Assembly: GCF_006345805.1 (NCBI RefSeq)
Contig: NC_043002.1
Location: 52,886,001-52,950,000, forward strand
Direction of reading: 5' to 3'
DNA length: 64,000 bases
Origin: Octopus sinensis
Lineage: Eukaryota
Of this stretch, positions 1 through 64,000 are shown piece after piece. Under the pieces are notes generated by a model. The model made no database searches. It saw only the letters and a program-made list of their open reading frames with translations, and was not told the origin of the DNA. Within the stretch, counting starts at the first letter, position 1; each line of letters begins with the position of its first letter. The position numbers and the translations under genes are program-made.

Positions 1-1104
1 ACAACATAAGTGACCATTTAAACTACATTATGTGAACTGCAGAGAAACTACCTTAAAAATTGATTGGAAAATTAAGTCATTCACTTTAACCAAACAAAAT
101 TAATCAGAGAGAATAGAAAATGGAGAACAATTCTAACAGATGCTGCTTCCCACAGAAATACTAAATTGCAGACTGGTAACAGTAATAGCAGCCTAAAAAC
201 AATGGCTAAGAAAGAATAAGTAGAAGTTGCAGTTTACTTGGATCTTATAAGCCTAATTCCTATGCAAGTTACTAACATCAAAGAGACATGAATGGAAAAG
301 AAAGTAAAAATCAATAAATTTTCTTCTTCTTTTTTAGCTAAATAGTTTAATTTAGTTCAGTAGAGAACATCTGCTACTGAGTACCATAATACAGAGGTGT
401 ACTAAACCTCAGGTCAGCACGATATACAGAAGAGGAATCAATTGCTTCCATTTTTTGTTTTGTATTATGGTATCCTTTATTTTATATTAGAAGCCTGTTA
501 CTTAAAAAACAAATATTTTAAAAAATTGCTTACATGCATGAATACATGAATCACTAAATGCACTGATATTTCCCCCACTTTTTTCTATTATTTATGATAC
601 ATATTACAAAATTCAAAGTTTTATGCTTTTATTAACCAGACTTAAGCCTCCCTTAGAATTGCATAATGGTACTGCTAATAATGCATTTTTCTCTCTCAGC
701 AACAGTAAATTCAATAACAGCTGTCACTGGTCTTACCAAACATAGTAAAAGTTTCATGGCAAGTTCACAAAATCTACGATACTTATAGCATCATTTATGA
801 TTAATATAATTTATTGCATTTATCCAGCCTAAAGCAAGATATTTGGCATGGTACTAGATCAAGATGTAAGCTAAATCGCAACACAATAATACATAATTGC
901 AACACACTCAAATCTCTGATGTGTAATACACAGAAAAGATAAACAATTTTTCAATATCAGATGATTATAAAGTTTCTTTTTAATAACTAAGAATAAAGAA
1001 TAGGTAAATATTTTCAAAAGAAAGTCGATCATTTACATACAACTCGCATACACTCACCACTATATATACACATATTTATACACACAGTGCAGTAGTTTAC
1101 TGAC

Positions 1105-1204
1105 CTGCATTGACTGTTATGGCCTCAATGAACTGTTCTCTCCAGGAAGAAGTGCTAACGACAAGAGATAAGTTAGCTTTCTTTAGTAACTTGTCAACCA
1201 CACT
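1105..1204 (-). CDS. NCX: Na+/Ca2+ exchanger (SLC8/NCX) constitutive exon, CBD2 C-terminus: SVVDKLLKKANLSLVVSTSSWREQFIEAITVNA(G/E)
   Basis: Acceptor atttccttttatcttttcag|AGT, donor GCAG|gtcagt; 100 nt, phase 0 to 1. The peptide matches the conserved NCX motif (vertebrate NCX1 STVDKLIKKTNLALVVGTNSWREQFIEAITVSAG, from memory). Confidence 0.97.
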
Positions 1205-1789
1205 CTGAAAAGATAAAAGGAAATGTGATTTGATTCCAAATGGTAGCAGGTAAATATTTCATCCTCACAGTTAATCTAGGTTAGGTGAGGGACGTTAGAG
1301 GGAATAGCTGGGTGTGTTTGTTAGGTTCTCAGACAACCAGACAAAATACTGGCAGTTTTCAACCTAACATTACACTATGTGTTTTTTTTAATGGTCAAGT
1401 TCACCAAGTTGAAAATAGACACCCTATGTTCAGAACAACTCACCATTATAAGCAATAACATTGCAGAGCGATATAGTGTAATGTCAGTGTGTACGGATGA
1501 CAAAGAACAGATTTGTCGAGAGAAAAATTGGGTATAAGAAGAAAAAGTGTGCTAGTGGCACAACTGCAGTGGTAAGGGCAAGTGATGCATACAGCTGATG
1601 ACAGTTTGGTGAAGGAGTGCCAGGAGATCTACATAGAATTACAAAAAAATGGAAGCAGAAGATATGGGTAGGAGTGGTGAAATCTGATCTCAAGATGCTG
1701 AACTTCATAAAGGAACACAATAGATAAGTGATGGGACACTTTTAAAACCAATAAAGCCAGCGATTGTGATAGCATAGTAAAATTGACAA

Positions 1790-2135
1790 GTAGCTAGTTA
1801 GCATACAGTGGGCACTTTGTCAATTGTAATGATGACCATTCCAACTGACCTGGTCAACAGAACAGCCTGCTAGTGAAATTAACGTGTCAGTGGCTGAGCA
1901 CTTCAGAGACACATGTACCCTTAACATAATTCTCAGGGAGATTCAGTGTGACACAAGATGTAACAAGGCTGGCCCTTTGAAATACAAGTATAACTCACTT
2001 ATGCCAGCTAAGTGAACTGAAGCAATGTGAAGTAAAGAGTCTTGCTCAAGGACACAATGTGCTGCCAGAAATCAAACTCATGGCAAAATGATTGTCGGCC
2101 AAATACCCTACCCACTAAGCCATATACCTTCACAG
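1790..2135 (-). mobile_element. SINE family D copy (tRNA-derived head)
   Basis: Shares gaaatacag.t...ctcatttttgccagctgagtggactggagcaa.gtgaaataaagtgtcttgctcaaggacacaa with 31000-31280, 17580-17900 and 45725-46058. Confidence 0.75.
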
Positions 2136-2761
2136 TTAGCATTAAGTACTGAGTTTAACACCTGGGGAAATAACTTTGAGAAGAACAAGACTGATCAATT
2201 TGTATTAACCTAGATACCCAGTTTTAGGAGAAAGTCTTTGATAGAATCTCACGAAACAAAGACTCAACAAGTTATGAGAATAATATAAAACAGTCAAAAC
2301 GTTGGTATTAAATTTTAAAGAACTGTTCCTAATCTCATTAGGGAAAACTAAAAAAAAAATGCTTATAAATTTCTAGAAATTCTGTGAACTAGTATTTTAT
2401 CTAAGAAAGTAAGTCACTGAAACACAATAAAACTGTTCCTTCTGCTTTATATATGATACTTGAAAATTGATGATAAATATAGTATTGTTGGGAGTCATAA
2501 AAAAACAAGTCAATTATTTTGCTAAGTTGAAATCATCTTATAAAGGTAAAGATAAAACTCTGTTCTAGCTTTGAATTGCTTTTAATTCAGTGTTCCTTTG
2601 CACTTCAATGACTACAACTGAAAATACAGTGTTTGGGCTAAATTTGACAGTTTGTGTAAAAGGAAAAGAAAGCATAATATCCCATCAAAAAAATAAAAGT
2701 ATCTAAAGAAAAACAAAAAAAAAACACCAACTAGATTATGGCTGGGAGATATCAATTTACT

Positions 2762-3175
2762 AAAAGTAGCCACTCTCAGCTCCCATCATGGAATGAAAAT
2801 TGTTCTGGAACCTAGTGCATGTGTTCCCCACTGTGTTCTTGGAAAGATTTTCGAACAGTTCCTTGATATTGATCAACCAGCTTGGTCTTGGTGTTGCAGG
2901 CAGAGCAGTTGGTGTCTTTCTCAACTGCATCCCATAGTAATCCATGGGATTATAATTGGGAGAGAGGTCAGAAACTAGGGAAGGTGAATTCATAGAAATT
3001 TTCTGACAACCACTTCTGTCATTTTTCTGGAGGTATGGCAAAGAGTCAAATCTTGCTGCCACACATATGACTTTCCAGTAGCAACCCTTTCCAGCCGGGG
3101 ATTTACCATAGTCACCAACAGTTTCACATAGCCGTCTGAATTGAGCTTAAGGGCCTGTTCAAAGATGTGAAGATG
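2762..3175 (-). mobile_element. Degenerate Tc1/mariner (maT/DD37D-like) transposase, catalytic and C-terminal part
   Basis: Frameshifted translation HIFEQ..LKLNSDGYVKLLVTMVNPRLERVATGKSYVWQQD..CHTS..NPMDYY/WDAVEKDTN..INIKELFENLSKNTVGNTCTRFQNNFHSMMGAESGYF; resembles the WQQDxAPxH and WPPxSPDLNPxDYxVW motifs. Confidence 0.85.
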
Positions 3176-3194
3176 AACTCAGGTTTGGTATGCA

Positions 3195-3396
3195 GATGCG
3201 GGTGGCACGTAAAAAGCACCCACTACACTCACAGAGTGGTTGGCGTTAGGTAGGGCATCCAGCCGTAGAAACACTGCCAGATCTGACTGGGCCTGATGAA
3301 GCCTTCCGGCTTCACAGACCCCAGTTGAACCGTCCAACCTATGCTAGCATGGAAGACGGACGCTAAAAGATGATGATGATGATGATGATGATGATG
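3195..3396 (+). mobile_element. SINE family A copy ((GAT)n tail), inserted in the transposase
   Basis: Core gcacccactacactc..gtggttggcgttagg.agggcatccagc.gtagaaa plus (gat)n tail; recurs at about 15140, 24040, 25720, 27030, 33510, 34120, 40780, 43190 and 48775. Confidence 0.85.
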
Positions 3397-3570
3397 CAGT
3401 CAGAATGACCATTGTGTCCTGCTGGCCAGGACTATTTAGTCTCCGTTGCAGTTATCCATGCCATGTCTTACAGCCTTTACAGTGTTTACAGAGCACTGAG
3501 CAGCAGCCATGATGTTGACATTTTGATATGAGGTGTGAATCCTCATGTTACTCTTCTCCAACATTCAGAT
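3397..3570 (-). mobile_element. N-terminal (HTH) remnant of the same maT-like transposase, separated by a SINE
   Basis: Translation NIMAAAQCSVNTVKAVRHGMDNCNGD resembles the N-terminus of maT-type transposases; collinear with 2762-3175. Confidence 0.55.
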
Positions 3571-4564
3571 AGCTTCCGGCCTCCATGTTAGCTAACTTTT
3601 TCTCTCAGCAACAACTTTCATTTTTATGCTCTCCAATAACTGTTTACCAGGAGACCTGAAACATCATCAAATTTAGCCTTTTTACAGTGTAAGCACAAGT
3701 AGAACCTGACATTGTATAGTGTGAATGAAAATAATACTTAGGAACATGTTATTTAAAAAAATTACTCAACCGAATAGAAATGAGCCAGTAAAGGAGATTA
3801 TGCTATTGTTCAGATTGCTGAACATAGCAGCTAAATCTCTCTTAAATTATGTCCTGTTATAAAAACAAAAAAGAAAAAGTACAGTGGATAAGGTAGTTCT
3901 AAATACACTATCTAAATAAAAGAGCAGATAGAGGTGGGTGAGAGATGTATGCTTGGGTATACAAGATGTGGAATTCAAGAGATAAATTCATGAAGCTGAA
4001 ATTACCTCAACCATTTCCCAATAACCAGCTATGGAGATACGGTTGACAATAAGTGCAAGCAAAGACTTTTTAACCATAGCACGTCTTTCAAATACATTGT
4101 AAAATGGACTATCACAGCACAGGCCAACTATAATTGTATGAGGCATGTTTATGAAGTGAAATGTAGCATAGTAGTAGAATATGAGCAGTGAATGTGTAGG
4201 ATGTGTGAAAGATGGAAAAAAATATGGGGTAAAGATGCTCCAATGGATGTATAATGTTATATACATAAATGATGGAATACAAACAAGCAGACAAAGAAAC
4301 TAGATATTAGAAGAAATTATACTGGTATGGACATGTGATAAGTCTGGAAGATAATAAATTGATCCAGTGGAAGGAATCTGAAGAACAGTAACTTCTAGGA
4401 AGAAATGGGGAGGAAAAGTGGTGAGGGCTGATCTCAACACTCTACCAACACTACCACCATAAATATGCATAATTGTTTTTTTGCTTTTCTTTGTTTTATT
4501 CAGTAAAAAAAAAAGCAAAGGAATCAATGTTCTGTGGATGTTTTCATAAATCAAAGACACTGAC

Positions 4565-4686
4565 CTTGAATTCTGTGCTCTCAGTTATGTGAACTGTAAT
4601 CTTGATATTTTCACCACGTCTCGGTTTACCAAGTTCCACCAATACAGGGTCATCTTCCTCCTGCTGTACATTTTCAGAACTACTAC
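4565..4686 (-). CDS. NCX: NCX constitutive exon: (G)SSSENVQQEEDDPVLVELGKPRRGENIKITVHITESTEFK
   Basis: Acceptor ttttctgtctcttttag|GT, donor CAAG|gtcagt; 122 nt, phase 1 to 0; splices in frame to 1105-1204. Matches NCX1 IAEMGRPILGEHTKLEVIIEESYEFK and squid NCX DDDPVLAELGKPRRGENIKITVHI as recalled. Confidence 0.97.
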
Positions 4687-5019
4687 CTAAAAGAGACAGA
4701 AAAAAGAACAAAACAAGTTAAAAAAAAAGAAGCCTTTTGAAGATAACAGGAATGATGAAGTAGAGAGAGAGAGAGGAAAACAGAAATTAAATTCAGAGAA
4801 CTATATTTACAAAATTATTCCATAGGAAAAATCAAGCAAATGATTTCTGGTTAAATTAGAAATGTTACATTTATTTCATAAAACGTTAATAAAGAAATTC
4901 AATATATTTTGTGCCAAGGTAAACTGTAAAATGACCAAGCCATTTATTAAACATCTCTATCAACAATTTAGTGACATTTTAAAAAGACAAATCAACTGGA
5001 AGGAACAAGAATAGAAACT

Positions 5020-5053
<34 letters not shown>

Positions 5054-6957
5054 AAGAAACTAGTAGAGTGAGAACAGTTTGAAGAATGAATAAACACATA
5101 CTTCATAAAGCTGTTTAAATATTCGCATAGCAATCAACATTTTAGCAATCAAAGCCAAGAAGTAAATCAGAGTATGATATATAATAACAAAACTAAGCAA
5201 TGTGCTGTCGCATATGTGTTCACAGGTGTGCTAAAACCTCAAGTGATGTAAAAGTAAACCATATTTGACATTCACTCACCATTCTTCTATTGTATTAGTC
5301 TATTCCTGTATAGCTTTGAGGTGTTTATTCAGATAATTAGAAAGTCAAGATTTGAATCTGAAAATCTTGTAATTTATTATTATATATTTTTTTAAAAAGG
5401 AAAAAAAAAACAAAAACAAAAAAAAACATTTACCCAACAATCTCAATTATATTATGGATGTATAAAAACTTCATTAATACATATGGTAACACTAGCATGC
5501 TAATGCCATTTTGCTGCATATTTGAAAGAATCTATAGTTTAAAAACACATATAATACCAAATAACATCTTGTCATATCATAGTGAACCCAAGTTCCTTCA
5601 TAATCCTAATAATCCTGATGGAAAAACTTATTACAGCCATGAGCAAACTGTGGTCTGGAGGACTTGCGGAATGAAATGCTCAACTTCATGAGGAAAATGA
5701 TATACATATGCATAATTGTGCAACTTGCCTGATTATGGGTTATGTCTCATGCAGCCTGGTTCTCAAGAAAGGCTGCCTACTCCTGATTTATTGCATACTT
5801 TTAAACTTATCTTTCTTCAAGTTTCATTGAAAAGAAAATTATAATTTGTGTACTTGTTGATCTGGTAGACGTAATTTGTTACTCAGCTTAATATTCCACT
5901 ACCCGACCCTTCGATACCTATAGTAGTATTCCCTCAGTTGCAAGCAGCTTTGGAGATCCTCTAAAATGGACATGAGTGCTATCAATCCTCTCTGATGCTC
6001 ACATAATAAATATAATAGAATAAACAAATAAATAAAAGCCACATTCTTAAAAAAAGACAGCTATGCCATTTATATTCTTTTGGTGAATATTTTAATGAAT
6101 ATAACAGTTTTAAAAACTTAGGCTTTTTTTATATATTCTCCTCTTATTTTAGATGTTTTAAATAAGAACTTTCTTTCCATCCTTATAAAGGAAAGGAAGA
6201 ACAACATTTAATAACTTAGTATTTCCAAAATTATTTTATCAAAATTCTTTAAAAATATATTAAAAGTTTGAAAGAAATATGTGCTTTAGACACCAAACAT
6301 AATGGCAGAAGCTCTGAGTCATAGATATTAGCCCAGAGATTGTTTTAAACATAAAAATGCACATATACGATGAGGTTTTGATTGTTTTTTTTTTATTTGA
6401 AAAGAATGTTGCTTCAAATAATTCTAATAACTTTGTAGGACTATAACGCTGCAAAAAAATAAAATGAAACATAACCATACACATTAGTCCGCACTTTCAT
6501 GATGAAAGTTCAATACTGAAGAACGAAAAGAAACAATCAGGAAATTTCTTAAAATTGTTTTTCTTTCCAGAGAAAGTGAATGCAGTGCTTTTATAAGTTC
6601 ACATGAAATCACTGGCTGAAAATGAAAAACCAATTGAATATGTGTGGAGATGTATTTCCTGTCAGAGCAAACTCAAACCTTTATGATCTCTTCTATTAGA
6701 TGTAAAAACAAAATCTACCCCACAGTCACATCTACAATACACAAGAACAGTACTAGAATGTTCTAAAAACATTATCTCTCCCATTTGGTACACAGAAACA
6801 TAAAATACACTGGCACACAAAAATGGTTGCATCCTTAATATGTTCAATAACCTCAGACAGTGTGTTGCAATACACATCACCAATGATAAGTGCAGGCAAA
6901 CAACAACTGTTATGCACAGGTATATCTTGAACAGAACAAAAGATCTGTGGGTCACAC

Positions 6958-7013
6958 CTTTGGCATTTAGCCAATTACATGTGTTAAAGGTCTGCTCTTT
7001 GCTCATGGATCGC
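6958..7013 (-). CDS. Candidate 56-nt exon (phase 2 to 1): RSMSKEQTFNTCNWLNAK|G
   Basis: Acceptor ttgcttttttgttgccctag|G, weak donor AAAG|gtgtga; the frame stays open to 6662. Confidence 0.3.
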
Positions 7014-7304
7014 CTAGGGCAACAAAAAAGCAACAACAACCTTACTTTAAAAGACATGGTAAAAGGCACTTAAATTAGAACCATCCTGTTTTATTCAATT
7101 TCTTTCTTTTTTTCCAATCAGTGTATGTCCTGAGCTATCTTATCTAATGTATCATTCCTTTTTAAAATGGTAGCTTCAATCAACAAAAAATCAGCTATTA
7201 TTTCCAGCAAGTCAAGAAACTGCAAAGAAAGGCTCCTTTGTTTGTTCAACAATTTACAGTATTAAGCAGAGACAGAACTCCAAAACTGATTAATGTTAAT
7301 ATAT

Positions 7305-7520
7305 TGGTTTCAAATTTTGGTACAAGGCCAGCAGTTTCGGGGAAGGGGTGGGGGTAAGTCAATTACATCGACCCCAGTACTCAACTGGTACTTATTTTAT
7401 CAACTCCCAAAGTATGGAAGACAAAGTCGACCTGGGCAGCATGCGAACTCAGAACATAAAGACAGCCTAAATGCTGCTAAACATTTTGCCTGGGATGCTA
7501 CCAATTCTGCCACTTTGCTG
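7305..7520 (-). mobile_element. SINE family B copy
   Basis: Core catcgaccccagt..tcaactggtactt.tttatc.acccc.aaagga.gaaaggcaaagtcgac; more than 12 copies in the window (about 8095, 11565, 13975, 20974, 31880, 35220, 35455, 35705, 41355, 45495, 46085, 59270). Confidence 0.8.
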
Positions 7521-9337
7521 CTGAGATTAATGCTGGTATATTAATACTAAAATCACAGCATCTATGAAGCTGCTATGACTGAATGGATTACAGAATCTGT
7601 TAACTATATCAACAGGATGCTGGGATTGATTATTGACTAATATTGAATAGGCTATAGCACTTAAGAAATTTTCATTGTGCTGTGTAAAGGCCGATATTAC
7701 AGGCTACATTTAACACAACTGAAAGAAATAAAACAAAAATAAAGCACCACTCCTACCAGACAATTAAATGGTAAATAGCAGAGAGGAAATAGTTTTATGA
7801 TCCTATAAGTTTACACAAATCACTGCTGAACCATCTGCAATCCATGCTAGCAGGATTTTCATTGTACCTTGCTTTGTTTTGTTTTTGTTGCATAAAAATG
7901 CTCTGCAAAGGGTGCTTGACAGTACGCGTTAGTAACATTAGTTAAGAACAGTTTCATGAGAAGAGAAGAGCAGGCTAGAATTATAACTGATTGATTTAAC
8001 TGTAATAATGAATCATTCATTAATGGAATATATTCAGATGTTTTCATAAAATAATAATAATAATAATAATAACAATAACAGTGATAATAATAATCCTTTC
8101 TACTATAGACACAAGGCCTAAAATTTAGCGGGAGGGACTAGTTGATTACATCGAACCCAGTGTTTTACTGGTACTTAATTTGTCAACCCCGAAAGGATGA
8201 AAGGCAAAGTTGACCACAGCGGAATTTGAACTCAGGACGTAGCGATGGGCGAAATGCCACTAAGCATTTTGCCCAGCATGCTAACAATTCTGCTAGCTTA
8301 CTGCCTTCACTAATAATAATAATAGTAATAATCATGATCATAATCATGATGATGATGATGATGATCATTATGATGATGATGATGATGATAGTAACCACAA
8401 AAATAATATTAATAAGAAGCAGAAGAAGAACAACAACAAATAAACTGAAAGGAAAATCCACTAAGTTGTTTGCCTACTAATACCAGCAGAGCAACATATA
8501 TATATACTCACTAATTTTTACTGTCTTTTAAGACAAACAGACACACAGACAAATGCTAGACGAAAAATATGTCTCTTCTTTGTGCTTACTTTCTTCTTTT
8601 TCATTTTTTGTTCTTTGTTTTGTCTACATGTATAACCTTGAAGTTGCATTAGTGTTGAAGAAATTAAGAACACATTTATCGATCATCTGAGACTGAATCA
8701 GGCCACAATAATAATAATGATAATAATAATAATAAAAATAATAATAATAATAATAGTGAAAAATCTACTCTACATAAAAACCAATCAGCGAGTAAAGAGG
8801 GACAGGAAGCTGGAACACTGTTGATCAGTGCAAAGCGCTGGTAAGGCCACTTGATGAAAAAAATTAAAAATTATACATAAAGAAATAGCAAAAGGCAAAA
8901 TGTTTTCAAAAAAATTAGCCAAAAAGAAAGGCAATCTGAAGTATATTATTAAGGAGAAACAGAAGCAGACAAACTGTTGGTATAAAAAAAAAAAGGAAAG
9001 AAAAAGAAAAAGTGGAAAACTATTTAATAGAACATGTACATTTGTATTGTTAATGAGTAGAAAATGAAGCCTTATGTAAAAACCATACAGAACATATGAT
9101 TGAATAAATGAATAAGTTAAGGGATATATAGACACAGACATAGCTGTGTGATTATTGAGAAGCTTGCTTTGCAAACACATGGTTTCAGGTTCAATCCCAC
9201 TGTGTGTGGAATTCTATCATATACACATGTACATGTGTGTGTGTGCATGTGTATATAGTTAGCTGTAACTTGATGCAATGAAATGTTCTTTGATGATCCA
9301 TTGTAATTAAGCATCTAAATGCACTCAGAACACTTAC

Positions 9338-9380
9338 CGGAGGGCTCCAAACAGCCATACTGGTGAAATGTGCATAGGAA
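9338..9380 (-). CDS. Candidate 43-nt exon (phase 1 to 2): (V)PMHISPVWLFGALR
   Basis: Consensus donor CCG|gtaagt, weak acceptor tttatattatag|; open in the NCX frame; the frame is restored by the 56-nt candidate at 6958-7013. Confidence 0.3.
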
Positions 9381-9412
9381 CTATAATATAAACTCATACT
9401 TAACCTTATTTC

Positions 9413-9449
<37 letters not shown>

Positions 9450-9450
<1 letters not shown>

Positions 9451-9842
9451 TTATTCAGTTTTATTTCAAGATTTCTTGCCAATAGAGGAAGAACTAGTTT
9501 CTAACCTAGATCCAAGGCTCCTTCATTGGAATTTCAACAACATCAACAGGGTAATTTTTTTTTGTGTGTGTATGTATGTGTGTGTGTGTGCCGATTTGTT
9601 TGTTTTATTTTGTGTATGTATGCTCATGCATATAGTTGCATGTCTAGAAATGCTCATATATACTTAAATGTTAAACTTCTCGAAAGGTTTACAGATTTTT
9701 ACAGTTCCAGTGATGGCTTGGAACTGTAGTCTTTGAATAAGCTGTCTCCTTTCTGGCTTTGAGAAGCCTAATTTTTCAAGATTGGTATTTAGGCAGTATG
9801 TTACATATCCCAGTACCCCAATAATTATGGGTATAAACTTAT
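9450..9842 (-). mobile_element. 3' end of an R4/Dong-like (REL-endonuclease) non-LTR retrotransposon
   Basis: KFIPIIIGVLGYVTYCLNTNLEKLGFSKPERRQLIQRLQFQAITGTVKICKPFEKFNI* resembles the PxxIGALG...Q..A..GT..I C-terminal motif of REL elements; the downstream 3' UTR is inferred. Confidence 0.65.
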
Positions 9843-11760
9843 TTGTATGTATGTATGTATGCATGCATGCATGTGTATGCTTGTTTGTGTGTCTGTCTGC
9901 ATTGTCTGACAACTGATATTGGTTCGTTTAATAATTTAGCGGTTCAGTAAAGTGAGTACCAGACTTTCAAAACATAGGTACTAAGGTTAATTTGTTTGAC
10001 TAAACTGTTTAAAGCAGTGCCCTACTTGGATTACTGAAGCAAATCAAAGATATGATATACCAAATGACAAGATGGTCATGGCAAAAATGCTTTTGGCAAT
10101 AGAGCAGCGCCATCAAGGCTAAGCTTTGGATTAAACAATAAACTGCTGTTCATGTCATATTTGTAGCAGAATTAGAGAAATTATTAACGAACAGTTAAAA
10201 AAAAAAGTTTAAATTCATTAAACCATATTTGTCCTCCTTAGGACATAAATGGATTTATTATGAGCCAATGAGTAAGCTTCTTCCAACATGGAAAATACCA
10301 GTCAACTCTCTTTTAATTTGCAGCAAATCAAATTTAATACAAAAAAAAAAAAGGACACACAGGGTAGCTTTAGATGCAGTGTGCTTGTAAATAAGAGATG
10401 GTAACAATTGAAATGTTTTTCATCATAAGTCTACTCTTTCATCATTTTCCCCAATGAGAATTGCTATGGCAGATAACACAAAGGTTGTATTGTACATGGA
10501 TTTGTGTGCAGAAATGTTCAAATGTTTAAGATGTATACACTCCCATTCCAAATATTTTCTCCAGGAATAGCATCATGTTTTCAGAATACCCATGTTCCTA
10601 AAAATATATATGCTTGTTGTGTATCTCATTTATCAAATAGCAAAAAGACCTGTACGAGAAAAAGGTTAAAAGACTGTGTAGGTATCTTTATGTTTGCACT
10701 CAACAAAAGTTACTCCCTATGCTGTTGTCACTCCTGTTAACAAATCACCTACTTTCATGTTTTCAAAGATTTGTGAAATAAGAGATGATCCCTTATGAAA
10801 GTAAAAAGCTAAAGATAGCAGCAGGAAGGGATTCCAGCTGCCCAGCTATAAAACAATGCTTCAATGGTATATTTGTGTAACCCGTGCTAGCATTAGAAAA
10901 TGAACATAAAATGAAATTTTAATTCAAAATTTTTATTATCCTTAATTTCTGAATGAGAGTAGAGAAGTGTAAAAACTGTTATGTGAAAGCTTTACATGGA
11001 GAGAAACTGTATTTAAATGAAAGATATTTCAGCTGTTTACAATATTTTATGGTTTTACTTTCTGTATTTGCTAGCATTTTTGAAATAATGTTTCCCACAT
11101 TTATGGTGCTTTCTGCTGCCACTGATGAAATAGAAACACAAGCATATACTTTGATGAACATGTTGCCTCTTAGAACTATAATATCAGTATGTGATGCAAG
11201 TAAAGTGTATGTGTGTGTACGCACATGTTGTCAAATGGTTAAGTTAACTTCAGAACCATGAGGTCTCAATGTTTGATCTCAGAGCACAGCATCTTGGGCA
11301 AATGTCATTGTTTTTCTTATAGCCATGGGTAGACTCATAACTGAGCAGATGGAAAGTGTATAGAAGCCTGTCAGATACACTCTATTCGTGATTCAAAGTA
11401 CAATCTTGTCACACAATGTGTCATGCAGATTCTGTCTAAGAATTATCTTAATGATACAAATAACTATGGAATACTCAGCCACTTACATATAATTCAAGTG
11501 ACTCAAACGAATCCCCATCATTGAAATCAGCAGAAATCTATTCTTCTATCTATATATAACTATTTTCTAGGCCTGAAATTTAACTGGCAGGGACTAGTTG
11601 ATTACATCGACCTCAGTGTTTCACTGGTACTTAATTTATCGACCCCGAATAGATGAAAGACATAGTCGACCTTGGCAGAATTTGAACTCAGAATGTAGCA
11701 ACGGGTGAAATGCTGCGAGCATTTTGTCCAGTGTGCTAACAATTCTGCCAGCTTTCCACT

Positions 11761-11801
<41 letters not shown>

Positions 11802-13009
11802 TTATTTACCATGATTTAAAACAGAACTTAGAATGTAGAGATAGCAAAAATGGCCTGATAATGCTGCTATCATAGGTTTGCTTGATCAGTACTGACATGG
11901 AACTTAACAACAATAGTAAGTTGTTGATTGTGGATCTGCAAAAACACTTTTTTTATTTTTGTAATGGGCTGGGTGAGGTAATTCATCACTCATTCCTCAC
12001 AGCTGTATGAACAGCACTTTAAGGCGAGGGCTTTGGCATATTTGTGCCTTATATGGGTGTCACCAGATGTTCAGGACTGAAGTATTCTCTAGCTCTGAGA
12101 AAGGAAACCTCAAAATAATTTTGTGTTTCAACCCCTTGGCTATGTGAAAAATGTAACGTAACTGTAAGAGTATGAAAGGAAAGAATGAGAAGACAAAGCA
12201 TTTATAGGAAATGACTAGTTAAGCACACACAAACAGAAGCTCATATTACAGAATAGATTTAATGTTTACCGAGGAATCCTCGCATCAGTAGAAACTATTA
12301 AACAACTCCCTCTATGTACACATACATAGACAAAAGAGAAAATTCATAAAAAACATCCCATAGCAAAACACAAGCTTTGTTTCATAATAGGAACATTAAT
12401 TAAATTGTTTTCACAGATTTCAGAGTGCCTGTGAAGTCCAGTGGGTTGGCTACTTCATCCAGACCAACACAATATAAATAGATAAATAAAGCTAAAAATA
12501 AAAAAAAAAGAAACAAAAGAATATTGCAATTAGAATTATCCTTAGTGGATTAACTGCTGCTAATTTTATTGTTCACTAAGTGATGACAGATAAAATTAAA
12601 CCTTTTGAAATATGAAGAAGTATAACAGATACTCCAAAAATAATGTGCACATCTGTATGGGCATGATTGAGCATATGCAAATTTATGTTATACAGGGCAG
12701 AAGAATGCATAATCCTGAAATAAAAGAGTCTTTTTTTTTTATTATTATCATTATTCTGTGTTCAATGACTGAGAATGTGTCAAGGTAAAAAGAAAAAAAT
12801 CTATGTCAAGGGAGATAATGAAGTCTAGAGACTCATCTACTAAAGGAGGATGGAGTATTTTCTATGTCAGAGAATACATCAAGGGAGGAAAACTAACCAG
12901 GAGATAAGTTATGAAACTAGTTTCTACTAGAATTGGTTTGGTACATAGGTTTTCATTGTGCAAAACAATGGCAAATCCTAGATTTTCCAGAACTTGACCT
13001 TAAACTGAC

Positions 13010-13192
13010 CTGATGCATGGTGCATAGTTGCTAAAGAAAAGTTGCTATCACTTGACTGGTGAATTGGCTGTTTCTCTTTCTCCTCTCTATCTGCATGCAT
13101 ATAACTTGATGATGGAAAAGTTTCCAGTGCTGTACTTAACCTATCATCAGAGCTGGTTTGAGATATTTTTCGAAAAAAATGAGATATGGTAC
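13010..13192 (-). CDS. NCX: Putative NCX cassette exon, paralogue 3 (183 nt): GTISHFFRKISQTSSDDRLSTALETFPSSSYMHADREEKEKQPIHQSSDSNFSLATMHHAS|G
   Basis: Acceptor tgtgttccattctag|GT ACC, donor GCA TCA G|gtcagt; length divisible by 3, phase 1/1, stop-free in the NCX frame; shares N- and C-terminal motifs with 18003-18194 and 28587-28757. Confidence 0.78.
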
Positions 13193-15139
13193 CTAGAATG
13201 GAACACATGACATATATTGACACACCAATATCATTAAGCTCAAGTTTTAAAATGAAATAATAGTGCAGGGCTGCTCATTCCAGAAAAATGTGATGCCATG
13301 TATGAAAAAAGCATTTCAAAATTTTTGGTCTAATAACAAACAGCTACCGATAATTTTCACCAATGTGAATAGAAATTTTTGTATAAATACAATTACTAAG
13401 GAAAACAAGTTTAAAAAAAAAAATACTAGTTGCTTTTACTTATAACCAAAACATTTATTTAGTGAAACTATTTTTTTAAAAAACTCCTACGAAGTATATA
13501 ACTGAAAATTATATATTCATCTTATAAGGATATTTTGAATAGATATTTGAATATCAGTGTTCGGTGTATATGGAGCAGATTCCTCTAAAATAATATAAGC
13601 TGGAAGAATTCAAACAAGAACTAATAGCTTTCACAAAGCATAACAAAAGCTTCAGACCATTTTCTAAAGAATTGTCAGCTATCATGCTGTGCTTCATATT
13701 AACTGACTTGACTGATTAATTCAATAAGATTTTGGATAATTTTCAAAAGGTAAGAATAGTGAAAAGAATACTTTTTGTTTTGTTTTGGCTTTTTTTTTTT
13801 ATTTGAGATATGGCAATTGAATTATTTTCAATGCCATATGAAATAGTTTGCATGACATTGTAGTTTAGCTGGTCACTCGTTTCAGAATACTTGGCATCAA
13901 TATACATTTTTAAGATAGATATATGGAAAAATAGAATATTGAACTCTTAATGATAGTGAAGACGACTGAAACAATACAGGCTTCAGTATTATTCTATTCT
14001 CAAATATTGGTTTCAAATTTTGGTACAAAGCCAGTAAGTATGGAGAAGCTCAGTCAATTAGATCAACCCCAGTGCTCAAGTGGTACTTATTTTATTGACT
14101 CCAAAATGATGAAAAGCAAAGTCAACCTCAGTGGGATTTGAACTCAGAATGCAATGATTCAGCATTTTGCCCAGGATGCAAACAATTCTGCCATCTTGCC
14201 CTTTTACTGTTCCCAAATATTGTCATCATCAATGTAAAAGCATTTTTACAATATTTTTTTCTTATACCTAGCTTTGCCAAAACAATATTACAAAGATCTA
14301 GAACAGTTTGGTTATTTCATTCTTTTTTCCATAATGTCATTTGTTGCAATCTACAAGAATCATAATAGTTTGTGGAAAGTTTCATTTCTAAGTGTGATAG
14401 ATGGTAGAGTTGTCAAGATGTTGGAGAATATACCCTGTGTTAATTAATTACATCTTTCAATGTTCTGAGTTCAAATCATGTTGGGGTTAAGTAAGTTTTC
14501 ATCTTGCCAAGGGTCAACAAAGCAAGTACCACTTGGTATACAATCAGTTGTTATCTGCCCACAAAAGTATCAGTGGGACTGAGCATTCAACAGATGCCCC
14601 ACATCACCAAAAGATCACTCAACTGGTTATTGATCTAAACTGGAGCATCAAGTCATCATCATTATCGTTTAATGTCCGTTTTCCAAGCTGGCATAGGTTG
14701 AATGGTCTGACAGGAGCTGGAATCACCAAAGAGCTGTCTAGGCTTCAACTGTCCGTTTTGGCATGGTTTCTATGGCTTGATGCCCTTCTTAATGCCAATC
14801 CTTTACAAAGCGTGCTGGGTACTTTTTATATAACACTAGCATGAGTGCATTTTATGTGGCACTGGCACAAAACAGTAATGAACATAGGTCAGTCAATCAT
14901 AACGAACCCCAAAGCAAAGACAATTGGGTCATATTTAAAGACCAGCAGACTTATGTCATCAACTAAATATGGTATACAAACTGACATCTTAATGAAGACA
15001 AACCTTACTGTGACCTTAAACAACATACTTAACTCTGTCACAATCCAACAAGTGCTGTAACAATTGAAGAGTTTACACATCTACAAACCAACCAAAACGA
15101 CTCAGTATGAACAACAATGTGATAATTATATGATAATCA

Positions 15140-15440
15140 TCATCATCGTTTAATGTCCATTTTCCGTGCTAGCATTGGTTGGACGGTTCAACCGGGGCCT
15201 GAGAAGCCAGGAGGCTGCACCAGGCTCCAGTCTGATCTGGCAGTGTTTCTACAGCTGGATGCCCTTCCTAACTCTAACCACTCCGTGAGTGTAGTGGGTG
15301 CTTTTTACGTGCCAGGAGAGGCTGGCAACAGCCACGATCGGTTGGTGGTTTTTATGTGCCATCAACACGGAAACCAGTCAAGGCGGCGCTGGTATTGGCC
15401 ACATATGAATGGTGCTTTTTACGTGCCACCGGCTTACGTA
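15140..15440 (-). mobile_element. SINE family A copy
   Basis: Reverse complement of the family A core, with (atc)n tail at 15140. Confidence 0.85.
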
Positions 15441-16776
15441 CAACCATAAATGGCATAGATTATAATAAGTAACCTAATTCCAAGAGAAAACATTATAGAA
15501 ATTTTATATCTTATAAATCAAACATCACATAAGTCTTGTGCTGCCTTCTGTATTCTGTTTTAAATTACTTTCCATATTTCAAGCCAATGAGAGAGCATCT
15601 GCACAAGTGTTCAACCTACTAGAAACAATAGCCATATTTTCCTCCAACCATACCTTAGCATGTAAGAAAAAAGTGGGTGTGTGTGGGGGGGGGATGTGTC
15701 ACATCAGATAGCATAGTGCTTCATATACATAAAGGTAGTGGCTGGAACACCATTTATCATGATCCTAAATATTATGCTTTCTACAATAGTTTCCTTTAAG
15801 TCTTTTCTTTTGATAGATTCTCTCATTGTAAGGCTTGTTTAGCTGTTCTTCTTTCACTATGCCAACAAAGAAACCTCTATGTGGTTGCTTGGCCTGCAAA
15901 AAATAGCAGCCCAGTCTCTCTCATATCACACATTAGCATTTTCTTTTTTATGGACGCATTGGTAAAAGCAGTCATAGAATTACTGTAACAAAAGAAAAAG
16001 AAAGAAAGAAAGAAAAATGATAGGATGGAGATGGCTGAAAAACCTGTGACCATAGGTCAGCTCACTCAGGAATTATTCAGAGTTAGACCACCATCACCAC
16101 CACCTATACATATATCCATCATAATCAATGACTATGTGGATCAACCAGATATGTCTCTATGGTAATGTGCAAATGGATGGATAAATGCAGACATCTGCCA
16201 TTATTATCACACATTATATCATTGCTTTGCTTGTAAATTACTACTAATCTACAAAATAGTTGTTGACAGACAACAAGAATACACGCTAACTCACACAAAC
16301 CATTTTGACCTGGAGATAGCAACAAAAGGCATGTTTTTTCTTTTCTTTTGCGAGTTTTTTTTTCTTCTCTTTCCCTGATTTGGCTGGTGGAGTGGGATGC
16401 CCTCTCAGGCTAATTTGTTATCAGATGACATCAGTGCTCATGCAAAACATAGCAAGCTAAAGAGATATCTATAAATGCAAACAGTTTATGTAGTTTATCA
16501 ATTAGAAATAGAAAAATAGAAAAGAGGAGGAAATTAATTGCCAGAGACCAGACTTGTTATATAGACAATTGAAATGAATGTATGTGTGTGTGTGCATGCA
16601 CATGTGTACTAATGTATGTACACAAGAAAATGAGCAGCATGAAAAATTGCAGGCACATATGAGAATAAGTGCATTATTTGTGTATTAAGGCTACTGTTGG
16701 TTTCATGTTAAGGAAGTCCTCAACAATATTCAAGCCTATCACACAGAACATTGGTGTTTGTCTTCATTTTACATTA

Positions 16777-16824
<48 letters not shown>

Positions 16825-17149
16825 CAAAACGCACCCCTGTCCAGTGGACGGTGCTGAATCATATCTGCTGAATAAAAAGCAATCAGTGTTTTCTTTTCAT
16901 TCGAAAAAAAATTAAGCATGCCTTTATTTCAATAAAATATTTTGGTTTTGTTAAATGAAGTTAAGGCAAAAAAAATACTTCATGAGAAACCAAATAGTCT
17001 TTCCTTCATTCATGCCAAGTTTGAAGAAAATATCACTTTTGCATCTTACATTTTTGGTCTCTTAAATATACTGCTTTTTGTGGCATTATTTCAAGCCAGC
17101 TGGCTTTTTTTGCACAAACTGCATGTGCATTTTTCTCACATATGCATAG

Positions 17150-17372
17150 TATCGATTGCAACAGCTGATGTACTTGCGTGTACAAATGCACATTCCCACG
17201 GCTTTATCAATCGCATTCTCACTTGGAATTGATTTTTGTAATTTTTTCTAGACTTATACACGCCCTGATACCATCGGTATCTACATATCAAATTTGAGCG
17301 CAATTGGATGGAGGATGCCCGAGATCCTAGAAGTCACAGACAGACAGACAGAACGGTTTTATATAATAGATA
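17150..17372 (+). mobile_element. 3' part of a non-autonomous Helitron-like (Lep1/HINE-type) element
   Basis: ...tatcaaatttgagcgcaattggatg...(acag)n microsatellite then ttttatataatagat end, the typical layout of Lep1-like elements. Confidence 0.55.
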
Positions 17373-17579
17373 ATCATAATGCATGATATCTTCAAACACC
17401 AACCCTACAATGTCATTCTAACAATAAAACAATTACATCATTAAAATCTTGAAAGTACAAGATAATGCATGATTGATTCAAAACAATGTGAATAAATAAG
17501 CTTTAAATTAGGCAGAGTAATCTGAGTGCTAAAAGGTTTAAGGACTCAAAAGCTTACAGTTGGGATAAGGTAAAAAAGT

Positions 17580-17900
17580 AAAGACCCCCTTTAGTCATGA
17601 ATGACCATGAGATTGCACCTAGGAACTAGGAAGTTACCCTCCGAGGTACAAGTCCGGGCAAGATTGTTTATAGAAGAACAGCAGTCACCCATGCATACCA
17701 GCCTCCCCTCCCCATCCCATCAATATTATCCAAGGAAAAGACAAAGGCTGATACAGCTTGGCCACAGTGATGTCACAACTCATTTTCTACAGCTGAGTGA
17801 ACTGGAGCAACACGAAATAAAGTGTCCTGCTCAAAAACACAACACACAACCTGGTCCGGGAATTGAACTCACTACTTCATGATTAGAACCCAGTATTCTA
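17580..17900 (-). mobile_element. SINE family D variant
   Basis: Collinear with 45725-46058 (gttaccctcc..caagtc.gggcaa..ttgtttat.gaaga.cagcagtc.cccat); tRNA-like head at the right end. Confidence 0.8.
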
Positions 17901-18002
17901 TGTTTGCTATGTTTTGTGTCTCTCTCTGAATACTGAACTGCTGAAGACAATCTAAGGAATTAAATGATGACGGCTATCAGTGCAGCTGGTGCGTATTCTG
18001 AC

Positions 18003-18194
18003 CTGACATTCTCTGATGCACGGGGGCAGTATTAGAAGTAGAAGGAGATTTAGGCATTGAAGCCTTTCCACTAGAGTGTTTGTCTTTCTCGGATTCGTTT
18101 TGCATCAAACTGACTTTGGCGGAGTTTAGCGTCTCAATTGTATCCTCGACAAAGCTGCTTTGAGAGATTTTGCGTAAAAATGTTGACATTGTGC
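18003..18194 (-). CDS. NCX: Putative NCX cassette exon, paralogue 2 (192 nt): GTMSTFLRKISQSSFVEDTIETLNSAKVSLMQNESEKDKHSSGKASMPKSPSTSNTAPVHQRMS|G
   Basis: T-rich acceptor gttgttgttattttag|GC ACA, donor ATG TCA G|gtcaga; phase 1/1, open frame; GC/CpG content visibly above the flanking intron. Confidence 0.82.
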
Positions 18195-19529
18195 CTAAAA
18201 TAACAACAACAACAACATCAACAAAAATAATGATAATAAAAATAAAATAAACAAGACAAAATAAATAGTAGCAGCATGGAGCTGAGCTTCTGTTTCATGT
18301 GGTATGATGGTGCAGAGAAAGGATTTTCTATTGAAAGGAACAACACAATCAGTAATTATTTAGTAAATTGCTAACTGAACTGATACTGCTGCTGCTACTA
18401 CTACTACTACTACTGATGATGATGATGATGATGATAATAATAAACAATACAAAAAGCAAACAAATGATAAAACTGACAACAGAATTTATCAGTGTTCAAT
18501 ACATATAAAGTGAAAATCATTCAGTGTAGCTCATGTCACTGAAATAAATAAGATTTGATAATAATATTATTTTCATTGATTTTTTTTTTATACACTTTAT
18601 TTGGATTGCAGTTTTGTTAATTTTTATCGATTTCTTTTTTCTTCTTGTCATATTTTAACATTAAAGATTACTGTAGGCCAAAACTATACACTGTTTAAAT
18701 ATGTTAACAATAAGAATCCAAGATATTCTTCATAAATGAAATAAAAAATCAGAATGCCATACAAGAATACTTCTTCACTCAACAATGGCAAGGAAAGAAA
18801 TAACTAACTGTAGCTAATGAAATATTTCTTGAAAAAAGAGAGAGAGAGAAAAAAAAAGCAGTATCTAAATTTGGGTTCTTATACATGCAATTTATATCTG
18901 GAAAAGGGAAGTACAAAATTTAAAAAAAGGGATAGAATTTAGAGCAAGATACACATGCACACACAAACACATATGTATACAGATATATACACAGGTTTAT
19001 ATATGCATCACATATATTTGAAATTTAGGTATTTCTAATATAAATTTACAAAAAAAAAAAAAAAAGCCCAGAACTAAGAGACTAGTGAGTTCATTTAAAA
19101 AAAAAACTTCATTTACAAAGCAAACAATGGAAGTCATTATGCAGTCACACAACCTGCTAGAAAGAGCAGCAAAGTCCCTTTCAGATCACATTCTAACCCC
19201 TCTTAAAAATAGGAAGAACACTCATGATAATGCAGTTCTTGACCTTTTTCTCTCTCATTTTTTTAAGATTTGATAAATGAAGAAAAGAGTAAGGAAGGAC
19301 AACCCTCATGATATTTTCAATTTTCAGGGTGTGTGAGACTTGCAGGGGGAATGGTGGAAGTTATCTTCAGACTAAAAGCCTGGCCTGAATGCTTGAGATG
19401 GATTAGATTCTTTGAAAGACACCCACAAGCTAGGATGAATGTGTTGAAGTTGGCAATGGATTAAGTCTACAACCTGAAACAGAAATGGTTTTTTCAATGA
19501 GCGTCCACATTGTGCTCTTCCACCAAAAT

Positions 19530-19758
19530 TAATCCTTTAGCATTGAAACTGGCCATATCCAGCCAATATATTGTGCCTGTTTCATATTTAAACAAGACAG
19601 ATCCAGCCTCTCACACCTAGCCTCTAATATCATTCGAGAAATATACAATCACATCAATGAAATCTCAAAGCTACAAGATAATACAGGATTAATTTGTAAA
19701 CAATGTGAATAAATAAGGAATACAATAGATGGAGTAATCTGAATACTAAAGGATTAGT
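19530..19758. mobile_element. piggyBac-like MITE, family 2 (degenerate)
   Basis: Ends ttaatcctttagcatt ... aatactaaaggattag; related copies at 26022-26247 and 59762-60205. Confidence 0.6.
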
Positions 19759-20940
19759 ATACAAGACTTTAATTGACCTAAGGCTATAGTAGAAGACTCT
19801 TACCTGAGGGGCCCCCATGGTGGTAGCTGATATTGAACCTTAAACCATTTAGTTGTGAAGCAGGTATTTCAATTATGCAACCCTGCCTGTGTCTCCAAAA
19901 GACAGGATGAACAAGGCAAGAACAACTAGCTTTGATTATATGTATGCTCAATCAGAATTATCCTTGGGGTTAGCAACTTAATTTCCAACAAGAAATGTGA
20001 ATAGAAATGAGGATAAGTAAATTATTTGAAATTTCATCTTTTGACTAATCACAAAACTGAAACTTTTTCCTTCTTATGGAAAGTGTTGAGCTAGACTGAA
20101 TCACTGGAAATTATTTTATCGATCAAACTTTGCCCCAGAACTCAAACCTTAGATGAATGAATTTTAAAATAAACTTGAAACTGGGGTAGGTGGGAGAACT
20201 ACATAGAGCAATTCATGTAGTCCAGATCAATAAGTTTTTCAGTAGTCAGACATATCAATTGGTGTGGGGTGGGCAGAGAGGAATGAATTGTCATTAAAAT
20301 GTTATGTCTTCAGAGTCATTCTGATAAATGTCTAAAATTTTTCAAAAATAGTATTGATGTATCTAAATAAAAAAACGTCTAAGTTTTACTAGTTTGTCAA
20401 CCAATTTAATCTAAGAATACTTTGAAGTAAACAATTTCTTAGTGGAAGAGACATGATAGTAGTTTAACACACACATAAATATACACACCATTATATTTGA
20501 TTCTAGTATATTTTGTAATAATATTATTATACACATCATAAAGGAATTAAAGTGTCTTATTTGTACACCCCTAACCTAGTCACTACTATTACTAAGTAGT
20601 AAATAAAATACTATTATAGATAAACATAAGTAAACAAGCAATATGAGTGTATTTTAAGTGGTTATCATGGCAACTATAATGCAATTGTAAATGGGAATTA
20701 TTGACATAAAATCAAATATCTAACACCTGTAGAAGTCTGGGGAGTAGACAATGGCATTCCAGAACCAAAGACAGACATATAAAACTAAGAAATTATTTTC
20801 AGTCTAGCTTGTTTTTGCAGCCATGTGGTTTTGGGTTTGGTCCACTGCACAACACCTTGAGCAAGTGTCTTCTACTATAGTCCCGAGATCAACAAATGCT
20901 TTGTGAGTGAATTTGATAGAAGGAAACAGTGTTGGAGCCT

Positions 20941-20973
<33 letters not shown>

Positions 20974-20975
<2 letters not shown>

Positions 20976-21206
20976 GGCGGCGAGCTGGCAGACACGTTAG
21001 CATGCCGGGCAAAATGCATAGCCGTATTTCGTCTGCCGTTACGTTCTGAGTTCAAATTCCGCCAAGGTCGACTTTGCCTTTCATCCTTTCGGGGTCGATA
21101 AATTAAGTACCAGTTTGGCACTGGGGTTGATGTAATCGACTTAATCCCTTTGTCTGTCCTTGTTTGTTCCCTCTGTGTTTAGCCCCTTGTAGGTAGTAAA
21201 GAAATA
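20974..21206 (+). mobile_element. SINE family B, best-preserved copy
   Basis: Head ggcggcgagctggcagacacgttagc..ctgagttcaaattcc (A/B-box-like) plus central ctttgcctttcatcctttcggggtcgataaattaagtacc; high CpG retention suggests a young insertion. Confidence 0.85.
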
Positions 21207-21729
21207 TATATATATGGTAAATGAAAGACTGAAGATGGAATATACAAGAATTTATTATTAATCACGACAATTGTTTTGACACATCTAGTATCGATCCCTC
21301 ATGGGTGGGGCACTCAACAACTGGTTCAGGAGCATGTGTGTCTCATCGGGTGATAAATAGACACAACTCGTTAAAATAACAGTTCTGCAATGTATCCTCT
21401 CATTTCGTAGAAAGAAATGTAGTAGAACAAAGGAAATAGCTTCATTTACATTGAAGATCAAAAATAAAATCACAGATGCAAAAAAGAACACAATACAGTG
21501 AGAAAAGAATTGAAAATAACCGTTAACAAATATGGATGTATAAACACCCTTGAGCAAGCTGCATGGTGTATGTACACTCACTCATACAAGCATGTGCACA
21601 TGTGTTTGGTGCACTCATGATCACAAAGCAAGTTAAATATCTACTTGGTATTTATAAGAATGGAGAGGTTAAAACTAAACTTAATTCATCCATACTTTAA
21701 AGTAAATTATAACAGTTACTCAAATTCAT

Positions 21730-22112
21730 CCCCACTGCATTGTGAGAAAGTGCAATCATATGCATATAGGCATCTTGTGAGTCTTTCAGAAATTCTATTA
21801 ATGATCTTCTTGTTGATCCACAGAATAAACAGAGATTTCTTGTAGCAGAGATGGCATCTCCTGGAAATTATATTGTATGGTTATGCTGTACTTAATTTTA
21901 TCCTCCTTCAGTCATCATACAAAATCAGCCAAAGATGTTGAATGTCTCTTATTGATTGTCTTAAAGCTGGCAATATGGTTATGATAACGATTCTTAAATG
22001 AATCAGCTGTCTGCCCAATGTAAGCATATGGACCTCTCCTTGTGTGCACAGTACATTTATATACAAGACTTGTATTCACACAAAGGTTCATCAATTTGAT
22101 TTTTCTCTGCAT
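21730..22112 (-). mobile_element. Penelope-like element GIY-YIG endonuclease remnant
   Basis: SLVYKCTV..AYIGQTADSFKNRYHNHIASFKTINKRHSTSLADFV followed by RRCHLCYKKSLFILWINKKIINRISE..RC: the VY..YIG, RxxxH and CxLC..K motifs of PLE endonucleases. Confidence 0.85.
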
Positions 22113-22749
22113 GAGAATTTATCATATTTATTTGTATATAAGGTAGTTCTAACTATATTACTGTGTTAGCTGTATCGTAAGCATTTCTACTCATACAATT
22201 TGGCTGTAATTGGTGTTTTTCATTGTGGCTTATATCTCCTTCATTGGTATTTAGATGTGCATGTTTGCTAGATCCAGTAGGTGGGTTATTGAACCTTTGT
22301 TGCATTTAACTATTGTTTATGTGGTGCATAAGCTACTCTAAATTAGCAGAATTAGTGTAGGAGACCTTCATGGTGTTCGATTAAAAATACATACATATAT
22401 ACATACATACACAAACACACACATGTGTGTGTGTATGTATACATTTAAATATATTATCAACATAACTGACTTAACAATAATTCAAAATGTGTGTGTGTGT
22501 GTGTATCTTTGTGTTAATGTTTGTCTTCCCAAATCACTTGACAACTAGGTTTATTTAATTAATTATTTGTCTCTGTAACTTACCAGTTTGGCAAAAGAGA
22601 CTGGTAGAATAAATACCAGACTTAAGAAAAAAAAAGTAGTAAGATTGATTTGTTCAACTAAACTCTTCAAGGCAGTCCTCCAGCATGGCTGCAGTCCAAT
22701 GAGTGAAACAAGTAAGAGTTAAAAGAAAATTATGTAACTATTACACACT

Positions 22750-23185
22750 ACATTATTTACATTTGACAAATATTTGTCCTCATCTTGTTTGTTGTTAATA
22801 ATAGACAGAGAACACCACTGGAAAATACAAAAACTAAAAGAAGCAGCACATATGCTAGGACACAACAACCTCCTAAGCAGACTAAGTGCAGATATGAGCA
22901 GCATATGGGAACCAGTATTAAGGAAGGATAGAAAAATATTAGATTTATAAGCCCTAAAATTCACTCTATAATTGCCCACAGGCATATGGCGTAGTGGTTA
23001 AGATTCCGAGTTCGATTCCAAGCAGTGACCTGAATAATAATAACATCGAAAAATATCTTAGGAATGAGAACCCAGGTTTGATATTTCTCCAAGACACCTG
23101 ATGAAGGCTGGAGGATATAACAACAAACAAGATGAGGAAAAATATCCATCAAATGTAAATAATGTACATAATTCCTCTTCTCTTA
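22750..23185 (+). mobile_element. Second Penelope-like 3' fragment with inverted termini, tRNA-like head and hammerhead core relic
   Basis: IIDREHHWKIQKLKEAAHMLGHNNLLSRLSADMSSIWEPVL* (PLE C-terminus); 48-bp inverted repeat at 22750-22797 and 23118-23165; A-box 22987-22997, B-box 23008-23019; CTGATGA at 23098-23104. Confidence 0.7.
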
Positions 23186-23594
23186 AATATAGAACTGTAC
23201 TACACACTACAGTTTGTCTTTGATAGTTTGCTGATAGAAGCAATGTGATGGTATTGTGGAAGATAGACAAAGAACAGAGTTAACAGTTGAGAAGTTATAT
23301 TCTAACAAAGAAAGCATTTCTATTACAAATGAATTCTCAAGAAAGTATAGTGGAGCCATAATCCACAGGAGAGTGAACAGAGGAAGCAAACCCAGTAAGT
23401 ACTTCTGAAGAGACGACAATGAAGACTAAAATTTTAAACTTATTATGTAGCAGACCACAAAGAATATAGTTGTATTAAATTATTTGTAAATCTGCATGGC
23501 ATTTGCATGTCAAGCGTTGGTCTGATATTAACCAGACAAAACTTTGTCAGTGTGAAAGACGATTTCTCTGGTGAATACACACATTTATATATAT

Positions 23595-24004
23595 TTAGGC
23601 ATGGGTGTGAGGTTAAGAAGTTTGCTTTCTAACTGCATTGCTCCAGGTTCAACCCCACTGAGTGGCATGTTGGGTAAATGTATCCCACAGTAACTCTGGG
23701 CTGACCAAAGCTTTGTGAGTAGATTTGGTAGATGAAAACTGAAAGAAGCCCATCATAAATACATATTTTTTTTACTCTTTTAGTTGTTTCAGTCATTTGA
23801 CTGCAGCCATGCTGGAGCACAATCTCATAGGGTCTTTTCTTTAGTCGAAGAAATCAACCCCGAGACTTATTCTTTGTAAGCCTAGTACTTATTCTATTGG
23901 ACTCTTTTGCCAAACTGCTAAGTTACAGGGACATAAATACACCAACATTGGTTATCAAGTGATGGTGGGGGGACAAACACAGGCATAAAGACACACTCAC
24001 ATAA

Positions 24005-24044
<40 letters not shown>

Positions 24045-24445
24045 GACTCGTGGCCGACTCGTGGCTGATGCCAGCACCGCCTTGACTGGCTTCCGTGCCG
24101 GTGGCACATAAAATACACCAATCCGACCGTGGCCGTTGCCAGCCTTGCCTGGCACCTGTGCAGGTGGCACGTAAAAAGCACCCACTACACTCACGGAGTG
24201 GTTGGCGTTAGGAAGGGCATCCAGCTGTAGAAACATTGCCAGATAAGACTGGAGCCTGGTGCAGCCTTCTGGCTTCCCAGATCCCCAGTCAAACCGTCCA
24301 ACCCATGCTTGCATGGAGAACGGACGTTAAACGATGATGATGATGATGATGACAGGCTTCTTTCAATTTCCATCTACCAAACCCACACACAAGGCTTTGG
24401 TTGCCCCAAGGCTATAGTGGAAGATACTTACCCAATGCAGTGTGT
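23595..24445. mobile_element. Nested SINE cluster: family C 5' half (+), family C copy (-) with family A inserted in its TA tract
   Basis: Family C head at 23595-23760; minus copy 23770-24445 split by family A at 24040-24352. Confidence 0.75.
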
Positions 24446-25099
24446 GAGTGTGTGTGTGCATTGAACTCAAAATGTAAAGATGGACAAAATGCTGCTAAGC
24501 ATTTTTCCCACAATACTAATGATTTACCTTTTGTTCAATATTAAAAAGAAAAGACAAAGTTTGATTGCACAACTATGCACATGATCTAGATGCTTTTGGC
24601 AATGAAGCTCTGAGATATCTAACAAAAATACAGTACAACGACATGTATCATTTGATAATGATTTATCTGACTCACGAATAAGTTTTATTTATATAATTTT
24701 TGATGTTGTTTTCTTTTCCAATAGTAATAGTTGTCATCGTCATTTTCCACCTCAGTTTGATATATAAACCAAGTTAAGATTCAAATGAAGCATGTTATCC
24801 TTCACTCAAGCTGTTAAAACATTTATTTTAATTACATTGCATTATCTTAATTCTTTTAGCATTTTCAATTAGTTTAAACTGTATGATTACAGTCATGCAA
24901 GAGCGCGTGTTATTTCAGGTGTTATGCAGTTAATTTGGCTGCTTGATATGCTAACAGATGTAAACCAGCTACAAAACGGGTGGTACCTAAGATATTGGAC
25001 ATGAAATAAATATCAGCAAAATCACCATCAGATTTCAGATATTAAAAATTAAACATAATATGATACAATTTCAAATGAGAATACTAAGATCTAAATCAT

Positions 25100-25640
25100 T
25101 GCCCATCTTGTTTGCGGCACACGGAGGAGTTTAAATATCTTGGGACCATATTCATAAGTGATGTGTGGCAGGAAGCTCAAGTGGATGCTAAACTTGCAGT
25201 GCTGACACAGTACTGTGCCAACTCCAACATCCAATTCTTAGAAGAGGAGAGAGAGAGAGAGGTTGGTAAGGAAAGCAGTTTCATGTTTATCCTCATGAAT
25301 ATTGGGGATTGATTAAGTAAGTATAGTCATGAGATTCTCTTGGAGTGAAAAGCTCAGAGAGTTTCTCCGGGTTAAGCCACTACTTCTATGCACTGAGAGG
25401 TCACAGCTCCAGTATTACGACATGTGACCAGAATGTTGCAAGAAAGAATCACAAGAAGAATTCTTCAAGACAAGTCAACTAACAAGAGACCTAGGGTAGA
25501 CCACAAATAACATGGTTGGATAATATTCATAGTCTCCGTTGGTTAAACTTGGGAATCCAGCTGATTCTGATAGGACCTATGGAAGAAGCGCTGAGAATTC
25601 TACTCTCATGACTCTCCCAGGAATGGTGGGTAGAGAAAAC
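25100..25640 (+). mobile_element. RTE-clade LINE (Rex3/Expander-like) ORF C-terminal remnant
   Basis: HTEEFKYLGTIF...EKLREFLRVKPLLLCTERSQLQ..HVTRM..ERITRRILQDKSTNKRPR.RPQITWLDNIHSL; FKYLG and RWxGHxxRM...RPRGRP motifs, with frameshifts. Confidence 0.8.
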
Positions 25641-27029
25641 TAATAGATGGATAGCTTGGAATTGTTTAAAGTGTTATCATCATAGTTCTACTGAAGCAGA
25701 ATAACATTCATCATCACCATCAACATCATCATTTAATGGCAGTTGTCCATGGTGGTATGGGTTGGATGGTTTGACCAGGACTGAGGAGTTGTACTGGACT
25801 CCAGTCTGATTTGGCATGGTTTCTATGGCTGGATGCCCTTCCTAACACTAATCACTCCAAGAGTGTAATGAGTGCTTCTTACGTGTCACTGGCATGGGTG
25901 CCAGTTGATAACTTTTTTTCTATTTATGCTGGTATCTCAGGAAAATATTTTATCCTGCTAATGATTAAAAATATTAACGTATAATGTTACAAAGAGAATA
26001 TTGTGCCTGCTTACATTGTCTAATTCTTTAGCATTTAAACCTGCCTTATCTGGCCAAAATATTCTACCTATCTTATGTTCAAACAGGCCAGATCTGGTTT
26101 CTAACACCAACCCTATAATATTATTCTAAAAATTAACAATTACCTCATTGAAATCTTAAAACTAAGATATAATGCATGATTAATTCATAACAATGTGAAT
26201 AAATAAGTATTACTCTGCACAGAATAATCTGAAAGCTAAAGAGTTAAAGCATTTCTTATATATGGTATTCTTTCAATACATTTTCAACAGAATGAATAAC
26301 TCAAATAAAAATGGACCAATAGATTATCATGAACAATTCTCAGTGATTTAGTAGCGCTTTCATTTCTGACATAAACATAAAAATAATTTCAGAGTTGTGC
26401 TTGTCTTACAAGTTACTTGATCTGAAACCAGGTGTCAAACCAAGAAATAATGATGCCATTTACTAACACATAAGGCTGTTGAATTCACTTCAAATTTATC
26501 TATTCAATTATTTTCCTTGCACGACTGCAACCTGGTCACTGGTAAAGTTCCAACATTGATAGAGGAACTGTGTTAGTGATGACATAGCAATTAAGTGATG
26601 AAAAGTTTGATATCTCATGGGATAAATTTAAAGCAAATTTAATAGCTTTGTGTTATTAAGTGGTTCTTCCACAACATAGTTGATAAAAATAATAGGTAAG
26701 AGCTTCCAAGGTAGACGAGACATCAAGCGGATGACAAAAAGTGCAGTTTTCAACGATGCTGTCTTCTAAGACTGCAGTTTCAGTATTATCTACATGGAAC
26801 TTGCACCATTTCAAAAATCAAATGTTTCAAGAAAAATGCAATTTAAAAGAAACTATGTATTCATGGTTCCTTATAAACTGCTAACCATTTTGTAGTTTGT
26901 TTATCTGAATAAGTGAAAGTGTATGACCTAGTGGTTAGGGTATTGCATTCAAAATAGCAAGGTCGTGGTTTCAATTACCAGACAGGGTGGTATATTTTGT
27001 TTTGGAGAAAAAACATTTCATTTCATGGT

Positions 27030-27305
27030 GTGCTGGACTGGCTCCTGTGCAGGTGGCACATAAAAAGCACCATTTGAGCATGGCTGTTGCCAGTACCGCC
27101 TGACTGGCCCTTGTGCTGGTGGCACGTGAAAGCACCCACTACACTCTCGGAGTGGTTGGCGTTAGGAAGGGCATCCAGCTGTAAAAACTCTGCCAGATCA
27201 GATTGGAATCTGGTGCAGCCAGACCTCAGTCAAATTGTCCAACCCATGCTAGCATGGAAAGCAGACGTTAAACAATGATGATGATGATGATGATGATGAT
27301 GATGC
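27030..27305 (+). mobile_element. SINE family A copy
   Basis: Family A core and (gat)n tail. Confidence 0.85.
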
Positions 27306-28586
27306 TGCAATCCACTCTGCTCTTAATGAGTAACCCTGTGAAACACTGGAATCCCATTCAAGGTGAATACTGTGATTGAGCTCACTTATATGTAGTGGAA
27401 ACCAAATAGCAGGTTTCTATGAGTCCTAGGACTGAATCACTAATGTCCAGTGACTGACAACGATGATGTCAATGATGATGACAATGTTCATAATGATGAT
27501 GACTATGATGATGATTAAAAGCAATTATACACTAACAACCTGGTACTATCACAAAATAGAAGAACAGTGAGTGTAACAGTATAAACGCATTTTGAAGGAC
27601 TGACATGAGTCATGGTGTGTATGTAACAAACATAAAATATTAAGTTACATTAAGTTAAAAAAAATATTCATAAACCTTTTAGATAAAAGAAACTATTTAA
27701 TCATATTTCATTAAGTTAAACCTAAATTTGTGTGTGTGTGAGAGTGTATCAACACCTGGATATCAAAGTAAAACAATTATTTCTAACACAGTAAAATAAA
27801 CTGATAAACCAAGTTAATAAAATACTTGCTAGACATAAAAAAAAAAAAAAAAAAAAAAAACGATGCAGTTTCAGATATCAACATCGTTAATGAGAGGAGA
27901 TAGCTTTGCTTTTATATGGGAACGATAGTTAGGTTAAGTGAAGAAGATAGCTAGAATTATAAAAAGGGTGAGTAATCAATTAAAATATAAATACAAGTAT
28001 ATAAAATATTACATGAAACAATATAATTGATTTGCATACTGACTATACTATGTACACAGCAGAGTAGGCAAGGAGTGGTTACTTGAAAGCTTTACTATTA
28101 CTAAGATTATAGATTTAGACACTCATATGCTATAGGAGTATCTTGCTGAAAGGGTCGGTATTAAATAACAGAACTGGAGGGGTATTAGTAGTATAAATTA
28201 GAAGGGCACTCGCAAGTCTAGCAAAAAAAATTTAAAAAGCCGGGTGATGGTGAGGGCATAAAGAGCTCTCAAATGCATACCATTTACATTATAGAAACAC
28301 ACATATATTGCTAGGTGCTGAAAAATTGACTTCTATGTGGGGCCCACTTAAGCAAAACACACAGATAAGGCCGAGTCATTTCAAATTAAGTAAGGAGCAA
28401 TAAAGTTCTACATAATTTGTTCATTCATTTTATTATAAAAGCTATATATATATTTTTTTTCAACCTGTTGGGCTAACGCATTACTTCTCAATAGTGCAAG
28501 ACGCTTGGAACACACGAAAATGGTGGAGGTTTCATTCCTAAAAATCTACAAGACTGGTGACTGCTTTTGTGACAGTTATGACTGAC

Positions 28587-28757
28587 CTGACATACGGTGT
28601 CGTATGGGTTCATTGCTTGCAGATGTAGAACTGCCAAAATTCTGTCTTTCGATAAGAGGAATCATATTTGAGTAGGGTGTCCCAGAATGTACCGAGACAT
28701 TTGTCTCATCCAGAAAACAGCTGGCATCACATTCTTCAAAATAGTGTGATATAGAAC
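28587..28757 (-). CDS. NCX: Putative NCX cassette exon, paralogue 1 (171 nt): GSISHYFEECDASCFLDETNVSVHSGTPYSNMIPLIERQNFGSSTSASNEPIRHRMS|G
   Basis: Acceptor gcatgctatttttag|GT TCT, donor ATG TCA G|gtcagt; phase 1/1, open frame; ends RMS|G like paralogue 2. Confidence 0.8.
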
Positions 28758-30349
28758 CTAAAAATAGCATGCAACAGCTGAAATATGGAGGGAAAATAAG
28801 AATGGTAACATAGGCACAAGACCATAACTTTGTGGGAAGAGAAGTATGATTGGCAATATTGAACCCAAAACTTGAGCGGTACTTACTTTATAATAAAATG
28901 TAGAAGTGTATATCGGTATCTACTTCATACAGTGATGTAACTTTACACATTTTTTGAAGCTTGATGAATTAAATATCATAAGACCTTAAAAGCTAGTAAA
29001 GACACTTCTTCGTGCTTCATTACATATGTAGGAGAAATATGAGCATGAAATAGTGGATAGGGTGTTGCACTCACAATCATGGGACCATGAGTTTGATTCC
29101 CAGACAGACTGGGTGGTGCACTGTATTCTTCAACATCTGACATGCAGGGAGTGAGCCTATGTGTATCTGTGAGTGTGGTCATTTGGCAAGAAATTGCAGA
29201 ACCAACTTCCTTTGATCAACAGACAATCATTAGGAAAAATATTAGAAATTTATAAAGAGAAAGATGTGATATTATGCTTTTTCCTAAGGGCATGAATAAA
29301 CATATACAGAATGAAATTATTAAAGCGGGGAAAAGAAATTCTATAATGGACTTAGTTTGCCGAGAGCAAACCTTACCTTTAATAATATATCCTTAGATAA
29401 TATAGATATGAATACATCCATACAATTACTATATTATGATTGCACTAATATTATAAATGATTAAAACTGTATTATGAATTATTAATATAATGCTATGAAC
29501 AATTGTAATAAAATGACTAGTCTCATATTAATATTTGTTTAAGCTGGTTAATAAAGAGGTTAATACATTAAATACATCAGAATTTTTAGTGAACAAACCT
29601 GAATTGAGCAAATATATACACCATAAACAAGAGGAGTAAATAGATTTCTATGATTAACACTCATAAACACTGAAGCTTTATTATGTCTTACAATTATAAC
29701 TACAACGAAGCAATAAAAAGTTCCTGTTCTCACAAAAATATGAGTCTAAATAAACTCATTTCTCTCTATCTCGTTTGTGTGTGTGTGTAAACAATGGCTG
29801 TTTTCAAGTGTTACTGTTTTTCAGAAGTTTTATTTTATTTCTTTTTCCATATTATTGTACAAGTTCCATCCAGTATATTTCGAATGGTGAAGTTCCAAAA
29901 TCCATTATCAACATTTCTAATTCCCTCTTGGTCTCCCCTTCAGGATGAAGTAATGTTGGCATGTGTTACCAATGTGTTTAGTGTAGACATTACAAGAGGA
30001 ATTTGAATTTTTGACAGCTAAATTTATACTCCTATCCATCAAGATACTAATCTAGTACTTCCTGTTCATATATGAGCGGTTAAAGTCAACCTTGACAACA
30101 TTTGAACCTTGAATTTAAGGAGCTATATTTTTGAACTTAGCTCTTCTGCTGCTCAACAGATTTTGCCAGTCTACTACTGTAATTGTATTGTAATCATGCT
30201 GGATTAAAAGTTATAAGTGGCAAGCAACTGATCCTTTTGTAGCTATGAATTCAAGTCTTACCAAAGTCACATTCCTGAAGAGTTCATAGAATAAGAGACA
30301 GTTTTAGACAGGAACAAGTGATAACAAAAGTACAGATGTGCTAAGATAG

Positions 30350-30745
30350 GCACAGGAGTGACTGTGTGGTAAGAAGCTTGCTTCCCAACCACATGGTTGT
30401 GGGTTCAGTCCCACCATATGACATCTTGGGCAAGTGACTTCTACTATAACCTTGGGCTAACCAAAGCATTGTGAGTGGATTTGGTAGACAGACACTGAAA
30501 GAAGCCCATTGTATATGCCTATGTGAGTGTGCCTTTGTGTCTGTTTTGTACCGCTATCACTGTGTGACAACCGTTGTTGGTGTGTTTACATCCCTTTAAA
30601 GGTTCAGCAAAAGTGACTGATAAAATAAATACTAGAATTTAAAAAATAAAGTCCTGGGTCAATTTGTTTGACTAAAACACTTCAATGCGGTGCTCCAGCA
30701 TGGCTGCAGTCAAATGATTGAAACAAGTAAAAGAATAAAAGAATA
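30350..30745 (+). mobile_element. SINE family C full-length copy
   Basis: Head ggcacaggagtgactgtgtggtaagaagcttgct..gggttcagtccc, tail gactgaaacaagtaaaaga; other copies at about 22490, 51720, 52350, 54828, 56115, 60570, 62147 and 62718. Confidence 0.85.
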
Positions 30746-30999
30746 AACTATATCTAAGGTCAATTTTGCCACCATGAAGTGTTTAATCAGCACCTAAAAG
30801 CTCCAGTTATATCAACGGTCAGTTACAGCTGACCACTGATATTTGACAGGAAATAACAGAAACTGATCAAACAAGAAATAACACCCAGTGTGCATCCATG
30901 TCAGGTCAAGAGTAATTTAACCACAGGCTGATAGAAACCTGCTACTGGCAACCATGTAACTGGCACTATGTCATTTATGACATCGAGGGCTCCATTTGA

Positions 31000-31280
31000 T
31001 CTGACCAATGGAAGAGTTTGCTTGTGAGATTAATGTGCAAGTGGCTGAGCATGCCACAGACACTCACATACTTCTCAGGGAGATTCAGCATGACACAGTG
31101 TGTGACAAGGCTGGCCCCTTGAAATACAGGTATTACTCATTTTTTGCCAACTGAGTGGACTGGAGCACTATGAAATAAAGTGTCTTGCTCAAGGACGCAA
31201 TGCGCCACCGGAAATTGAACTCGTGACCCTACAATCATGTGCTGAATACCCTAACAACTAAACCATGTGCCTTCACAAGC
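31000..31280 (-). mobile_element. SINE family D copy
   Basis: tRNA-like head (reverse of gtgaaggcacatggtttag..ttagggtattcagc..gagttcaatttccgg) plus shared body. Confidence 0.8.
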
Positions 31281-31476
31281 CATGCGCAATCATGTACTGC
31301 CATACTATTGGTTTTTTGTGGTGCAGTGGTCAGAGACTAAACCAGCCCCCTATTGAACTTGCCCAGTGAGGAACAAGGATCGACACTCAAAAGGGTTATG
31401 AAACAAAACCTGTGGAAAGAAAATGAATATTCTGAGAACCAACAACGTCCTTATTCTAGAGAGGAGATGGGTGCTA

Positions 31477-31833
31477 CTAGGACGGGAGCTCTCAACCATT
31501 TTTCATCTATGGTCCCTTTTGATCGCTAGTTTATTTTGGTGGGTCTCCCATAGCCATTCAGTGTTTAAAAACTAGTTTTATAGAAACAATTCTTTCAAAA
31601 TTCCTATTTTGTTTTTCACTCATTCATTTGTGTAAGCTAAACTATGTAAAATGTTGGAGAAAGAAACTTAGCTGTTTCTTGCAATACATACCTATAGATA
31701 CATCTAAAGCAAAATTTTTTCAGGGGCCCTTAAAATATCATCATGGATCCCCAATTTACTATTTTGCTGTAAGAACCTCAAAAATCTTATATAGACCTTC
31801 AGGGGCCATATGGACCCCAGTTGAGAACCACTC
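31477..31833. mobile_element. hAT-like (Charlie-type) MITE
   Basis: Degenerate termini ..gctctcaacc / ..gttgagaaccact, resembling cagtggttctcaac TIRs. Confidence 0.5.
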
Positions 31834-32342
31834 TACAAAACCCAAAGCAAGATCTGAATGGAAAGTTACACCAACATTTAATTCTATGCCAAGGAGGCAA
31901 GCTGGCAGAATCGTTAGCATGCTGGGTAAAATACTTAGCAGCATTTTGTTTGTCTTTACGTTCTGAGTTCAAATCCCACTGAAGTTGACTGTCTTTCAAC
32001 CTTTTGGAGTTGATAAAATAGGTATCAGATGAGAACTGGGGTCGATGTAAATGACTTACTCCATCTCCTGAAATTGTTGGCCTCATGCCAAAATTTGAAA
32101 CCAATATTTAAATCTATACCAGGATGGTTAAATGCATAAGAAAAAGCCCAGAATTGAATGGTGTAAAAAAGGTGGATAAAAACAAAAAAGAATTTTTAAA
32201 CTGAAATTCAGGTACCTCAACAATGTTACATGAAAACAGAATAGAAATAGAGTGTATCAGACTAGCTAACAGCAGGGGGGTTGGCAGTTGAAATCTTGTC
32301 ATATCTACTGTACCATTTCTTTAACAAGACAGTCCACTTTAA

Positions 32343-32563
32343 CCCTTTCATTACCAGCCCAGCTGAAACCGGCCCTGGCTCTTTAGTACAAATATTTTGT
32401 TTTCATAAGTTTTGAATTAGAATCTTCCACCAAACCTTAGTCACAATTTATGTTCCTAACACTAGCTGAATGATAACTAAGTTATTTTACTAAATTCTTT
32501 GTTATATTTAAAGTAATTGCTAGAAACACAGAGCATCTCAAAATAAATATAATAACAAAAGGG
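32343..32563. mobile_element. piggyBac-like MITE, family 1
   Basis: Flanked by TTAA at 32339-32342 and 32564-32567; termini ccctttcattac / ataacaaaaggg (CCC...GGG ends). Confidence 0.8.
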
Positions 32564-33496
32564 TTAAAACAATCAGACACATTTAGATTTAACCCTTCTG
32601 ATTCTATGGCACAAACACTTTCTATTTTAAAGTGATCTAAGTTAAAAACTTTCAATTAAACTCTCATGTAACCATAGCAAAGAAGACACAAGTTAGCCAT
32701 TCAGTAAGACACAAATAAATATTTCTTAATGTCTAATTTTGTACTGTCCATACTGTAATCACTTTAGTTTCAACACGTATTGTCAGATTAAAACACTTAC
32801 TATACAATTACATCTCCATAGTTTACTATACTCTTCCTTATTTTTTTAAATGAATTGAAAGAAAATAGTGTATTGCGACAGAAATAAGGTAACAAAAGAG
32901 TTAAAGGTGTTATATGTAACAGCATGGTAAAAACTGATGGAAGTCTCATTAACTTGCAGTATAGAGTTCCTCTCAACCTATGGGTCTTGAGAAAGCAATA
33001 TGAAACTACTACCATCTATTTCTCCTCTGAATAACCAACTACACTGTCAGTCAGTCACTTACCAATGAAATAACAAGACTAAATCATGATCACTTGACAA
33101 GAAAAGAGTTGCAGCAGAACAATTTGACTAAGTGCTAAGCTATGAGCCAACAGATCGATACATTGCTTCTTAACAATGCAACAAAATTCTTAGTAAACTC
33201 ACTTAACAGGAAATCTTCTAGTAGCTGTATTGGCAAGTATAGTTTGCTGTACATAGATTGAATTTAATACAATTGATCCGAATTTCATTAAATTACATTT
33301 CTGAAAGCAAATCTTGTTTGGGGCAGTAGACAATAAAGAAGACACTTTGTAATATCCTCTTTTAAATTTACATAGGCAATCAAAGTATTTTTTTGATGGT
33401 ACAGAAAGACATGGGTTGTGAACTATAACATTATATTTTCTACTGTTACTAGTAATGAGTCTCAGAACTGATTAGATTATAGAGGGAACTTTAGTC

Positions 33497-33528
<32 letters not shown>

Positions 33529-33973
33529 TTAACGTTAATTTTCTGTGCTGGCATGGGTTGGACAGTTTGGTTGGAGCTTGTAAAAGCCAGGAGCTGCACC
33601 AGGTTCCATTGTCTGTTTTCACATGGTTTCTACAGCTGGATGCCCTTCCTAATACCAACCGCTCCACAGAGTGAACTAGTATTAATTCTGCTGTGGCAGA
33701 TTGGCCTTCTTGAACACAGCAATGTACCAGATATTTTGGTCCTTAGTCATCCCCTTCATAAGGCTCAGTGTCTTGGGATTGGCCTTCAATAATTTGTGGT
33801 CTCCCTCTTCCACAAGTTCCATCCACCTCAAATGATTGGCACGTCTGTATGCAACTATCTACATCCATACACATCACTTAACTAAACCAGCCCAGTTTTC
33901 TCTCTTGTACACTGTATCTAATTCCTCTTATGCTCAACTTTTCCCTCAAAACACCAGCACTCTGGTGCACATG

Positions 33974-34515
33974 TACAAGGGTATGATGAAAAGTTCCTGG
34001 CTTTAAGGGTATCTTAAAATGCCTAGTTGGAGGCCTAACCTTCAGAGTTCTTTTACAGGGTTTAGAAAAACTAAAGGACCACTGCAATAAATGTTTGAAT
34101 CTGAAAAGAGAATCATCATTGTTCATTGTTTAATGTCCGCTTTCCATGCTAGTATGGGTTGGACAATTTGACTGAGGACTGGCGAACCAGATGGCTGCAC
34201 CGGGCTCCAATCTTGATTTGGCAGAGTTTCTACAGCTGGATGCCCTTCCTAACGCCAACCACTCCAAGTGTGTAGTGGGTGCTTTTACGTTCCACTGGCA
34301 CGAGGGCCAGTGAGATGGTATTGGCAACGGCCATGCTCAAATGGTGTTTTTAATGTGCCACCTGCACAGGAGCCAGTCCAGCGGCACTGGCAACAACCTT
34401 GCTCAAATGTTTTTTTTTAAAATAAAAACAAAATATGTTGAATAAAATCATGATTAACTGATCCTCCTGTATTTTCTTTTACCCACAGCCAGGAACTTTT
34501 CAGCACCTCCTTGTA
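33974..34515 (+). mobile_element. Non-autonomous mariner element interrupted by a family A SINE (about 34120-34410)
   Basis: TA-flanked TIRs tacaagggtatgatgaaaagttcctggct / agccaggaacttttcagcacctccttgta; internal remnant GLEKLKDHCNKCLNL..EYVE* resembles the mariner transposase C-terminus. Confidence 0.8.
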
Positions 34516-35137
34516 CATTGATATTGCACATCCAGTGGAACATACTAGCATCATTTCCCTTGGAAAACAGATGAAGGTTTTGCCCATTACACCTTGTAGA
34601 TTATCTGAGAAACAAGGGTAGACAGCAATGTAGAGTCCATAAAACACAAAGTAATAATCACAGAAAGAGCTGAACTCAACACTACAAGTTTACAAAATAC
34701 TTGTTGATTACACAGGGCTGTGGCAACTGAGAGTAGTTTCTTCCGCATTGTGCCTATTTACAGCTAAGTGGACTGAGCAAACATTAAATAGCTTAGCAAT
34801 AGACACAACAATGACAGTAACAAGTTTCAAAACACTAGGTTTTAGACTGGGTTTTGACAACATCATGTGAGAGATTGCAAAGGTTACTTAGTACAATTTC
34901 TCTTCTCTCTTCACTGACTTTTAGTGATAGTAGTTTCTGATATGGAACACAAGGCCAGAAATTGGGGAGGAGAGGGTTAGTAAATTAAATTGCCAAACGC
35001 ACTTAACTAATACTTTATAAATGTGACTTTGGCTGGGATTGAACTCAGAAAATAAAGAGCCAGAACAAATACTGCAACGTATTTTGTTTGAAGTTCTAAT
35101 GACTGTGAAATTACTACTACTACTACTACCCCCTCCC

Positions 35138-35175
<38 letters not shown>

Positions 35176-35397
35176 TAATAATAATTCCAAATTTTGGTTC
35201 ACGGCCAGCAATTTCTTTATTGCATTGACCCTACTGCTCAACTGGCACTTATTTTATCAACCCTGAAAGAATGAAAGGCAAAGTCAACCTTGCCAGAATC
35301 TGAACTCAGAATGTAAAGATGGAGAAATGCAGCTAAGTATTTTTGCTTAGCATGCTAATGATTCTGCTAGCTTACTGCCTTGATGATAATAATAATG

Positions 35398-35437
<40 letters not shown>

Positions 35438-36304
35438 TAATAATAAAAATAATAATGGTTTCAAATTTTGCTACAAGGGTGTCCATTTTGGAGGAGGGGA
35501 TGAGTCAATTACATCGACCCCAGTGTTTCACTGGTACTTAATTTATCGACCCCGAAAGGATGAAAGGCAAAGTTGACCGTGGCAGAATTTGAACACAGAA
35601 CATAGCGGCAGATGAAATACTGCTAAGCATTTTTGCCTGGCGTGCTAATGATTCTGCCAGCTCACCACCTTAAATAATAATAATAATAATGATAACAATA
35701 ATCCTTACTACTATTGGCACAAGGCCAGCAATTTTGGGGGAGGGGCTAGTTGATTACATTGAACCCCAATGCTCAACTGGTATTTATTTTATTGACACCC
35801 GCTTCCCCACTGAAAAGATGAAAGGTGAAGTTGTTCTCCATGACCACTCAGATGCCAAAAGTGAGTCAGGAACTGAAGTAATGTCTGGTTTGAACTTTTG
35901 AGGAACAACTGCTGAGGGGAAAATATATGCAAGGCAGAGGTGCCATTTAAGAGAGGAATATGCTTTAATGCAGGAAACTAAGTTTTTTGAGGTGACCATT
36001 GAATTTACAACTGAGGAAATCAAAATACTGTCTGTTACAAGAACAAGTAGATTTGCAATACTAATGATAGAATTTTCAAAGTAGGATGCATTATTTTAAG
36101 GATTCAGATATCGTAAAACCTTGACTTCAGCTATGTTTGTTTGTAAATAGACCTATAGCTTAGAGCCTTTTAAAATGTAGAAAATCCCAACAAAACAATA
36201 TGCATAAAATATTTTGAATCAGATGTCTATTAAAGCAAAGAGGATGTATTAAATTTAACTAACCGTAATCAGATAAAAACAAACAAACCAAAGTATCTGT
36301 TTTT

Positions 36305-36452
36305 ACCATTCATATATATATATATACATATATATATATATCATATATACATACATATATATATATAATACATATATAATACATACATATATATAACATA
36401 TATACATACATATATATATATATATATACATACATATTATATATATATATAT

Positions 36453-36504
<52 letters not shown>

Positions 36505-36592
36505 CATATATACATACATATATATATATATATACATACATATATATATATATATACAATACATATATACATACATATATACATACATATAC

Positions 36593-36637
<45 letters not shown>

Positions 36638-36895
36638 TACATATATATATATATATATAACATATATATACATATATATACACATATATATACATATATA
36701 TATATATACATACATATATATACATATATATAACACATATATATATACATATATATACATACATATATAATACATATATATACATATATATATATAATAT
36801 ATACATATATACATATATATATAATATATATACATATATATATAATACATATACATACTATATATATATACATATACATACATATATATATATAC

Positions 36896-36928
<33 letters not shown>

Positions 36929-37521
36929 CATATATATACATACATATATATACATATATATATAATACATACATATATATACATATATACATATACATAT
37001 ATATATACATATATACATACACACATACATACATATATATACATATATATACATACATATATATACATACATTATATATACATACATATATACTATATAT
37101 ATATATACATTATATATACATATATATATATATATAATATATACATATACATACATATATATAACATATATATATATACATATATATAACATATATATAT
37201 ACATATATACATATATATATACATATATACATACATAATATATACATATATACATACATATACATACATATATACATACATATATATATATACATATACA
37301 TATATATATAATATATATACATATACACATATATAATACACATATATATATACACATATATATATATACACATATTATATATACACATATATATATATAC
37401 ACATATATATATATATACACATATATATATATACACATATATATATTATACACATATATATATATACACACATATATATATATACACATATATATACACA
37501 CATATATATATATACACATAC

Positions 37522-37555
<34 letters not shown>

Positions 37556-37666
37556 CATATTTATATATACATACATATATATATATACATATTTATATAT
37601 ACATACATATATATATATACATATTTATATATACATACATAATATATATACATATATATATACATA

Positions 37667-37717
<51 letters not shown>

Positions 37718-38110
37718 ACATACATATATACATACATACATATATACATACATATATATATACATACATATACATACACACATATATACATACATATATA
37801 TATACATACATATATACATACATACATATACATACACACATATATACATACATATATATATACATACACACATATATACATACATATATACATACATACA
37901 TACATATATACATACATACATATATATATACATACATATATATATACATACATATATATATACATATATATACATACATATATATATACATACATATATA
38001 CATACATACATATATATATACATACATATATATATACATACATACATATATACATACATACATATATATACATACATACATATATATACATACATACATA
38101 TATATATACA
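36305..38110. repeat. About 1.8-kb compound (TA)n/(TACA)n microsatellite
   Basis: Directly visible; it generates the long Y/I/M/C/V-only ORFs in the track. Confidence 0.98.
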
Positions 38111-38768
38111 TGATGATGATGATCACAAATTTTAAAATCAACTGAAGAAAAAAGAATGAAATACATTTTTACAGAGGAGAAAACAACAAACAAAAATAAC
38201 TGTAAATATGCTACAGCTACAAAAACAACATCAACAATAAATAGGGTTAATGTGACACAGACAAGAAGTGAAACTAAAATAGCATAAAGAAGTATCTGCA
38301 AATTTAACAGACGTGCATTTTAAAGAGAAGGCAAATTTTAAATATTGATTTAAAAAAAAAAGGTAAAAGAAAAAAGAAATTGAAAGATACCTAACTACAC
38401 CTAGAAGGTGTGTGATATCTATACCAAAATATGTAGAAGAAATACAAATATTGAAAGGTAAAAAAGCAAATAAATATTATTAGAAAAAAAAAAATCCGAA
38501 GTAAAATAAATATTAACCTTTTTCAATTATCTATGTAAGATTTACTTTGAAAATATATAGATAAGGTAAACAAATGTTTTGAAGTATAACAGAAAAAAAA
38601 AAGCCATAAACTGTTCATGTTTTCAAAGCAAAAGCGTTTAGCATTTGGTGCATAGACATGTGAGGTGCTGCACTACATGTGTGTGTGTGTCTGTATGCAT
38701 GTATGTCTGTGTGTGTATATATATGTATGTATGTATGTATGTGTATATGTTTGTGTGTGTGTGTTCAA

Positions 38769-39128
38769 ATATATATATATATATATACACACGCACACAC
38801 AGTAAAGGAAAGACATCATTACTTCAAATTTGATACTTAGTTAAGTAACTGAATAATTTTCAAATGATAAACTGAACCATTTTTCTCTTAGAAAAAAATC
38901 AAGAAATATATCCATTTAAAAAAAATTTTTTTTACAAGAATGGTTGCTTATCATCTGAAGCTTACCTCGTTTAACCTTGTATGAAATCTAAAGTGACAAT
39001 CTTTTATCTGTTAATAGATTATAGCTTTACATATAATACACCCACACATATTTTACTCCACGCTTGTGCTGAGTACTTTATATTTGTTCATGTAGGCACC
39101 TATTATATATATACCCATCCATAAAAAT

Positions 39129-39171
<43 letters not shown>

Positions 39172-39512
39172 CACACGCACACACAGTAAAGGAAAGACAT
39201 CATTACTTCAAATTTGATACTTAGTTAAGTAACTGAATAATTTTCAAATGATAAACTGAACCATTTTTCTCTTAGAAAAAAATCAAGAAATATATCCATT
39301 TAAAAAAAATTTTTTTTACAAGAATGGTTGCTTATCATCTGAAGCTTACCTCGTTTAACCTTGTATGAAATCTAAAGTGACAATCTTTTATCTGTTAATA
39401 GATTATAGCTTTACATATAATACACCCACACATATTTTACTCCACGCTTGTGCTGAGTACTTTATATTTGTTCATGTAGGCACCTATTATATATATACCC
39501 ATCCATAAAAAT

Positions 39513-39530
<18 letters not shown>
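38769..39530. repeat. 384-bp near-identical tandem duplication
   Basis: agtaaaggaaagacatc at 38801 and 39185; ataaaaatacac at 39121 and 39505; the copies appear to differ only in microsatellite length. Confidence 0.95.
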
Positions 39531-39562
<32 letters not shown>

Positions 39563-41615
39563 ACACATACATACTTGTATGCACATGCACAAGTACATAA
39601 GATCATCCATATATAGATAGACTTAAGTGAAGCAATTCACATTCTAGAATTAACTGTAATAAAATATTGAATACAAAAGTAAGAAAAAGAAAAAAATCCT
39701 GAAAAAGATTTTCACTCAAACTACATGGCCAAGATTCACTAATGCTTAAAAGTTTGCTAATGCAAGGGGATAATGGCATGCATTGCCAATTTTTTTTTCA
39801 AATGCTAGCCTAGGACATGAGTTAATACAGCAAACTGTATATTTCAAAAGGTCTTGTGACCAGTTAGAATATTAGAAGAAACTGCAAAATCAAAATTAAT
39901 AAAGCAAAATCATTAAAACATACTGGAGTCAGAAGAGAAGTCTTCTATTTACTAAATTTCTAAATTACTAATATTGGAACTAATATCCTTCTTTAAATGG
40001 CACACTAGTTAGCAAAAGTCATTGATGGGGAAATTAAGTATAAACATCAGCAATAAATGTGTAGGTGTGCCCATGTATAAGCATGCCAGTGTATGTATAT
40101 ATGTACATATATAAAAATAATATAAAAATATATAGGCATGCATATGTGTATATACATTTATATGTAATTAATATGCATGTGTTTGTTTAAGTGGTGTATG
40201 ACAGCAGAATAGTGTGAAATATTTGAAAACTATTTCCGTTGCTCTTCAATTCTATCTTTATAAATATCAATAGGTTAATTTCACTTTGTGAGAGATGCTT
40301 AATAGTATGTTAAGAGATTATACTTGTCTCTGTGGTGCTTAAAGACAACCTAAAGTAGAAAAATTATTTTATTTAATTTTGTAAGTGGAAACATATTCAA
40401 TTATGCTGCAGGGTAAGCAGTATCAAGAAATGTTTATATACTTTCATTTTACAAATCTCCCTTAATATACTCTTGTGATACAACAAGCTTACTCATCAAA
40501 TACTGATTACTTTGGGCAATCCTTGTTTTGTATCATCCATATTTAAAAAAACACCTATCATAATTGTATGCAGGAGTCTTCTGTTAATTTATACTCCAAC
40601 ACCAACTTAATATAGCAATAAGTGATAAAAAATTGTTGTTATATTTGGGGATGGCCATATTTTGCCAATTAAACACTTGTACTATATATTTGGTCTTCAC
40701 TTCAGCTCTATTATTAGTGGCGATTTGCTGTACTTGATAAGACATGTCAAGTTAAGTAAAACTGCAGTTTTCCACACATACAGGCTTGTCCTTTCAGGTG
40801 TTGGTGCCACTTAAAAAGCACCTGCACTGGTGCTGCATTAATGCACCCATGCTGGTGTTGTGTAAATGCACCTGTGCCGGTGGCACATAAAAGTCTCACA
40901 GCATATTCTGTTAAGTGATTGGTGTTAGAAGGGCATCCAGTTGTAGAAACCATGCCTCAACACAGCTGGAATCTGGACAGCTCCCTATCAACTGTCTAAC
41001 CCATGCCAGCATGAAAAACAGATGTTAAATGATGATGATAATGGTGATGATAATGATTATTATTTTAGTTTCTTTGTGTAAAGCTGTTTTGTCATATATT
41101 CTGTCACCTCATCAGCGACTCTCTATAAATGATAAAAAGTTAGTTAAGTGACTAAGACCCTCTTCAAATTCTTGAATATTTTCAAAACCTATTTACTGAA
41201 ACCCATGAACCAGTCAAAGGCAAAATGTAGCACATGGTAGCATGTGGCCCACAGGACTTTCTGAATGGCACACCTAATGAAATATTACCTTGAATTTGTT
41301 TTAGTAGTGCTGCCCCCACTTAATAAGTCATATCTCATGTGGCCTGCTTCTAGTTTTAAATTTTAGCACAAGGCCAGCAATTTTGGGGGAAGGGATAACT
41401 CAATTACATCGACCCCCCCCCCACAACTCAACTGGTACTTATTTTATTGACCCTGAAAGGATGAAAGGCAAAGTCGACCTTGGCAGCATTTGAACTGAGA
41501 ACGTAAAGATGGACAAAATGCTGTTAAGCACTTTTGCCCAGCATGCTAATGATTCTGCCAGCTTGACACCTTATTTCATTACAAATATTCTTACAAGTGG
41601 GTTACTGATTGTGAA

Positions 41616-41782
41616 CAGGGCTGACTCAAGGTACCGACAACTTAGGCAGTAACCTGGGGTGCCATGCGTTTTTTAGTCTACATTTTCAATTTTTCTCCCT
41701 ATGAAAGTTTTAAAACATTATACTAGTAAGGGAACTGAAGTTCAGCTTGCCCAGGGCGCCAGTAACCCAAGGGCTGGTCCTG
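41616..41782. mobile_element. Short degenerate hAT-like MITE
   Basis: Termini cagggctgactc / ggctggtcctg with internal gcc.agggcgcc motifs. Confidence 0.4.
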
Positions 41783-43831
41783 ATAGTGAATCACTGGTTA
41801 GTTATATACAACAAACCTGGAGAAAAATTGACTATGGTTAAAGAGACTTGATAGAAGAAATCTTGAAAAGATTCTTAAATTCTTATTGCCAGCTCTTCCT
41901 CATCTATTTTTAGTTTTAACTCTAAAATAACTGCAAGATTAAATATCTTTTAAATATAAATGTTGTTGAAAAGCATTTATACACACATATGCCTTTCAAT
42001 CTTTAGTAGAACTTAACTGTCGTAGAATTCTTTATGGATATTTTACTTCTTTGCACTCATGTAAATTATTAAAATTGCAGCCAAATTTCCCTCAAATCAC
42101 ACTTTGTAATCTTTACAAAAGCAAAGGCCTCAGTGGATAAATGCTCCTAGCTTGTGTATGTTGTCCTTTAGATCCTTAAAAAGATAGACAGCCAGAATAT
42201 ATTTCATCATGGGTCAAGCTATACTTTGGCTGACCTGGGGTTACACAATGAGACTGGACATTGACTAGTAAAATATTCATGAGATATATGTGTGTATGTA
42301 TACACACACATGTGTACATATATATTAACACTGAAACACCTTGAGTATTTTGGAGTGCAAGTAAGACGGTTTTATTTTTTTCTGATTGCATACAAATATT
42401 CTTTCCCAAAATCACCTGCTTAAAATCATCTGATAAAAATATTTTCAGTATACAACTGTGCTCCAACACATTAAGATAGATTTAAGTACTTAAGTACTTG
42501 AATGCTATTTTATCATATGTGTATTTATGTGTGTGTGGGGGGGGGGGAGGGGGGAGTGTGTATGTGTGTACATACATACACAGATATATATTTGAATGTA
42601 TATGGTGCATGTGTGCGAGTGTATGCACATTTGTGTATGTATGGATGCTTGTGGATGATACATGTATTGCTTAACTTCTTCCCAGTCTTGATTGAAGAGA
42701 TAAAGTATAACAAAAGGTGTTCAAGCTACAACCATTCTATGTTTTATTTCAGACACAGCACTAAAAGGCATATTATCCAGTGCACCTGTCCTTTCTTAAA
42801 GTCAGTCTGGGATGCTTTGAAGGAAAGTTGGCTGCTATTTCTAGTGACTCAACGAACCACTTTGGGAGGGCTTTTACATATAAAGGTTCCTCCATGCATT
42901 TATGTGCGCTTGTCTCCTGTTTTCTTGTGTTATGGAATCAAAAGAAGAAAAATTTACCCCCTGGCATGAGCTGTGTTGTTAAGAATTTACTTTGAAATTA
43001 TATAGCCAAGTTGACACTGTCTACAGCAGGGTTTTTCTATGCATTATTATAGGCCCCCAGGTAAATCAATGTACTGGGCCCATAATGTTTATTAATTTGA
43101 CAGAATACATAGACCATAATTATATATATATATATCCACCACAACAGAATTGAGATCCTAAAACCAAGGTACCACGAGAAAAAAAAAACACTGGTGCTGG
43201 TGCAGTGTAAAAAGTACCTAGTACACTTTGTAAAGCGGTTGGCATTAGGAAGGTCATCCAGCTGTAGGAACCAAGCCAAAACTGACTTTGGAGCCTGGTG
43301 TGGCCCCTGGCCTGTCAAGCCATCCAACCCATGCCAGCAAGGAAAAACGCATGTTAAATAATGATGATTATGTGCATGAGTGTGTTTGTGAGTGAATTTA
43401 TATTTACTCTCATCTTCACATGTTGCAAGCTGTTTGTGAACAAAAACTTCCCCATTCCTATAAACAGGGTCATTTGTAAAATGTATGTCCAGGTAGTTTA
43501 CTGTTTGATAGATTGACAGATTTATTACTTTGTCTTGAAATAAGCAACAGCTGACATGGGAAGGGCATTCAGCCATAGAAAAATCTAAATATGGTAAAGT
43601 ACATGTTGAAATGAGGATGACAATGATGATGATGATGATGAGATGCCAGTCTAACTGAGATAACAATGCCACAAAATCTGGCATCTGTTCTTGACAACTA
43701 GGTGGGATAAAGTATGATTAAGCACTTGACCAAAATGTCCAAATAAATATTGTTGATGTGAATTAGCACCAAAGGCCTATGAGCTACTAGTAAAATGTCA
43801 GATCTATTGGAATATTTCATTTCTGCTAGAG

Positions 43832-43862
<31 letters not shown>

Positions 43863-44365
43863 TGTGTGTGTGTGTGTGTATGTGTGAAAAAGAGAGAGAG
43901 AGAAAGATAGAGACTGGAGAGAGAAAGGGCTGAGAAATCATGCAGGGCTGTAGTTAGCATTCCTCAATCTAAACAAGGAAATATTTTAATTGTAAGTAGT
44001 CTAATAATTTCCTGTACTGCAAAGAAATTTTGGAAAAAATAAATAAATAAATGAAATCTCTAAGGAGTGGAAGGAAAAAATACAGGTAAAAAAATCCAGG
44101 CAGAGGCTTTTCCACATTGTCAAACCCCAAGATTTTTTTTTCACGTATATAAACATGCTTATAAAAGTGAAAAGAGCTGGGCAACTATTCATCTTTAATG
44201 CAGCCACACACTACTAAAAAAACTACATGGTTTTATACTAATAAAGTAAACAAAAAAAAAATATAGAAAAAGAAATTAAACAAAGATTGCCAGCCAACAG
44301 CCTCATTGCTTCTAACAATCAAAACACCTAAAAATCTAAGCACTAGCTGCTTTTCACACATTTAC

Positions 44366-44386
44366 CTGAGTGGGCAGAGTCAGTAT
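44366..44386 (-). CDS. Candidate 21-nt NCX micro-exon: (D)TDSAHS|G
   Basis: Strong acceptor ttgtttatgctttgtttttatag|AT, donor CTCAG|gtaaat; phase 1/1, in frame, no stop. Confidence 0.5.
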
Positions 44387-45724
44387 CTATAAAAACAAAG
44401 CATAAACAATTCAAAATGAAATAAAAAAGTAAAATAAAATAAAATGTTATGTATTTATACTTACAAATATATATATATAGACAGACTGAGACATATGTAT
44501 GGGTACATACATAACTATTTATAGAGATATATATTCACACATGTATATATGTGTAGATGTATATGCATACATACACACAGGCACACAGACACACATACAT
44601 AATACATGTAACTGCAACTAAGTGTGTTGAGTGCTACTTCCTTGTGATTGTTCATTCACTCATGTATAGGTGTTTACGTGTGTGTATATTAATGTGTATA
44701 TTAGTTTTCGGAATCTTGTTTCAAGTACCCTTTATAAAGTTGATAATTGGTGAAGTGTGATAGTGGTTGGGTAGTAATAGAAGCTGTGGAAAGAGGGATG
44801 TGGAATTGGTTCTCTAAACTGAATTTAAAAAAAAAAAATCAATGAAAGAAAGATAACGTAACCTTGAAAATTCTTTTATTGATTAAAAAGTTAAATTTCA
44901 GTTGAATTAGATTAAAAAATTTGTTTTTGAATCTTTTTTTTTTTTTTTTTAAGACATTTGATTCAAGATTTTTCTGCTCCTATTACTGTTCATTATATGT
45001 GAAAACCCATCCTCATCACCTGCAGATTTATCAATTGGGAATTTGGAACCAGGAAAATATAACCAGGTAGAAAAAAAAAAAAAGAAAGAAAAAGGTCACC
45101 ATTCCCATTCCTGATTATCTGCTATCTTTGTATGTATAACAAAAAAAAAAACATTAAAAATCAAAAACAAAAATATATTTTGAATATTAAAAAACAAAAG
45201 CATCTTTGAAAATCTAAGGAAACAAGAAATAAGGAATAATTGCAAGCATTACTATAGATAAAAATTAATAGCTCAGCAATAATATTAAGACATTATAAAA
45301 TATATTATGGAATTGACAAAAGAAGCAGATGATTTTTATGTAAGTTTTTTTCTGAATAAAAGCAAAATATTCAAATTATTATCAGCATTGATGGTGAAGC
45401 ACATTTTCTTTTTATTCTTCAATGCTGACATTGTGTCTACACAAATGAAAAATGGTTATTTCAATACAGAAGAAATAATAATGAAAATGATGATGATAAT
45501 TTCAAATTTAGGCACATGGCCAGCAATTTTGGGGACGGGGGTACATTGATTACATTGACTCCAGTATTTAGCTGGGAGTTATTTTATCGACCCCCAACAG
45601 GATGAAAGGCAAAGCTGATTTTGAGAGAATTTCATTAAGACAGATGAAATTCTGTTAAGTATTTTGTCCAACATGTTAATGATTCCGTCAGCCTATAACT
45701 TTAATTTTAATAATAATAATACTG

Positions 45725-46058
45725 AGACCCCATTGGTCATGACACAGACCATGGGGTTGCACCTAGAAAGTTACCCTCCCAGGCACAAGTCTGAGCAAAG
45801 TTGTTTATGGAAGACCAGCAGTCGCCCATTCATACCGGCCTCCACTCTCCATGCCACCAGTGTTATCCGAGGGAAAGGCAAAGGCTGATACATCTTGGCA
45901 CCTGTGACGTTGCAATTCATTTCTACAGCTGAGTGAACTGGAGCAACGTGAAATAAAGTGTCTTGCTCAAGAACACAACACGCAGCCTGGTCCGGGATTT
46001 GAGCTCACAACCTCGTGATCGTAAGCTCGACGCTCTAACCAGTGAGCCATGTGCCACC
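45725..46058 (-). mobile_element. SINE family D variant
   Basis: Collinear with 17580-17900; tRNA-like head near 45990-46058. Confidence 0.8.
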
Positions 46059-48774
46059 ACAATAATAATAATAATAATAATCATCTTCTCTACTATAGGC
46101 AAAAAGCCTGAAATTTTAAGGAGAAGAGGACTAGTCAATTACATGAACTCCAGAGCTCAACTTGTAATTATCTTATCAACCTTTCAATTATGAAAGGCAA
46201 ATTCGATCCTGGTGGAATTTGAATTCAGAATGTAAAAATTGGATGAAATATCTCTAAGCATTTTGTTTGGTTTGCTATCGATTCTGCTATCTCACTGCCA
46301 TAATAATAATAATAATAATATAATAATAATAATAATAATAATAATGAAAAGATTTTATAATCAACCCGGAAAGCAAAAAATTACAGATGATGATGATGAT
46401 GATGATGATTATGGCGGTGATTTTATGAGTTTCATCATTTCCATGATCCTTGTTGGATAGTACAAAAATACAGCAATAAAAATGCCACTCACTATTTTCC
46501 ATACCTTGCTCAGAAGACAGTCGAGAACATTAATGGGCATAGGGACATTATTGCTCCAAACTATACATAAAGGACGAATATGGAATTATGAAAAATCATT
46601 CATAAAAACACTGAACAGCTGTGTTTTCAATATAATGTGTTTGAGGGGAAAACAGAGAGAGGGAGAAAGGAGGAGGAGGAAGAGAGAGATTTTTTTCCCA
46701 ACCACATATTAGCAAGAATCCAAAGTTATTGACTTCTATTACTCCCCCCCTTTTCAGATTCTGGAAATGCTAGAGTCATCCACCCATCTTCAAACAAACT
46801 CGAGAAATGAGCCAGTAAGAGAGCTTGAGTGTGCTAGCTCAACCTACTTAGGTTGAGCAGCAATACTCAGCTTTTCCTCAAATCACACTCTGCCACCTTT
46901 GACAAAAAAAAAAAAAAATACAAGGAAGGGTACTTCAGATAATGTAGTGATAAACACAATGTCTAAAGCAAAAATGAAAAATGTCTGATTCTGAAAATGG
47001 TATCATTTCAGTTGAAATACTTTTGATTGTGTGGGTTTAATTAGAGGTGACTGAGGTTAAAAAAAAAAAACACAATTATATCTCATAAAGAAAGAAAGAA
47101 AAAAAAAAGTGGCAATTATTTGTTTTTATCTCCAAAGGACCCAGATGATCAAAAAATCAACCAATCTATTTCAATCATGGGGAAAATATTTAATACAGAG
47201 AATTTTCATGCTTTAATCAATAAGAAATATTCGTATGGTTAGAAACATTTCATTAATGAAAGCCTTGCTTCAGATGCGCAGATCAATCAATCAGGAAATC
47301 AATCAATCAGTTAAGTCAAATCAATAGCCCCATAACCGAAGGAGGCTGTAGGTGGTACATCGGGTGATGTAACGCCTCCCCCCATCCTTTACCTTCTATT
47401 GTAATTAACTAACTATTTACTACCCCTGTTTATTCCCTGATGTCGTTCAACCACTCTCTTTGTGGGGAGGGATCTTCATATATACACCTCTAAGTTATAC
47501 ATCTAAAACAAAAAAGGGGGGGGGGCACCCAGATACAAAAATGGAAACACATACATTAAACTAAATGTGAACAATAACGAGGAATAGTATAACTCATTAA
47601 ATCCACTTGCAGTGTATTATGGGTGTGGGGGTCTATTTTACTGATCCTCCCCAGAGGGACTTGAACTCAGAACATAGAGGAACCAAACCAAATACAGTAA
47701 AGTCACTTAGTTTGGTACTCTGCCCTACCATTTCTGCTAAGCTTCCCTCTTCACAATGCAAATAAGTCCAGGGCATTTCATAAATAGCAATCATAAAGAT
47801 TTATTAAGATACTGTCTTTTCATCTTCACACAGTAAGTCATCTATAACTGCATCCTTTTACATTCCCAAATGTTTTGAAGTATATTTTAAGACATATGAA
47901 ATAAGCAAGAACTTTGATGTTAATGAACGTGCCAAGTAAAATATTTAGATAAGTGAGCGGAGCTGACCCAATGAGAATATGTATAACAAGATCTGTTTGA
48001 GTGTAGACAGCTAGGCAGAAGGCCAAAACATATTGGAGGATACAGAGACAAGAGCAGATAACTGGTTGCAATGCTAAGCGCAACAATACGTAGTCGAATA
48101 TAAGTAACTAACTACAGTGAAATGAATGATGTATGGGAGGATACAGATAGGAATCAAAGTGATTAAGTGAAAAGATATTACTGCTAATTCAATTCATTTT
48201 CTCACCTGCTTCAAAAGGAAGCTGCAACTGATAATTAGAAGCCAAAAACATAATTTTAAAAAATCATTTATCACAAAAAAAAAAGAAGAATCTGATTAAG
48301 CTAATATGTAAATTGTCCCAGTTGGACAGTTTAAAGAAATTCTTAATATATATGATAATGTATTCTAGGAAAGCATCAGAAGTGAGAAACATTCTTACTT
48401 TTAATTTATTTTCATTTATAGAAAATTAATTTGAAGTTCTAATTTTGTTTCCAAAGACTAACTTTGAAGTGCAACATTTGAAAATTAAATAAAAAAAAAA
48501 CAGTACACAAATGTATCAAGATAAAAATGAGAAAAAAAACAACTTAGTAATGCCTATTCATTTTTATAGATATTTCGTTTCAGTTAGGAATAAAAGAAAA
48601 TTATCATCTTATGGAAAAGTTGAATAAAGCTCAGTAAATAAATGTTACTCCTTAATCTCCAGATGAAATGAAAGAAATGTTGACTCTGAATGAATTTGAA
48701 CTTAAGTACCAAATTAAATCCTTTAAAATTGAAATCAAAATAGTAATCGATCAACATCAATGGAATTTGTAGCT

Positions 48775-49098
48775 GTGATACCAGTGCCAGTGGCACGTAA
48801 GAGAACAATCCGAAAGTGGTCGTAGCCAGTGCCGCCCAACTGGCCTCCGTGCCGGTGGCACGTAAAAAGCACCATCCGATCATGGCCGTTTGCCAACCTC
48901 GTCTGGCACCTGTGCCGGTGGCATGTAAAAAGCACCCACTACACTCACGGAGTGGTTGGCGTTAGGAAGGGCATCCAGCTGTAGAAACACTGCCAGATCA
49001 GACTGGGCTTGGTGCAGCCTTCTGGCTTCCCAGACCCCAGTTGAACTGTCCAACCCATGCTAGCATGGAAAGCGGACGTTAAACGATGATGATGATGC
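48775..49098 (+). mobile_element. SINE family A, well-preserved copy with internal ggcacgtaaaaagcacc repeats
   Basis: Family A core, CpG-rich, (gat)n tail. Confidence 0.88.
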
Positions 49099-52000
49099 TG
49101 AAGAAATATCCACTCAAAATGTTTAGAACTGTTAACTGTGGAAAGCAGTTTTATATACCAACCTAGCTTTTGTTGAGGAATATGATGTTTGAAAGCATTT
49201 TTTTGTTGTGATATGTCAAGTTTATTCAGACAATGTGACTTACAGAAAATACCAATTCGATTTTTTTTTATTCTTTCTTGTAGATATTTAACATCATTGC
49301 TGGAATAACCATGAAAATTAATTTTGCAGTGAAAGGATTAATGGCAATGAGAGAGTTAGTTTGGTGCTCTGCCGTTTTAGTCCTCTCCACTGACATTTGC
49401 CTCCCCATAAATATTAAATATAAAAATAATCCATAAACTTTCAGGACATTAACTGTTGCTAGTCAAGGCAAAAGAGATGTTAGGTAGCTGATTGGAGGCC
49501 TATGGTAGCTTAAATCTCATTTTTATAGCTGGATTATCTCCATGAACAAAATAATTAACTCTTTCTAACACAATCCATAACGATGTAAATACATACCCTA
49601 ACTAGTCATAGTTGATCAGCGGAAGGAACAAGGGCCCTGTTGAATGATCAATTAATGAGCTCAAATCTTTCAAAAGGATGGGCAATGATAAAAGCACTTT
49701 CACTGAAGTGAACAAATAAATGAATGAATTTACATATGATAATAGTTAACAGATATATTCTACTGTCGAAGACTGTCAGAAAGCCAGCCTAAAACTTATT
49801 TAGTGATCAGTTCTGAGAGTTGCAGTTGGCTGAATTGTGATTATGTGGCCCTACCAAAGATATTTAAGTGTAAATAACTCAATCCATGTCGCTGTAAATA
49901 GGACTTTGGGGAAACCATTCACTTGTAATAAATGGAAGTAAAAGAAAAATTGGTGTATATTTTACAAACTTGTAGAGTTTAGATCCAATTTCATGGAGGG
50001 GGTTGTAGTGAAAAAGCCTCTAATCTCACTAAACTCAATCAGTGATAGCAGTAGAAAATATGTTTGATGTTCTGCCACCACTCATTTTATCTCTAGCAGA
50101 CTTTTACATCCATTAGGATTTACAATATAAAATCACATTGTTGCACTATAAATATCTGTTTCATAACCACATGGTTCCAAGTTCAATCCAACCACTTTGT
50201 ACCTTGGATAAGATGTCTTCTGCCACAGTCTTAGATTGATCAATATTTTATCAGCTGAATTTGATAGTCAGAAACAGTATGGAAGCTCATCATGTATGTG
50301 CACATACACACATGTATATATTTTAGTGATGTATATTGGAGAGGGTGGAGGCATATGGCTTAGTAGTTAGGGTGTTGGACTCATGACCTTAAGATTGTGG
50401 TTTCAATTTCTAGACTGGGCAATGAGTTGTATTCTTGAGGAAAGCACTTCATTTCATGTTGCTATGGTCCACTCAGTTTGCGAAAATGAGTAATCCTGTA
50501 ATGGACTGGCATCCTGTCCAATAGGGGAATATATATGCCACAGAAATGAGGAAACTGGCTTTATGAGTCTATATGAGTCATGAAGGAGCTTTATTCTTTA
50601 TCCTAATATTGGAGATGGCAGGGATATAAACATTGGTTAGAAACTGAAACAGAGCAAACTAGTGGAGCAGTTGGAAAACTATAACTGTGGTCGACAAATT
50701 GTGATACTAAACATTAAAAAATAATACATAAGTAAATAAATACATAAATTAATAAATAAATAAAATACAAAGATTTTGCTCAAAGAATTGACCAGTTCAG
50801 CTATACTTTCAGCCAGCATGGTTTTATAGAAAGACTAGAAGTGAAATTAAATATGTTTACAAATACAAAGACAGTCTAAAATCGGTAAGATATATGTGTC
50901 TATCTACACACACATAGCTAGAAAACATATTTCACTAAGAAGAATAGTAGATATATGTGGCAAAGATCATGTAAATAATGTATATGAAACATACTAACAT
51001 GTCTTTATACTAATGCTTTTTCATTTTACTTTTCCTTTTGTCTTGATCAATATCCATTTTCCTATGCTAAATTGACAAAGTAGATTTTAGAAAGTTAGAC
51101 ATTCACTTATGAATAGTTGGAACAATTGATTTTACGACAAGATACCATTCTTACTTCCAAATACTCAAACCAGAGAGAGATACAACTAAGCACATCTAGG
51201 AGTCCATTACAGGTTGATAGGGTGATAACAGACCAGCAGGTGAACTCAGTACAAGGCACTGGTAAAGTTTCAGCTCATGAAAATGGGCTTACAATGATGA
51301 GGTTAAGAGCAATTAACAGACACGTGATCCTGAATTCAATTACAATGTAGGGGAAGTGCCCTTAACTGTAGCCTTGGGTGGACTAATGGCTTGTGGGTGA
51401 AATTTGGTAAATAGAAACAATGTGAAAGACCTTTGTATGTGACTCTTTCTCATGCTAGCTAGCTGTCTATCTATTTAAAGTTTGTTCTGTTTTGGTTACC
51501 TCTCTTTATGTCTAGTTAAGTTGACTTCAGCTTTCTTAACCATACGAAGGCAAGAAAACAAGAATCAGGCAAAGGACTGAGTAAATATTGTAGGATAAAA
51601 ACCTTACAACAGCATGGCTGCAAGACTGAAGCCAGTAACAGAATAAAGAAAAACCAAAGACTATTTGGAATTCAGTCCAAAGTGGGAGTTGATTTCAGAT
51701 GCCAACAGGCATATATATTCTTTATCTTTTACTTGTTTCAGTCATTAGACTGTGGCCATACTGGAACACTGTCTTAAAGAATTTATAACTGAATGAATTA
51801 ACCCCAGTACTTTTTTTAAAGCCTTGTACTTATTTTATTGATCTCTTTTGCTGAACCACTAAGTTTTGGAGATGTAAACACCGGTTGTCAAGTAGTAGTG
51901 GGGGACAAACACACATATATATATACAACAGTATATATGGTATTTTTAAATTTCCATCTACCAGATCCACCCACAAGGCTTTGGTTGGCCCAATTCTATA

Positions 52001-54827
52001 GCAGAAGACACTTACCCAAGCTGCCACACAGTGGAACTCACACCTTCACCCTGCCCATATATATGTATATATATGTATGTATGTATGCATGTTGGTATGT
52101 ATATGTATATTATCATCATTTTAATGTTCAATATTTCATGCTTGCATAGGTTGGACAAAATTTATTGAAGCAGATTTTCTATGGTTGGATACCCTTCCCG
52201 CTACCAACTTTCAACTGTTCCCAAGCAAGATAATATTTTCCCCATAACCAGATATATTTTCACAAAAGACTGGAAATAAAGAACACTGCTTTTTTGATAG
52301 TGACATTCATTTACAACTACCATGTCATGTCAAGACACAGACACACATATACTATGGGCTTTCAATTTCTATCAACTAAATTCACTCATTAAGTATTGGA
52401 TGATAAGGACCTAAAGTAGAAGACACTTGTCCAAGGTGCTCTGCAGTGGGACTGAACCTGAAACCATAAGGTTGCAAAGTGAGCTTCTTGACCACACAGC
52501 CACACCTGCATCTATTCATATATAAGTTACAAATGACAGAAAAAATTTGATGAAATTTTATTTAACAATAAGAAAATTCTAATTTCATAACAAATTGCTT
52601 TGCAACTTAAAAACATATAAATAGGCTTGGCATCATCTGAATATATTAGACACCATTTCAGTTATAAACACAAGAGGTACAAGTATGTCAGGGCTTCTTT
52701 GCTATGCTGAAGGTTTACTTGATGTACTACTAAGGAGTGTTGGCTAAATAAATTTACAAACATTAATTTGTACAGACAGTCGAAAAAGTAATTAGTTTAA
52801 TCTGAGTATTATATACAAAATGTTGAACATAATCATAAAAATCATAAAACATTAAATTTCTCCATATGTCTTTATACTATCATTTATTGTTGTAGTCAGG
52901 CAAAGAGAGAGAGAGAAAAAAAAAGAGAATCAGATATGATTGTTTGTAGAAATTATAAATATTTAAGAATGCAAGCACCTGAATGTATGCAAGATTTAGA
53001 ACGCTGAATTATGATGAATAAGCAAACAAACAGCAGCCCGAAAAACAATGGAGGAACAACACACAGAAAAATATGAAAGAGAACGAAGCTTCCACAGATA
53101 AAAATGGTAATGATGACAAGTATAGCTGGAAGAAAGCCAAAAGGGTGTTAGGAAAAGAAAAGAAAAGAAACCGAGCAAAAGAGAATAACATCCATTATGA
53201 AGAGATTCGGGTGTAAATTAGAAAGATACAAAAACTAATAGAAAAATTTCATTGCATAAGGTAAAGTTTGGCAAGAACACACGAGTGCCAGCAAAAGAGC
53301 TGTCTAAAATATCACCAAGCTAAATTTACTTATGTAGACAGGTGTTAAAATAATACATAGTTCACTACAGAATATAATGAGTAGTTAGCCCTAGTGGTTG
53401 CCTGGAATGTAATCTAATTGAATTGTTGAGCTAGTGGGACATGAATTAATAAAAAAAAAAAGTTGAGTTCTAGATAGAATGTTTTACTGTATTTCTTTTT
53501 GTCCTCTCCAATCTGAATTCATGTTCTGACGGAGTTTATTTTGCTATTTATCTCTCTAGGTTCAATAAATACCAGATATGACTGGGTCAATTCAGTCAGC
53601 CATACTATCCCCCTTCAAAATTTGGTCTAACCAACCAAATTTTGAATCTGACAGGCTTTTAAAGGAGAATTAAGAGTAAATGTGTGGTTGTGTAACCTGC
53701 TAGAAATAGCAGACAAATATGCAACAAATCACACCCTTTTCTTAAACACAGAGAAAGGACACATCAAAAATAATGTAGGATCATAGGTCTACATTAAAAA
53801 CTTCTTGAAGGCTTTATAAAATCTAAACTTGAGGAAATATAAGTACTTTGTGATTACAATCAAAGGAGTACACCAGAAAAAGAAGAGACGGAACTCAAAT
53901 CTATTTTGTGCAGTCAGAACTCATTTCCAAATATTTTGTTTTTTCATCTACTTATGTTACTAGATGTAGTGTGCTAGAGCCTATATAAGTTTCCATAGAA
54001 ACAGTGATACATGTCAATAGTTGAACAGCATACTAATATGTTGTAGGTATTACTCATGAGAGAATTTGAACTTTATGTAGTAAGCTAAATTTTACTTCCT
54101 CTATCTACTTCTTTCACTCTATAAAAACTTCAATAAGTGAAATCTTTCATAGACACCCAAGATTCACTGGGCTAGTGCTTAATTCTGGCTCCAAATCAAT
54201 CTCAATCCACAAGAGTCCAATTTATTACTGGTAAAATGCAAAATTTCTCATGAGAGACTCTGAACTCTGTATGACACCAACAAAGTAATTCTAAAGTGCT
54301 GTCACTTGCTCATCACAGTCATAGAGAAAATCATGCGAAGTTTATGATACATACAGCAGGCTGCCATGGGTTGTGGAGAGCCACACTATACAACTCCTAA
54401 TGACAACTTACAAGCTGCAAAATGTCTCACACCCTTGTCCAGTTCATTAACTATCTACTAGTTATTTACTTGTAACTTGGTGATGTGAGCATCCTTAACT
54501 GGCAAGTTTCTTTACTATGGTAATGATATTAGGAACTGTCAACTTGTAGGCCAATTGTCAGAGAACCCATATAACTTAACTCTCTGTGACATGAGCCAAT
54601 GAAGAAATCTTCAAGTGGTCACTTAACATGGCAAGCCACTAAATCTTCCACAAAACACCCACGACTCTAATAAAATATCACATTGGATACTATAGACTTG
54701 GTAACACTCTTGCTGACAAAAAGGTGTGATGGTCATAACTTGAATACTTTTGATCATAGGTCAACTTAACGATACTCTACTTGGAAACTAAGCAATAACC
54801 ACAGTTATTGTTATATTTTATGAATTT

Positions 54828-55205
54828 ATAGGTGCAGGAGTAGCTGTGTGGTAAGTAGCTTGCTTACCACATGGTTCCGGGTTCAGTCCCACTGTGTGGC
54901 ACCTTGGGCAAGTATCTTCTACTATAGACTTGGGCCGACCAAAGCCTTGTGACTGGATTTGGCAGACGGAAACTGAAATAAGCCTGTCGTATATATATGT
55001 ATGTATGTATATGTTTGTGCCCCTACCATCACTTGACAATCAATGCTAATGTGTTTATGTCCCCTGTAACTTAGCGGTTCAGCAAAAGACAGATAGAATA
55101 AGTACTAGGCATACAAAGAATAAGTCTTGGGGTTGATTTGCTTGACTGAAGGCAGTGCTCCAGCGTGGCCAGTCATATGACTAAAACAAATAAAAGAATA
55201 AAAGA
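54828..55205 (+). mobile_element. SINE family C full-length copy
   Basis: Head ggtgcaggagtagctgtgtggtaagtagcttgcttacc..ccgggttcagtcccactg; tail actaaaacaaataaaagaataaaagaa. Confidence 0.85.
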
Positions 55206-57235
55206 ATTATCTTTAAAGGAACTGAATTCCACAAACAAAATGTAAGTTCCTTTGAGGCAAAGAAGGTTGCCATATTTCTACCCCTGTCAAACTATCCTAA
55301 GAATAGCTATCCCACTTTCTTACTAAATTAGTAATTAATCTTTCAAAAAATATGTTCACATAGAAGTCTGGTGCAGGCTTCTGCCTGGCCAGCTCCTGTC
55401 AAACCGTCTCACCCATACCAGCATGGAAGGTGGATGGTATTGTGCAAATATAAACAAATCTGTTGAACTGATACTCACCATTCATTAGTGATTTCAGTCA
55501 TTAAACAGTGACTGTGCTAGAACACACACTTCAAGGGTACAGTCAGATTATATTGATTCCAGAGGGATGGAAAGCAAGGTGAACCGAGATAGGATTTGAA
55601 TTCTAAAATGTAAAAGAACATAACCATATCCTACAAGGTACTGTCTTTGATGCTTCACTTATTCGGCCACCCAAAATAGCAAGTAAAAATATATAAATAT
55701 ATCAATGGCAATTTCCAGTCAGCAGGAATGTTTCTTTGGGGAAGAACTGCATTAAACAGCAATTATGGAAATAAGCTGGAAATTTAGCAGCATAACATAA
55801 ACAGTCAACTGCTCAAATCCTGTTCCACTGGAGCAGAAACAAATTATTTATAGCCAACTGCTACAGATGGAATTGCTGTAAATTTCTTTTGGAAAATACT
55901 TTGGGATTCAAGACAGTTGATTTAATTCAAGTTGCTTGGGGGTTAAATGCCAAGTTATAATATATCATAGAAAGAAAGTATAAAGAAGCGTTGCCTAGTA
56001 AAAGAATTTATTGCTGAAATCCAGATCCTCTGTATGTTTTGCAAGATCTGTACTTGGAAAATTTCTTTTCAAGACAAGCTTGGGCAAATATTTTCTGTTT
56101 TTTTAATTTTTTTATAGAAGACTAGTTTGTCGTCATGTTCATGTTTGCCCCCACCCTCATTTGACAACTGATGTTGGTTTGTTTACATCCCCATAACATA
56201 GCAGTTTGGAAAAGTGGCCGATAAAATAAGTACTGGATTTAAGAAAAAAAAAAAAAAATTACTAGAGTCAAGTTGTTTGATGTTTGACTAAACCCTTCAA
56301 GACACTGCTCCAGCATGGCTGCAATCAAGTGTGTGAAACAAGTAAAAGATAAAAGATATTTGTACAGATTTTACGGGCAAGGGATAGAATTGTTCTGTAA
56401 GGCAAAGTATTTATACCAAAAGTTAAGAACCACCGTTAGACAAATGGTTGGTACTATTCCTATTCATTCAACATGGAAATAACAATCAAATCTATTTCCA
56501 CATTGGCCTAGAGTGGTGAAGTAAGCAGATTATTTTGCTTGAGAATAATTTCAACAATGTCATGAACAAAATATCCAGTTATTCTACTTATATGATATTC
56601 TAATTTTGCACTAGTTGTTGTTTAGCACTAGGACAGACCAGTGTGAGTAGACTTAAGATGGAAGGCATTCCAAACATGACCATCTGACTGACTTATGTTT
56701 TTTATTTATTGTTTCAGAGATGGTGAAGTATAATTTTACATATATTTTGCTGCTTTTACTAGTAGGTTTAGTCCTTCAGTATCTAAACTAACCACTGACC
56801 ATATATGGCCCAAGTCTAAGTAGAGACTCCTCTAGTGGCTCAAATATACATAGCTTAGACGACTGTGAAGTACAGGAATAGTTATATGTATAGATGAGAG
56901 ATAGAAAGAAATGAGTTACAAGTAAGCAGGTGAAAAATGAAAGTGTGGGGATGAGGTGAACCGGGAGAAAAGGGTCAGTGATATCAATGGCTGAGGGGGC
57001 CCCACTAGAACAGGAGGAGTGAGGAAGATCATGTGGGCAGAAGTAGGACCAATGTGGGGAATTCTTTGCTTCATTTTTCCAACCTGAGTGATCTGGACCA
57101 ATATGAAATGAGAGGTTTGGTCAAGAATGCAACACATTGCCAGGTCCAGGAATTGAAACGACAATCTTAAGAACATGAGTCCAACACCCTAAAAACAATG
57201 TCTATACACCTCCACTTTGATACCACTATTTATAA

Positions 57236-57640
57236 ATAACTAGCAGTATCGCCCGGCGTTGCTCGGGTTTGTAAGGGAAATAACTATATAAGCATTTTTA
57301 GAGAGTTATAGCCAAAAAAAGCAAAAAAATGCATTAAAAATGGAAAAAAAAGTGATAGTAAATTTTTTTTTAAATCGTTGACTCATCGTAGACATTTTTA
57401 GAGAGTTACTTCCCTTATATAATAGCGAAAAAATGCATTAAAATGGAAAAAAAATGATAGTAAATTATTTTTAAAATCGTAGACTCATCGTAGAGACGTG
57501 CTAATACCCAAAAGGGCTCGATATGAATCCCGACTATAAGATACCCGCTTTTGGTTACACTGCACCGCAAAATGTGGGAGTAGTTAGGAATCTAAATCGT
57601 AGGAGAAAGACATACAACTTCACTTTTATATATAAAGATT
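57236..57640 (+). mobile_element. Non-autonomous Helitron/Helentron-like element
   Basis: Starts taactagcagtatcgcccggcgttgctcgggt (subterminal hairpin), has an internal ~110-bp direct repeat (57290-57400 and 57395-57495) and ends ttttatatataaagat. Confidence 0.65.
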
Positions 57641-58377
57641 TACAGAACGCCAAAGATAATTTGGGATAAAAATAAAGATTTAACAATTGGAAATGACATA
57701 CACCAAATAAATCATAAGTCTATATTCACCGTTTTTGTAAATTATGTTACTTAAGATTTTGGTCACAAAGGGGCATTCTGGTCACTGACTAACACCTAGA
57801 TGTTGTTCTTAGCACCAGTTTAATTATAATTATTGCCTCAGTTTCATAAACATTAACTTTCAAGAGCTGTGTGATGATAAAACTAAAAAGAAGTAACTCT
57901 AAGACTGCTGGTTCATTACATAATCCTAACAACAAATGTAGAAAGAAAAAAAAAAAACAGATACAAATATAACTGTCAAAACCCAGAATCTCTTCAAAAG
58001 CTCCCCCCACATACAGACATCCTATCTTATGAAACAAAATTCATTAGGATCTATTTATACATATACACTATTGTGGGTGTAAGCATACATACTTATATAT
58101 TTATATGCATACACTTACACTCACACACATACTACACATATATATGTACATTATATATATATATATACAGATCATGATAATAATGATCTATATATATATA
58201 TATCATTATCATCATGAAGAGGTTTGGAAGGTTCTGTCAAAATGTCCATATGTGGCACCAATAAAAAGCTAGCTACTAACCTACCTAGATTTTTTCTTTT
58301 TACTTTTTATTTTCATCACTTTTTATTTTTCTTCTTGTAATCTAATAGGATGTAGAGAACTACAACATATCTGTTAC

Positions 58378-58425
58378 CTGTCATCTCTGCCATATTTAGT
58401 CCATCAGGCGTAACTATTTCTTATA
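58378..58425 (-). CDS. Candidate NCX cassette exon with three tandem acceptors (48/42/36 nt): (E)IVTPDGLNMAEMT|G
   Basis: Long pyrimidine tract cttctgctccttctcgctttccctttctctatattag, donor ACAG|gtaaca; all three variants phase 1/1; the 48-nt form has an in-frame TAA. Confidence 0.4.
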
Positions 58426-59761
58426 CTAATATAGAGAAAGGGAAAGCGAGAAGGAGCAGAAGTGCACAAGTACTATTAGTAGTAAACTGATAGCCCCTGC
58501 ATTGCAATATTTTCACACATGATAACAATCTCCTCTATATCAGATACACTGTTGATATATATATGTATATATATATTTATATATACACACACATATCTAT
58601 CTATTTACATATATATATATATATACACACACATATCTATCTATTTACATATATATATATGTATTTATATATATACATACACATATTTATTCACATTTTA
58701 AACTTATGCAAAAGAAAAGTAGATAGAATTCAAAGGAAATTTCTCATTCATTATCATTCTTCTCCTCCTCTTCTTCATCATCATCATTCACGTAATAAAA
58801 TGTTTTAATAGCCTAATAGCTATGTTACACCCCCCCCCCCCACGCCACATACTTAAATAGTTCTTCCGAATAGAAATATCATAAATGGATAATATTTCAA
58901 ATTGTACACTACAACAAAGTTACTTAGTAGGTTTCCAGATTTCTTTTTCTTTCCTCAACAGACAAACCTAAAATTGAAAATTTAAAAGCTATATCTAATA
59001 TCAAAACTTCGAACATACATTATGCCATCATTAAATGTAACTAAATTGAAGTGATTACTGTTCTTTAAAGTTTCTGACAGCTAAATGACTCGGCTCTCTG
59101 AATATGTGAGACAAAACAGAGTAAGGAAAGACAGGGTGAGGCACGAAATCCAATTTCCAAGAACAAAAGCAGGTGATTTTGAAACTATGGGGAAGTAATT
59201 AGCAAAGTTCACAATAAGAAATTCTAATGGAAGATCTAAATACCACAAATATTAAATTAAACAATATTAATCCTTTCTGCTACAGGCATAAGGCCTGAAA
59301 ATTTTAGGAAGCGGGCTAGTTGATTACATTGATTACATTGATTATATTGACCCCAATATGTAACTGGTACTTATTTCATCAACTTCGATAGGATGAAAGG
59401 CAAAGTCAATGAATTAAATGCCACTAAGCATTTTGTCTGATGTGCAAACAATTCTGCCAGCTTGCTACCTTAAATTAAACCAAAATAATACAAAAAAAGG
59501 TTGGTAACAGGAAAAGCATCTAGCTGCAGACAATCTTCCTCAATAAGTCTTGCCTGGCCAATGCCAGCATGGAAAAATAAGCGTAAAAATGATTATGATC
59601 TCTCCCTCTCTGAAACACAAATGCACATATACACATATGCAAGTCTGTGTAAAATGCATCCCAGTTCCAATGCAGAGTATTCAGTTTTTCATTGACTGAA
59701 CTACCTGCACATTAAATTAGCATGTAAGTGGCTTAGTATTCCACAGACATGTTGTGTACCC

Positions 59762-60205
59762 TTAACCCTTTTGCATTTAAATCAACCATATTTAATCCTG
59801 TTATTCTACCTGTCTTATATTCAAACTGACCAGATCTGGCTTCTAACACCCACCCAACAATTATTTACATTATTTACATTTGATGGACATTTGTCCTCAT
59901 CTTGTTTGTTGTTAACCCAACATTTCGGCTGATGTTCAAAATTCCCCCAGGATACTTGGAGAGTATATCAGCTGAAACGTTAGCAACAAACAAGATGAGG
60001 ACAAATATCCGTCAATGTAAATAATGTAAATGATGTACATAATTTCTCATCTCCCAAATATAGAACTATCCAACGATGTCATTCTAAAAATAAACAATCA
60101 CATCGTTGAAATCTGGAAGTTATGAAATAATGCATGATTAATTCAAAACAACATGAATAAATAAGCATTACATTTGAGAAAGTAAGCTGAATGCTAAAGG
60201 ATTAA
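59762..60205. mobile_element. piggyBac-like MITE (family 2) carrying an inserted Penelope-related palindrome (59860-60067)
   Basis: ttaacccttttgcatt ... aatgctaaaggattaa termini; the insert has inverted arms of about 70 bp matching 22750-22797 and 23118-23185. Confidence 0.7.
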
Positions 60206-60914
60206 TGTAAATCTTCAGGCAAAAATCAACATGACCCAGTGTGTAACAATTATGTATCATTGACTTATCTGCACTCTTTCTGTTAATCCATTTCTATTCA
60301 GAAGGTTTGGATTAACCCAAGTCTTTGGCAAGAGTCACTTGTCCGCCATGCCATACAATAGAAGCAAACCCAGGATCTTGTGATTACAAAGAGGACTTGC
60401 AAACTATTCAGTCATCCAGTGTTCACACACACACAAATGTACCTCTAAATAGATACACTCATACACTTATGTGTGTGTGTGTGTGTGTGTATCATCATTG
60501 TTTAACAGCTACCTTCCAGGCTGGCATGGGTGGGACATTATACACACACACACGCTTGTGTATCTATATATATCTTTTATCTTTCACTTGTTTAGTCATT
60601 AGACTTTGGCCATGCTAGGATAACACCCTAAAGAACTTTTAGCTGAACAAATCAACCCCAATACTTTTTTTTTAAGACTGGTGCTTATTCTATTGGTCTC
60701 TGTTGCTGAACTGTACATAAACACGCCAACACTGATTGTCAAGTGATGGTGGGATACACACACGACAGGCTTCCTTCAGTTTCCATCTACCAAATCCACT
60801 CACAAAGCTGTGGTCGGCCCAAAGCTATAGTAGAAGACACTTGCCCAAGATGCTACGCAGAAAGACTGAACTGAATGTCATGAGGTTGGGAAGCAAACTT
60901 CTTGCCATGACAGC

Positions 60915-60983
<69 letters not shown>

Positions 60984-62146
60984 ACATAAGGAGAAGGAGA
61001 GAGATAGATACATACATAAGACTGTGTTGGTGTGAACAACTAAAAAAAAAATTCAAGGATGGAAAATAAATGTTTTACTTCACTATTTTCACTTTCAATA
61101 AAAGTAACATTTCAAAAAAAAAATGGAACACTGGGTGAAATTTGGAAGTATCATGAATACTTATGTCTAGTAAGAGAAAATAAACTTGACTGTTGCTTCA
61201 TAAAGAAACAACTTAAGTCAGTAGCAATTATATTCCTGTATGTGTTTCTACAATACACAAAAGTTTCAACCATTTTATTTCTCTTTTTTTCGTTTTTCTT
61301 TGTAAACTACACTGATAGAGTTATTTCCCCTTACAAACACCTAAAAATTGACTGAAGAACAGACGATATGGTAGAAACAGGGAAGAACCAGATTGAATGA
61401 TCTGCAGTGTGGCTGTGCAGTTAAGAAGTCTGCTTCCCAATCACATATTTTTGGGTTCAGTCCTACTGCATGGTACCTTGGGCTAGTGTCTTCTACTATT
61501 ACTCCAGCCTCATTAAAGCCTTGTGAATGAATACAATAGATAGAAACTAAATGATTTTGAAAATGAGATTGTTTATTTTTACAATATTTTTACAGTAGGT
61601 GTGAGAGGTTAGACATGGCCAGCTTTAACATGAATCAGGTAGAATATTTGGGCTGGGCATGGCTGGTTTAACTGCTAAGGAGTTAACCTAAGCCATTTGA
61701 GTGAAACTTGAAAGACAGAAAATATGTAGAGGCCTGTCTTTTTATGTTGTTGTTGGGTGTTTGATTTATTAACACCTTCATCTTTTCTTTGAGTGCCTTT
61801 ACTACAGTAATCTCAGGCAACTTATTGGAGTTAGGCATCCAATCTGAGAACAATCTCTGCTTGCTTTGCTCCCATCAGTGACAAAAGTTCTGTAAAGAAA
61901 CTTTCCCTTTCTGACTAAAATATATAAAACAGATAGAATGAAGGAAAGAAAAAAAGAAAGGAAGAAAGAATAAAAGGAATATCACAGAGGAGAATCTGAA
62001 GAAATTTTAAAGAATTTTTATTTCTTCATTAAATAACAGATTCTGTCAAAATATAAGTAACCAGATGAGCCATGTCAATGAAGTAGATATATTTCCAAAA
62101 ATAAAGAAAACTAATTACATGTTCCCCTTAAAATTTTCATTTTATA

Positions 62147-62546
62147 GTTGCAGGCATGGTTGTGAGGTAATAAAGCTTTCTTCACAACACATGGTTCTGG
62201 GTTCTGTCCCACTGTGTGGCACTTTGGACAATTATTTTTTACTATAGCCACAGGCTAACTAAAGCCTGTGAGTGGATTTCGTAGACGGAAATTGAAAGAA
62301 GCCTATCATGTGTGTGTGTGTATTATATATGTATATATATGAGTGTTCCACCACCACTTGACAACTGGTGTTGGTATGTTTACATCCCCTGCAATTTAGC
62401 AGTTCAGCAAAAGAGACTGATAGAATAAGTACAAGGTTTTTTTTAAAAAAAAAAGTCCTGTTTTTGATTTGACCGACTAAAACTCTTGATGGCAATGCCC
62501 AAACATGGCCACAGTCAAATGACTGAAACAAGTAAAAGATAAAAGA
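62147..62546 (+). mobile_element. SINE family C copy
   Basis: Full head-to-tail match to 30350-30745 and 54828-55205. Confidence 0.85.
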
Positions 62547-62717
62547 CAAACACAATATGTTCTAGACAACATAGAATAGGTTCTCTCTTTCTATGAGTTG
62601 GTCTATATTAAACATCAAGAGGTCACCAAATTATCTAATACTCTTCAACGCTGTTTAAATCCAATATAATCTCTTTGTTGGGTGGAATGCCAACATCTTA
62701 GCCATCAAATCTTCATT

Positions 62718-63106
62718 TTTATCTTTTATCTTTTACTTATTTCAGTCATTAGACTGTGGCCATGCTGGAGGCACTGTCTTCATGAATTTTTAGTTGAATG
62801 AATCAACCTCAATACTTATTCCTTCTAAATCTGGCACTTTTTCTATAGGACACTTTTGTGAAACTGCTAAGTTATAGGGATGTAAACACATCAACAGCAG
62901 TTATCAAGCAGTGATGGGGGAAAAACAATGCACACAAACACATAAGATGGGCTTCTTTCAGTTTCCGTCTACCAAATCCACTTGCAAGGCTTTGGTCAGC
63001 CTGAGACTATAGTAGAAGACACTTGCCCAATTTTGCCATGCAGTGGGACTGAACCTGGAACCAAGTTGCTGGGAAGCAAATTTCTTACCACGCAGCTATA
63101 CCTGCA
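62718..63106 (-). mobile_element. SINE family C copy, inverted relative to 62147-62546
   Basis: Reverse complement of the family C consensus. Confidence 0.85.
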
Positions 63107-64000
63107 TCTTGTTTAGGGTTGTTCTTTTCGTTTTTTTCATTACAGTGCATATAACTGTAGTGAGGTGTAGTAAAGCTATTATCAAAACTAGAACTTGTTT
63201 AGTAACGGCAACAACAACAAAAAAAAAAAAAACAGAAAAGAAAGAAATGAACAAAATGAGAATGAATAAAATAGAGGGAGAAGGCAAAGGACAAAATGAG
63301 CAGAAACAACAGGTGTAAGCAACATACAAAGTGATCAAGAGAAAGAAGAAATGAGAGAAACTTTGTATACAAATAAATAAATAGAAAAAACAGATATTAA
63401 CATCAAATAATTGTGTCCAAAAGTACATGATTTCTCACAGACATATTTATACACGAACATCACAAGAATTTCAAGTTACATGAAAATAATAAAAAGCGAA
63501 TAAATCTTCATGTCAAAATCAGGCACATTTCTTAAAGATTTTTCATGAGTAGTTTCCAAAATAAACTACTTTATTTAAAATTCATTTAGCCTCTAGCCTT
63601 CTCTGCTGTAATGCTTCGTGTGCAAGGCAGCATAATGCTTATTAATATAATTCTCATTCAGAAACACTCTTAAAAGCATTTCACAATAAATCTATTTCTT
63701 TGGCATTAATCCCTGGTTTTAGATATTTTCATAAAATTTTTTTACTTTAAATTTACGCTGCATAAATGTGTTTGCCACCCTTAAATGGTATTTTAGAAAT
63801 CTTTACTACTTTTCACTCAACTGAGACTCAAATGGCTAAAAATATAAAAGAATATGGCTAAGGTTTCTAGAATATCTAGAATATACCTCAAAGTGTCAAT
63901 TATCATTCAAGCCATTCCATTCAATTAATCAAATGTTCCCCAATCATAAAAGCAAAAACTTATAGAATTTTGATATTTTAAACATAAAAATACTATAACA

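What the first reader, a model, noticed from the sequence alone, without database searches (positions are those of the whole stretch)
13010..28757. Array of three paralogous in-frame cassette exons inside the CBD2 loop of a cephalopod Na+/Ca2+ exchanger
Seen: three minus-strand exons (28587-28757, 18003-18194, 13010-13192; 171, 192 and 183 nt) upstream of the GSSSENVQQEEDD exon. All are multiples of 3, phase 1/1 (matching that exon's phase-1 acceptor), stop-free, and end in TCA G|gtcag. The peptides align: GSISHYF/GTMSTFL/GTISHFF starts; RKISQ in two; SCFLDET~SSFVEDT; EKDK~EKEK; IRHRMS/VHQRMS/MHHAS ends. Known: vertebrate NCX1 tunes Ca2+/Na+ regulation through mutually exclusive exons A/B and small phase-1 cassettes C-F at this position. 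Inference: tandem exon duplication has built a switchable set of ~60-aa Ser-rich inserts, far larger than the vertebrate cassettes and absent from the squid NCX sequence as I recall it. The inserts could be mutually exclusive or combinatorial. I am not aware of a description of this array.
Basis: partly seen in the sequence, partly recalled or inferred. Interest (0 to 1): 0.88.

Follow-up and report, generated by a model that had tools for sequence, protein, structure and literature searches.

The report
Alternative loop exons in octopus Na/Ca exchanger
The three segments are real coding exons of an octopus sodium/calcium exchanger gene, related by duplication and able to lengthen its calcium-sensing loop by up to 189 residues, but public automatic gene models already contain them, so the finding is a correct re-discovery.

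Summary
The three minus-strand segments are 171, 192 and 183 nt. Each is phase 1/1, is stop-free only in that frame, and has AG acceptors and G|GTCAG donors.

They are real exons. Their translation, with exactly these borders, is 100% identical to Octopus sinensis RefSeq models XP_036359785.1 and XP_036359786.1. It is 93-95% identical to O. bimaculoides XP_052824690.1.

The exons sit between the two halves of the second Calx-beta domain (CBD2). This is where vertebrate NCX1 carries cassette exons C-F.

O. bimaculoides isoform models include all of them (X1), only a microexon (X2) or none (X3). So they are alternative and can be co-included. They are not mutually exclusive.

Paralogy is solid for B and C. 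For A it rests on the two exon ends, and no chance candidate in the window matches those. No cassette overlaps a dispersed repeat. No protein outside Octopus carries them.

I found no paper describing the array, but the exons are already annotated. Function is inferred: a disordered, Ser-rich, kinase-site-bearing insert that tunes Ca2+/Na+ regulation.

Interest is modest.

The parts
44366..44386 (-). Microexon M. It is 21 nt, phase 1/1, and encodes DTDSAHS. The acceptor is tttttatag| and the donor is CAG|gtaaat.
   Evidence: Searches show the sequence. It is present as DTDSAHS in O. sinensis XP_036359785.1 (residues 614-620) and as DTESAHS in O. bimaculoides X1 and X2. It is absent from X3.
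28587..28757 (-). Cassette exon A. It is 171 nt, phase 1/1 and encodes 57 aa (GSISHYFEECDASCFLDE...EPIRHRMS). The donor is CAG|gtcagt. A UGCAUG hexamer lies 16 nt upstream of the acceptor.
   Evidence: It is 100% identical to O. sinensis X1 residues 621-677 and 93% identical to O. bimaculoides X1. It overlaps no repeat. Its anchored ends match B/C, unlike all 1341 null candidates.
18003..18194 (-). Cassette exon B. It is 192 nt, phase 1/1 and encodes 64 aa (GTMSTFLRKISQSS...APVHQRMS). It carries an RKIS basophilic-kinase motif. The donor is CAG|gtcaga.
   Evidence: It is 100% identical to O. sinensis X1 residues 678-741 and 95% identical to O. bimaculoides. It is paralogous to C: local score 54 against a shuffle mean of 26.7, z 5.3. 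DNA identity is 75% over the first 52 nt.
13010..13192 (-). Cassette exon C. It is 183 nt, phase 1/1 and encodes 61 aa (GTISHFFRKISQTSS...ATMHHAS). It carries an RKIS motif. The donor is CAG|gtcagt.
   Evidence: It is 100% identical to O. sinensis X1 residues 742-802. It is 95% identical to O. bimaculoides, with one in-frame codion-sized (one-codon) indel. O. bimaculoides X1 reads on past this donor (GQFKVKF, then stop), which matches the window's intron (GQFKVKFWKI*).
4565..4686 (-). Constitutive exon D. It is 122 nt with a phase-1 acceptor and ends in phase 0. It encodes GSSSENVQQEEDDPVLVELGKPRRGENIKITVHITESTEFK, which supplies the C-terminal helix and last beta-strand of CBD2.
   Evidence: Together with exon E it aligns to human NCX1 (8sgi) residues 665-731 (domain i-E-value 5e-17). 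D+E is 100% identical to O. bimaculoides.
1105..1204 (-). Constitutive exon E. It is 100 nt and encodes SVVDKLLKKANLSLVVSTSSWREQFIEAITVNA. The donor is CAG|gtcagt.

Best explanation
The window covers part of an intron-rich stretch of at least 59 kb in the Na+/Ca2+ exchanger (NCX/SLC8A) gene of Octopus sinensis or a near-identical octopus.

Four in-frame, phase-1/1 alternative exons lie between the exon that ends CBD2 strand F (outside the window) and the exon that supplies the CBD2 helix and strand G. They are a 21-nt microexon M and three cassettes A, B and C of 57-64 codons. A, B and C arose by tandem exon duplication.

All four are multiples of three and stop-free, so any combination keeps the frame. 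Annotated models show three patterns: all four exons, M alone, and none. Included together they add 189 residues to the FG loop of CBD2. This is the unstructured loop where vertebrate NCX1 inserts its short cassettes C-F.

Inferred mechanism. The inserts are Ser/Thr-rich (25-31%), hydrophilic and probably mostly disordered, possibly with helical N-terminal halves. They carry conserved basophilic-kinase motifs: RKIS in B and C, and R-x-R-M-S / Q-R-M-S at the ends of A and B. They most likely change how CBD1 and CBD2 couple and add phosphorylation-dependent control of exchanger activity in particular tissues.

Shown here: exon reality, borders, position, paralogy, conservation, and alternative inclusion at the level of gene models. 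Inferred: tissue specificity, disorder, phosphorylation and the effect on transport.
For: - Borders and frame.
- Identity to O. sinensis XP_036359785.1/XP_036359786.1, covering M, A, B, C, D and E contiguously at residues 614-876.
- Orthologues in O. bimaculoides XP_052824690.1 at 93-95% identity, with frame and junctions kept. For comparison, the constitutive N-terminal part is 97.4% identical.
- Skipping models X2 (M only) and X3 (none) in O. bimaculoides, and a cuttlefish model with LVKKPT|GSSSGSVV.
- Position. The first CBD2 half aligns to NCX1 8sgi 511-608 and exons D/E to 665-731, so the insert replaces residues 609-664. The Pfam Calx-beta match of the O. sinensis protein stops at residue 613, profile position 104 of 119.
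- Paralogy.
- Not a repeat and not found outside Octopus: where among 225 significant hits only the Octopus cluster covers the cassette part.
- Composition and kinase motifs, conserved in both species.
- Role of the vertebrate cassettes in the FG loop: review PMC9820601.
Against: - No read-level junction evidence could be examined. The support is automatic RefSeq (Gnomon) models.
- Both O. sinensis models include all four exons, so skipping is not shown in the window's own species.
- All O. bimaculoides isoforms are C-terminally truncated models, which lowers their value.
- A's similarity to B/C is weak in its interior (hhalign probability 26%).
- The structure prediction was uninformative. 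It used a single sequence and gave mean pLDDT 37; even CBD2 did not fold.
- Phosphorylation and any functional effect are untested.
Confidence: 0.78

Rival explanations
1. The four exons are constitutive in octopus NCX. The functional full-length mRNA always contains them. The skipping forms in O. bimaculoides would then be artefacts of truncated or incomplete gene models.
For: Both O. sinensis RefSeq isoforms, which are the only full-length models seen, contain M+A+B+C. They differ only by one residue after exon E. The O. bimaculoides X1-X4 models are all truncated before the C-terminal membrane domain.
Against: O. bimaculoides X2 and X3 join LVKKPA (with or without M) directly and in frame to exon D. 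A cuttlefish model and the cloned squid cDNA have the same short junction. From general knowledge of the NCBI pipeline, not checked here: extra isoforms are normally issued only with transcript support.
Confidence: 0.15
2. A, B and C form a mutually exclusive exon cluster, with exactly one used per transcript, like NCX1 exons A/B or insect Dscam clusters.
For: They are tandem paralogues of similar length and identical phase.
Against: Three independent models in two species contain A, B and C in series. All are multiples of three, so co-inclusion is not penalised by a frameshift. The introns between them are 4.8-10.4 kb, so no steric block applies (coordinates).
Confidence: 0.03
3. The segments are not genuine protein-coding exons. 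They would be chance ORFs, exonised repeats or ab initio prediction artefacts.
For: Stop-free AG..GT segments are common in this AT-rich DNA: 298 candidates of at least 150 nt on the minus strand. No reads were examined.
Against: Conservation is 93-95% at the amino-acid level, with frame, junctions and motifs intact across two species. The single indel is exactly one codon. Exon-like GC. No overlap with any of about 50 dispersed repeat copies. Anchored-end paralogy is absent from 1341 null candidates.
Confidence: 0.03

Closest known systems
Vertebrate NCX1 (SLC8A1) cassette exons C, D, E and F in the CBD2 FG loop
   Same: They occupy the same place in the protein: between the strand-F exon and the exon encoding the FG-loop helix and strand G. 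They are in-frame cassettes that can be combined. They lie in an unstructured loop next to the CBD1 Ca3-Ca4 sites and the interdomain linker, where added cassettes slow Ca2+ dissociation and rigidify the linker (PMC9820601).
   Different: There is no detectable sequence similarity. The octopus cassettes have 57-64 codons each, 189 residues in all. The vertebrate set is about 47 residues: NCX-SQ1 lacks 47 aa relative to NCX1.1, which uses A and C-F (PMC2217150). The octopus cassettes are paralogues of each other, are Ser-rich and carry RKIS motifs.
Squid NCX-SQ1 (Loligo opalescens cDNA U93214)
   Same: It is a cephalopod orthologue, and its flanking sequence is highly conserved. Its regulation by ATP- and kinase-dependent processes is long known from physiology (PMC2217150).
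   Different: The cloned neuronal form has no insert at this position. Nine RT-PCR clones from optic lobe and stellate ganglion showed no variants. Whether squid genomes hold homologous cassettes could not be tested here.
Drosophila CALX1.1/CALX1.2 splice variants
   Same: It is an invertebrate NCX with alternative splicing in the CBD2 FG loop that changes the response to regulatory Ca2+ (PMC9820601).
   Different: The CALX variants differ by only five residues. There is no duplicated cassette array.
RefSeq models XP_036359785.1/XP_036359786.1 (O. sinensis) and XP_052824690.1 to XP_052824693.1 (O. bimaculoides)
   Same: These are the same exons with the same borders. The O. sinensis models are 100% identical to the window's translation.
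   Different: They are automatic annotation only. They say nothing about paralogy, position in CBD2 or function. I found no paper describing them.

Membership tests
NCX/SLC8A alternative-splicing region (cassette exons in the CBD2 FG loop) | The flanking exons encode the two halves of the second Calx-beta domain of an NCX. | tested here: met
   residues upstream of the insert align to NCX1 8sgi 511-608, and exons D/E align to 665-731; the O. sinensis protein hits Calx-beta, Na_Ca_ex and Na_Ca_ex_C, and the second Calx-beta match ends at residue 613, directly before M.
NCX/SLC8A alternative-splicing region (cassette exons in the CBD2 FG loop) | The exons are symmetric and in-frame, so inclusion or skipping preserves the reading frame. 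| tested here: met
   lengths are 21, 171, 192 and 183 nt. All are phase 1/1 and stop-free.
NCX/SLC8A alternative-splicing region (cassette exons in the CBD2 FG loop) | Transcripts exist both with and without the exons. | tested here: inconclusive
   One search shows inclusion in O. sinensis X1/X2 and O. bimaculoides X1, and skipping in O. bimaculoides X2 (A-C) and X3 (M and A-C). These are gene models. No reads could be inspected, and the skipping forms come from the sister species.
NCX/SLC8A alternative-splicing region (cassette exons in the CBD2 FG loop) | Sequence homology to vertebrate exons C-F. | tested here: not met
   no PDB NCX chain aligns to the insert; no non-Octopus protein matches the cassette part; no Pfam family matches.
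Mutually exclusive tandem exon cluster | Only one member of the cluster is present in any mature transcript. | tested here: not met
   A, B and C occur in series in three models from two species.
Mutually exclusive tandem exon cluster | The members are tandem paralogues of like length and phase. | tested here: met
Mutually exclusive tandem exon cluster | There is a mechanism that enforces exclusivity: a frameshift on double inclusion, steric hindrance, or competing RNA pairing. | tested here: not met
   All lengths are multiples of 3 and the introns are 4.8-10.4 kb. Competing RNA structures were not searched for.
Exonised transposable element or dispersed repeat | The exon sequence matches other copies dispersed in the genome. 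| tested here: not met
   repeat coverage is zero in all six exons, although about 50 repeat copies lie in the window; the only cassette-to-window matches are cassette to cassette.

The most novel reading that the evidence does not exclude
Octopods have evolved, by tandem exon duplication, a lineage-specific modular phospho-regulatory insert in the Ca2+-sensing loop of their Na+/Ca2+ exchanger. Each module has an RKIS-type kinase site and an R-M-S tail. Tissue-specific choice among up to 16 in-frame combinations would set how strongly kinases and Ca2+ control the exchanger. This would give a molecular handle on the kinase- and ATP-dependent regulation long seen in cephalopod exchangers, which the cloned short squid isoform does not explain.
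Probability: 0.2. Interest if true: 0.6.

Novelty: new variant of a known kind. Interest (0 to 1): 0.33.

Why it matters
Alternative splicing in the CBD2 loop is the main way vertebrates diversify NCX regulation. An independent and much larger cassette set at the same spot in octopus would be a case of convergent use of this loop as a regulatory insertion site.

It would also offer natural long-loop variants for testing how loop length and phosphorylation affect CBD1-CBD2 coupling.

In practice the exons are already in RefSeq. What this work adds is the interpretation: paralogy, exact structural position, the microexon, and the conserved kinase motifs. It does not add a new sequence feature.

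Tried and rejected
- The first word-indexed protein search with the concatenated cassettes found only a cuttlefish-like C-terminal fragment. That tool returned only proteins of up to about 380 aa, so it could not see the full-length octopus models. The exhaustive representative search found them.
- Looking for the upstream CBD2 exon, or a second exon-A/B-like copy, in the window found nothing. A later tBLASTn with the O. sinensis upstream-exon peptide does not add to this, because I printed only the first 25 output lines and that query's hits were cut off. The upstream exon most likely lies beyond position 64000.
- The O. bimaculoides alternative tail AEKSNAEDKK... is not in the window.
- Fetching O. 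bimaculoides or cuttlefish genomic DNA for dN/dS and presence/absence failed. The gene range was too long in one case and not on record in the other.
- The Logan contig L001 (SRR8281690) retains the intron upstream of exon D, so it is uninformative about cassettes.
- Single-sequence AlphaFold gave mean pLDDT 37 and did not fold even CBD2. Its helices over the N-terminal halves of B and C (pLDDT about 50-58) are only a hint.
- A nematode NCX (Dirofilaria immitis) has a Ser-rich insert of about 100 aa at the same place, with 'FKQRMSS'. It is not similar to the octopus cassettes (BLASTP E 33).
- Rbfox-type UGCAUG hexamers occur near A and inside C, but the count is too low to argue from.
- Literature searches for octopus NCX splicing found nothing relevant.
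Full report
**1. Observation**

I read the three segments on the minus strand and translated them.
- A, 28587-28757, is 171 nt.
- B, 18003-18194, is 192 nt.
- C, 13010-13192, is 183 nt.

Each follows an AG and precedes a GT. Each is a multiple of three. Each is open only in the frame required by a phase-1 acceptor; the other two frames carry 1-5 stops each. All three end in TCA G|gtcag.

The peptides are as quoted:
- A: GSISHYFEECDASCFLDETNV...EPIRHRMS
- B: GTMSTFLRKISQSSFVEDTIE...APVHQRMS
- C: GTISHFFRKISQTSSDDRLST...ATMHHAS

The downstream exon starts at 4686 as stated. It ends at 4565, so it is 122 nt, phase 1 to phase 0. The next exon is 1105-1204.

**2. Is it more than chance?**

The window has 33.8% GC. 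The cassettes have 38-43%, like the undoubted exons D and E (41%). Their flanks have 30-36%.

I listed all AG..GT, phase-1/1, stop-free segments of at least 150 nt. There are 298 on the minus strand and 193 on the plus strand. Only B and C also have an acceptor tract of at least 70% pyrimidine, a final exon G and a GTNAG donor. A narrowly fails the tract cut-off.

None of the exons overlaps any of the roughly 50 dispersed repeat copies in the window.

**3. What it is**

The window holds only two conventional NCX exons, D and E. The upstream CBD2 exon was not found in it.

An exhaustive HMMER search with A+B+C+D+E against 1.84 billion representative proteins gave one outstanding hit. P0002 scored E 2e-101, at 94% identity over query residues 1-184. 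It is XP_052824690.1, sodium/calcium exchanger 3 isoform X1 of Octopus bimaculoides. The gene model spans 315 kb.

Its cluster also holds O. sinensis XP_036359785.1 and XP_036359786.1, of 1092 and 1091 aa. Both read ...DEPFLVKKPA-DTDSAHS-[A]-[B]-[C]-GSSSENVQQEEDD.... The window is therefore from O. sinensis or a near-identical octopus, and the exons are already annotated.

**4. A fourth member**

The seven residues DTDSAHS between the upstream exon and A are encoded by a 21-nt phase-1/1 microexon at 44366-44386 on the minus strand. Its context is tttttatag|ATACTGACTCTGCCCACTCAG|gtaaat. It also ends in TCA G.

**5. Alternative use**

The O. bimaculoides models differ exactly here.
- X1 has M+A+B+C and then reads into the intron after C. 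Its tail GQFKVKF matches the window's GQFKVKFWKI*.
- X2 has M joined directly to D.
- X3 joins LVKKPA directly to D.

A cuttlefish model (Acanthosepion pharaonis CAE1255970.1) has LVKKPT|GSSSGSVV. The cloned squid NCX-SQ1 lacks 47 aa here relative to NCX1.1. Nine RT-PCR clones from squid neural tissue showed no variants (PMC2217150).

So the exons are alternative at the level of gene models, and they can be co-included. They are not mutually exclusive. Only all-in, M-only and none are documented. Intermediate combinations are possible, because every exon is a multiple of three, but they have not been seen.

**6. Position in the protein**

Against solved structures, the first CBD2 half aligns to human NCX1 (8sgi) residues 511-608. 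Exons D/E align to residues 665-731. The octopus insert therefore replaces residues 609-664, the segment that the vertebrate cassette exons encode.

In the O. sinensis protein the second Pfam Calx-beta match ends at residue 613, at profile position 104 of 119. M begins at residue 614. The cassette region itself matches no Pfam family and no solved structure.

**7. Paralogy**

B against C is clear.
- The local BLOSUM62 score is 54, against a shuffle mean of 26.7 (z 5.3, 0 of 2000 shuffles).
- The DNA is 75% identical over the first 52 nt.

A is much more diverged.
- Shuffle p is 0.0015-0.011 against B and 0.02-0.04 against C.
- hhalign P is 7e-4 over the first 21 columns, with probability 26%.

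A's two ends nevertheless match at fixed positions: 4 of 7 residues at the N-terminus and 3 of 5 at the C-terminus. None of 1341 null AG..GT in-frame candidates from both strands reaches either value.

Tandem exon duplication is the best reading. B and C are the younger pair and A is older or faster-evolving.

**8. Conservation**

Identity between O. sinensis and O. bimaculoides:

| Part | Identity |
|---|---|
| A | 93% |
| B | 95% |
| C | 95%, plus one exact-codon indel |
| M | 6 of 7 residues |
| Constitutive N-terminal part (612 aligned residues) | 97.4% |
| D+E | 100% |

Frames, junction residues, the RKIS motifs and the R-M-S tails are kept. This argues for purifying selection. It could not be turned into dN/dS because no second-species DNA was obtainable.

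**9. How it probably works (inference)**

The cassettes are 25-31% Ser+Thr and hydrophilic, with GRAVY of -0.5 to -0.9. They carry these motifs:
- RKIS in B and C (basophilic-kinase type, [RK][RK]x[ST])
- R-M-S at the ends of A and B
- an SP site in B
- several acidic-directed sites

In vertebrate NCX1 the cassettes lie in the unfolded part of the FG loop, next to the CBD1 Ca3-Ca4 sites and the interdomain linker. Adding cassettes raises CBD1 Ca2+ affinity and slows Ca2+ release (PMC9820601).

The most likely role of the octopus array is the same kind of tuning, with added kinase control. Squid exchanger physiology has long pointed to ATP- and kinase-dependent regulation, but the cloned squid form lacks these exons. 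No function was tested here, and the single-sequence structure model was uninformative.

**10. Novelty and verdict**

Three things change:
- The array has four members.
- Mutual exclusivity is excluded.
- The exons are already in RefSeq for two octopus species.

I found no paper on octopus NCX splicing.

This is a lineage-specific variant of a well-known kind, alternative cassettes in the NCX CBD2 loop. It is of modest interest until read-level and functional data exist.

Noticed in passing
window donors at 28586, 18002, 13009, 4564 and 1104 (minus strand); compare 44365: Five of the six donors in this stretch are G|GTCAG, with C at intron position +3. This includes the constitutive exons D and E. 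Only the microexon has GTAAAT. C at +3 is uncommon at animal donor sites (from general knowledge). I could not tell whether this is gene-specific or typical of octopus.
   Followed up: partly
window 28768-28773 and 13094-13099 (minus strand): A UGCAUG (Rbfox-type) hexamer lies 16 nt upstream of exon A's acceptor, and another lies inside exon C. There are 21 on the whole minus strand, so the local excess is weak.
   Followed up: partly
window 36312-38108 and 38769-39555: There is a degenerate (AT)n tract of about 1.8 kb. Next to it is a 384-bp unit repeated twice at 99% identity.
   Followed up: no
about 50 intervals across the window, e.g. 8046-8359, 11569-11801, 20970-21150, 41351-41573, 24061-24436, 15130-15433: Short dispersed repeat families of 150-400 bp, up to 12 copies each, fill the introns. 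No tRNA-like gene was detected by ARAGORN. None touches an exon.
   Followed up: partly
P0048 (Dirofilaria immitis MCP9262626.1), residues about 600-700: A nematode NCX has its own Ser-rich insert of about 100 aa at the same CBD2 loop position. It is not similar to the octopus cassettes. This loop seems to tolerate large inserts repeatedly.
   Followed up: yes
O. sinensis X1 versus X2 (P0155/P0156), just after exon E; outside the window: The two O. sinensis isoforms differ only by one residue (ITVNAEGDDD versus ITVNAGDDD). This looks like a NAGNAG-type alternative acceptor at the next exon.
   Followed up: no
tool behaviour: The word-indexed protein search listed only proteins of up to about 380 aa. 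It therefore missed the full-length octopus NCX models, which the exhaustive search found.
   Followed up: partly
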